Counted from the first letter of the whole stretch, positions 1 to 63,640 are shown. The stretch: 63,640 nt of DNA, filler included, from Atractiella rhizophila (GCA_021432655.1; 6 parts of 6 records of this genome joined end to end with filler, not necessarily neighbours in it); one strand, 5' to 3'. The notes: generated by a model from the sequence alone, not told the origin. Translations and numbers: made by a program.

Positions 1-1096
1 TCGTCGCATTACACAGGAGACGTTAAGTTTGCAGACGTCACATCTGATGTGTTCTGGGCTGTGGAATGCCAAGGGTTGACTGCGAAAGGCAAGACCATCA
101 GCGGGACGAACATGAGGATGTTGGTCGACTCGGGAAGCTCAATCGTCAACCTCCCAGCGGACATCATCCAAGCTTACGCTGAAGGCATTGGAGCTAGTAT
201 CCAGAATCAAGGAGGCGGAAATTACGTCCTTGTCATGAGTTGTGGAGACCTGGCCACTCTTGACTTTGGGGTCAACATTGGGGGAAACATTTATGACGTG
301 GCGCCTCTCGATTTGTTTGTCGGAACCACCCAAAGCGGCCAATGCGGTATGATTCTCGCGGCGACGGATGTTAGTCTCCTGTCCTTCTTTCAGTAACAGG
401 CAATACTAACTTGCCGTTCCATAGGCTGTCGATAGCGACAACACACCACTCGGCGTCGTTGGAGATACATTCATGAAGAACTGGTACACCGTCTTCTCCT
501 ACAACTCTACCACCAATCACCAGATTGGTTTTGCTCGAGCCGTCCAACAGAACTCTGGATCCCTCGATGGTTCTGGCCTCCCTGGAACTGATGGGACTGG
601 CAATAGCAGCACGTCTGGAAGTGGAAGTGGAAGTGGTAGCGGTAGTGGTAGCGGTAGTGGTAGTGGGAGCGCGTCACATACAGCACATGCCAATGTGATC
701 GTGGGGATCGCAGTTGGCGGAGTTGTGGCACTCATTCTCCTCATCATCCTCGCATTCTACCTCTACCGTTGCCGCAAATGTTCAAAACCGCCACTGAGCG
801 AACCGCCAAACCGGGAGCCCATCTTTTCTCCCATAGGCGTACCAGGTAACGATATGTCAGTACACCAAACTTTGAATGTCTCGCATTCATACCAAACAAA
901 GGCTGACGAGCCAGCCTTCCAACCTTTCACTATGGGACAAGTGAACACTTTGCAGGCGACCGATATGATCAATAGGCATCAGCTGAGTGTGACCCCAGTC
1001 TTGCAAAACCCTTTGCAGCAGTACCGCAAGGTCTATGGGGGAAATCCATACCCATCCAGATACCCTGAGATTTGTTCGGCCACAACAGAGGAATAA
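1..1096 (+). CDS. Pepsin-family (A1) aspartic protease, C-terminal part, with Gly/Ser linker, single TM helix and cytosolic tail; 5' end lies outside the window
   Basis: Second catalytic motif MLVDSGSS. An intron at 370-424 (GTTAGT...CTAAC...TAG) joins ATD in frame to AVDSDNTPLGVVGDTFMKNWYTVF...IGFA, the typical pepsin C-terminal motif. A (GS)n linker and a hydrophobic VIVGIAVGGVVALILLIILAFYLY segment follow. Confidence 0.9.
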
Positions 1097-1218
1097 GGAT
1101 GATTGCAAATTTTTTTCACTTCAGCTGCTGTCTCCATGAATGTAGTGAACCCACCACTGCTTCAGTTCTCTAACTGAATGTAATGAGATTATTGTCGTTG
1201 TTTCATTGCAGCTGATGC

Positions 1219-1620
1219 CTACTACTAAGGGTACTTTAGGGTTCAACCCTGGCTCTTTCAGGAATGAGATCCAGGCTGAATCCTTGCCTCCTGGCTGCCC
1301 AGGGTACAACCCTACCTACTACTATTCCTTTGCAACAGAACTGTTCCGTCAGTCAAATTTGGCTGGGGAACGGAGTTAGGGTCAGGGCCAGGGTGAGTCC
1401 TGTCAGCCCAGTTGCGAGGCTCTGACTGACGGAACTAACCTGACGGGACGGAACACACCGTCGAGTCCCGTCAGCTCGGACGCGACGGCCAAAATGGTTC
1501 GCGGGGTGGGATAAGCCCCGAAGCGAACTTGCTCAAACATGCGAGGTTCATCGCGAGGGCGCCAAGTTCGCTACCAGTCGCGAAGTGGGCGCTTTGGGTC
1601 GCTGGCTGGCTGCAACGTGT
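1219..1620 (+). mobile_element. Copy 1 of the CTACTACTA-initiated Helitron-like repeat family (module A 1219-1315, module B 1316-1620), interrupted by an LTR
   Basis: Module B aligns with 3715-3988 and 29811-29914; module A aligns with 29915-30157. Similarity to copy 2 stops exactly at CAACGTGT|TGTTAGGG, where the LTR begins. Confidence 0.75.
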
Positions 1621-2110
1621 TGTTAGGGCTGACACTATGTGCGGTCGCCGATAGGCGATGCGTCTGTAGTGGAGGTAAACCTAAGAGAATAGTATGGCAT
1701 GAGAAGACTAACCTGTAGTGGAGGTAAACCTAAGAGAATACTCTGAGGTCACCACCACTACATCTCGATGTATATATACATATGTAAAAGCACTGCCATA
1801 AACTGTATCATAAGTTTCTTGAAACATGTAAGATAGCTAGATCAGGAAAGCAATAAAGGGAAAACTCGGAAATAAGACATACTGAGCAGTACAAGTGAGA
1901 AAGGACAATAAAGCAATAATGGAGACGGTGCAGACCGGCGAAATGTTTAAGGTTTGCTGAGCGGCGATTCGTGTGAGACAGGGAAAGGCGGCGATCAGCG
2001 CGTACCTGGGCAAAGCGGCGATGGGCATGCACGTGATCCTATGGCATGGTAAAGTAGGTCACGTGACTTCAGATGGTGCATTTCGGTAATGCGTAGGGGC
2101 AAGCCTGACA
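1621..2110 (-). mobile_element. LTR (3' LTR of a minus-strand LTR retrotransposon)
   Basis: TG...CA termini (TGTTAGGGC...GCCTGACA). The first ~170 bp closely match the solo LTR at 7092. Internal duplicated CTGTAGTGGAGGTAAACCTAAG and a TATATATA box. A GGGGGG PPT-like tract abuts it on the minus strand (2114-2119). Confidence 0.85.
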
Positions 2111-2234
2111 AAACCCCCCAAATTTCTGACTTGTGTACGTGAGTCACGGAGTTTTTAAAGTTAAGGTTTGCGGCTAGTTTGGGCGAAAAATTTTTCAGTT
2201 CTACCACCATCTCCCTCTTTCTATTCTTGCAAAA

Positions 2235-3712
2235 ATGTCCACCGACGCGCAACTCTTCGACTTCGTTCTGGTGAACAAAGATAGGAGGGAGAGTACCATT
2301 TATTGGGACATGGAGAAGGCGAAAGAGGTGAACTTTGGGCGATTTGCCGATGTGCTGGAGTGGGGGAAAAGGTGTTATCCTTTGTATGTCAAATTTTGTG
2401 ATGAGGTGCAAGAAGAGGTGAGATTTTCGTGTCTCGTATATTATGGTTGGGTAACCTGTCGCCGGTGGGAAGGTGCGAACGGCTTATGAGGCCGCAAAAG
2501 GGTTTGGTGATGGCCGGGTTCTGTCGTTTCCGCTGCAGATGCCTGTGGAAACGCTGCAGGCATTGCGGGATGAACTCCGGCTTTGGGTCGGACAAGCGGC
2601 GCTCGTCGAGGAAGAGGCTGTGAAACTCGGGTTTCAGCCTTCCGAATCGGCGAATGGTGACCCAATTTTGCGAAGGAAAGAACGAGAGCTTTTCTTGTCC
2701 GATACGAAAAAACGTTTGGCCAAGGAAGAAGAGGAGCGAAAACGGGCGGCGCTGGAAATTAAACGTCGAGCGGCGGAGGAAAATTTGCGCGCTCAAAAGT
2801 CGATTTTGGCGGCGAAGGGATCCGAGGTCGGGGTCGTGAGGACCCTGTCTGACCACCTGGTTACTGCGACTACTTTCGTTTTGCCTGCAGCGTTGGGGGA
2901 TCGAAATCCGTTCGCCGGTGCGCCGGTCGCCGAATTCGTAGTGCGCGACGGAAAAGTGCGAATCAGCGACAAGGAATTGGATGCGGCGAAATACCGGTAC
3001 TTCTGGCCGGGTACTCGCGAGGCTTATTCCACGCTGCGGCAAACATCAATCTGGGCGAGCTGGATTTGGAACTGGTTATCACGACTCCTCGGGCGAATGC
3101 GCGTATTCTTCCCACGTTAGCAAGCATCGGGACACAGCGCTGTAGCAATTGTACTGGAAAGGTTCGAGCGGCGCCTGTCAAAGCGGCGAAAAAGAAGGCC
3201 AAGGGTGACAACGACTCGCAGGTGTGCGACTTCTCTGCTGGGTATGTCGCAACTGCGTTCAGTCGCGTCTGTTCGCGCTGTCACAGTTCTCGCAAGAGGT
3301 GCGAGGTTTTGCCCTTGGGGTATCTGCGAGACTTTCGATGTTAGTCGTAATGTTGACTACATTCCATCCTAAACGTGTCGGCGACGGGAAAAAACGACCT
3401 TCGGCTTTGGTCGAGGGCAACTACGAGAATATTTCGGACGGCGACGAGGAATCTCCCGCACAATCGATGTTGAGCGCCGCTTGGTTGTACTCTGAAGCAT
3501 TTAGCCTGGATTTTGCGCAAACTATGCTCGCAGCCGCTAGGTTAAATGCACAAGCGGCGGCGGACGCTCTCAAGGCCGCCGAATTGCAAATGGAGTTGTA
3601 CAAGAGGAGGCAGGATGATCGTGCCGCTGAGGATGGGGCTAGCGAGGGTTCTGTGGTGGAAGGTGTGATCGCCGACGTGACCGGTAGGGTAAGTTCATCC
3701 GTTTTTCGGCGA
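2235..3712 (+). pseudogene. Spliced gene antisense to the LTR element, in its 3' internal region: coiled-coil plus divergent Zn(II)2Cys6-like cluster; probably decayed and truncated
   Basis: An intron at 2418-2472 joins ORFs 2235 and 2473 in frame. ORF 3066 has CSNC-x24-C-x12-CSRC-x6-C. Later splice phases do not resolve cleanly, and the gene is cut by the repeat at 3713. Confidence 0.5.
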
Positions 3713-4269
3713 TCCTACTACTATTCCTTCGCGACGGAACTGTTAGGGTCAGGGCCAGGGTGAGTCCCGTCAGCCTAGTTGCGAGGCTCTGACTGACGGA
3801 ACTAACCTGACAGGACGGAACGCACCGTTGAGTCCCGTCAGCTCGGACGCGACGGCCAAATTGTCTCGCGAGGTTGGGATGAGCCCCAATGCGAACTCGC
3901 TCAAACATGCGAGGTTCATCGTGAGGGCGCCCAGTTCGCTACCAGTCGCGAAGTGGGCACTTCGGGTCGCTGGCTGGCTGCAACGTGTGAAGTGCCTTCC
4001 AGTCGCGAAAGGTCAAGTTTGGTTCAGCGATGGGTGGCAACGTGCGAAGTGCCCCTGTAGTTGCGAGGGAGCAGATGTGCGAGGGAGCAAACTCACGGGA
4101 CAACAAACTCGCGAGAGAGCAAACTCATGAGACAGCCAACTCGGGAGGCAGCAAACTACAGAGGTGAACCCAAACGCTAGGTTGCAAACTCACGAGACAG
4201 CAACAAACTTGCGAGACTGGCTTTGCATCTGCACCCTGAGTTTTGCTGCAGTGAACAGGATGTTTCCAG

Positions 4270-5110
4270 AGCGAGCCAGGCTTTGCAAGAGCGAAGAGAT
4301 TTGGCCCAAGCAAGTCTGGCTGCATCCCAGCCAACTGCACTTCACCTGAGCAAGCCAAGGTGCACTGGAGCGAACTGCACTTCGTCCGAGTGAGCTGGGC
4401 TTCACAGGAGCGAACTGCACCGAGCGAGCTGGGCTTCGCAGGAGCGAACTGATTTCGTCCCAGCGAGCCTGGCTTTGCTAGAGGGAACTGCACTTCGCTA
4501 GAGCGAGCTAGAGCGAGCCAGGCTTCGCAGGAGCATACTGACTTCGTCCTAGCGAGCCTGCCTTTGCTAGAGCGAACTGCACTTCCCTGGAGCGAGCCTG
4601 ACTTCGCAGGAGCAAACTGATTTCGTCCCAGCGAGCCAGGCTTCACTAGAGGGAACTGCACTTCGCCGGAGCGAGCCAGGCTTCGCAGAAGCCAACTGAC
4701 CTTCCCAGCAAGTCTGGCTTCGCTAGAGTGAACTGCACTTCGTTGAAGCGAACTGGCTTCGCCGAAGCAAGTCCTATTTTGCTCCAGCGAACTGCAGTTC
4801 GCCCGAGTGAGTCTTACTTCGCAGGAGTGAGCCTGGCCTTGCTGGAGCGAACGCACTTCACCCGAGCAAGTGTGGGTTGCTTCACTCCAGCGAACTGCTC
4901 TTTGCCCAGGCAAGCCAGACCTTGTTGGAGTCAACTGACTTCGCCCCAGCGAGTCTGTCTTTGCTGAAGCGAACAGGACGTAGTCTCGCGTCGCTTGAGT
5001 AGCCCTGGCTTCATTGAAGTGGACAGGAGGCCGCGAGAGCGAACTGACTTAGTCCCAGCGAGCCTGTCTTTGTTGGAGTGAACTTCACTCTTGCGAAGCC
5101 TAGCTTGCTT
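4270..5110. repeat. Degenerate ~19-bp tandem array of palindromic units
   Basis: Recurring GAGCGAACTGCACTTCGCT / GAGCGAGCCTGGCTTCGCA / GAGCGAACTGATTTCGTCC units with core GCGAR-N6-TTCGC. Confidence 0.9.
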
Positions 5111-5370
5111 CAGCAAAGGTATGTTCGTTGCCATGAAGTCAACCTGAACCAGAGCCCCCCAAAGTGATCCCAAGCCCCTGAGGCTCTACTTCCCCGAAGG
5201 GGCTCTCAGAAAGTCCTTATAAGGCTGACTCCTCTCAGGATCCCCCAAAAAATGCACCGGTAAGTGTTTGTCCGAAATTGTCCCCTGCTGTGTTTTCGTT
5301 GCTCTTGCTGGCCGAAGGTGAAGTGCTCACTTGGAGGATCTGAATCCTCAAACAGCACTCGGTCCTGCCG

Positions 5371-6068
5371 TTTGCTGTGGGATCGATCAAGGCGACCTAT
5401 GTGTCCACTTCTTTCTCCCATGGCAAACCAAAGGCTGGTGCTGAAAAGCGGTTCGGGTCATTGAGGTGGGCACTTACTCTTTGGGGCAGCTGGAGCACCT
5501 TGCACATTTGCTTGCAGAAGGCAAGGTGCTTGCTGGAGAGACCCAAAGCTGGACTGTGCACTTGTTCCTGAGGTTTGCTGTGGGATTGATCAAGGCGACC
5601 TATGCGTCCACTTCTTTCTCCCAAGGCGAGCCAAAGGTCGGGCGCTCAAAATGGATTCGGGTTTTGAAGGTGGGTTCTTGGTCTTCGGAGCATCTTGTGG
5701 CACTTTGTATATATCTTACTGGCAGAAAGCGAAGTGTGCGCTTAGGAGACCCAAAACCTGAAAGTGTACTTGTTCCTGAGATTTGCTGTGGGATCAATCA
5801 AGGCGACCTAAGCGTCCACTTCTTTCTCCCATGGTAAACGGAAGGTCAAGTGCTCAAGAGGTGTTTGGGTGTCAGAAGTGGGCAGGCGCTGTTCAGAGGC
5901 AGCACAGGCAGTTTGCATGAATAACTAAAGGCTCAGGATACTCAGCACATCCGCAGGCTTAGATGGTACTTGTGGCGGGACTTAGACCTCAGAGGTTATC
6001 CTATGCTCAAGATTTTGCTATCGGGATCGATCAAGGCGACCTATGTGTCCACTTCTTTCTCCCATAGC
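5371..6068. repeat. Four ~205-230 bp diverged units with a conserved ~50-bp core
   Basis: Core TTTGCTGTGGGATCGATCAAGGCGACCTATGTGTCCACTTCTTTCTCCCA at 5371, 5574, 5782 and 6014. Confidence 0.9.
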
Positions 6069-6219
6069 AATGACTGGGTAGGGAGCTGAAAGGACTTTGT
6101 GCCTGCACCTTGTGACCTCGAAGCAGGTGAATGGAACGAGGAGAAGGAGGCCAGGTGAGTTGGGTAAGGCGAAGAGGTTAGGTCAGATGGCATTCACACT
6201 CATTGAAGTGCACCGGATG

Positions 6220-6700
6220 CTGATTTCGTTGTGAAGTGGTTCTCACCATGCAAGCGATATCTAGTGGAGTTATGTTGAAGTAAGTGTTGATATCGTTGCA
6301 AAGTGGTTGAGATGCAGCTACGCTACGTGGTTCACATTCAATGCCACCTACAAGTGCTGTTGGAGGAAGTTGTATGTGTGTTGGTTTCGTTGCAAAGAGG
6401 TTTGCATCTCACTTCGCGAGTGCTGTCGGATGGAGTTGTGTGGGTTTTGGTTTCATTGCAAAGTCGTTCGCATGTTGCCTCGTGAGTGCTGTTGGTTCAT
6501 TGCAAAGTAATTTGGGGCCACCTCCCGAGTGATGCTGGATGAGTTGAGCGGGTGTTGGTTCATTGCAGTGGTTTGTGTGTGGTCTCGGAAGTGCTGTTGG
6601 GCCGAGTTATTTGGATGCTTTTTTTATTGCAAAGTGGCTCGGGTGCCACTTCGCAGAGTGGTTCGCATGTCAACTAGCGAGTGCTGTCGGATGGGATATG
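6220..6700. repeat. Degenerate ~57-bp tandem array
   Basis: Recurring GTGTTGGTTTCRTTGCAAAGTGGTTCGCATG...GAGTGCTGTYGGATGGAGTT. Confidence 0.7.
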
Positions 6701-6792
6701 GGTGACAGCCAACTCGCGAGATAGCAAACTAGCGAGGTGAACCCAAACACTAAGTTGCAAACTCGCGAGACAGCAGGTAACTCGCAAGACAC

Positions 6793-7800
6793 TTTTTAAT
6801 ATTCACTCATTGTCAATACACATCAACATCGTTGAAATTACATCTCTGACCTCCTATTCGTGCTACTTACATCTAAAATTGCATGGGGCGAAGTAATGAG
6901 GAATTGCAATTTTTGACATATGAGAGGTGCGTATTTGTCCTCCGCTTTTTTCAATGTTGGCTCATCCTCAATACACATTATAGGTCGTTAAAGCTACATC
7001 TCAGGCCTCCCATTCGCGCTACTTAGGTCGAAAATACCATGGATAATGGCGAAGCAATATGGAAATGCATTTTTCCATAAATATGAGGTGTTGTTAGGGC
7101 TGACACTATGTGCGGTCGCCGATAGGCGATGCGTCTGTAGTGGAGATAAACCTAAGTGCATGATATGACATGAAGACTAACCTGTAGTGGAGATAAACCT
7201 AAGAGAATACTCTGGGGTCACCTCCACTACTCTCTGATCTATATATACAAGCGGAATAACACTGCCACAGAGCGTAGAGGAGAGCAGATGAAACATGTAA
7301 GAGAACTAGAAGGGGAAGTGACAGTGGGATTACGCGGAGTTAATAAGAGGAGGATAGGCACAATTGGGCTAAGTGGTGATGTAGGCACAAATGGGCGAAC
7401 AGGCGAACGGGCGCCGATTTGCACTGCGTGCAAATGGGCGATAGGAGACGCAATCCGGCGAACGGGCGCCGATTTGCGTAAGATGCAAACCTGACAGGTG
7501 TGTATTTGACCTCCGCTTTTTTTTATATTCCCTCATTCTCAAAACACATTATACGACGTCGAAACGACATCATGTGCCTCCCATTTGCACCACTCACGTC
7601 TAAAATACGATGCATAATGGCGAAGCAACGGTTAATTGCGATTTTTGATATGTGTAAGGTGCGTATTTCGTCCTCCGCTTTTTTTAATATTCGCTCATTC
7701 TTATTAAGAATTATACGTCGTTTAAGCTACATCTCAGGCCTCTCATTTACGGCACTCATGTCTAAAATACGATGGATAATGGCGAAGTAATGGCAACTAT
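6793..7800. repeat. AT-rich 161-bp tandem satellite (about 3.7 units), split by a solo LTR
   Basis: GGTGYGTATTT..CCTCCGCTTTTT occurs at 6926, 7087/7497 and 7658, a 161-bp period once the LTR and one TSD are removed. Confidence 0.9.
7092..7496 (-). mobile_element. Solo LTR with 5-bp TSD
   Basis: TGTTAGGGC...CCTGACA flanked by GGTGT (7087-7091) and GGTGT (7497-7501); homologous to the LTR at 1621. Confidence 0.95.
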
Positions 7801-7811
7801 GAAAGACGAAC

Positions 7812-9068
7812 CGGGTCGAGTTATCCCAAGCCTGTACGATCGCTCTGGTGACCATCATTTCGGCAATCGACACCCTCTTCCTCTCTCCTCCGGAGACGCC
7901 CCTCACAAACTCATTTCCAACAAGGGTATTCTTCGTGTGCGGGATGCCCAAGATCTTAAGAAGGTATTCAACAATCTTAGTCCTGAAAGCTGCTCGGGAT
8001 TTTTCGTCCGCGAGACGCAGTTGATGAGGAGGCGTTTTGTTCCGGAGGGCAAACTCCAACGTCTGCTGGACCGTCAAGGTAGGCAAATTATTTTCGTCTT
8101 CGGGGCAGTAAACGACCTCCCCTTCGTACCTTCCATGCCTCCCAAAATTCTCAGCTGCCAAACCGCCGTAGGTCACGTCCCCTTCGACGCTCAGAAAGCC
8201 AACCCGCTGGTTGGATATATTCTACAACAAACTTCAGTAACGCGTAGAAATGCGCTGGACACATACCTTGAGGAACGTTGTGCACCCGCTGCCGGGTCGA
8301 CCGAGCACCAGACACATTTCTCCTGGTCTGAGAAATCCATTGAAGTTGTGAAGAAGGGTTTTGGTCTAGATCAACTTCAGTATCGTGCGAAAGGACTAGA
8401 ATTGAGCCACCTTGGGAGCAAATTTCGGGAGCCTCATCATAAGAGGGAAGACAGGTGAGAGGAAGAACTCGATGACAGCGTTTGGGAAGGTCCTGATGTT
8501 GATCTACGCCTTTTTGAGTTTCAATTTGTGGCAAAGAAGAGATAATTGACCTTGATGCCTCCAGTTCCTTTTACAGTCAAGTTTTGCCATATAACACCCA
8601 GCTTCCTCGCACCAGAACAGTGAACTTCTCCTGCCATCCTTCCTCAGCGGTTCCCATCTCCAAATCACCTTTCTTCATCTTCTTCGCCTTCTCCCTCTTC
8701 GCCTCCTCCAATACTGCATCTCTTCTCTCTTTGTCACCTGTCAAATATTCAAGCAAGTTAAACTCTTCATCTTCATCTTCTTCTGCGACATCCTTAAGAG
8801 CTGGGGATCCACCATCTTCTAGCTGCGAGCTCTTCCGTGTGGATTGCCCTCGGAGGTGTTCTTGTAAAGAAGCGAGTTCGACTTTTGCAGCATTGGTCTT
8901 TGCAGCATTGGTCGACAGAGGATGCTCTGAAGCGGACTGCTCTGGAGTTGGAACCCTAGTGTGGTTGTCTGAGTGGACTGGTGCGTTCAATCAGTCCTTC
9001 GTACCAGTGAAGAGTACAGAGCTAAAAAGGAACGCGAAACTGAGGGGTCGCTTACTTGAGTCCGTCAT
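7812..9068 (-). pseudogene. PDR/ABCG-type ABC transporter, 5' fragment only (N-terminus and NBD1)
   Basis: Predicted start MTDS|IHSDN (intron 8978-9055). Contains Walker [27 protein letters not shown], signature VRGVSGGERKRVSIAE and WDNSTR. A GTTCGT donor at 7811 then runs into the satellite, and no downstream exons are visible. Confidence 0.9.
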
Positions 9069-9552
9069 TGCGACAACCCGATTGTGCTTCCCTTCAACTC
9101 ACTGACAAGTCAGATGGAAGAGAGGAAAGATATTTGATATTTGACAATGGGGGACTTTTAGCCCCACCTGCCCCGCTGGTTTTGTACCAAGCGGATGAAG
9201 CCTTCACAATCGCCACGGCTAAGGTCAAACTCCTGACCTTGATTTTGAAAGCCACAAGTTCCTCTCTTTCATGCTTAGCTAACTCCACTGAGAACAATAA
9301 CACATACCGGCGGCATTGTTTGCATTGTGGGGCATCTGTCAACATGTCCATGTCAATGGCGGAGTCCAGCGAGCGAGTAGTCCGCGCGAACTGTGGTTCT
9401 TTGCAGGAAGCGTCAACCTGAGGAGTTGGAGTGAGTAGCTTTAAAACTTGTCCAAAAGTGAATGCCAGTGTGCATGTTAGCGAAAGTGATGGTTTCTTCA
9501 AGTCATAATATTGGAGAGATCATTCGCTTGAAACGGAGAGTCTGCTAGTGGG

Positions 9553-10238
9553 TTGGGCTTTGCACCGTCCCGTCCGTCGATTTTTCTGCCTGAGACGGCA
9601 ACGGGACAGGGTCACCCCGTCCCGTCACCCGCACCGTCACTGAACACGGGGACTGTCTGACGGTGACGGGACTGTGACGGCAAGAAAAGGGGTGCAGACG
9701 GACGGGTTTGACGGTGAACACGGGTGTTCAACAAAATGTTCCTTTATTCTGTCCGGCACCACCGGAATATCTCATTCATGCCATGTTCTGGCTGCTAACT
9801 ACTAATGCCGGCAAGCCCAGGCCTGTTTGGCTGGGCGGAAAGGTGATTTGGTTGAGCCGGCTATGGCCCCTAAGCAGCCGGCCCACATAAGGTTAAGTTT
9901 GTACTGACCCGGAATTCCTTTCTGGCCATTTCGGGCCATGCAAAGGAATGTTTGCTCTGCTCCAAATAAGAAAATATGAAATTACGAAAAGCTTGCAGCA
10001 AAACAAGCAAAAAACTGGTAAAACTGGTTTAAAACTTAAAATTCATATATAACACCCGTTGTTCCCCGTCTGACCCGTCATGGAAGCGCATGAGAGGGCT
10101 GACGGACGGGTAGCACCCGTCCGTTTATACCGTCCGTCGTCAAAAAATCAAAGTTGTGACGGTGACGGGACGGGTGGCCGAAAATGCCGTCCGTCCCGGA
10201 CCCGTCACCCGTCTTGACGGTGACGGTGCAAAGCCCTA
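9553..10238. mobile_element. hAT-superfamily MITE / non-autonomous element
   Basis: TIRs TTGGGCTTTGCACCGTC / GACGGTGCAAAGCCCTA (TAGGG-type). 8-bp TSD CTAGTGGG (9545-9552) / CTTGTGGG (10239-10246). Dense subterminal CCGTC/GACGG motifs. Confidence 0.9.
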
Positions 10239-10597
10239 CTTGTGGGATTTCGGAGTTGTGTTTCGATCGGCACTTCTTTTTCTCTTCAGTTCCGCACCTG
10301 CTGCAGAGCCTGAGAGTTTGCCTTGACGTTTCTTGTTGATGCAGAGAGAGCGCTGAACCCACTGGGTTCAAAGAAGAAGACCCACAGGTGTGAGGACTTT
10401 CTGCCAGTGGCTCCCATACCATCATGTCACTGCTCCACGACGAGGAGGAGATCTGCCTCCTCACTGGCATCTCTCTAGTCGGAGGTATCTTTAACATCAA
10501 ACGACCCCCTTCCATTTTAGCACCATCATCAACACCGTTTCTACATTCTATCGTTAATCCACGCTTCATAACAACAACGAACAGCCCACACGTTGCA

Positions 10598-10950
10598 ATG
10601 GCTAGACCTTCAAGTCTCGAGCCCCGCTAGCTATTGGCTGGAAGGAATTCAGCATCATGGAATGTGTGTAGTTCCCCTCCCGTATCCTGCCTCTTCCTCA
10701 TCTTTCCCAGCTATTTCAAGGGCTCCTTACGTTGAGGCAGGTTATACGGTTTGGCAAAATGTCAAAGAGTTTGGGCCAATGTGTTAGCCTTGTTCACGCC
10801 CTGAAGTAACTTTTACTTATATGTCGATAGACAGGCGATGGGGTAACGATGATTCTGTCATAACCGTTTTCTAAGTAGCGAAAGCTCATCTAATCCTTCT
10901 GTCAGCATTGCGGCTGTCAACACCGCAATGTTTTCTGTGAAGGTGCAGTG
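10598..10950 (+). pseudogene. GH55 exo-beta-1,3-glucanase (Pectate_lyase_3 fold) N-terminal relic
   Basis: The pieces SYWLEGIQHHG, APYVEAGYTVWQNVKEFG, GDGVT and IAAVNTAM match the GH55 start YWL..I.H.G.AP....Y.V.RNVKDFGA.GDG.TDD.AAIN.A. Frameshifts are present and there is no continuation. Confidence 0.6.
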
Positions 10951-12888
10951 ATGGCTGCCCCTCGACCTCGACAACTCCAGCCGTAGTTTATTTCCCCCCA
11001 AGCACTTATCGTGTTTCCTCTCCCATCCGTCAAGCGTACCTCACACAGTTCATTGGATCACCTATTAATGTATGCCCCATCCTATGTCCTACCAAAGGCA
11101 GCCGAGACTGACGCGTTGCATGTTGTCAGATTGGATCATCGGCATCGTCTTCCTCGTCGCCATCAGACTGCTCATCGTGATGATGACGAGGAACCCCTCG
11201 CAATGTTCGGGAATAGGTTCAAAATGCTCTGGCTTCATCCTTCACACGAATCTCCGGTAGGAGCTGATGGTCGGCGACTCTCAGTCTCGAGGGGTGAAAC
11301 ATACACTTGTTTCCGTGTTGCGATGCGACGAAGAAGATAGGTTTGAAACCACCCCGATCGTAACCCTCTCCTTCGACGAACTATCGAAAAATATGTGACG
11401 GCGGCAACATGGGTGCCTCCAAATCCTGGACCATCTTCTCTCTTACTCCCACAAAAGGATGGAAAGGGAAATGTTGGATGAATCAGAATCGTCTGTGCTT
11501 GCAACATGCCGTAGTCCGGAAGTGGATGAAGGTTGATGAGGTAAGGAGTGGAAGAAGCACGGAAGTGATGGAGTATACTGGTGGAGAAGAGGGAGTGGAT
11601 AGAGCCGCTCACGGGAAGTGGAACGAAAAAGGGGAACTGTGGATGAGGATCAATTCACCTGGTGTTATCCGTGAGTTATTCAGTTTCTCATATCCGTATG
11701 CGGATGTCTCAATGCAAACCAAACCGACGTTTTCTCGTGCAGTCAAGACGAGGGTGTCTGCCGAACCACCCGAGTGTCTCAACTCCATCATATCTCCTTT
11801 TGACGTCGGCAAGTGCAAGCGGCCCGTGTATCCACGAGGGAACGATTGCGGCTTTCCCTGCCCCTCAAACAATTTGCTCAACTGGCCTTTATGATGCGGC
11901 AACAGGGAGGGTGGAGTATCAGTAGTGATATGTGGGATAGCGGCCACGTTCCCTTGACTAATAGCGCACTTTCAGCACACCCATCGCCCAAGGGGTGGGA
12001 GTTGGTCGGCGATAAAACTGGTCGACTAGCTCTGACCTGCTTTTGGGCTGCAAATTTTCTCAAGCGCAAAATCATTTTTCGCTTGCGGCCTAACCCGCCG
12101 CTTGCGGAAACCCCTAGGAGCGACCAGTTTGCCGGGGGCAGAATATAGAACGTCGGTTTTGGTAGTTCTTTGTCTTCTCAAAATGATGGATGTGGTGACA
12201 GATCAGGCAGCGAAGGATTTGTAGGGACGAACGCGGGGAGTTGATCAGGAGCAGCAGGGTTGACCCGAAGATTAGCAGGAGGGTTAACATGAAGGTTAGG
12301 CACAGCGGGCACAACATTGTGGAGTTGTCGATGGTGAAATGGATATGATAATATGTGCCCGGGTGGAAGTAGCGGTCGCATGAAAGGCTCCAGCAGGAGC
12401 AGGAGAGGGTTGGATTGCATTTTGGGTAACAAACGGAATCTGTGGCTGCAAGTGAGGAGGGTGGAAATTATGGGAAGCAGCCAAAGTTCCCCAGACCGGG
12501 CTCCTCCTATTTTGATTCGGATAGGATTTCGTGCATTGTCCTTCAGGCTGCCATTGAGATTGCTTCTGATCATCTTTCATTGCCGGTGCAAGGAGATCCG
12601 AATTCTCACGTTTGCTCTTCTTCCCTACCATTCTCTCACTGCCATCGTCATCTTGAGCGTGCGTCCACACAAGCTGAGTCAATAAGTATGTTTCAGTGGG
12701 GTTTCATGCAGCTTGAGTTCGCAAAAGGGAACTTGCAATCAATATCATGTCTTCAGCCTAATGTCAGACGCTCACTCCGCTTGCCTCTTCCCCCTTCCCA
12801 GCGAGCAATAGGAGTAGCGTCTGATTATTGAGACTGGGTCTTCATTTTTCGTATCATGAATATGAAATTCATGTCATCGGATGCCTAA

Positions 12889-14828
12889 CTATTCGTACAC
12901 TCGATTAAAGATCCTCTCATTGTTCTCCCGAGTAAACCCGCTCCTCTCGTTCGTCAACCTCACTCTCCAATTCAGGGCCTCCTCCTTCGAAGCCTTTCGT
13001 TGTCCTCCGACCTCCTTCAACTCTTCCGGAGTGTACCAATCCTGCTGTTGAGGTGGGATGATAGAGCTGTCAGGCACCTCATCGTTGGTTGGATTGACGA
13101 GGAAAAAAACCAATATTTTGCGGTGTCCCGGTTTGGTTTTATCTATGAGAGAGAAGGAAGAGACCCGATGTTGGTCATTATTGGGAAGGCATATGCATCT
13201 CCCTTCTTTGATGGTCATGCTTCCTAGTGGCTGATTCAGCCGTCCACCGCTGTGCGCAGATTGAGCAGTCACAAACTAGGCAGGAGGAAAAGAGAGACGA
13301 ACATTTTCAAGGCGTATTCGGCCATGAGTTGCGCCTTGTTTTCCCAATCTTCTGGCTAGTTACATCATTGGCACAAAAGACCCAGTTTGTGGTAGTAAAG
13401 GAAAATACGAACCTCATCCACAGCCCGTCTGAAGCTCAACTTGCTCTCCGTAATGTTTTCTTCGTCGTAATAATAGATTCCTGTCGCGGAGATAGCCTCG
13501 TTCATCCTACCTTCGACGCGCCACTCCCCTCCAGGATATGTCGGTTTCTCTGGGGTAAGAAGGATGTTTACGAGCTTGATGATGACTTTGGCCGGTACAC
13601 CACGAATAGATATAGTAGGATAGTTGGCGAACTGTTTGGCGTGAACACCCTTCTTCGGATATTTCTTGACATCCGAGACGACAATCTGCCAAGCCCTCTT
13701 CAAATATTTCACATCCTGTTTTCTCACCTCGTATTCTGCCAGCTCGGCATTTGAAAGGAGGGGAGGCACGACGCCATCATACCTCGTCGGAGCTTGGGTT
13801 GGAGATGCTGGTGCCGAAGGTCCTTCTTCCTCCTGCTCTGCCTTCCCGCCGTCCTCTTCGTCCTCTTCCAGCTCTTCATGGTTGTCTTCGTCTTCCTCAT
13901 CAAAGAACTCGCCATCTCCAACCATTACACGCTGTCGTGCTACATTTGGCAGCATCTGCAGGTCCGATAAGACCCTTTCGAACATAGGTACAAATAAGAG
14001 AAAGATATCTTCGAGCGCTTTGTAGACTTCCAGATATTTCTTCGGGTCCAGATTATTGATGTAGCTCGCAATCTTGCACACCTTTCCATCTTCCGAAACT
14101 TTGAAAGGAGTAGGAAGCCAGCTAAACGATTCGGAGACGGTGTAGTCCTTTCTCCAAGGGGGAAAAGCCCATGAGGAACCCACGGGACACCAGGGCAAAA
14201 TCAGCTCTTGGATGTTCCACCAATTCCTTTCTTCAACAGGCATGGATCGTGAATATGCACGAGTGCGGCGGTAGACGATGGGGTAGAGGGAGGGATCGAC
14301 AAGATCTAAAACTTGATTGTCCAAGCGAGGTTGCCAGTCCTTTTCAGATTCAGGGAGATTCTCGAGCGGATGCAAGGAGGAAATGAGTGCCGAGCGCGTG
14401 TCTGGTGCGACCAAGGAATCGCTTTGCCAGATTCCATCGAAGCAGGAAACCTCGATACCTCCTTCCGTTCGAAGTCTGTCATATTCCTGTGGGAAGTTTG
14501 GCGGAGCTTATGAAAGAAGATCTGACGACACGCCTTCAGTTCCTTCAGCACCCAATCAACGGCCTCTGGACTAAGGCACCCTTTCATAAAGTTTACGGGT
14601 ATCACTTGCTCCAAGGCTTCCCTCTTCCACTTTTCACGAATATTCTTGTGCTTGTATTTCTGCAACGCAGGTGTTTCAGTCTGAAAGTAATTCCGAGAGA
14701 GTGAGAAGTTTGACTTCCCACCAGCGAGGTTTCGAGCGAATAGAAGCAGAGAGGAAACACATCCTCAGCTCCGTTGCAGAAAGTGCCGTGTGAGATTCAT
14801 ACTCAAAGGGGTTCAGGTGCTTTGACAT
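12889..14828 (-). CDS. DUF4246 family protein (predicted 2OG-Fe(II) oxygenase-like fold), multi-exon
   Basis: Family motifs in order: TELRM..SASIRSKPRWWE, GIWQSDSLV, LDLVDPSLYP, FSWLP, SYINNLDP, VIIKLVNILLTPEKPTYPGGEWRVEG.MNE.I.ATGIYYYDEENITES.L.FR, QHRVSSF.L.D.TKPGHRKILVFFLVNP. Confidence 0.9.
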
Positions 14829-15158
14829 CGTAGCACATGCAGATTCTGACGTTCCATGAATCCTATCCTTTTATGGACTTCAAAGGACAAATGCAAAAGA
14901 GTCGTATGACTGCTCGCTTAGCGCTCACTGCTGAACGGACACTCAGCTCAGCCACGAAAGTAGAACACGCATGTACCTATGTGCGTTAGCAGATGGCGAT
15001 GTTGCCAAGGTAGCACGTAAGTATGATATACTTGTATTTTCGAATGGATAAAGAATTANNNNNNNNNNNNNNNNNNNNNNNNNNNNNNNNNNNNNNNNNN
15101 NNTTAATTAATTAANNNNNNNNNNNNNNNNNNNNNNNNNNNNNNNNNNNNNNNNNNNN

Positions 15159-15516
15159 GCTCTGGTGGGTTATCAGGCGGCTTCCATCCTCGAAACGAAG
15201 CCACAACGGGATACTTGGAACGCCCTTCTGAGTAGTAGAAGTATTCGGATTCCTCCAAGGTTACGACGGAGTCCTTGATCTTAACGTTAGCTCGGTTCTG
15301 AAAGTGTCCGCCAGAGTCGTTTGCCAACACCCGACAGACATCGAGCGCGAATTTGTGATTGATACCAAAATTCGTACTACTTGACAATTGATCAAGCTTG
15401 GGCAGGATAATGAGGATTTCCCAAGGCTCAGGTCGATAGAACCTGACACGGTCCAAAGAGCTCGCACCGCTTTCGACCAGGGGTTGTGGTTGAGGTCTTA
15501 CGATAGGGATCGCCAT
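15159..15516 (-). CDS. N-terminal part of a probable fungal HNH-nuclease-associated protein, running into an assembly gap
   Basis: GINHKFALDVCRVLAN...EYFYY...YPVVASFRGWKPP resembles, from recall, the N-terminal domain (H..A...C.I.AN..Y.F...YP.V.SF..W.FP) of fungal HNH_2 proteins. The nuclease domain is not visible. Confidence 0.45.
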
Positions 15517-15852
15517 GTTTCTATGTAGTAAATAACAGTTCAGTGCTCTAACTGAGAGGCAAGATCATAAAGCAGGATTTCGCACCATGCGAGTGGCTGT
15601 GAGGTTGTAGGATGCGCGACAAAAACACTACAAAACCTTCAACTTTGGAGTCACGTACCAAATCAGAGCTTGCTCTCAAGTTCTCGTAGCCTCTCTTAAC
15701 TCCTACGTTACAGTATCTCAAAGTGGTTTGGGGAACTGGATGTAACCAGGTGAGTAAGAAGATAACAGCTATTGCGATGGTTGGATATGCCTGAATATGC
15801 CAATCAGCCAAAAAGACCTTATTGGTCTCAATCACTTGTCGAGTCATATGAC

Positions 15853-16378
15853 ATTCATCATTTTCAAAGCATTGACCTCCAAATCGATCGACGAAGCGTT
15901 TCGCTTCCTCATCCTTCCATGATGATTTACCGAGAGGTGACTGCATCAGTAAACGACTATGGATCAGGGAGCCCCTTGCACCCAGCACTACTCCCACCGT
16001 CTCCGCACCAAGTCCTCTCACTGCCACACTGGTCGATAGTAGGATCCTTGTTGCCATGGAGCTTAATGTCCCTGAGAAGTGGATATGACCTCCACATCTC
16101 CTCTTTTCCCTCCTCCAATTCATCATTTTCAAAGCATTGACCTCCGAGTCGATCGACCAAGCGTTTCGCTTCCTCATCCTTCAATGATGATTTACCGAGA
16201 GGTGGCCGCATCAGTAAACGACTATGGATCAGGGAGCCCATTGCACCCAGCACTACTCCCACCGTCTCCGCACCCAGTCCTCTCACTGCCACACTGGTCG
16301 ATAGTAGGATCCTTGTTGCCATGGAGCTTAGTGTCCCTGAGAAGTGGATATGACCTCCACATCTCCTCTTTTCCCTCC
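15853..16378. repeat. Recent 265-bp tandem duplication within a decayed minus-strand ORF
   Basis: 15853-16113 and 16118-16378 are near-identical. The period is not a multiple of 3. Confidence 0.9.
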
Positions 16379-19195
16379 GCCCCTAAGTCAGTCCACCGAA
16401 CGCGGTCCAAAACAAGTCCACGCAGCTGCGGAACTCGAGCACTTCGCACCTTCGTCTGCCTCGCCATCCTCCTCACGACCGCCATCAGCGCAACAAACCG
16501 AAGGTTGGGGGTTGTGACGACGAGCTTCTGGACCAGCTGGGCTGGAGGCTGGAGGCGTGGACGTCCCTCTTGCCTTCTACCCCCTTTTTCTCTTGTTTGA
16601 GATGATAGTTATAGGAGTTGTAGATCTTGAGCTCTGAAGCAACCATGGCTCCCTCAGCTCCTGCCCTCAATCCCTCTTGATCGTAGCCGAACATAGCACC
16701 ATCCTCCGCTCTCTCCTGTTGAAGCTCAACTAGCTCAACAACTTCGCGATCTCCCCCAGTCAAGGGATGAAACCCAAAACGCCCATTCGATCCCCTTCGT
16801 CAATGACAAGCCACGTCAGCCCACCTCAATTCATATCCCTCCCTCGCGCCTTTCTGCCCAACTCCGTACTCTTCAAGTGATCGAACCCTCCCTGTGTCAC
16901 TACCAATCCCAAGCCGGAGACCAGGTCAGATGCCTCTTCTTCGTATGAGGCACTAGGGCTCAAAGAGTCTGGATGACCGATGACACTGCTTCAGAATTTA
17001 TGCCATTAACAATATTATGCATTACATTTGTTTTCGTCGGCATGAGGAAAAGGCAAGGGGTGGAGCAGCCTCTGTCTCTCCCCTTTCGCCTTTCCCTCCC
17101 CGTTCGGCGGGAAGCTCCTAAGGTTCTGCAGGATCGGGAACGCGTACCGGACGGTCTTAACCGTCACTGTCTCACCCCTCCACGCTCCATCCCTACCTCT
17201 CCCCCTTCAGGCATGCTCATCAAAGCCGGTATCGCCAAACACTGTATTGGGGTCGGGTGCGTTACTTCATCATCTTTGTGAGGCTGTGGGGGAGGAAGCG
17301 CGCGAATCCGAAGGATTGGGACGAGGAGGAGGGCAGGCGAGCGTTCAATGGCTCATGTCATGCCCCCGTGCTGTTCGAAGTGAAGGTGGTGCTGGACTTT
17401 GGGGCGGAAGCGGAGGGAGAAGGAGAGCGCACGCATTGTTGATGCGGCAGCTGCGGAATCATCTGGAGTGCAAGTGTCAGCTATCAGCACAAGCAATGTA
17501 CTTTGAAAAAGTAAAACGCGGAAGAAGATTCATTGCGCCGACATTCAGGGCTCTACGTTTTTCGCATTCCCAGCTACATACTGCATGTTTCCTACGAGAT
17601 AAGTTCGAGTGCCTTTACTAACGGACCAGCTCGGGTTCTGTTCTTTAGGAACGTTTGTGAGCCAGCTGAAGAATGTTCACGTGCCAAACCCCAAAGATGT
17701 AGGAAGAAGCAAAGAGTGTAGAATGGGATACTTCTGTGTGCAGAAGTAGACTCGCGCTATTGATTGTGTGGTATCTTGAGCTTTGAGCAAGGTGGGTGCA
17801 ATGGAGCTTTCTATCGCCGACCGTTTAACTGGAGAAATGCATGTAACAAAACAGGGGAGCGTTTTTGTCGACCGCGATATTAACACAGATCTTGCTTCAA
17901 GTCCGTTTAGGCTCTTCATGACAAGGGCAAAAGGAAACCTAATCATTTGCAGAAATAGAGGCTATTCCGGGCTATTCATCATACATCCCTCGATTCATCT
18001 CCCTTTCAAGTTCCAGTTTCAAGGAGACAGAAGTGACTCACATTCATCCTCCTCATCCTCCTCATCACTCTCCCGCTTAAATGTCTTCACCAGCCTCCAG
18101 CTAGCCCACTTCCATTTGCTCAACACCTCTTTCGGCTGCGAAACGAGTGTATCGGTCCGTGTGCCGCCAGTTTTGGCTTTCGTCTTGGTTTGAATTTATG
18201 AGTAGCAGTGGGCGGTGTAGAACCCAAGTTGGATCATCGAATTAACACATAGAAACTCTGGCAGGTGTGCGAGCAGTTCAGCAGCATCTGAAGGGCGTCT
18301 TTCCTCTCCAGATAAATCCTCCAGTATCGTCGTCAGGATGGGAACTAGCAGAAGGCAGCGTGTGAACACCATGGACGATTTTGCTGTTTATGGACTCTGT
18401 GCTGAAGCCTAGGGCAGACTCGTCGCCCCAAGGGTCGGCATCGATCGGCGTTAAAACTGCTCGAAAACTGGTCGACGAGTTTTGTGCGCAAATCTTCAAA
18501 TCTTCCTGAAATCAAGGCGCAAAACTTATTTCTCCCTGGGTCAAGGGTTTGACGGATTCCCAAATCCGTATACATTCCCTACTCTAGTGTCGTCTTCGGT
18601 TGAAAAAAAAGGAGATCTCTTAGGTGCAGGATAAGTGAAACGTCAACATCCTCGTTTATATACTGCAGACACTGTGTCTGACTGGAAGAACGGTTATGGA
18701 AAAGGTGCGGCCTCTTCGTAGGTAGGCTGGTCAGGGATTTGGCCCCACTTGCGCATCACAAGAATCGCGAATGCACACTGGCGTGCCAGCGAATGAACGC
18801 CAGAGCGTGGAGGAAGATGGATAGTCGTCAAAGAATCTGCTGGTATTTTAGAAAGCAGATCTGTCCTGGATGAATCCTCCACCGTGAACATTTCGTTCAT
18901 GCATGACAAGTCTTATTGACATCTCAACGCAAAATGCTCACTATCTCACATTCACAGGGGGTTTCCAGGGTATTCACTCTCGATCACTCTCCACCTATGC
19001 CCAGCCTCCGCCCAGCCTCTGCCCCATCTTTCAGGTCACCGTCGTTCAATCAACATTGGCACTGGCCCGGTCTGGGTGTGGCTGTTCCAACACGAAGCAG
19101 AAGGAATAAAAAAGCATCATTTGTTATCAACGCTGCAAACGGGTTCGGACTTCAGCCTCCGCTCGAAGACGCGGGATCGTTCTGTTCAATAAATC

Positions 19196-19399
19196 ATGAC
19201 GCTGTTCTACGGCGAAATAGTCTTGCTTCTCCATTTGTTGCTGGCTGCACTCGCGCAGAAACAAGACGAAGCCAAACCAAAACACTATGGCCGGGCTGGG
19301 TGGATCATTATTGGCGTCTTTGGCTTTGCCGTATTCTGTACATTGGCTGCCTTGTTTGTGTATGGTATTCCTGCTCTTAACCGTGACGCTTCTTATTGA
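19196..19399 (+). CDS. Possible 67-aa signal peptide plus single-TM microprotein
   Basis: MTLFYGEIVLLLHLLLAALA|QKQ (signal-like), then a hydrophobic WIIIGVFGFAVFCTLAALFVYGI segment. Confidence 0.4.
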   Translation: MTLFYGEIVLLLHLLLAALAQKQDEAKPKHYGRAGWIIIGVFGFAVFCTLAALFVYGIPALNRDASY

Positions 19400-19476
19400 A
19401 TGACGCGCAAAGATGTGCAAATCGGGTCCTGGACATCCTGATTGCTTTCTTATCCTTTTCTCCCTCCTCTGCTTCC

Positions 19477-22400
19477 ATGTCAACATGCTGGAAAAGATCC
19501 TCCTTTTCCTTCAGAAGATCCTCCGCATTCCGGAACATCGTCGCTTCAGTCTCAAATTCTGGGTCGACTTTCGCCCCTCGGAGAAACAAAAGAATCTTTT
19601 ATTATATAGAAAGAGTCTTGAAGAGGCTAATTCGTGATCCGGGGTACAACTTGGATGCAGCTCAAAGGTCACATTTCAAAATGTGAGTTCTGCCTGAAGC
19701 ACTAAACGAAGACTGACTTAACAAAAAGGAAAGCCGAAAACTACTTCCGGAACTACTTCACTGGCGACTACCGTATGCGCGCTGACTTCTTTGAAGTCAT
19801 CTGCCCAAGCTTGCATACACAATTGCGCGAGCTGTCTGGAGTTGTGATGCGTGCATGGCCATCTGAATCGTTCCTTCCATTATGGGAGCGAACGACGCGT
19901 CAAGCATTTTCCGGGCTTCGGAAAGCGGTTCAGCTGGTCGACTACTCAATGGCAGATGTGACAATTAGAAACACTAGTGTTCCGATACCATGATGGTTGA
20001 ACCACACGATGGCTTCATGCACATTCGAGGAGTGACTCGTGATGTATAGAGATGCAGGGGTATGAGATTTCCCTTCAGTCAGGCTGCCACTGAAATGATA
20101 CCAATCAGCCATTGAGGAAGATGGTCCGAGTTGCTCTTATCGAGGAGCCTCAAGAAAGAACTGAAAACGGGATCAGCACCGCGATTGTTAGATGGTACCA
20201 GAAGGAGATGGAAGAGGATGCAGCGGAAGCTGAGAAGAGCAGCCATTTACACAACCTGCCATACCTTTCGAAGAAAAGGAATGGAATGAAGCAAGATGAC
20301 GGCGCACTCTTGATAAGGTGCGCGATGCTGTTCCGTGCGTCCATAACCCCTCACTGAATATGCATTAATGGTGAAATAGTTGACATTGATGCTCCGACCA
20401 GCACTTCATCTACGACACCCTTCTAGCCTTTCCCTTGCTCAAGCACGAGAGATCCTTTCCGCCCGAAGTAGCAGGGTCACGTCTGAAGAAAATTGGTGAA
20501 ATTTTTCGTGATGAGGAAGCAATGGGAGGATGGAAGGGCCAGATATTGAGTCTCAAAGATCAGGTCTCCGTGGTCCGTACAAGGAAGCTTTCGCTTACAA
20601 CAGTACAGCTGATCGCAATCTGTCCTATGAAGGCTTTGCAATCACGCGCGCTGGACATACTCCAGCTTTCCCTGACAGCGGGAAATGAAGGAGAAGAAGG
20701 TCTGCTTGCCTTTAACCTTAGTGCCAATGGTGAGTTGAGAGAATAGATCTCGAACAAATCTTGGATCTTGTCAAGCTCGTACGGGATCCTCAAGAATGCG
20801 AAGCAGCGATCCATGTGGTCGCCCAGTGGATATTGAGGGGTACGACAAAGAAGGGGACAATGGAAACTAACGGACAGAAGGACACACAGGACCGTGACGC
20901 CAAAGGATGTGAACAGTCTTTCACTCAGCAATGTTTGTTGAGAACACAATTGTCGATTTGAGTGCTATCTCCTTGCTTGCGGCAGGGTTAGGGAAAGGTG
21001 TTTTCATTGAGTTAGTTAGGGAAAGGGTATGATTTTTTGGTGTAAATGCGCTGCTGATGCCATGCAGGCTGCAACCTACCTTATAAACGACACAGAAAGG
21101 TCGGCCAACTTGCTTTCCTTATATGTCGACGAAGTGCTGAGGAAGCAAGAAGACCCATTACAAACATGCTCTTTAGACGACGCCGTCAAAGATGCGGTGG
21201 GGATTTTTGAAGTTTTCTGCGTGGCACACTAACTAAAGGCTGCGCAGTTGCAAATCTACTCTTTTCTAGAATCAAAGGACATCTTACTTGAACTGCACCT
21301 TCGACGACTTGCAAGAAGGATTATAAGATACGAATTTTTGCATGAGGAAAAGGAAAGAGAAGGCGCTAGGCTACTTTCGGGAGGAGAATCGGAGCACGGT
21401 CGAAAAATCCTCCGTATGCTTGCAGGTTGGGCGTGCCCTCATATTAAGCATGCTTCTGTTGATTTGTTGGTAGATGTGGACTCTTCAAACTCTTTGGTTG
21501 ATCGATTTAATGACGAAAGAAAGTCCGACATAGGTCTGTCCAGCCTTACCCTGGAAGCCCTTGTACAGGTTAATAACGTCCTCACAGCATTTCATGCCTG
21601 CTTGCTCTCCGTTTCCGTCTCAACATTTCCTCCATCCGAGCTGGATGGTGTCAGATGTCCGAGGGAGCCTATATCTTTACATAGCCAATTCAACGAGTTC
21701 TACAGGAAGGAGCAACGGTCGGTCTAAGTCCAATTGCTTGCCGTGAAGCTTATCGTGATACAGAGGACGAAAGCTGACATACCTGCTGCATCTTTCCACC
21801 CTCGAGCTTCAGACGGGCTTTACGAAAGTCAAATACATGGTACAGGCATCGGTTCCTCAAGCAGCTATCCTCTTTCTTTTTACTGAGGACAAGATAAATG
21901 ATCGATCTTTCCGCGATTGCAGAAGCGGTTGGATTGTCGGAGAAGGTTGTGATCCCACTCAAGGCCTGGTCAAACTAAGGCTGTTGGTGTGCGATAATGG
22001 AGAATTTCAACTTAATCTTGGCGTAACCGTTCACCGTTGGGCGTGGCAACAAGACTGATCATATCGCAGATTTTTCCAGCAAAAAGCGCAGAATACTGCT
22101 TCATCCATTTAACACGGAGAAAGATAAAGAAGAAGTATCGGCAGCGACGAAGCAAGTCGATAAGAATCGACTGATGGTTATAGAAGCCGCAATTGTTCGG
22201 TTTGTTGCTCATGTTCGCACCTCCTCACTTCATTGATTCTATGTGTTTTTGGTAGTGTGATGAAGTGTTCGAAGCAGCTAACGCGACAGAATCTAGTGAC
22301 GGTGCGTGTTACACTACTTCGGACCTGGACTTGGTGACCCTTTTTTGCTACGCAGAACACAATCCGTGCTTTGCAGGGCCAATTCAAACCTGCAGTCAAA

Positions 22401-22545
22401 GACATTAATATCGCTATCAGGATTCTGATTGAAAAGGAAATGTTGGGCAAAGTTAACGGAGAACCCGATAAATATGCTGTGCGTCTCCATTCTGCTTCAT
22501 CTTGGCTCCAGTTGAGCAATCTTGAATGGAAAGTATCTCGCATAA
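19477..22545 (+). pseudogene. Highly divergent cullin (multi-exon), possibly decaying; start uncertain
   Basis: LLSLYVDEVLRK, FLESKDILLELHLRRLARRII, GRKLTYLLHLSTLEL, a neddylation domain IEAAIVR|VMK (spliced), FKP..KDINIAIRILIEKEML and the terminal DKYA|YLA* (TAA ends at 22545). Apparent frame slips near 21900-21960. Confidence 0.8.
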
Positions 22546-23614
22546 TGCTCGAAGAGCCATGAACGAAGATCGCAAGATGGGACAAGATTGTCTTGAAATA
22601 AGTATGTAAGTTTATGTATCTTAAGTGACACATCTAGCTTGTAAGAGAAGTTGTGACCTACGGCAGCTTTCCAATATCATCAATCTTTCTCAATCACTGA
22701 TATCTTCACACCTGGCCAAACCAGCAAAACTATTGCTCAAAACTCATATCCTATCGCCGCAAGCTAGTACAAAGCAGGAAAGTGCCGAATCATGTTCACC
22801 TGTGCAGCGAGATCGACGAAATGTATTCGCCTCTATTTGTGTTGTTAATGACAGCTGAGAGGCTTTCACACCTTCCTGTTCGTGCCTGCTGTGTTCCTGA
22901 CTGTATTCCCTTGATTTTGAGTGACGAAGTGGTGACGATATCACTGAGACCCATCTGGTTACCGTTGCTGGACAACAATAGTTGTAGGAAATGCACTTGC
23001 CGTAACCGCTCTTATAGGTTTGTCGCTTCCCCAACAAGCCAGATCCTCAAAATCGGAATACTTAGAGGAGAACGGTTCAGCTGGATACTTCACTTGGGCG
23101 GGAATGCCGCTCTCCTCATTCGACATCGTTCTGGGCTTCCTATTCCTGCGCGAGAGCGAGACTGAGGTAGGACCAACGAAGGAGCTTCATCTTTCAGGAT
23201 CTCTTCAACACATCTTCGCTATCCTTATGGGAAGGTGGAGCCTTCTACGACCCACAGCAATCAAGGCTTCCTTGACCCACTGGATTGATAGCGTGATGTG
23301 GTTAGCTGCTGGGGAGCCTCTTTATCGATTAAGCACATTGAGAGGTTAAACGGGACGCCAGCATCCCGGATCAAGAGTCACCTTAACCCTCTCCACCAGT
23401 TGACCCCTTCTGCAGGACGGGCTCCTCTCTCTCCCACTCAATCTGCCACTTGCTAACCTTTCTCACCTGCTCTCCCACCTGTTCTCAAAAATAGGAGAGC
23501 TTTGCGGCTTTGTATCCATGATAAATAATTGTAGAGACGGGAGAGTACTAACCTGCATGTTCTTTCTTACTGCTTGCGTCCCAAAGCCTTGTCATGGTGA
23601 CTCATCCAAGAAAT

Positions 23615-24603
23615 GTAAGCAAGCCTCCAAAGGAGGAGGCGACGGAGCCGAAGCGGTCGGCTTGTTCGGCGAATTTTTGGCACTTTCGACTTCATCTTGA
23701 CCTACCGTGGTCCCAATGAACAAGAGGGAGAAGTGGTTGGTAGCGGTAGAAAGAGCTGGCTCTAGACTACTAGGCTGCCACACAGCTAAGGGGGAGAACA
23801 AGTAATGGGGGAGAAATTTCGGTTTGAAATTGATGTGTCGTCTCGTGTTTTGGTCAGGATGGGGTTACTTCTCCAGTGAAATTCCAGAGCTTCTGAGACT
23901 CTTCCACACCCTATCCACACTAGACTCTTCCACACCCTACTGACATTCTAACACCTTCTACTTTGTTGGTGGGTGATAGGGCTGCAGAAATTTCCATAGT
24001 TACCTTCTCATCAGGCTCACTTGTGCAAATGGGTTCACTGCTATGATATATTGTCGCTTTGGGAGTATTCTGCCAATGAAATGTATTTCATTTCGCTGTT
24101 ATGGACTACAAAACAAGAAACGGAAACCTGAATTGGAAGTGGTGAGACCTGAATAGACCCTGAACTCATCACAATGGTATATGAAGATGGGAACCCTCAG
24201 TACTTTCAACTGAAATTCCTCCACTGTTACCCGTTCTCCCCCTTAGCTGTATAGCGGCATAGTAGTCTAGAAGTTGAAGGTGTTGGCATGTCAGTACACG
24301 GTGTGGAAGGGTCTCAGAAAGTTTGGGAATTAAGGAACCCATTCTGACCAAAACACGGGAAGACACAACAATTTCAAACCGAAATTTCTCCCCTGTTACC
24401 CGCTCTTCCCCTTAGCTGTATGGCAGGCTAGTAGTCTAGAGCCAGCTCTTTCTACCGCTACCAACCACTTCTCCCTCTTGTTCATTGGGACCAGGTAGGT
24501 CGAGATGAAGTCGAAAGTGCCAAAACTTTGCCGAAGGTCAAGCCTCCCGCTTCGGCTCCGTCGCAAGCCTCCTCCGAAGCGGGAGGCTTGTCGCCAAGCT
24601 TAC
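23615..24603. mobile_element. Non-autonomous long-TIR (foldback/Mutator-like) element
   Basis: 23615-~23950 is the reverse complement of ~24270-24603 (e.g. GAGAAGTGGTTGGTAGCGGTAGAAAGAGCTGGCTCTAGACTACTAG). Termini are GTAAGC...GCTTAC, with flanking direct repeat AAGAAAT (23608-23614, 24604-24610). Confidence 0.85.
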
Positions 24604-24731
24604 AAGAAATAGGACAAACCCAAAACGCCACTCACGCAATCATTCCCGAATCATGGAAACACTTTCTTTCTTCAGAACCATGCCTTCCTGCACTTCTCGG
24701 CTTCTTAGCCCTTTGCAAGGAGAAGGGTTAG

Positions 24732-25601
24732 ATGAAGATGAACACGCTCACCGTCCCACTCCTACAATCTCGCTCTAAGCCCTGTCTAAGCCCTTCTACG
24801 CTAGGAATCACTGCGGATGACAAGGTGGAAAGTGGGAAAGAGGGGAGTGGGAAAGACGAGTATCCAACATACGAAGAGGCTGATCCAAAGGTCTCAGAAA
24901 CATACCACGTCGTGATCTTGGTGGAAGCCTTCCTCCCCTCCCTCCTTGGCATCGCTTACGTCGTTTTCTGCATCTACGTCTCCTACACCTCGTCCCCGCT
25001 CATCATCTCTCACTCCACCGCACATGCCACCGAACTACGAGGAGCGATCACGGCAATCGCAAATATATGGATCTTTATCTGCCTTCTCTTTGTGGGGAAC
25101 CTCATTGACCGAGTCTGAGGAATGGTATCGACGTCTGATGAGTGCGACGGAGGAGGTGGGAGCGCCGCTTGCACACCTCAATCATGTCTCGTCAAATTTG
25201 GGTGGAACGCTCAGGCATGCCGTTGATTTGTTTTCATTCTTCACCGGATCCTCGAGACCTTTCAAAAGCATCTTCATTAGCGCTCTCCTCGCCATCGCGC
25301 TCAACGAAATAGCCCCTTCCATCCTTCAACTTGTTCCCAGTTCGTTTCCCATTCTTATCTTCTCGACTGCCATCCATCTAACATTAATTGATGGCTAGGT
25401 TGGTACTCCATTGGACCGCACAAACTCTCAATACCTTCCCTACCGCCACTCTCCCTTCATGCCAACCTCTCTACAGTCTTCTCCCGGACCTCGACAACTA
25501 GTTCAGAGTTCTCAACAATCTACGTCTTCGCCGCACTCGGCGACGTGACGATGCCCGTCAAACGTTACTTCCCAAACGCCGTTGTCCCCCTTCCTATTAC
25601 A
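24732..25601 (+). pseudogene. Multi-TM membrane protein gene fragment
   Basis: TM-rich ORF 24732-25118 continues in another frame (SEEWYRRL...FISALLAIALNEIAP). It is interrupted by the mini-Helitron at 25602. Confidence 0.5.
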
Positions 25602-25745
25602 TCTTTATGCCGAAGGCGAGGCCCCACGCAGTGGCTGCCAGAGGCAAGAGCTCCACGCAGTGGCCGCCGGAGGCTGCGGTCCAAGGGGCAAAGCCGCTGG
25701 CAGGGGGGTGGGGGTGCCGAGGGGACGAGGGCACTGACACAGTTG
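25602..25745 (+). mobile_element. Mini-Helitron (144 bp)
   Basis: A|TC 5' end, GTGCC..GGCAC subterminal hairpin, ...GTTG|T 3' end, no TSD; homologous to 41974-42068. Confidence 0.65.
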
Positions 25746-25884
25746 TGGTAACAAAACACCAGACAGGATTTGAAATGGAGAAGAGAAGAGAAGTTGGGGT
25801 TTTAGGCAGCATCCATCCTCCTCTGATCGATGAGCCAGATGCTCAAGTCCCTCCGCATCGATTCCACTCACTCCAACACCTGCT

Positions 25885-26752
25885 TCATCGCCATCCTCTC
25901 CCTCTTTCCTTCAGCGCCTTCATTTCTGCCTCGAGAACCAGAGGCCTCTCCCTCCATTTTTCAACCTCCTTCAAGCTCTCCGCCAACCTCAGTCGTTCGT
26001 TCTCCGTTTTCGGCGTCTCACGCTCCTTTTCGCTCGCTCCCAGCAAAGAACTCGCTTCCGCCAGCCTCTTCTCAAGACTCTCAAGATGGGAACCTTTTCT
26101 GCCCTGCACTTCCTCGCTGCGACTGCATTCTTCCTCCTCCTCTCCCTCCCTTTCTCCTCCTTCTTTATCAATGTCTCCGTCTTTTCTGCTCCACCGCCTA
26201 CCCTACTTACATTGGACGTCCTGTTTCGCTTCTTCGGCCTCGATGGTGCAAGAGCCCCACACTCCCCACCCCTTGATGCGGGGGAATTCGCTTTCTAAAC
26301 GAGGTAGGGGACAGGAGGGAATGAGCAGTGTTCGGACAAGCGTAAGGTCTGGTGGGGGGAGAGACTGCCAGAGTTATGATAAAGGAGGAGGGAGGTGTGA
26401 AAAGAGTGGAGGTGTGGGACGAGGAGCATCCTGCGGTGCGTCTGTCGATTGGGGGGAGAGAGGGAATCTGCTTCAGCTTTTCTGGTTGGTATAGAGGGGT
26501 TGGGATTGGGTTGGGAGGAGTCTCCGATTGCTGAGGATCTGGAGGGACATGGATGACTGCAACTGAACCTGTGCTCTGCCTGGGCTTGGGCTGCGATTTA
26601 ATCGTTGGCAGGCCATCCATGTCGTCCTCTGGTTCTTCCTTCATCCACTTCACGACCCTCGAGTGACTGAAGTCTGCAACATTTACAACTAATCCTCGAA
26701 GACACTCATCCATGGTCACTAAGCCCTTCTCTTCTCCATCCAAAATAAGCAA
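25885..26752 (-). pseudogene. bZIP transcription factor (GCN4/CpcA-like basic region), frameshifted
   Basis: The basic region ERRRKNAVAARKCR is in one frame and the zipper RKGSHLESLEKRLAEASSLL...KWRER in another, a frame slip near 26105. A Pro/Ser-rich region lies upstream. Confidence 0.75.
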
Positions 26753-27963
26753 TAACTGATATCTCTCGTCCGTTCCCGCAGGTGACGGACACAGTCTGCC
26801 CCTTCAGGTTTCCCTGGACAGTCCAGCGGGGCATCCAGAATCCTTCCAAAGATGCTTCATATTTGTGCCCACACGCAGAAGGGTCGTACGGTCTTATAGT
26901 TAAAGCACTTCATTGGATACTCACAGTGCGGATTTCGGCTTCCTTTTTGTCAGTCGCTTCATGCTCAGATTTTGATTTTCCTGCAAGGCGGATTTCGGTC
27001 TCGACTTCATCAGCCGTCGATCATGTTGTTGAGGGACGCGGACGTGATGTGTCGGCCTAGCAACTTGAGTGGTGATCACTAACGACCTATCCGATCTGCC
27101 AGAGGGTCAGCATAACATGTTGAAGCTCAAAAAACGTTATGGAGATTAGGACAAGGTGCGCGAAGGGTGGTGAGCACTGGTTTCTGATGTCCCACACTCA
27201 CTCAAAGACGGGGCTGTGCTTAGCAGAAGCCACAATGATCGTGTTAATGGTGGAAACAATAATTTGAGGAACCTTTCTCGTTTTCTTCACGTCCCAGAAC
27301 GGAACTGGATTAACTTTCACTGCTGTGATTTCGCGGCCCTCAAAGTGGTCAAGAGAAGGGACCCTACTGATTTCTACTTTGTCTCAATACGGATTTCGGC
27401 GTCTCCATCGTCGACCGCTTGTTTCACAATGATTTCATTGCAGTGCAGCTCTCCTTGAAACAGAAGATCGTAACTTAAAATTTGCAACTCTATGAGAACC
27501 TGACGGTTAAGAGATACAAGAGAGGGTCCATCTGTTAACCCCAGTGGACAGAAGCGTGAAAAGCATTTGACAGGCTTGGAAACCTGACGTGCATGGCTGA
27601 ATTTGCTGCATAAAAAAGTTCTATTCAAAGGCGGCCGTAAGGTCATGCCGAGATCCATAAGAACCACTCGTCATTGTAAGTTTATAAGGAAGAAGAACTA
27701 CGAATGGAGAGATCGTTTCCTTGACGTCCGAGACTTCCACAACGAGTGGACCGAATCGAATTTTCGTATGTTTGTTTGTGCGTCTCGTCCCGCATGTGCC
27801 AAAGTGGCAATTGAATCAATGTGGATTCTTGGGTTCGGACATGCGGAAGGAGACGAGGAGAGTGACACGTCCTAGACGTCTTCGCTCCAATAAATCCCAG
27901 CATAAAAACATGCGCACAATTCTTGCACCGTGTTGACCTTTGTATCTCACAAACATCCTACAA

Positions 27964-29661
27964 ATGGCGTTCAGTATCAGGATGATCGAAACCTCCCTAG
28001 CTGTGCTCTCTGTCCTACTGGTCACAATAACATATCGCGTGTTGATACTGCGAGGCTCACTTATGTCGACGACGGCCATATACCCCCGGCGCTCGATAGG
28101 GCGGAACATTGGCAACCTACTGACATTGGCATGGCCGAGGAACAGCAAAGAGGTGCCAGGAACAGCGGTGAGCCTGCAGAAGGATTCCAAACGTTCGCCC
28201 TCGACGACAAAGCTCAGCTCGGCCACCTCGAAGCTCCCCGCGATCCGGCTCTTCTATTTGGGAACGATGGACTCTGATGAGGGCATCGTTGCCAGAGGCC
28301 TGCGTGATTGCGCGGCCAAACCCGATCCCACAGACGGCAAACATGACCACTCCCGGCTCTGGATATCTAGCGGTTCCGCTCTAACCAAGAACGTTGTGCA
28401 ACTGCTTGTATGGGAGTGGGTCTCTCTGTGGTTGATCCTCATCATGTTGTTCGCGACATTGCTCTACAATAGCTTCTTGACAGGCCAACGCTGCCCAGAC
28501 AGCTATCCCCGCCTCACCGTCCTCCTCATTTATACCCTAGCCTATCTCGCCCACTTTTACTACGTTTGGACGATCTGCGGGAGCTTCTTCACAAGCGTGG
28601 CTGCAGGCGCAGCATGGAGCCTTCTCCAGCGCGCAAAGTTCGCCATTTGCGATCAGAACAAACTCCATCGTCATGTTGAGGGATCGGCCTTCGAGTTCCG
28701 AGGCATCGATAAAGCGAGCGTCGAGTATGTCCCCCTAACGTTCAATGCTCACTTCAAGCATGAAATCGATCCTGCTCGGAGCGCCATCAATGGCTCTCCT
28801 TCCACCCCGATTCTGAACGGTGCTGCTACCAAGGAAGCCGATGACCTGAAGGAGGTCCATGCCGCCCTTGCAACCCTAGCTGCGGTGCAAAAAGTGCAGC
28901 GCCAAACCGCTACCGAATCCGCCACCATCGCCCTCGATCGTGTCATCACCAACGCGATGGTGATGATGGGAGTAACTCTCTCATCGGGCTTCTCATCCTG
29001 GACAATGGGCCAGGTTACAGACAATACTCCCAACAACTTCGCAAGTGCGCAAATCGGCAGCCTTGCCCTTCTCGCCTCGCTCTCTCTAGGCACCGCAACA
29101 ATGTTCACCTCTGCCATGCACCTCAGCATCCTCGACTCGTCCTTTAGGATGATCCTGTCACTCAAGGAGACGAAGATTAACGGGCAAGCCGCAGACCATT
29201 ATAAAAGGCGGCCCTTATCCGACACCCACCTCTCGTTCTCCAGAGGCAGCGTGCCAGTCTCCTCCGTCGGTTTCTTCGAAATACTTTTAACAAATCGCCT
29301 GCAAAACTTTTTCGACGTTTTATTTTTTGGCCCAGCCTTCTCCCTCATGCCCAAACGCACAGATGACGACCGGACCTCCGATGAAACGCGGTTTGATCTT
29401 ACAGTGAAAGTAGATCCCGCGCGCAGCATCGATGGCGAGAGTGGCACGGTTGTGTTCACCACACGTCGGACCAATAGGCATGGGAGGGGAACAGAAGGGA
29501 GGAATCTTGAAGCGATCAACGTGTGTTATATTGAGAATGAAGAGATTACTAATTTGAAGGAAAAGGTGAGGCATATCATGGTTATTATCCTCATTCATAC
29601 TAACGAGTACCCTGAAGGCTGGCACATCAGGAATCTGGGAGCAGGAAAAGTGTATTTCTGA
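27964..29661 (+). CDS. Uncharacterised multi-pass membrane protein (~560 aa)
   Basis: Long open frame with several TM segments (WEWVSLWLILIMLFATLLY, LTVLLIYTLAYLAHFYYVW, IGSLALLASLSLG). A likely terminal intron starts at 29566, so the true C-terminus may differ. Confidence 0.8.
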   Translation: MAFSIRMIETSLAVLSVLLVTITYRVLILRGSLMSTTAIYPRRSIGRNIGNLLTLAWPRNSKEVPGTAVSLQKDSKRSPSTTKLSSATSKLPAIRLFYLGTMDSDEGIVARGLRDCAAKPDPTDGKHDHSRLWISSGSALTKNVVQLLVWEWVSLWLILIMLFATLLYNSFLTGQRCPDSYPRLTVLLIYTLAYLAHFYYVWTICGSFFTSVAAGAAWSLLQRAKFAICDQNKLHRHVEGSAFEFRGIDKASVEYVPLTFNAHFKHEIDPARSAINGSPSTPILNGAATKEADDLKEVHAALATLAAVQKVQRQTATESATIALDRVITNAMVMMGVTLSSGFSSWTMGQVTDNTPNNFASAQIGSLALLASLSLGTATMFTSAMHLSILDSSFRMILSLKETKINGQAADHYKRRPLSDTHLSFSRGSVPVSSVGFFEILLTNRLQNFFDVLFFGPAFSLMPKRTDDDRTSDETRFDLTVKVDPARSIDGESGTVVFTTRRTNRHGRGTEGRNLEAINVCYIENEEITNLKEKVRHIMVIILIHTNEYPEGWHIRNLGAGKVYF

Positions 29662-29808
29662 ACAGGTTTAGGTCAAGTCCCTCTTTTGTACCACGGAACG
29701 ATTCATGATGATGTAAATGTGCCTTTTCTGCGTTTACTTTCCGGGTATATCTTCTTGTGACTGTGAACATGTATGCACCAGATAAATCAGATACATGGAC
29801 AGGTGAAA

Positions 29809-30157
29809 TCCAACTACTATTCTGTCATGACGGAACTGTTCCGTCAGTCAAATTTGGCTGGGGAACGGAGTTAGGGTCAGGGCCATGGTTAGTCCAATCA
29901 GCCCAGTCGCGAGGCTACTAAGGGTACTTTAGGGTTCAACCCTGGCTGTTTCAGGAATGAGATCCAGGCTGAATCCTTGCCTCCTGGGCACCTAGGGTAC
30001 AACCCTGCCTCTGTCAGGAACAGGATCCTGGCTGCCCAGGGTACTACTAAGGGTACTTTAGGGTTCAACCCTGGCTCTTTCAGGAATGAGATCCAGGCTG
30101 AATCCTTGCCTCCTGGGCACCTAGGGTACAACCCTGCCTATGTCAGGAACTGGATCC
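29809..30157 (+). mobile_element. Copy 3 of the Helitron-like family: module B followed by a 129-bp tandem module A running into a gap
   Basis: Starts A|TCCAACTACTATT. Module A units begin at 29915 and 30044 and contain AGGGTWCAACCCT palindromes. Confidence 0.75.
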
Positions 30158-30257
30158 NNNNNNNNNNNNNNNNNNNNNNNNNNNNNNNNNNNNNNNNNNN
30201 NTTAATTAATTAANNNNNNNNNNNNNNNNNNNNNNNNNNNNNNNNNNNNNNNNNNNN

Positions 30258-30436
30258 CCACTCAGTGGCAAAGTTCTTTAGTTTTCTGGAATGTTCTACT
30301 ACTTTCTAGTTGCCACTGCTGTAAGCTATATAAACACATAGAATTCCATTTCCTGGTGCTCATGCATTTGCAAGAGCTCAGCCAAACATAACCAAGCTGT
30401 ACCTAGCTCCGCTCCTCAGAAGGTTGATTTCCAACA
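30258..30436 (+). mobile_element. Probable 3' part of an LTR at a contig edge
   Basis: TATATAAA box followed ~105 bp later by a ...TTCCAACA terminus; adjacent to a gap. Confidence 0.35.
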
Positions 30437-31125
30437 TTACTGGACAGTTTAAAGTGCCCCACCAAGAAAAGGACGCACAGGATTCCATGTTTCCACTATC
30501 ACAAATCTCATCCCATTGGCCAATTACCAAACAAGCTCACCAACTCTTTGGAAGACAGCAAAGCAACCGCATACCTTGATATTTGTCTGACCGGTGGAGG
30601 GCCAAAGTCACTCACTGGCATCACGTCGAGTTCATACAAACTGATGTCGAGGGAGGAGAGAAGGACCGAGGGGCAATGGAGTGACCTGACCATCCTGTTT
30701 CTTTCAGAGGGCATTGCGCAAGATGCTCGAGCAAACTCTGCGGACGGAAACACGGTGCCGTTGGGAAAGATCTGACTTTGTGTAAACTCGCGCGACCTTG
30801 AATTATTCTGCCCAATTTTGGCGAATTTATTCGCCAATATTGGGCACTCACAGTAGATGCTGCACCAAAATTAGCCAATTATGGCAAAATTTGGCAAATA
30901 TCGCAAATTTTGACAAACACGTTTTTGACAGGGCATGACGTACCGCTGTTGTGCAATTCTGCGCCTCATGTGATCACTGTACTTTGGTCTGAGCTCGGTC
31001 TCTTCTTCTCTTCTACTATCTGTAGTCGAATGATCCAAATCTCGAATGCCCCCAGCACTCCGTCTCCATCTTTGTTCAAGGCTGGGATGACCGAGTCGGC
31101 ACCGAATATTAACATTGGGTAAGGA

Positions 31126-34100
31126 TAGGGATGACATCGGATCGCACCGTCCTGGACGTACGTGTCCGTGTCCGATACGTGTACCTTACCCGTCCGTCCC
31201 GCTTGACTGGTCTTTGGGACGATACGATACGATACGCCATCCTCCACGTCCCATCCGTTTTCATCCAGAAAATCCGTCGTATTACGGGTTACGGTGGAGA
31301 AGACAATATGCAGCTGGAGCCATGGGTTACAAAGGAGGACAGTGGAGACAGTAGTTCGAGAGTTGCGTACTCTCTCAATCCCGTGATCCGTGATTCCTTT
31401 GCAGCATTCTTAGATTCTTCAAACTGACACATTGAGGCTGCAGCTTATTGTTGAAGCTTTATCCATATTTTTGCATCTGTCTGTTCTGCCCACTAACGTA
31501 GTTTAGTCTCATTCTTACTTATCTGAGATTCATCTTGTCTTGGTCCTATCTTTCTGATGAACCTCAGGTAAGCGTTCCTCACATACTTGCATGCAGTATT
31601 AATGATCTTTTCTTCGTCCTATCTTTCGGATGAACCTCAGGTTCAACACTTATGAAACAAGTGCTCACACCCATAACACATCCTTCCTCTTCTCAAACAT
31701 ATAAACACCTTCGACTCTATTCTCGACGTCCTTGATTCAATCTGTCACAACTGCAATGGCACCACAAGAGCGGAAGAAAAGTCAGCGGCAGCAGACTTTA
31801 AAGGATATGTCAAAGTGGAATAATGAAGATGGAACTGCGTTGAGCGAGAAGCGAAGGAAGAAAGATTTGGAAGCTGACTAAGTGATTTTGTCTCTACCTG
31901 AAACATTTTTAGGCGCGAATAACATTCAAGTCTTTGGATATGAGTTTGTCAAAGCTCTGGTGTCTGCTATCTCGACGACACCTCAGCATACCAGTGAAGT
32001 GAGCACATCTTTTGCTATCTGTCATTGCCTTAGATCTGATTCTGAACTTGGACATATATAGAAAACCTCAGATTTATACAAGAAGACCCTTGCCCTTCTC
32101 ACTCAACTCGACTCTCAGGCAGAGGATAACGATGACCCCTTTAATGCAGCATTCTCAGGATGGCGCCCTTCCTCCCTCAACAATGTTAGATACCGAGATG
32201 GGCTCAAGATGTTTGCAACCCTGTGGAAACGCCTACAGCGCATCGCTTCTGTTTCCGAGGTAACACTGCGTGCCCTCAAAGCATATCTCTGTGCTGCAGC
32301 CGAGCGCATTCACACCATCCTCCTATCGGAAGGTCTTGTGGATTTGCCAGGTCCTGACCAGCTATTTCTGCCTGATCAAGATGAGGAGAAGATATGAGGA
32401 TGGAACTGGAGCCTGACGAGATTAAAGCAGTTGAAGTTGTGCAGATTTTTCCATTGAAGATAGATAGCTCAAAGAAGAAAAACAAAAGGCGGAAGGTATG
32501 TTCGTCTGCATGTGGGTTGTTGAATGACTGAAACCTGTGGATAGCTCGATTCTGGTGGAGACTTAATCGTTAAGTCAACTTTCTCCAGCGGAGCAACATC
32601 ACATGCACTCCCAGGTGATAATGAGGTATGTCCCTATTTCCTCACGATTTAGTAATTCTGATCTAATCCTATGTCAGAGCCCATCAGTCACCATCAACCC
32701 CTATCGTGCCGCTGTCCACTACTTTTTCGATTCTGTCAAGTGGAAGGAGGTTCCTGGTCAGCTCAAACCGAAACACAAGGAGGGTGACAAAAATCTTGGC
32801 CGCAACCATTGCAGCATAGTCCTGCGATCCAGTGTAGCTAGCAATGGAAATACAAAAACTCTGTGCAATCATCTTGTGGAAAATCATGGAAGGACTGTTG
32901 TGCCACACTTTAGACTTCTAAAGGAAAAGCGAAAGAGTTGTATGGAGATTAAGGACATCAATGATATTCTGAGTCGGGCAATGGAGGAATATAACACACA
33001 GGTATGCGATTCATTGATTCACTAGTGCTACTACTGAATGCTAACGTCAATGTTTCTCAGGGGTTTGACTCCACCATCTTTGCTGATCTGCTTAATCGAG
33101 TTGTTGTTGAAGAAGATCTTCCCTTCTTGATTGTGGACAGTCCAACCTTTCAAGAACTCCTCATCTACCTCCAATAGACACTGCCTTCTGCCAAAGAAAT
33201 ACGGCTTACAGATCTTACGAAAGGCAGACTGTAATTTGTAGAAGAATCTGTTAAAAGTCCAAAGAAGAAGATGGAGATACCGAGTCGTAAGGTGCTGAAG
33301 GAGCAAATACATGCGTTTGCAGAAAGAAGCAATGAGAAGCTTACACAAACTCTGAAGGACTGTCTACTCTTTGGTTATCAATGTTTTTCATAGATGTGTG
33401 ATAAGGAATCTGGATCGAAAGTTCGCCTCTTGCTTGACAACTGGACTTCCGAAAACCATTATGCATTCCTCTGTCTTATCGGTCAATTCATCAACAGTAA
33501 CTGGGAACTGGTGGAGGTCATGCTGGGATTTGAAGAGCTTATCGGAGCTCATTCAGGAGAGAATATGGCGGATATGATTATGAAGCTGTCGATAAATTTG
33601 GATTGGCGAATTTGGTCTAGTTGTATTCACTTACTAACAACCTGAGTTATAGATTGGGTGCTTTACCACAGATGGCGCTTCTAACATCACAACATTAAGC
33701 GGTATCAAACAGCGGCAAAAGAAAAGAAATATCGAGTTCAGTGCCACTGAAAGGCACATCCTTTGCATGCCTCATATCATTCATCTGGCCGTTATCGCCC
33801 TGCTCGACTTCTTGAACGTTTGGCCAAAGCCTTCAGCTCCAATCGTGACCTCCCGCCATGCCTCTTGTCACAAATACAAAGCATTCTAAACTTGATACTT
33901 CAATTCCGACAACATCTGCACAGCTGGGTGAGGAGGAATTGAATGAAGTAGAATTGGATTTGAGCAAAGTCAATGGAGCGATACCAAAGGTATGCTTGTT
34001 GCTTCTATTGATGCTGCTGTACTTTCTCAATCTTCTGACAGCTTTGAACCATCCTCAAACATGTTCGTGGCTCTCCTCAACGTCAAAATTAGATCTTTCG

Positions 34101-34190
34101 GAGGATACTTTGAAGACCTACGAGAGCCGTTCGTATGGGTGCAAACGGGGCTGAGCTGAATTATCACCCACAAGGTTTGATGCAAGGTCA
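31126..34190 (+). mobile_element. hAT (Ac-like) transposon: left end plus decayed transposase, 3'-truncated
   Basis: Left end TAGGGATGAC with CCGT/TACG-rich subterminal repeats. BED-like C...GNTKTLCNHLVENH; first catalytic D in LLLDNWTSENHYAF...W.L...LGF....AHSGENMA; second in FTTDGASN; CxxH in HILCMPHIIHLAV. Stops and frameshifts present. Confidence 0.9.
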
Positions 34191-36003
34191 ACTTATGACT
34201 TTGCACTCCCAGTCAGTGGCGGTTAACAACCATTAAAATGTACTCAAAGCACCGACAAAACTGGACAAATGTGCAGCACTCCGTTCCAGGTCGATTATTA
34301 AAGAACAAGTATGATGGGTACTATCCAACTGACAACAGTCAGCATAACCAAAGAGATGATGAGGTGACAATAAAGAAATGAACCAAGGTGGAACCGCAAG
34401 GCCCCTCGCCCACGTGACCGGAATACGAATGCCTGAAAAATATTTAAAAATGCGTAATAATGAGCCTTTGAAGGAATACATAGGCATAATACTGGCAAAG
34501 GTAAATTAAGGAAAACCACTTATTCAGCTAGATGAGGGAACTTGGATGTCGAAAACGTATAGATGAGGTTGTGACACTCCTTGTGTGCTTCGCGGAGCTT
34601 GTCTCACTGCTCTCGTACTCCTTTGACTTCGTGTTGATAAGCGTTAACTCGAACCACTGCATCCTGGATCTTTTCTTCCCGTTGGGTACGGCAGAGATAC
34701 CGATTTTTGACCTTGCTTGAGAAATATGTCTTCTTCTCTGCTCGGTGAAGCAGGTCAATGAACTCGAGTGATGAAGGGATCTAGTTGCAAGCAAACACCA
34801 TGGCAAGTTACCCTGCTTCTTCCATCCCATGCAATTAGCATGGAAAAGGTGGAGCTTGTCACCTTCGTTCGGACAGATATCAATCCTGAAGGGGTAGCGA
34901 CCCTGCTGGTACTTGGTCTAGGGAAAGCGATTTCTAGGGTGGTCCCCATCGAAACTCGGATAGAGGTACCCGGAACAACTTGTTTTCATGGGGAATGTGA
35001 GGATGTTGGCAGGAGAGATGGGTATCAAAGGATTAGGGGAGCACAAATACGTAATAATCTCTGGAAGGAGGTCATGAGCACTGATCCGCTTGCCGAAGAC
35101 AGCTTTGCAATCATTACTCTGCTGAGGCTGTCCTAAGAAGACCGACCCTTTCATAACTTTCGCCAGGCCTCTGCAGCGATTGCAGCGTTACTCTGGAAGG
35201 TGCGGCGGCTGCTCGTCCCATGAGGAGTTATCCGTGTTTTCTTCCAGGAGCTGAACGGTTTTGGTACAGAGGACCTGATTTCTGACCAGCTGATTGATGA
35301 TTGCCGATAAGTACTCGTCCTTCAAATAATAGTTGTCGTAATTCTGTGGCTTCACTTTTGCAAACAGATCTGACAAGTAACCTAGTGAAATTCAGACGTG
35401 TTAGGGATATGGAATAAGTCAAATTAGCGAGAATATACCTTGTCAATAGCGTTAAGAAAGAGCAACTTCAGCTTCTCTTGAACTTTCAACCTTCCCCTTC
35501 CTAATGTCTTCAGGATCTTCTGTTCGCCGCCTCCTCTTCCTAGCCATTTGCTCCTACTCCCTCTCCCTAACTTCATCCTGAGCAATTACTCCTCCAACAT
35601 CCTCGAAATCGTCGTCGACCTCCTCATTTTTATAGTCCTCGTATTCAAATTCCTCCCTTTCCGGATCACGATCGGCTCTAGAGCACGTTTGTTGACTTGC
35701 CTGCGTGACCTATGCCTGCGCAAGTCAGCATTGTAACTTTTGCCTAAGCGGGGAGTGTGCTGTCGGACTCTGAGGTAGGTTTGATTCGTTTGTAACCACG
35801 TCATGGGAGACCGGTGTAGCAGCGACTCAGAATGTTGAAGCAGCCGAAGTTGTAGACTGAGACTGTGAGCAAGGGATGCCACCACGTGTGGGGAGAGTGA
35901 CAGAATCATACGCCTCCTCCTTTCGCCACTTGTGCACTTGCGCGTTTAGTTTCCTTTGAGCAATTTCTGGAACTGTGGCCAATCTTTGCCACAGGTATCT
36001 CTC

Positions 36004-36549
36004 TGTTATAAACCTGCAAGTGCGAGACTTATACTCATTGTAATCTCACACTTCGCAGGTAATGTAGTTTCCTTACATACTGAATGCAACAGATACTCAT
36101 TGTAATCTCGCACTTCGCAGTACTCATACATATATCAGAGAGGAGCGAAAGAACGTGAATAGATATCGTAGGTATTCACACATTGAGGTTGATACGTGGG
36201 GTTTTGGAAGCGTTCATGCCGGCCTCAAAGGCAGAAGGAACACCTGTCTATGCCCAGGGAACTCGCCTCGATTCTTACCGTGCTTTCTGCTGTGAGGGCG
36301 AAGTAAAATGACAAGGAATAAGATGAATGTTACATTGACAAGTGAGGCCGTTTTTATAAGCCAATGAATGGATAAAAGATCAGACAACATTGCCGGAAAA
36401 CCCCAGGAGCAGATAGAAATATAGAATGATCAAAGAGCATGGAACGAAGAGGAAGCTGAAGAGAATCAAATGATTCTCATCAGGACCAGGGAATTGACGG
36501 ACCTTGCCTTCCAGCTTCTGGATAAGGCTAAGATATCGTGCAGTTGTCA
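36004..36549 (-). mobile_element. 3' LTR of a second minus-strand LTR retrotransposon family
   Basis: TG...CA termini, an internal duplicated ATACTCATTGTAATCTCRCACTTCGCAG, and a PPT GGGAGAAGAGGGAA immediately adjacent on the minus strand (36550-36563). Confidence 0.75.
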
Positions 36550-37320
36550 TTCCCTCTTCTCCCGGTCGATTGTACGCGCTTGGAGCCGACAGGAGAGGTG
36601 TAGAGAGACGGGGGAGTTGTGAGGTATTCAGTGGTCAATCGGACTTCCAAGTTAGGCAGGATCCACTTCCAGAATAGGAAGGTGTTGCCCCATTTGAGTG
36701 TGTTGACCATTGTATCTCACACATTGTGGAGCAATGCCATCAAGCCAGAGCTCCTCAACCTCTTGTCGAGGAATCCCTTGGTTACAACAAGAAACCACAA
36801 AAGATCTTGAAGCTGGGATGAGGGAGGCACTCCGCAATGTGAAGATTCAAGGTCCTCCTAATCTGGGCTGAGCCTCGAAGAGCGAGCACAGAAAGCATTG
36901 AGATTTAACGGCATGGACTAGAAAGAATTTCCTATGCCTGCAGCTCCATTGGAACTGCTTTTCGACCTGCAGGACAGGGGTGCTGTGCAGCGGTGGCTCC
37001 TTCCTCCCCATTCCATTCCACATAAGGTGCAATTGTTAGAGTTTAGGGGAAGTGTTCCAGGGGATAGCGGGAATGGGTTGATTGGGGATGCAGCGATTCC
37101 TCTGTCGATAAACTGTTTGAAAGCGGTGTTGTATGCGTTCCTCTCATTCACAAGGTATATTCTCCAGGCTCCATGTTCTATCCTTGTTAGGATTCGAGGT
37201 GAGGTCAGTCGAGGTTTGGTGATGGTTTGGAGGTGTGGGAGCGGGGGTCTTGCCTTCAGCGAGCACAGACTCACATATGTACACTGGTTTGGTATGAATC
37301 TATATGATTTCATTGTAGGT
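36550..37320 (-). pseudogene. Gypsy-type gag C-terminal relic directly upstream of the PPT/LTR (no pol)
   Basis: PFPLSPGTLPLNSNNCTLCG......H.C resembles the zinc-knuckle end of basidiomycete Ty3/Gypsy gag (from recall). No RT or integrase motifs occur before the PPT. Confidence 0.45.
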
Positions 37321-37369
37321 CTACATGCAGCTGATTGTGTAAATAAACTTGAAGATTCTTAGCGTTTAA

Positions 37370-38400
37370 AACTCTAGGAAGTCATACATAAAGTTGTCCA
37401 TGCACAAAAACTAATGTGTCCACAATTAACCCTACAGTCTCCTCTGACTGGCCCTATGACTTGTTGATGATGAGGCATGGGAATTGAAACTGGTGTAAGG
37501 TGAAAGGAAATGAATTGGAGACCTTGCTATCCAATGTGATGCGTGGGATGAGGATGTTGAAGTTCAGCCCGCCACCACCTTTCACGGCTTACTAAGTACG
37601 ACGCGACGTCACATATTCGAGGGGATTCTATTCTTTTCGCTTCTTCTTGCTTACTGATTTCTTACACGTCAATGTACTTTCTAAAATCCGTTTGCCACAC
37701 TTTTCTCAGATATATCAACCGTGCTGAAGTCTGGGAGAAATAAGTAATACTGATATTCTTGTTTCCTCCCAACTTCAATCTCACATCAGTATTCACAGTC
37801 TTACAACAGAGGACTGAGGTGCCGGTAATGATGGTAGCCTCAATGACATGGGAGAGCAGCTGGGTGATGATCAACTGTGTACCATTATAGAGCCCAGCTG
37901 AAGGATTGAGGTTTTGTATTAAGATGATAGGGGCTCCAACTTTGAGATGAAGACGATGAAGGGGGAGATGGATCATATTGAGAGTATTAAGGTATTCAAG
38001 TGCGAAGCCTTGTTGAATGTCCTCACTGTCATCGATCAATCGGTCAGGGCTAAAGTAGATTTGCTCCTGTCGGGAGACAATTGTCGAATAAGTTGATTGT
38101 TTATCATATCAACCTCACCATTCCGGGCTATAAGGACCATGTGCTCTTGAACGTATTGCCTCAACCCGACTGGGTTGACATCTTGCATTGTGGTGCTCAG
38201 TCCAGGATAGATGTCAGTCAGGAGACTGTCCAGACCATGGGATCACCAGACTATTATTTGGTCCTTCATAGTCAATGGACCATGGCCACAGTCTTCCAGG
38301 TTATCAGTTGCACCATTACCAACTGATAACAACCACTCAGCAAAAGCCAGAGACAATAGCAAAGCCTCAGTTAGTCATTTCGGCCTGACGACTTAGCAGG
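37370..38400 (-). pseudogene. Helitron PIF1-like helicase relic
   Basis: EYLNTL....LPLHRLHLKVGAPIILIQNLNPSAGLYNGTQLII, then ILIPRI, INKS*GQS, VG and VF.HGQLYV. Interrupted by an ~250-bp insertion (~37563-37818). Confidence 0.9.
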
Positions 38401-38559
38401 CACATGTTCACTGTGAGAGGGAGGACTTGAACTGCTGGCCAGAAGGGACTGTTGATGACACACATCAACGTTCTGTGCATGTGAAGCTTTAGGGATGCTG
38501 AGAGGCATTGTCGCATGTCGCCTAATTATTTATCAGACATGAACTCTTTGACTTGATGC

Positions 38560-41330
38560 ACTTACCATCAAGAACCAAAACGACTCAACCCAAAGATACA
38601 TCCATCTTATATATATCTCTCAGCATCTGGTCGACTGCTTCAAAGCACTATTGATCATTCTTTCCACTTGGTCCCAAATTATAAATTCTGCCTCTTGGCA
38701 AAGTGGACGGTAATCACTTTGAGCCATATCACCGCAGATCGACAGTGGATTCGAAGCTTGCACGAGATGTCTGAGAACATGACCGCTTATTCAAGAGCAA
38801 TTCAAGTTGTACAAATCAATGGGTTTTATAGAAGTTGTATCTCCAGAAGAGGAGTATCATTACCGCCCTCCGGCAGAAGAGGAGATGATATCTGTAGAGC
38901 TTTACATGACTTGTCATGGTCGAGCAGCAGGTGAAGTCTACAAGGACCTACAACAACTGCACCTCAAGCGATTCCAAACTGAGACACTTACACTTGAAGC
39001 TGTTCAGAAGCTGGTTAGGGAACAAAGTCGCATTATCCCAGAATCTTTCGACATGTGCTCCCAATCCCACATGGCATTTACTGGGCTCTGGAAGGATCGA
39101 ACTGATTGTCCCAAATATGGCGAGTCTCGATATTTCACCAAAACAAACCAGAATGGCCACTCCATTCAAGTTTCACGGAGGAAGTACTACGTTGTACCTG
39201 TCGAAGTTCCACTTCAAGCCCGTTGGTCAACTTCAGCAGGAGCCAAACTATCCAAGCATCAAGCTGAACAGACTGCTCTCTTGACCGAATCCTACCCTCC
39301 TAGAAGCATGGTTGATGAACTCAATGACATTTACTGTGGCCGTGATTATCTTCAGGCAGTACATGACTCAAGATTCCAACAGATTGTGTCTTAGCACTTT
39401 CCCTCGATGGTGCACAAATCTACAACACCAAGAAACCTTCAGACTCTATTTTCATCATTCTTATCGACTATAGTTTACCGCCAGAGGTCCGCTATAATCT
39501 ACAATTTGTTATCCCACTGGCCATTATTCCCAGCCAACATCCACCATGGAATCAAACTCTTTTCTTCTACCAATCTTCGATCGCATCAAATCTTTGCATG
39601 CAACCAGATTTCCTTTATTTAATGGTGACCGTGAACACTGGTTTCAATCTCGGCCCTTTGTCACACTTGTCCTTTTCGATACTCTCTGCCAACCTGCTGT
39701 TGCCGCTGAGGTTGGGCATAATGGGCGAATGGGCGAATGGGCTGCCATATTAATGGATGTACATTGATTAGTGCACATCAAGCTGGTTCCGACCTAATAC
39801 TTTCCTCTCATACAGGCTAACGATTATGTTGAGCTATTATCTATGCGGCCAAACTACGATCCTTACAACCTTCCCAGGGAGACTCCAGATCAATATGGTG
39901 CCCACATTCTACAAGTGAAAGCAAATGATCAACCAACTCTTCAGAAGAGGCTTCAAAGAGAGTATGGTATTGTTGAAGAAATGCTATTCTCCTAAATTGA
40001 AACTCTGGCAGGTGGCCTGCCTTTTTGATTTCTTATTGAGGGGATGCACCACCCTAATTTCAACTTCACCGAGTTGATGGTTGGGTTGTGAAGAGGAATC
40101 ATATGGCCCACTGACAAGAAGACTAAGAAAACAAGCAGTGATGGCCTGGGGAAGACCAATGCTGAGGCTCAGGAAATACCTGCTATAGATCGACTCCGTT
40201 GGGAAACACCTCTGGGATCTCGCTGGCAACAGCACATGGTCAAAGTTGCAAACACTCGATGTTTTTGTCCAGTTTCTGGAATAAATTCTGTCACAACATT
40301 GACAACAAGTATTCTGGCTATCGAGCGAAAGAGTGGAAATCTACTTCTATGGTTTAGGTCGTGATCTCCTCTAAGGCCATCTTTCATCGACCTACTTTCA
40401 ACATAACCTGAAGATTGTCTACTGTATGCGGCCTTTGTGTCAAGGAAGCATCTCTCAAGATTTGCTCGACTCAGTCGAATTTGTCCTTGAATTCGAAGAT
40501 ATTTACTATTAGAACGACATTAAAAGGCTTCATTTTTGCCATCCTTCACTGCACAAGTTGCTACATCTTTGTGAACAAACACGACTTGTAGGGCTTTTTA
40601 TTTACATTACTCAATGGACTTTTGAGCATACCATTGGGCTTCTCGGATCTCGAATATGCCAACATTCAAGACCTTATGAGAATCTGGCACAGGAAAACAT
40701 GTGATAAGCTCAATGCCAAGCTGTATGCTCCGTTGATCCAACTCTTATTCTTCCTCAAACACAGTGGCCGCCCCCACGAGGTGCCTTGCCTTTAGGAAAC
40801 TCTTTCGGTTTTCTATGCACTCGAGATGCTGATGTACAGCTACTTCCTTCCACTGAGTGTTCTGTAGTTGAAGCCTATCTATCATGCTAGCATCCACCAG
40901 ATACTTGGAATGGTCACTTTACCAAGTGGGCAAGATTGTAGTTGCTGCAGAATGAGATTGTCTGTACCAGGTGGAAAGAGCTCCAGCGACCCCCTGATGA
41001 AGTTCACATCAGCCGCCAGGTCAAATACAAACATCTTATGTTCCCTCCTGCTGTTTCGATTCCCTATGCTAAGGTCTTGTATTTCCTTCAAATAACGGCC
41101 ACCAGTTTATCACATCATCTTGCCCTAATTCAGCCATATCGCGGTTGCCAATGACATGATCTATTCGGAGTGCTTACGACGTGCCAGCCTGCCCTTCCAG
41201 GGGACTTTGAGGTAGTCAATATCAAGCAAGTGCAAGGGGTTGGTGCGATTATTCCCAGGTCATGGTACAACGAGTGGTTCATCATGGAAAGATTGGGTGG
41301 TTTGGGGATTGAAACAGATTGAGATACATT
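38560..41330 (+). pseudogene. CACTA/EnSpm-superfamily Tnp2 (Transposase_21)-like transposase relic
   Basis: FDMCSQSHMAFTG....CPKYGESRY, NDIYCGRDYL, LDGAQIY, LPPEVRY, SFLLPIF, GHNGRMG, LHKLLHL and QWTFEHTIG, in order, with many stops and frameshifts. Confidence 0.8.
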
Positions 41331-41973
41331 TCGACAATCTAGAACTAAGGAATACAACCATTCAACCCGTACTGATGCCCTCTAGACTCCATTTCTTTGC
41401 TAAGACGAACTGGCTGCACCTGATTGTATGAATAATTCGGAACTCAAAGTTCATCAGCTTTACAGCCATGCTGTCTGGTTTCTTCGAAGGAGAGCTTAAG
41501 GTGTGATGGGGGTAGATGTTGGTGGTAATGACAATGGAGGTGGCTGAATGGCAGTGGGACATGCATGCATGGTGTTGTATTGATGATGGCTGACATGGAC
41601 AGTAGTAGAATACCTGATGGTAGAAAGACCCTTCTCCTTCTACGACATATGGTCGGCAATGTGGTGAATAGGCGAAGTAGAACTCACCTAGAAAGATATC
41701 TCAGGTACCATCTCAGTCCCTCTGTGTCTTGAGCGGGTCAGCAGAGGTATTGGAGGACGTGGATAGTGATGAGGGGGGGTTGAGGAGGTCGTTTGGCAAG
41801 GAGGATGTCATGGTGTGGAGAAGCCAAAGTTTCAGGTCTGCCTGTTCAGCCATGGGTATCATGGATTGCTTCCATCTGCATCATACCTATCAAGTTTGAA
41901 TCTACAAGAATGTATGCAAATAGACTGACAATACTTTTCACACTGGACAATTGCAGGACAAGTGTAACTCTGA

Positions 41974-42068
41974 TCTTGCCGAAGGTGAGGCCCCACGCAG
42001 TGGCCGCTGGAGGGGTCCAAGGGGGCATGGCGGGGGTTGCCCGAGGGACGAGGGCACCGACACACCTG
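41974..42068 (+). mobile_element. Mini-Helitron (95 bp)
   Basis: A|TCTTGCCGAAGG...TGCCCGAGGGACGAGGGCA hairpin...ACACCTG|T; homologous to 25602-25745. Confidence 0.65.
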
Positions 42069-44664
42069 TGTTCCCCAGAATTGTCTAATGGCAAGATGGT
42101 TAACATACTCCACATTTAGTTTCTTCACCTGTTTGGATTTGGCATGGTGCTTTTTAACTCTTTTCCCAACCTCATTTTCAACTTTCGCCTTTTTGCAGCT
42201 CTCATCCCGAAAACCCAAAACGCTAAAGCTCATGTGTTCAAGCATTCAACCAAAACTACTCCTGCCTCCGATGTGATCTAGCTAAGGTGTGACGCCGCTG
42301 GCTGATCTCGCGGGCGCGTTTACAAGGAACTCGAAATGGCAGTATGCTTTACATTATTCTACTGTTAAGGCTTTGGATGAGGGAAGGAATGTATCTGTTG
42401 TTGGTGAGCTCATGTCCTCTCGCTAAGTTGTATGGCTATTGTGCACCATGTCTGCAACCAAAGGATGTGCCCTTTCGCATCTTTGAGAGACGATTTTGCA
42501 CCCAGCAGGAATGATATCCTGGGTATGTGCCCATAGCAGCAGACATTTCACTTGTTCGGCCATATGTCAGAGTCGCAGAACAGGTTATCTGCTGTTTTAA
42601 TCAACAGAGGTAACTTACTATGAGAACGGCACAGCAAATCTCAGTAGTTTCTGCAACCTGCGTTGCCCTGGCTCCGCTGTCAGCGGAATGGTTATGTCAG
42701 TTATCTCACCTTGCAGTATACTAGTTATTTGAGGGTTTATTCGAAAGGCAGACTCAGCTTTCCCTGCAGTGCTCGAGGTTGCTGAGAAATACTGACGGTC
42801 AGATGAAGTTTACCTGCTATCATAGATCCATCCAGTCGCCCATATGTGGTCCCAGTCCACATAGCTTGTTCAGTGCCATCATGCTCCCTTTCTTTCCAAA
42901 AGACACAAAGTCCAGGTTCATTTATCAAATACTTGTTCCAGCCGGGCCGTGAGCTAGAAGGATGGTCATATTATAGCACGTCACAGTCTCATTTGCCTGG
43001 ATGTTTGACAATGTGAACTACCGGCGCATCCGCCAACCAATCCAACTCGACACTGCAGAATAACCAAAGACTGCCCAGGATCCCCAATGCTTTAGGCGCA
43101 TACGCCACGTATTTGTGATTAATCTACTTCACCAGACAACCATGAGAATTGAGGGAAGCTTCAAACACCTCCCCACTCTTCTCCATCCAGGCTTCGCCTC
43201 GGGGAAATCAGGAAGGATTAGTGAGAGTCTAAGCAAGAGTTGCCTCTGCAGGCGGCTGAATCATGGGATTATTTTCAGCGGGTTTCTCGCTAGCCCCAAT
43301 ACCGTGCAAGGAGGAAATGGGAAATGTTGCAGCTGCTGGATCAGAAGAGAACTTCGAGTGCAGCAGCATATCTGCCTGAAGAGATTGCTCTGCTATCCCA
43401 AAGGATCACCAACGTGAGAATCCTTTGCCGGTCCCTAGGTCAGGATGGACTCGTCACGATGTCTTTAGCAAAACAACTTGTTGACGGCTTGGATAGCTCC
43501 CGAACTTGCGACTGAAGACGGACCAGAGCAAGGATTTATTCAATGCCGGCTGACCTGTGCTGTATTAGTCGGATGACTTCTCGTTTTTTTGGTTCTTTCC
43601 ATGACCAGGCACGATATTTTTCAGCCTACAACTCTGTTGATCTCAAAGGATCCTCAATTGCCCTTGGCTAGACAATTTAACTGGAGACCAAAGAAATGAT
43701 TGTTGGAATCCTGAGGTTCGGAATTTGGATGGAATACTTTGGGCAGTGAAAGTGAGGGAAGTGGAAGAGAAAGGGTCAAAAGGAGACATCTCATTACCTG
43801 TTAAGATGACTGTTTTAAAATTTAGTGGTTCGTAAGATGAATGTCAATATTTGATTAAGTATTGTAGAAACAAAGACGCTCGAACGAAGAGAGGATTTTG
43901 ATGATCAGGAAGGCTGTTTGCGGCCTAGAAGGTGAGAATCGACATTGGAGTTCTTTCAAGTTACTTCAGAGCTTTTATGCTTCATACCGAACCAACAAAA
44001 AGGAGAGAAAGATTCGGTAATCTATAGGAGGTTGCATCCTTGCATGGTTTGAACTCGCCGTCATTTCCACAAGGTTTGGGGGGCAATGGCTTCATTTATA
44101 CCTTTCAGTCTCGTCGTATTTGATGCATCGATGAGCCAATTTTAGCTGTAAGTACGATAAAAGACATACGACTTTTACCAGCCCCATCGTAACGTGGAGG
44201 GAAGGCATTTTCTGGTATATCACACCGTCACTTGAACTGCTAGAGCACCGTCAGTGTATCTTCTCAATAGCGCCAGAGGGTTGCCCACGATCCCAATTCC
44301 CTAAGGGGTTACGACAGTTATCCACAAATAGCCTACTTCGACAATCACCTGTGCGTTCCACATCGTCAGCGGGACAGCCTATCTTTTCACTGCGGTTGCA
44401 ATTGCAGAAGGGGGAACGAAGGATGAATCAAATATGTTGGTGGAGGACGAGGCAGTGGATTCTACTCCTTCAAGTCTGTATCAGTATTCCGCCGTACCTG
44501 ATGACCATAGCGATAACTTATCTCTACTGGCTGCCTAAGTCTCTAGTCTCTGATCAATGTATGTCAACATACCAAAGGAGGTGAAGGGGAAAGTCGTGGC
44601 ACAGGAAGCTAAAAGCTTCATTTTGTTGATTTCAAAAAGAAACAAGCGGAACCATGATGCTGAG

Positions 44665-44860
44665 ACCCTGTCAAAAGCGTTTGGTCACTTTTGGCCGACT
44701 TTGGTCGTTTTCGGTCACTAACCAAAAGGTGGCTAATCGTGACCAATGTGGCCAAAAAAATGCACACTTTGGTGAATCTTCTGGTCACTTTCAGAAAGCA
44801 GAAACCTACGAATCCCGTCGTTTGGTCACTTTTAGTCACTCCTTAGTCGCTTTCTAGCTT
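44665..44860 (+). repeat. Probable DNA-transposon terminus with subterminal TTTGGTCACT repeats
   Basis: Repeated (T)TGGTCACT / GTGACCAA motifs after CCCTGTCAAAA; no partner end seen. Confidence 0.4.
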
Positions 44861-45782
44861 TCCTCAAACGTACATTACTCAGCCAATATTAGTCAAAATT
44901 AGTTGCAATTAGCCAAGTCTTGTATTTACATGATTAATCCAAATCAATGCATAGATTATAAAAAGAGAGATCCGTAAAATGTAGGCACGAATATATGTAG
45001 AAAGTGAGACCGTGAGTGGTGCCTGCTTTGGAATCCGCATCAGCGAGAGTGGAAGTACTGATAAGTCCTTACTGTCAATTCTAAGCAAGAGCTGGCGGGT
45101 AAGGGNNNNNNNNNNNNNNNNNNNNNNNNNNNNNNNNNNNNNNNNNNNNTTAATTAATTAANNNNNNNNNNNNNNNNNNNNNNNNNNNNNNNNNNNNNNN
45201 NNNNNTAGCCTATATGCAAGTATCGCTCAAGCGTCCGAGAAACTAAACAATTCCACGGTTCTATGTAGCCATTCAACGACAGAATCACGCCTGTAAATCG
45301 CGTGGATGCAGTAACGCTGGCTGGAAAGCAGGGAACCAATCTGTAGGTTCCAAGCAAGTTCGTCGACACCTGTTTCTCGACGTTTGTAGTCTCATTCCCG
45401 CAGTGATGAGCTATCGGAACGACAATGAAGAGGGCATCGAAAGCGGAAACCTGCATATGTAGTCATGTGCTAAAGGAAGTCGCTAGCGTCGCAAACCGAA
45501 CGAAGGCGAGCACGGGTGAGAGCACTGAGAAGTCAAGCTGGCGTAGGAGATGCCTACAGGTTTCATTTCACAACCTTTCGTCCCTGACGCTACCTTCAGC
45601 GCCTTAGCCTTCGCTCTCGTTGCGTGACTGTCCAACCAACGATCCATTTGTGCGGAGTGAAGAAAGGAAAAGGAGGCCAGCGAAGCTGTGAGAGGTACGG
45701 CAGATGTGGACGCCGGTGGAGGCGATAGACACAGAAATTCCTTCGTATCCCTCTTTGATCCACTCCGGTCAAATAAGTAACC

Positions 45783-46977
45783 TCAAATCGCGCATTTCTG
45801 GATCCCAACTCTGCCCGTCCACGTGGGGATCCCGAGCACGAGCACACATGCGACCTGACCTATCGCCCAACTCGAAACACCGTACCTCCACTTGTTTCGA
45901 CCTTTGAGAGTCTGAACCTCCAAAACGAAAGTGCTGACCGTGCTGAGCGTACCGCAGAACCCGTCGCTCAGGCCTTGTAATATCTGGCATGCGCTGAGGG
46001 AGGAGAGGGAGTGAGGGGAGTGGAGGTGCTGGAGGCTGTAGAAGGAGGAGAGGAGGAGGGTGCCGAGGATGTTCGCCGTGAAGGTCCCAACTGGGAAAGA
46101 GGAATGGAGAGGGTTCAGGTGACGTGAGAGTTGGAAACGGAGGTAAGTGCCTAGAGGGCCGAAGATGAGGGAGAAGGAGAGCTTGCCTCTCCACGGTTTG
46201 TGGAAGATGGCCAAGAAGACCGAACCGAGCCAGACAAGGAGGAGAGAGGGATAAAGGCATTGCACCCATCGAATCGTCTTCCTTGAGCTGGATTGAGAGG
46301 AAACGGGAAGTGGAGATGGTAGTGGAGGGAGGAGGGAAGAGAGGTGTTGGCCTAACATTAGAGCAGCCATCGACATTCCCATGGTCACTGCCGTCTGATT
46401 CAATCCATCCAGAAAGTCGTTTCCGCCTCCGTGTCTTCCTTGGGACTGAGATGGGTTCGAGAAAGCGAGGAAGACGTCGAGCATCCAGGAAGAGAAGGTA
46501 GTCAACGAGCCACAGAAACCAGTCGCCAGCGAAGGGTGTAGCTTTTCATCCCTTCAACAATGTTTACGATCAATCAATCATTCTGTCCCAGTCTTCTCGA
46601 GATCAGGCAAGGACGCACCATCGCATGAGCTCAGCTTTCCTAGCGCTGAGTACGCCCATCACAAAACAGCCGACGACTTGAGCCCACAACAGAGGGAACA
46701 CGCTGGCTCCATCGAACGTGAATATGGCGACGAGTCCCAGCCGTGCGAGTACGCCCCAAATAGAAAAAAAGCTTAACAAAGAGAATAGCGAAAGTTCTTC
46801 GAGAGCTAGAGCGATGCGAGAGGGCGAGGACACCTCGAGCGAAGGACCGGGAGGTTCAGTGTCGATGATTTTGGAAGAGCGGCGCGATGGCGTATTGCCT
46901 TCCCGCGACGCGTTACTTTCCTCCTTCTTGCGTAAGGAGCCTTTCTCCAACTGTGCCTCGATGGCTGGCGAGTCCAT
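45783..46977 (-). CDS. FEX1: FEX-type fluoride export channel (two fused Fluc/CrcB domains)
   Basis: GVLARLGL and GTYLRFQL (GxxxR); TGFCGSLTTFSSW and DGFCGTLSTVSTF; GTFTANILG. An intron at 46552-46618 joins the ORFs in frame. Confidence 0.93.
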
Positions 46978-47131
46978 TCCCTAGGTAAGGCTCAATCGAC
47001 TATCTTGCTTGTTATTGTCAAAGTTATCATTAGATGCATTACTATTTACGGGTAGGCAATTTCCAATGTCCAGAACAATCAGGAAGAAATCCGACCGCTC
47101 CAAACATTGCCATTGCCAAAGGACAGTCAAA

Positions 47132-49142
47132 ATGTACAACGACTTCAACGGGTTTCCACCGTTCCAAGGAGCTCCTCCCTTCCAGCACCATCAGCACCAG
47201 ATTCCTCCGCCTCAGCCCCAGCAGCAGCAACAACAGTGGTTTCCGCCTCAGCAGCAGCATCCTTTTCCACACCAGCACCCGCATCAGGTCCTCCAGCATC
47301 AACAGCATCAGCAGCAACAACAGTTCCTGCATAATGTCAACGTGCATCCTCATCCCCAATTCCTCCAACATCAGCCCCCGCACCCGCTCTCCCATCCTCA
47401 GCACCCGCAACATCAGCATTGGCCGTCACCTCCTCCTCCTCCTCCAAGAACTCCACCTCCTCCAGCAGCTCCAATCGCTTTTCCTCTCCTCACACAGGCA
47501 CAACAGGTCCCTACCAGTGTCATCAAAGTTTACAAGCCGTATTTCTCTCCCTTGGAAGTTGCGAACTTATTAGGAAAGTTAAATGTGCGTTCCCTTTCAT
47601 CCTTCCTTGTCCCTATATCCTATCTCCATTTACTGTTGAGCCTCAAGGAATCATGAATCAATGCTGATGTCCTCTTTGGTGTTGAACGAACAGTTAGCAG
47701 CCCCAGGCGTCACTCCCATTCGTCTCAATGATCAATTCGAGAAGCTACGTTCAAGCGCCTTGGGATACATCGACCGCGTCGGGGCCAGGCTTGGATTGTA
47801 CGTCGTCCCACTTCACGCCTGTCCACTCTGTTGACCGTATCTTGTGGGGAACAGTCCACGAAGGACAATAGGCACTGCTCAATACCTTTACACCAGATTC
47901 CACCTTTTCTTTTCTCCAAAAGACTTCAAGTACGAGCATGTGGCCATGGCAGCTCTCCTGGTATCTTGTAAGCAAGAGGACACGCTCAAGAAGACAAGGG
48001 ACATTCAGGTCCGGTCATTCCTCCCTCTTTCTCTTTCGCTGTTTTCCAGACTTGCTGACGATCGGTTGCAGGTGGCGGGGCATCAGTTGAAGAGTATAGT
48101 CGAAGGAGGAAAGGGGACAGGAGAACCGGATCCCGTCGTGAGTTTCCTCCTTCTCTCTTTGTGCTGTCCACGCTGAGAGGAGAATGAAGGCATTGGAAAA
48201 CGACCGAGCGCGTTTGATAGGAATTGAGAGGCTCATCTTGGAGACAATAGCTTTCAATTTCTACGCCGAATTCACGTCTTCAGGACTCTTTGGAGGGAGC
48301 GGGGCGATCGGGAAGGACGTTTTTGGTTGGGTGTTGAAGTTTGGTCGACTGGTCGGAGGTGGGTCTCCTTTTCCTTCTTTCCGTGGTGGTTGGAGTAAAG
48401 TAAAGAGGATGGATGGTGGATGTAGCGAGCAAGGATTACACGAGATTCGCGTTCTTGTTGGCCATTGACGTTTATCGAACCTTCGTACCCTTGTCTTATC
48501 CTCCGCATGCGATCGCAATCACTTGTCTTTGGCTTGCACGCTTTTTGGGAAGGTGGGAGGCTCAAGATGAAGGTATTGAGTGGCCGACGACTGAGGAATG
48601 GGAGAAACGGTTCGAAGTGGAGGTGGTGGATGTGGAAGGTTCGCTTCCCTTCACTTCGTTGTCAGTTGTATGGAACTGACTTGGAGATGCGAATAGAGAT
48701 AGCACATCAATTCCTTGACCTTTTCCTCATGCTCCTCTCCTCGTCCAAATCCACAGTCTCCCGAATATCTCCCTCCGAATCCTCCTCCAATCCCGCCTCT
48801 CTCTCTCCAATAGATCCCACCAACCCGCTCTCCCTCAACTACTCTCACGTCCTCTACTTCCTCTCCTCATCCGGCCTTCTTCCCGAAACAGACTTCACGC
48901 AAATCAAAATCCGCCTGCGAAAGATGGCCGCTGAGCGTATCCCACAGAAACAGAAGCCGATGAGGGATGGAGATAGGTGGTGGACAGAAGAGAATGAGAG
49001 GTTGAGGGAGAGGAAGAAGAAGAAGGGTGCTGGAGATAGTGGTGGAGATTGGTTGGGCAGAGACGATGTTACGATCAGGTTTAAGTTTAGGGAGTTGCCG
49101 AGAGAGGTGGAGGAGGGTGAGGAGGAGGAAACGTCTTTTTGA
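47132..49142 (+). CDS. Transcriptional cyclin (CTK2/cyclin K-like) with Q/H/P-rich N-terminus; multi-exon
   Basis: YKPYFSP.EV, IDRVGARLG|PRRTIGTAQYLYTRFHLFF, AALLVSCKQEDTLKK, LIGIERLILETIAFNF and AIDVYRTFVPLSYPPHAIAITCL form two cyclin boxes. Confidence 0.88.
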
Positions 49143-49268
49143 GCATTCTGTACATCAGGGATTGTTCTTTCTGTCGAAAAAAGCGTAATGCTAGCATCTG
49201 GCTCTGAGTAGGCGTGAAATGATGTTGTATAAATTATACTTTTGATGGGAGATTACTAGGATGTTACT

Positions 49269-50414
49269 CTACGAAGAAGCCAACCTGCCCTGAATCCAAC
49301 CTAACGCTTCAAGATCCATGACCACCCACTTCCTCAACATGATGCCATAAACGCTCAACTCGTTCCACTTGACGACATCGACCTGTTCCAAATTCCGGAG
49401 ACTCCTCTCGACAGCCAACAAACTGGGCAACCTCGACGGTTTTCCCTTTTTCCTCCCCTGCTTCTCATACGGTTGCACCTCCTTCGGGGCCTTATCAAAC
49501 TCATACCCTTCCCCCACGACGACCAAAGCGTTCTGACCGACCAAGTTCCTCCTCAACCTAGCCAATCCAGTCTTGGTCTTCATCTCCGTCCCCTCCTCCC
49601 CCTTTCCCTTCGGATCGCCCCACCAGTCCACGACGATCACCCGTCCGTTCCTCCACTTGTCCGACAACGCGATGCGGATGGCGGAGTCGACCACTTTTCG
49701 CGGCAATTCACCACCCCATTCTTTCGGTCCCTGGCCGCTCTGTCCAGGTCCGAACGCTACTCCTCCCTTGTGTAACATGGGAGACCCTCGTGAGCCGAGA
49801 CGCGAGCGACCCGTCTTCTTCTGTGGTCGGATTTTACGACCTGAATAGTTGACCTACACACATCCCAAACATCTCAACTCCCTCCCTTCCCTTCGCAATA
49901 AAAAATAACAAGGAAAGAAAGCAAGACGCACCATAGCCCTATTCTTGGTCGCAGCGGTTCCTTGTCTGATCCTCGCCCTCTCCCAAGTCATGACTCTGTG
50001 CAACAGGTCTTTCCTTCGGGGAACGTTGAAAACGGATGAAAAGAGAGGGACGTAGAACCGCTTCTTTTGGCGACCCGGAAGGACGCGTTCATGCGCCAGC
50101 GGGAAGCCAGCGGCGAGGGGACGGGTGTGGTCGTAGGTGCGCAAGGGGACATGAACAAAAGGCGGCGGTCCAGAAGGCAGCGGATGGGGAGTTGTCGAGG
50201 TTAGAGTGGATGACGTGGATGTGGGCGTTGCTGGTGGGATGATGGGTGGAATGGGAGGGAAAGAAGGAGATGAAGGAGCAGAAGTGGCTGCTGTTGCCAA
50301 CGAGCGCTGCTTGACGAGGTCACACCATGCATTTGGCAATAAAAAGTAAAGACGCACGTATAGGAAAGGTATGCGCCGACTTGGACACTTGCTAAGACCT
50401 AGAATTCGCTCCAT
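49269..50414 (-). CDS. YML6: Mitochondrial large ribosomal subunit protein uL4m
   Basis: VFNVPRRKDLLHRV..W....RQGTAATKNRAMV|NYSGRKIRPQKKTGRSRLGSRGSPMLHKGGVAFGP, LPRKV...AIRIALSDK, SLRNL; presequence-like N-terminus. Confidence 0.92.
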
Positions 50415-51376
50415 TCCCTCTCCCAACGTTCGTGTCAAAGCTGAAGAAATTAAAGCGAGTCTACGGGGAAAACTGTAGTGTATTTTGCAATGGTCTCAGG
50501 AAGGATCTGTGGTACAACTCCTTCGTGGAATTATCACCAAAGGACATTCAGGTCGAGCCAGCGATTGCTGTATTGGCAGTGGGAGCCAGCCCACAGGAGC
50601 TGTGGGAGGCTGCAGTTCCGGTGCGTGCGAACAAGCAGTCCCAGCTCGGCCATCAGCCTCCTTTATTGGCTCAGTATTGGCTCAGTTATTGGCTCTTATC
50701 TATCTCATCCAGTATCGTATCCAAAGCATGAGTGGTACATGTATAGTCTTCAGTGTTCCTGCACTTATCCAAACGCTGATTTCAGCTATAACAACATGTA
50801 CAGCTTCCGCTCGGTGCAATCCCCTCGGATCCCATGATCGAGATTTTATCCAAACAAAACATCAATTTTGTGAAAGTGTTCTTTGAAAGAAAGAGCTTGA
50901 GGAAGAATTGGGAACAGGGGAGAAGAAACCGAAGGAAGCCGCATCAGACCTTCTTCCACGCCCGGAAATTGGGATTTAAGGTGTTTCATTTATCGAAATT
51001 TGCGCGTGCATTCGGACTCCAGATGCACGTCAGAATCCCAATCCCACCATTGAGATTGAGATTCGTCGGTGTGGACAATTTGGCGACCGCAGACGTCGCC
51101 TAGTCGGTTTAAGCATAAAAGGATATAAGGCCATCGTTGCCTGTTTACCGGTCTCCCTTTGCTTTCAAATTCACGTCCCAGTGTTTACGCTAGGCCTTTG
51201 CTCCGCCTCTCGCAACACTTGGGGCGTACGATTCAGGAACTTTTGGGCCATTTATCGTCGCTCCTTACTTTCATTGCTTTTTCCACAACTCGATCTGGAC
51301 TCCTCGAACGCTTTTAAAACTCGATCGATCCTCTTCCTGATCCTTCTCCCCAGTCCTCACACCCCTATCACTCTTG

Positions 51377-53456
51377 ATGCCTGTTTTCGCCTCGATTTCC
51401 TCCTCTCGCGCCGCTTCGCAGAACGAACGTGAACGACGGCAGGATGTTGAAACCGCATGGGAGGATTACGAAAGCAGCGGTACTTCACCAAGTTGGACAA
51501 CTGAAAGCGACCGAATAGACGATAGCGACCCTGCCTTTCGTTATTCCGGTGGATGGGAGGAGGTTTGGAGTACGAGCGCTAATTACTCACAGGGCGGTTA
51601 TCATGAGACGAGTAGGAGTGGAGCGAGCGTTCGTCTCGCGTTCAACGGTCCGTAGTCCTTATTGACACTCTGCCATTTGTCCACCTAAGGTCAGTACTTG
51701 ATCCTGAATGTATGTGTTAACAGGTACCGCAATCGCACTATTTGGATCGTATGGACCGGATCATGGAGACTTCCAAGTGACGCTCGACGAGCAGTCCACG
51801 ACTTTGTCGGGATATTCAACTGTCGAGATGACGGGACAAGCCATCTTTCATACGCAGGGATTAAGTCAGGACGTCGCCCACAATTTGCAGCTAATAAATT
51901 TGGATGATGGGAAGCGGTTAGACCTAGACTCATGCGTTGTGGAGAGGTATGTGGGCGTGGGGTGTGTCCCCCTTCCTCCTGCATCATAGCTGATCAGCGC
52001 GATCTCATTGTGTTAAACCTCGTAGTCCGTCGATGAAACCTTCTTATACCACTTCCAATCCTTCAATACCAACTTCTCCTCCTCCCCCCAGCGGTTCTGG
52101 AGGATCATCGAGTGGAGGAGGTGGATCAAGTATCCAGCCAACAGGGACGACCGACAGCATCAGTCTTTCTTTAACCCCATCAAACATTGATACTGGTGTC
52201 CTTCCCCTCCCGACATCAGTAACAAACGATGGATCCGACTCCTCAGACCGTGCCGGAGTAATTGCAGGCTCAACGATAGGCAGTGTGGCTGGATTATCCC
52301 TCCTCCTTCTCCTCTGGTATCTCCATCGTCGCAAAGGATATCCGGCTTTCTACCTCCTTGGCAAGAAGGTTGGGAGGGCCCCCGTAGTCGTAGAGAAGGA
52401 CAACGAATCCCCGTCGGAGCGGGAGAGAACTGATAGCTCGCATACAGATGGAGCCAGAAGCGTCCAAGAAGTGACAGGGGTTGGTACGACCAGATTTCTA
52501 ACCTTTGAGGAAGCCCGCGCTGGAGGAGGGGGATCATTCGTCCCGATTCGCTCACCATCTCGATCGTCATCACCACTTCAAGGATCTACCCCTCTACATG
52601 GCCGATCATCCTCGGTTTCCTCTGCTCTCAGCGACCTCCGTTACGTCTCCGTTGCTGCAGGAGGGGGAGGTGGAAGTGGCGGCCCGTCGAGAAGGGAATC
52701 GTATTCTGAAGACCCTTATCTGGAGAGACGTTCCCCTGTCCTTTCGGTGAGAAATCCGGATGTGGAACCACACGAGGATGGTGCGATGGATGCTGCAGTT
52801 TCTGCAGGAGTGATTGGAAGATCGGTATTGAGAAAGCGATCATTGCCTGCTATCACCCAGGCGTACATCTATGATCCACCTTCAACTTCCGAACCCTCCA
52901 GTCCACACAGAACCACAACAACTACTCCAATACTCTACCCATCTAGAGTGTCCAAGACTCCTCCGCCGGATTTATCCTCCTTGTCCGCTCAGTTACCATC
53001 CTCTTATACCTCACCTCCAAGTAGAACCTCCTACGAGTCCAATTCTTACCCCCGCCGGCCAACGCTGGCCGCAATTCGAGAGCTCTCATCCTATCGCTCG
53101 GCGACCTCGAATACATCGGATGTCCTCAGCACTCCGGCTTCAGACGAGAACTGGGGAAGTGGATCTTCTCAGGAGAAGCTTCTGCCTACGGTTGGGAGCA
53201 CAAGCATGGAAGCCGGAAGTAGCTTAGGACACCTCGATGGTGGTGCCAGTAGGAGCCGGAACACGCACGAGAGCCAAGAGCACCTTCATGTTCCTTTCGC
53301 AGTTTCACCGGACGAAATTCAATATGTGGGATTCGGGGAGTTTCCATTTTGTGCGTGTCTACTTTTCTTTCCAACTGCCCACATCGACTAACTTGCATTT
53401 GTTACGTCCAGCCTCTCCGGGATCCAATTCTCAAAGTGGCCATTCGTCGCACTGAA
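51377..53456 (+). CDS. Single-pass membrane protein with an extracellular beta-sandwich domain, Ser/Thr stalk and disordered cytosolic tail
   Basis: IDDSDPAFRYSGGW...HET..SGASVRLAFNG|TAIALFGSYGPDHGDFQVTLD (a motif common in basidiomycete membrane proteins) and TM GVIAGSTIGSVAGLSLLLLLWYL-HRRK. Start uncertain. Confidence 0.8.
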
Positions 53457-55899
53457 TTCAATTTCACTTCTTCATGCCATTCCGATACCCAGATGTTCCG
53501 ACGTGATCATAATTTGACTATCCCATAAATGCGGATAGTGCACTTCAGACTTCAAAACATGCATTTCGTAACAATTTTTATTGCCCTGCCCTTTACTGTT
53601 CAACGTACCCATGAATCAAGAAGTGCCAGAAATGGAAATAGCTCATTCTCAATATGTAGGGGCCCCGATAACTTCGAGACGTCCTTTACAAGAGTTAAGG
53701 TATCTCNNNNNNNNNNNNNNNNNNNNNNNNNNNNNNNNNNNNNNNNNNNNTTAATTAATTAANNNNNNNNNNNNNNNNNNNNNNNNNNNNNNNNNNNNNN
53801 NNNNNNGTGGATGTCCCCGCAGATGTGGAGGATGAGGAAGGAGGGGAAGAGGCGGACGAGAGCGAGGATGAGAGCGCTAGGAGAAGCAAGATCGTTCAGG
53901 CCGCTGCAACTGAAGTTTATCATCGTCACCGAAAGAGCTCGCAGGGTAGCAGTTGAAGGAGCAAGGAGCCAGAATGCCGATTTGGTTTGGCTTTTGCCTT
54001 TTGGTTAATATTGAGATATGAGGAATGGCCACCGGCCACGGTTTGTTTCGTGCTTCAGTATCTGTGTTTCAGTGCCCAATGTTGTTGATCATGATATGGT
54101 TGAGGAGGAAAAGTTTGGAGAATTCGCTGTGTAAATTTTGTCCTTCTGCTGCCTGAATACGGCACTTTCTCAATGTAGATATTTGTCAAGCTATTGTATT
54201 GTCTTTGGACCATCGACTTTCCCAACAGAATGACACGCCTTCAGACACAGAGGAAGAATATTTCATTTACGAAGACCCATTACCCTCCTTATGTACAGGA
54301 TTTTCCACCTAAAATGTCCATCGTGCTCAATACCCGCTAGGTATGACGACTATGCCAATCCGACAACGTTAAACAGAACACAGAAAGATCCAAAGCCTAA
54401 GATACACTGATCGAGTAGAGAAAGAGAAGGGGAAGGGAAGGGGAAGGGAAAGGTGAACAAAAAGAAGAAAAAGGACTGTAGTGTTAAAACGTCGGTATTG
54501 GTATTGATCGTGAACAGTTAAAATTGATGTTCGAGGGCTTTACACCTCATTAGTTCCGTTGCATCCTCAGGGAAATGGNNNNNNNNNNNNNNNNNNNNNN
54601 NNNNNNNNNNNNNNNNNNNNNNNNNNNNNNNNNNNNNNNNNNNNNNNNNNNNNNNNNNNNNNNNNNNNNNNNNNNNNNNNNNNNNNNNNNNNNNNNNNNN
54701 NNNNNNNNNNNNNNNNNNNNNNNNNNNNNNNNNNNNNNNNNNNNNNNNNNNNNNNNNNNNNNNNNNNNNNNNNNNNNNNNNNNNNNNNNNNNNNNNNNNN
54801 NNNNNNNNNNNNNNNNNNNNNNNNNNNNNNNNNNNNNNNNNNNNNNNNNNNNNNNNNNNNNNNNNNNNNNNNNNNNNNNNNNNNNNNNNNNNNNNNNNNN
54901 NNNNNNNNNNNNNNNNNNNNNNNNNNNNNNNNNNNNNNNNNNNNNNNNNNNNNNNNNNNNNNNNNNNNNNNNNNNNNNNNNNNNNNNNNNNNNNNNNNNN
55001 NNNNNNNNNNNNNNNNNNNNNNNNNNNNNNNNNNNNNNNNNNNNNNNNNNNNNNNNNNNNNNNNNNNNNNNNNNNNNNNNNNNNNNNNNNNNNNNNNNNN
55101 NNNNNNNNNNNNNNNNNNNNNNNNNNNNNNNNNNNNNNNNNNNNNNNNNNNNNNNNNNNNNNNNNNNNNNNNNNNNNNNNNNNNNNNNNNNNNNNNNNNN
55201 NNNNNNNNNNNNNNNNNNNNNNNNNNNNNNNNNNNNNNNNNNNNNNNNNNNNNNNNNNNNNNNNNNNNNNNNNNNNNNNNNNNNNNNNNNNNNNNNNNNN
55301 NNNNNNNNNNNNNGGAAAACAGGTTAGTTGGGGTCGTTCGTTTGAAACACAGTGGTAATATAAATAAGAGGAAGTTTAAGCGCCAACATGCTCATCGCAA
55401 TGCATGCCGAAAGATGGATATACTAACACAAACCTGATCCTAAGTCCGTAGCATGATGCCAACTGCCCGTTGTAATTAGCCGCAGAAGACATCGACGTCC
55501 AAATATGCATTTATGAGACAGACAGATGTGGCGAGGTCTCGTCACAAGAGAATTTTCCGCTCAGTTTACCAGAAAGTGTCTCCTTCCCCATCAATACGCT
55601 CTGGGAGTTCGTTGCATAAGCCACATATGCACTGATGCAGCGTTCTAACATTGGATGTTACTTGAATAGGGGCATTTAAAGTGACATGATAAGTTTGATG
55701 TCCAACCCTAAGTCAAGGTACAGAAGCTGTGCACTTCAGAGCTATGCCTAGTTCCGCGGTTCTCCCCCTAAGCATTGTTCTCTCTAACAACAGTGCAATT
55801 ATTCATCATTGTATTTGATGGAATGGCAATGCATAGCGAAGGACGAGAAGACTCGTCGTATACCGATATAACCTGGGAGGGAAGAGAAAGAATAGCCTG

Positions 55900-56654
55900 A
55901 TACGAACGAAGGCTAGATAGGGTTACAGGACAAGGCACAGAATGGGCAGCTATTCAAATCACCCACATCCCCTGGTCCGCAAAGTCCGTAGAACTAGAGA
56001 TCATGGGACTTATGCTCTTCTGAGCTCACGCTTTGGAGAGACAAAGGGAGATGAGCACTCGTGCATCACATCTCGAGGAACGTCTGGCTCAGTAGATAGC
56101 TCCAAGACAACCCGCAGGGGAATTGTTCCACTCCGATGCAACACCAACGCAACACAGCAACCATGTCAAACCCAAAAGAAACAACGTACCCTCATACCGA
56201 TTCGCCCACTGACGCTTCGGATTCTTCTTCGGGTCCTTCACATGGACCAGCCCATACCTAATCGCCCACTTTGGCGTCCTCGCCCTGTTCTTATTGTTCC
56301 TGATGTTCTGGAGGTAGAAGTTGTGGAAGTGGCCGGGGAAGTAGCCGCAGAGTGTGAGGATGATGTTGAGGAAGAAATCCTTGCCGACTCCGAATCGGAC
56401 GAGGACGGCGAGCGGTGGCGCGAACCAGCCGCAGACTATGACTATGGAGCTGCACCATAGACGCATTCGATTCAACCCATCTTTAAGGAAGAGAAGAGGA
56501 GAAGGATGAACGGACTAGAAGAGGATAGAGGCCTTCTTGTGTTTGACGGTATGAGTGAGATCCTTCTTCGAGGGGGCCTTTCATAATACACGGTCAGCTT
56601 ACTAGCACTGCAATAATAAAAGAATAAGAGAATGCATGCCTTAATTTTGACCAT
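55900..56654 (-). CDS. Pmp3/YqaE (UPF0057) family proteolipid with C-terminal extension; 3' end uncertain
   Basis: APPLAVLVRFGVGKDFFLNIILTLCGYFPGHFHNFYLQNIRNN. The reconstructed start MVKIK|APSKKDLTHTVKHKKASILFY|SIVIV uses a GC-AG intron (56578-56639) and a GT-AG intron. Confidence 0.8.
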
Positions 56655-57445
56655 GTTCGCAACCGCGAGTGCGCCTCGCCTCCAGAGCTACAGTAAGTTA
56701 TGAGCGGACGGTCCCTCGGATGCTGTCCGCTGGCCGGGTTGCGAGCTGCGAATGTGCGAGCGGGAAGCTGTGTCTTAGCGTGACAAAGAAGTAAAGACTG
56801 CCGTGTGATAGAGGCTGAGTGAGAAGTGCGAGTGCAGGTCAACGCAATCGATTTCAGGTCTTTGTTGGTTCCGTCGGGTTACACTTAGTGTCGGAATAGT
56901 GATGGAATAACTAGAGAGGACTAACAAAGCCGTTGCAGTCTCATAATAAATCTGTTTCCTCCAGCAGAACTGAAGCAGACCCGCATCGTTCGTAAGATCG
57001 TTATTGCATTCTCTCTGTGAGCTTAACAGCGTGCGCAATTTTCAGAGGGTATTATCTTGTGAGCCTTTCTTTCTGTGCTTGGATAGGTCAACTGTTCGAA
57101 CCATTTTCACGGCGAAAGGTCTATAAGGCTTGAGATTTTCACACTTTAATTTAGTGTTGGGAAGTGTCATTTGTGATGCATGTTCCAATTCTTTCGAATA
57201 GTCTAGCAAAAGATATAAAGCCGTCAATGATTTCAAACTAGACATCAGCTGCACGTCTGTCTGCAATTCATCCAAACAAATCCAACATAGTTTCTGAGTT
57301 CTCTTTCAGCTGTGAGAGCTGTTGAATTCAGCAATTTACAGACCTGTCAAGTATGACAAGTGAATCAGGAATGCGATGAACACGATAAATACGTAGCCTG
57401 CCTACGAGAGAACCTAACACGGTGACTTAGCTCCCAACTCTAGAC

Positions 57446-59028
57446 ATGCAGTCACATCAGCACGAAGGAGTGCCAATTTTCCATTTCTATCAATACGACC
57501 GAGACGACGACGTCGACTTACACACTGCAGAGCGACATCCGCTTTCAGAGTCTCCTTACGAACAAGTCGTTCTGAGCTGGACCCAGTCCTTTGCTATATC
57601 CACTTCCGTAGAAAAGATATATCTACACCTCTTGGCTTCGGATTGGGATGGAGAGTGCGAACGACAACATGTGGTTGATGTGTCAACCCATGCATCTTCC
57701 CTCCATATCTACTACGCAGGATATAAGGAGCAGAAACGAACGACAGACGTGGTGATACTTGGCCCACTCAGAGTCTTCATCGCTGACTCTCAGCTTCAAC
57801 ATCAAGTGGTTCGTACTTTCCAAGCCAGTGTCACGCGTACATCTGGAGCCCTATCCATTGATCCTGACGATTTTGCTTTCATCCCCTCCGGATGGAGGAC
57901 TTCTGCTATCTTTCAACTTTCCACGAAAACCTCCGAACCCCTTTTTGACAGATTACCACTTGAAACTTTGGACAAGATCCTCGAATCGGTATTAGAGCAC
58001 GAAGAGGGATACGAACTTTGTACCACGACTTGCTCTGCGTGGAAGGAACGTGCGCTGATATTGATGGTCGAACCTTCCAACGGCCAGCTCAAGTTGAGGC
58101 ATCTAACCTCTTTTCCTCAAATCATGAAATCATGGATCAGCTCAACTTCTTGTCTGAAGATGTAGAAGCTGGAGTGGATTTCCGACGTCTCGTCTATGCA
58201 ACTCTGGATTTCCAACCAGCAGTCACAGAGATCGAACTTGATTGTCCTCCTTCTTTGAGAGAACAAGAGGCCCTAGGTTTGTTGGAAGGATTGGGCACCA
58301 TTAGTCGCCCTGGACTTTCCAATTGGCCTCAAACGACCCTCGAGAGCTTTTTACGGAACACTAAATCATGGGACACTTTCGAGACACTTCATCTGACGAG
58401 CACTGATCGAGCGCTGATATTACGACAGGAAATCAATGCCGTGCCGACTTTCAGACCTGGACCATCCGAACTCACTCTCCTCGTCTTGAACAACCTTCAC
58501 ATCACACCCATCATCGCCTCCCTATTGGACGCTCCAAATCTCAAAGACCTCACGCTTGAAAATTGTTTGCCTTTTGACCTGGCGGCACATTCGCGACATC
58601 CAAATATCACCAATTTCGTCTTCCGCTTCTCCGATCCATCCAACAAAATAGGTCGCTTTGAATTTCGGCACGCTCTCATCCTCTCCCGCCCACTGAACCT
58701 CTCCGTCTTTCCCAATCTCACAGATTTAGTCATCGAAGGAGGACACGAAAACAGCGGCGTCCTCCCCACCGATACATTTCAAACACCGGTGCTCCTCCGC
58801 TTGGTGAATTTGAAGGAACTCGAGCTCCGCTTCTGTTCGTTGGAATTCGATGGCTTCATACCTCTCATTGAACGGCTTTTGCCTAGAGAAGTGATGGTTT
58901 GGGTTCACCTCTTTTTTGGCGAATGGACCAACTTGGACGTACAGACGGCCGCCGTAAGAGCTGGCGAACTTGGTGGTAATAATTTGGATGATTATGAGAG
59001 ACCATACTTTTACTTGGGTGGTAAATAG
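57446..59028 (+). pseudogene. F-box-like / LRR-like protein with an apparent frameshift
   Basis: FDRLPLETLDKILESV...CSAWKERA (F-box-like) in ORF 57446 and LxxLxL repeats (LKDLTLENC, LTDLVI, LKELELRFC) in overlapping ORF 58018. No clear intron reconciles the frames. Confidence 0.55.
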
Positions 59029-60368
59029 AAACCTTGCAATAAATTTGACAAAATTGTGTCTTTCAGATCGTCTCTTTCGTTCACAAAAGGGTATCCTTTG
59101 GACGAGCATCCAAACCAACATTGAAATTTCATGACCAGTATTTCTACCTTGAATATTGAATAGCACAAGACATGAAATACATTTGACAACGCGGGAGCGG
59201 CTACGAATGGGATGAAAGTGTCGAGACTGGAAGATCATGAAGAAAATCATGGCCGGTTTTGAAAATGACGTGTGCCACGAAATTCGTACACGTCAAAAAC
59301 CTCTTGGAAGAATGCAAGGAGCGTACGATAGTTAAGATTGCGACTCTGAAGAATGTCGGGGCTTGTTCCACGTACTAAACACACCATAGAAAGCAAAGTC
59401 GAAAACATGATCAGCAGATCGCCAGATATACCCAGAATCGCCTTGTAAGTCTTTTGACAATTAAACAAGACCGAAAGCATTGAATGTTGTGCCAACTGTC
59501 GTCGTCGTCTGTTCTCATTCCGCTTCCCAAACAACACTGAAACAACGGGGCAACGGGGCAGCCTGCATGTTCTGTTCTAACAAAAGTTTCATCTTCAATC
59601 TTGCTACAAAGTGTCGAGGCAAAAAATATTCGACTATTGGACAAATCATAGAAAGAAACAACTTTGTATTTCATGCAGAATATGTGGTCGCAAAGTTTTG
59701 GCAATCTCAAGTAAACAGGCCAGTCAGAGCCTCACTGATGTTGAAGACACATCTGATTGTGGTGAACTTCAGGACAAGCTTTGAATACACAACAGGAGTT
59801 CAGCACTAGTCAGCGCTTGTTTCAAGGCAGAAAAGTCATCAATGAAGTCTAAGATGCGGCAAGCTCCTTGAGCGCTTGAGCAGAAACCGTTAGAGTAGCC
59901 TTCTTGCTGCAGCTGGAGCTACTCAGGGGTGACAAGAGATCGTAAACTTACCGTTTTCAAATCATCCCCCTTTCACTCGAACTTGCGCCGTTCGGTCATG
60001 GACATGCCAGAGGAAAAGCAGGAGGTATCTGTCCTGACGTTACAACTTAGACCGGAACCCAATGCTTCTCGATTTGAAGAAGCTCGACGCTCCGATTCTG
60101 TGCGGTTGAATTCGACGGTAACTTTGATTGCGTGTGCGGTCGTTAGCAACATCCTACAAAAAGGAGCACACGCAATCAAAGATTCAATATTCGTGCGCTT
60201 CTCCGCCGGCGCTTCATAAGCTTCACATCTGCTCCGAAATTCAATGTTTTCTGAATGTTTTCAACGCTCAGCTCAAGCGGGCCGCATCAAGTGCCTGGTT
60301 GTGAAAAAGAGCAAAAATAAATCGAGTACAGCTGTAGTCTCTAGTTCTCCTCTGATCCTCCAGTCAAA

Positions 60369-62397
60369 ATGTCATCGGTTCTCTCATTTCTGCTTCTTCC
60401 TCCGTCGCCTGACACTTCCTTGCCTGAGTCGGGGGACTTACGGCCCATCCTCCACCGCTTCAGCTCCCTCTTGCCCTCTCCCCTCCGCAAACTCCTACGG
60501 CATCCCTTCCTCGCATCCCTCCGCTCCCGCCTGCTCTACCTCCTCGCAACCATGCTACGCTCCCAAGGCCTCCTCGCCTCAAACATACTGTACGACCTCG
60601 CCATCTCCCTCCTCCAGCTCATCGTCCACCTCTTCTTCCGCGAAGTCCGATCGAGAGGCTCACACAATATCCCAACAGATGGACCGACCATTTTCTGCGC
60701 CGGACCGCATCATAATCAGTTCTTGGACCCCCTTATCCTCGCGAGTGTGGTGAGGGAGAGGTCAGGGAGGAGAGTTAGCTTCTTGATTGCGGAAAAGAGC
60801 TGGAAGAGGGCATTCGTGGGAACCATGTCCATGTTGTTGAAGAGTAGTACGTACATTCTTCTTTATATGTCCATGGGAATTGGGGATGTGAGATTGTGAG
60901 CTTGAGCTTCTTTTGGTTGATTCAATGTTCCCGCAACAAAGTGCACAACACATATAGCTTCGAGGTTGTGCAACTGATATAGGCTTTGGCCGACTTTACA
61001 GTTTATTCCATTCGTTACGGCGAAACTTTCATGTCCTCTTTTGCCGTCTTTGCCGCGCTTGGATGGCTGTGGTTGCATAACTGGAACGGGATTGGCCATA
61101 CACCAAGGGCAAACCAATGCACATTGCATGTCAACTGACAGCGTTGGGAAACGAACACTGTGATGTTTCGCGGTTAATCTGTGTGACAACACTTTGCATT
61201 GATTAGTTTGTCATCTATGGAGCTGGAAGGAGGTTAACAGCTTATCTGGCGAGGTTAAGGTTATGCTGTTATGACGTTCTGTAGTGTTGTCCTTAAATCT
61301 TAATTTCTAGTTCCTCTGTGATATTGCGCACCTTGTTGGGGTTGGGTGGGATATTGGACTGGGATCCTGGTGGAAGGAGAAGAGCACACGATCCTATCTC
61401 ATCTTACAATCCTGCACCATGGCCTCTCTCTCCTCCAGCGTACTCGCGACCAACGTGATGTACGACCTCTCTCTCGGTGCATTTGGTCTCATCGTCCACG
61501 TCTTCTTTCGAGAAGTGAGGACGAGGGGCGCGCACAACATCCCCAAAGAAGGTCCCATCATCTTTGCGGCCGGCCCGCACGCCAATCAGTTCCTCGACTT
61601 GATCCTCGCTTTGGTGGTCAGAGAGGCTTCGGGCAGGAGAGTCAGCTTTTTGGTTGCTGAGCATAGCATGAAGAGGCAGTTTATAGGACTTGGAGCCAGC
61701 ATCTTTAAGAGCAGTATGTGTCTTGATTGTCCGTTTGGATTGAGAGATGGGATGGACATTGTGCAGTGTAGAGTGGTTGGGGAGCTCAACAACGGGATTC
61801 CCCTGTCCTGCGTCCATCTATGTTATATTTTATTTTTCTTTCTGCATTTTCGCGACCAATCCTGTTCCATTTTCGTAGCTGATACTTGTGGTGAACAATG
61901 CTACCTTGCAATTGCACGGTCGTACTTGTCCCACAATTTTGGATGGAGATACCGGAGAGGTTCTCGAGAATGACTTTCATACATTCGAAGAGATATCGTT
62001 GAGCTTCTCCCCTGGAGGAAGAAAACATGGGATTAAATCGAGTTGTTCTTTCGCGAGTTGCAGCGACGTTCATTCAATTGTCGACGCTGTCCACTTTCTC
62101 TTTCTAGCTTAGGAACCCAATCCTAGCGAGCACCGATGACGAAACACCATTCACTATGGATTATCATCGCTGACCCCAAGTCCGTCAGCTCTGGTTTCGC
62201 ACGAAACCGTTCTGTACGGTTTGGAGCAAGAAGATCTTCGAACAGAAATCTGATTGGTGCTCGCTTACTCCCTTTGATTTCTATTCTCAAGGACACCACT
62301 AACATATTTCTTATCGTACAGTTCCTGTTGCGAGAGCAGCCGACAATGCAGTGAAGGGTGCTGGAACGTTGTACATGAAATCGTCGGATGAAGGAAC
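60369..62397 (+). CDS. SCT1: Glycerol-3-phosphate/DHAP sn-1 acyltransferase (SCT1/GPT2 family) with two candidate first exons (60369-60846 and 61419-61713) and a shared exon from 62322; continues into a gap
   Basis: FFREVR.RG.HNIP..GP.IF.AGPH.NQFLD and RRVSFL.AE.S.KR occur in both exons. Donors GTACGT (60847) and GTATGT (61714) are both phase 1. The acceptor CTAAC...TACAG|TT CCT GTT GCG AGA gives IPVARAAD. Confidence 0.9.
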
Positions 62398-62497
62398 NNN
62401 NNNNNNNNNNNNNNNNNNNNNNNNNNNNNNNNNNNNNNNNNTTAATTAATTAANNNNNNNNNNNNNNNNNNNNNNNNNNNNNNNNNNNNNNNNNNNN

Positions 62498-63640
62498 ACT
62501 GATAGGAGTGGACATACATTGTCCTCAAATTCTTTGGAATCTGTACCAATCCATGTCATCAACGAGCTCACCATCGAACACATTAGGCAAAGATAAGCGC
62601 AACAAAAAGAACATACAGCAGCCAAAGCACTGGACCAATTTCCCGGATCCTTCTTCAAGCTTTCCAGTACCTTCTTCTCAGCGACGGCTCTGGAGGGCAT
62701 GCTCTCCCAAGCTTCCTTAATCTTCCCTTCAGAGTAAAGAACCCGCGCAAAGGCGATATCTTGGGGTTCCTCATGAGTTCTTGGGTCAAGAACCAGGGCA
62801 CAGGCTTCACGCCATTTTGACTGGAGTAACAGATGCCCCATTCGATGCGTGGGAACTGTCGATGTGCCGAATCGTTGTAGCCCTGTTAAAATTGGGCTAC
62901 ATGTTATCCGCCAATGTAGTTGAAGGGCGGGTGTCATACCAAAATAGTTTATGAATCCTGTGGAGGCAAGATGCTCGATGTTGCGGGACACCTGTTCTTG
63001 TGAGTCGAACTTCACGTCCCTGTCATAGCGATGATCAGGTAAGTGTTCAGTAAAGAGCATACAAAATTGGACATACCTAAGGGTGATACAAAATCTATTG
63101 CCCTGGCCGCTAGCCAGATCAAGTTCCTTGTTACTCCATTCGATGTCGCCGATGACCAACTCCTTGCCTCCACTGTCCATTTTCTCCCCACTCTCTTTCA
63201 TCCGTTTCCAAACAGCTTGCAGACCGCCAGACCATCTGGCGCGCTTGACATCCATGCAAACCCGTTGAACCGTCACACCACGCTTATCTTTCGTTCCAGC
63301 CACGGACAGAGCCTGGTGTGGAACTCTGAGGATCCGAGAGATGAGCTGAAGCGAGTCATGTGTCTCTCGATTCGTCTTATGCAATGTAAAATGGATGTAA
63401 GGTAGCGTCGTCGCGGTTGCATAGCGAAGGTGCTTTTTGCCTGATCGCAAAGCAATCAATTCGCATGAGCCCAAGAGAGAGGAAAGATAGAATAAGCATG
63501 TATGGTCTCAAATTTAATGCCTTCTCTTGGATTCCTTATAATAGTGAAGACACAGGTAAGAGGACCATTGAATAATGTGGCGTCATTGGATTGCGAGCTG
63601 TCTGTGGAACGGAAGACATCCCGCCTTTAATCGACGCAAG
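62498..63640 (-). CDS. PUS7: TruD-family pseudouridine synthase (internal exons; both ends outside the visible sequence)
   Basis: YIHFTLHKTNRET, catalytic AGTKDKRGVTVQ, GNRFCITLR, GFINYFG|LQRFG; short introns are read through in the ORF track. Confidence 0.92.

Follow-up and report, generated by a model that had tools for sequence, protein, structure and literature searches.

In Atractiella rhizophila, two alternative first exons, which we call A and B, very probably supply one acyltransferase gene body, with the choice between them made by start site, and the enzyme is probably produced from this gene in two versions. The two exons are homologous, both are joined in transcript contigs to the same downstream exon, purifying selection has acted on both, and both keep the residues of catalytic motif I. 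An earlier note on this DNA had proposed two isoenzymes produced through alternative first exons, and that interpretation is supported, since both junctions were seen and neither exon is evolving neutrally.

In the mechanism that we favour, the first coding exon would have been duplicated in tandem long ago. Both homologous copies would serve as first exons, with separate transcription starts and with phase-1 GT donors that are spliced to one acceptor, at 62322. Because each exon would have its own start and the acceptor is common to both, it would be the choice of start site, not the choice of splice site, that sets which N-terminal module is placed on the common body, and motifs II-IV would come with this body, as would the membrane helices and the C-terminal tail. 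Isoform A, which is missing from the public annotation, would carry an ancestral-looking module together with a conserved, positively charged N-terminal segment, and isoform B, which is annotated and has 693 aa, would be the version that is without this segment and has diverged faster.

The locus and its protein family

The window, that is, the whole stretch of DNA analysed (63,640 bases), consists of six pieces linked by N44-TTAATTAATTAA-N44, and the GC content of the pieces ranges from 0.43 to 0.52. Reading any feature across a linker is invalid. The acyltransferase locus lies on the fifth piece, which has an internal N gap at 54579-55313 and stops 76 nt into the shared second exon, so the body of the gene lies outside the window. 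The shared C-terminal body that had been proposed for the two exons is therefore not in the window, which has only the first 76 nt of the common exon. Coordinates are collected in Table 1.

Table 1. Features of the acyltransferase locus and pieces of the window
Feature	Position	Strand	Basis or remark
Alternative first coding exon A	60369..60846	+	Open frame, ATG, contig joint to 62322
Isoform A intron	60847..62321	+	1475 nt, GT..AG, joint in 3 runs
Presumed 5' untranslated leader of isoform B	61349..61418	+	Contig starts in X3 and X4; tentative
Alternative first coding exon B	61419..61713	+	Open frame, ATG, match to P0156, contig loose ends
Isoform B intron	61714..62321	+	608 nt; donor GTATGT, CTAAC 62299-62303, acceptor CAG 62319-62321
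Shared second exon, start only	62322..62397	+	Encodes (I)PVARAADNAVKGAGTLYMKSSDEG, motif II included; P0156 match
Pieces	1-15058, 15159-30157, 30258-45105, 45206-53706, 53807-62397, 62498-63640		Linkers

Upstream of the acyltransferase gene, a minus-strand frame at 56092-56514 encodes a Pmp3 proteolipid domain (PF01679, E 2e-15) and, at 141 aa, is unusually long. The ORFs at 57431-59025 (+) had no Pfam match. The next piece carries a fragment of a TruD pseudouridine synthase (PF01142, E 1e-33) at 62501-63507 (-).

A public protein of A. rhizophila, P0156, described as a 'hypothetical protein' of 693 aa, is 99% identical across the whole of exon B by word-index search. After exon B it reads ...FKS-IPVARAADNAVKGAGTLYMKSSDEG, which is the exact translation of 62322-62397 (...FKS-IPVARAAD), and its residues 99-123 are identical to the protein encoded by the start of the shared exon. 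By this agreement the public model P0156 is isoform B. The corresponding search for exon A found no long or full-length protein or model containing it, which in a word-index search is weak evidence of absence, and it gave GPATs of Rhodotorula, at 46-50% identity. An exhaustive search with exon A returned a single protein, P0006, a 176-aa ORF identical to exon A and its read-through into the intron. Short ORF proteins resembling B (101-322 aa) gave 63 candidates, none of them significant, and a metagenome scan with the alignment of A and B gave seven loci, each at 32-37% identity, too distant to inform on the exon layout in relatives.

When scored against the acyltransferase profile PF01553, the exons taken singly fell under the curated cut-off of 23 bits (20.1 bits for A, 13.8 bits for B), and full-length P0156 was above it with 42.1 bits. 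Family membership can also be read from the motifs. The earlier note had written the catalytic motif as HxxxxD; in Table 1 of Smart et al. (PMC4207751), motif I of the fGPAT-A family is H-x-N-Q-F-phi-D, that is, HX5D and not HX4D. The excerpted text of the same paper places motif II, phi-pi-V-x-R-[pi/phi]-x-D, 35-46 residues past motif I, and gives for the family an invariant FPEGGSHD (motif III) and a long spacer between motifs II and III. Motif IV of the family has the form phi-phi-P-[V/C]-G. At this locus motif I is HHNQFLD at residues 114-120 of isoform A and HANQFLD at residues 54-60 of isoform B, and motif II is IPVARAAD, which is assembled across the splice junction 39 residues (A) or 38 residues (B) from motif I. 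Motifs III and IV are present in P0156, outside the window, as FPEGGSHD (219-226) and IVPVG (254-258). On these motifs we assign the locus as the 5' end of a fungal ER-type G3P/DHAP acyltransferase gene (fGPAT-A, Sct1/Gpt2 family).

Exon layout and transcript evidence

Exon A encodes 159 aa and one nt of a split codon, and its product comprises a conserved N-terminal segment (DLR..PSPLRKL), an N-terminal helix and motif I, up to just short of motif II. Exon B encodes 98 aa and one nt; it too contains an N-terminal helix and motif I and stops just short of motif II, and it has neither the N-terminal extension nor the Pro that follows the motif I Asp. As had been described for both exons, each frame is open and begins with an ATG. 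Within 60300-60560 the only ATGs are those at 60369 and 60552, which are both in frame, and the sole ATG within 61330-61425 is that of exon B.

The proteins of A and B are identical at 61 of 95 positions (64%) with a single 1-aa gap (BLASTP, E 3e-44), in agreement with the manual estimate of about two-thirds in the earlier note. At the DNA level the likeness is 73% and is limited to 60573-60846 against 61443-61713; the exon flanks, which had been thought unlike, gave matches at chance level only by blastn. The donors, AAGAGTA^GTACGT in A and AAGAGCA^GTATGT in B, are both in phase 1 and fall at the same aligned codon, so that as tandem homologous exons A and B share both phase and donor position, and the two intron lengths are as originally described. 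The acceptor at 62322 has TCGTACAG before the junction and TTCCTGTT after it, and is preceded by the CTAAC at 62299 and a pyrimidine-rich run. The longer intron encloses all of exon B and the presumed B promoter. Used as a tblastn query on the window, P0156 matched only A, B and the exon at 62322 (59000-62397 at E <=100, whole window at E <=1); neither a third copy nor any gene-body remnant in the stretch from A to B was detected.

Eighteen public runs were matched in the run search, and contigs of four of them (X3, X4, X7 and X11) were examined. For X3 and X4 the kind of run is not recorded; we infer that they are RNA runs from their spliced contigs and, in X3, from the contrast between contig depths of ~100-700 on exons and 3-12 on introns, depths which are unsuited to ranking isoform A against isoform B. 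The joint 60846^62322, with GT..AG borders and 1475 nt skipped, was present as an aligned joint in three of the four runs: in X3 with a side of 21, in X4 in a 555-nt contig that reads 60395-60846 and then 62322-62397 (side 76), and in X7 in a 249-nt contig (side 76). Exon B was joined to the same acceptor in two of the four runs. Here contigs carry loose ends of 9-14 letters behind 61713 (TTCCTGTTGCGAGA in two contigs of X3, TTCCTGTTG in X4); these are unlike the genomic continuation and equal the start of the 62322 exon, and their 14-mer has a single occurrence in the window, at 62322, so the contigs read B joined to 62322. The evidence for this junction is weaker than that for A, as it consists of short loose ends and the gene model P0156 and includes no aligned joint. 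With these data both junctions predicted in the earlier note, 60846^62322 and 61713^62322, have been observed, and each exon is joined to a common downstream acceptor.

In X7 only isoform A was seen, although the absence of a B contig is not probative, and the same applies to a joint from A to B, of which there was none in the contigs of X3, X4, X7 and X11. From X11, a soil metatranscriptome, there was one unspliced 178-nt contig (62149-62326) that crosses the acceptor from the intron into the shared exon. Other unspliced contigs run from the end of A to the region upstream of B (60855-61378), from the end of B into the intron (61698-61896) and within the intron (61921-62112). These contigs, of low depth, order the parts as they are ordered in the window, which argues that the layout is not a misassembly.

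We infer separate promoters for A and B. Contigs of exon A start at 60378-60395, with the ATG at 60369 lying beyond them, and for exon B the first contig positions are 61349 in X3 and 61355 in X4, neither with a loose end or joint upstream; for both exons contig ends do not map starts. Contig depth in X3 climbs from 11.9 to more than 100 at 61349, where the B leader would begin. The break at this position has a 30-letter overlap with the neighbouring contig, as a fork in the assembly graph would give, and the start at 61349 is perhaps such a fork only, which makes the leader and start of B tentative. The promoter of B would be expected directly before this leader. Two further loose ends in X3, of 22 letters before 60378 and of 18 letters before 60574, are absent from the window and leave the start codon at 60369 without confirmation from RNA. 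They could come from a variant haplotype or from the 5' end of another strain, or isoform A could have one more variant at its 5' end.

The contig 60855-61378 of X3 (depth 11.9) also has a 17-letter loose end that equals 60783-60799. The joint from this loose end skips 60800-60854 (55 nt) and has CT..AC borders on the plus strand, which on the minus strand read GTACGT...CAG. A candidate explanation is an antisense transcript, itself spliced, at 60783-60880 (-), which would overlap the 3' end of exon A and its palindromic donor GTACGTAC and might take part in any switch between the exons. The possibility of a nested gene in the minus-strand ORF at 60863-61210 was rejected, since only 5 of the 12 X3 differences within it fall at third codon positions, which gives no coding signal.

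Conservation and origin of the duplicated exons

By Nei-Gojobori counting over 94 codons, dN between A and B is 0.30 and dS is 1.45. The resulting dN/dS of 0.21, at this level of dS, indicates an old duplication with purifying selection since, and so the neutral evolution of exon A that would have told against the two-exon reading is not borne out. Differences between strains point the same way in A: a few percent of sites in the runs depart from the window sequence, and among the 40 of 52 run-versus-window differences that are listed, all 11 in exon A are synonymous and at third positions. In the coding part of exon B, 5 of 8 listed differences are synonymous and the other three are in codons 2, 8 and 11. 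The shared exon has one listed difference, 62367 C>T in X4, a non-synonymous change from Thr to Met.

Counting as near-invariant a residue shared by 95% or more of 131 homologues, both exons retain all of them: F89, F90, R91, P102, P113, H114, N116, Q117, F118, D120, R134 and A141. The difference between A and B at the catalytic motif to which the earlier note had drawn attention falls on the variable x of HX5D, a position held by Ala in 66 and by His in 41 of the 131 homologues. The Pro after the catalytic Asp is more telling: it is found in 100 of 131 homologues, with a gap in 3, and it is absent from B, which also has His at a position where 101 of 131 homologues have Lys. With this Pro missing and His in place of the conserved Lys, the activity of isoform B could be impaired. 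The oddities of exon A are Cys110, Thr107, Trp145 and Met155. Both isoform proteins are presumed to be active enzymes.

A maximum-likelihood tree (42 rows, 95 columns) places A and B as sisters with support of 96/93. The branch leading to A measures 0.18 and the one leading to B 0.43, so that B has evolved 2.4 times faster. The nearest outsider, P0007, is 61.7% identical to A, which makes it almost as near to A as B is, and 54.3% identical to B; P0156 and P0007 are 56% identical overall. An older duplication, in which A groups with the P0007 clade to the exclusion of B, is not rejected (AU p 0.078), and a lineage-specific origin is therefore favoured but not proven. The ~60 N-terminal residues of A, with DLRxLL...PSxLRKL, recur upstream of the core in many relatives, and B has none of them. 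The idea that A and B are counterparts of SCT1 and GPT2 does not hold, because A and B are sisters and, in the excerpted text of Smart et al. (PMC4207751), the SCT1/GPT2 split occurs only within the Saccharomycetaceae; yeast sequences were not identified by name among the 42 rows of the tree.

The fast branch of B bears on an alternative in which exon A is the real first exon and B is a relic copy in a long intron, transcribed and spliced incidentally. We consider this improbable. It would account for the rate of B, its lost Pro and Lys, its missing N-terminal segment, the short loose ends at its junction and its absence from the X7 contigs, but the frame, ATG and donor of B are intact, its listed changes past codon 11 are all synonymous and dN/dS is 0.21. 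All near-invariant residues are retained in B, in X3 and X4 its contigs are about as deep as those of A and end in 62322 sequence, and its protein is modelled with confidence (pLDDT 83.8).

Still less credit is due to the view that there are two separate full-length paralogous genes and that the source of the A-type transcripts is a different locus, which has a second exon of its own, the skip of 1475 nt being only apparent. The isoform A contig of X4 differs from the window at 5 of 76 nt in the shared exon and at 8 of 452 nt in exon A, an excess that could reflect chance, strain divergence or a second locus, and X3 also has variant contigs at 90-95% likeness. Against a second locus, A-type contigs match the exon A of the window at 98-99.6%, the shared-exon part of the X7 contig has only 2 mismatches in 76, the window DNA has no sequence like the second exon between A and B, the unspliced contigs connect the end of A with the region upstream of B, and a near-identical second exon beside first exons of 64% identity would be odd for separate paralogues.

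Equally far-fetched is the reverse proposal that B is the sole real first exon and A the stump of a former tandem paralogue or a decaying pseudo-exon whose splicing to 62322 is noise: the public annotation with B only, the failure to find a long protein with exon A (weak evidence), the length of the 1475-nt intron and an ATG that RNA contigs do not reach would all fit it, yet the joint of A to 62322 occurs in three of four runs at contig depths comparable to B, the listed strain differences in A are all synonymous, A is nearer to relatives than B is (61.7% against 54.3% to P0007) on a shorter branch, it retains the N-terminal segment conserved in many relatives, and the tblastn search with P0156 gave no body remnant between A and B. 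Two alternative first exons on one body thus remain the preferred reading.

Structure of the swapped segment and comparison with known systems

An AlphaFold2 model of P0156, that is, of isoform B, was made with an alignment of 60 sequences (mean pLDDT 83.8, pTM 0.79). In the model the part encoded by exon B starts with a long N-terminal helix (4-29), from which two strands run up to motif I. A helix (58-71), a strand (75-80) and a pair of short helices (81-95) follow, and the part ends just ahead of motif II. Its best structural match is PlsC of Thermotoga maritima (5KYM; Z 19.5, 202 residues, rmsd 3.3 A, model residues 2-330) and the second is human GPAT1 (8E4Y; Z 17.3, 230 residues, rmsd 3.2 A). 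Sequence identity to these two is only 15%, and they differ from the P0156 model in being without alternative N-terminal modules, the beta-rich insert between motifs II and III and the C-terminal bundle of membrane helices.

Identity between A and B is distributed unevenly over these elements: the strands with motif I reach 77% and the helix and strand after them 85%, against 48% for the N-terminal helix and 44% for the final helices. According to Robertson 2017 (cited in the excerpted text of PMC6688108), the active site of PlsC is kept at the membrane by the helices that precede the alpha-beta domain. By analogy the isoforms would differ at the face towards the membrane and acyl chain rather than in catalysis. 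Since the differences between A and B lie in the N-terminal helix and in the helices just before motif II, the isoforms may differ in acyl-CoA selectivity, in association with membrane or lipid droplets, or in regulation. More specifically, and with more doubt than belief, one can picture an ER GPAT whose catalytic head is switched by promoter choice, giving isoenzymes that differ in acyl-CoA selectivity or in placement at the ER versus lipid droplets on a shared membrane body.

Yeast Sct1 is an ER enzyme with a preference for palmitoyl-CoA, and Gpt2 occurs on lipid droplets as well as in the ER (PMC7613133, Table 1). Sct1/Gat2 and Gpt2/Gat1 of S. cerevisiae belong to the same fGPAT-A family as the Atractiella protein, with the same set of motifs and the same long spacer between motifs II and III, and yeast too has two isoenzymes. 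In S. cerevisiae, however, these arose by duplication of a whole gene, whereas at the Atractiella locus the first coding exon alone is duplicated and the body is shared. If the picture of a switched head is true, a duplicated exon would fill here the role that two genes have in budding yeast. Reports of fungal isoenzymes that arose through tandem duplication of a first coding exon are rare.

Tandem homologous first exons joined to common downstream exons are found in the vertebrate UGT1A locus and in the clustered protocadherins. The likeness to Atractiella is that each first exon has a presumed promoter of its own and that promoter choice picks the N-terminal module. Those systems, however, are in animals and have many variable exons, each of which encodes a whole substrate- or ligand-binding domain; the fungal locus has two exons and, unlike them, an exon boundary inside the catalytic domain, with motif I on one side of it and motif II on the other. 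Mutually exclusive internal exons are similar in their origin by tandem duplication, in keeping length class, phase and splice-site position, and in the use of one copy per mRNA. They are internal and are chosen by the spliceosome, whereas both Atractiella exons are first exons with an ATG, and B is without an upstream acceptor; exon choice in Atractiella is presumably made at transcription initiation.

The acyl-chain and membrane specificity of ER-type GPATs is poorly understood, and progress on the determinants of substrate specificity is described as limited in the excerpted text of Smart et al. (PMC4207751). The locus offers a natural pair of chimeras, which have one and the same body and exchange ~95 residues at the N-terminus, with differences clustered in the first and last helical elements and a beta-core that is 77-85% identical. 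It also flags an isoform that is not annotated in a public genome, since isoform B alone was found as a model. No report of a GPAT with an alternative first exon was found in literature searches, and for cases of tandem exon duplication or alternative first exons in fungi nothing relevant was found by title and abstract. The literature on A. rhizophila, among the papers listed and judged by title, consists mostly of surveys of root and soil microbiomes and of work on fungal taxonomy.

Outside the window, the spacer between motifs II and III of P0156 (residues ~102-198) appears in the model as a small beta-rich domain. It matches beta-barrels of F1-ATPase subunits and phage tail proteins over 70-80 residues at Z ~6, a likeness that may reflect a common arrangement only.
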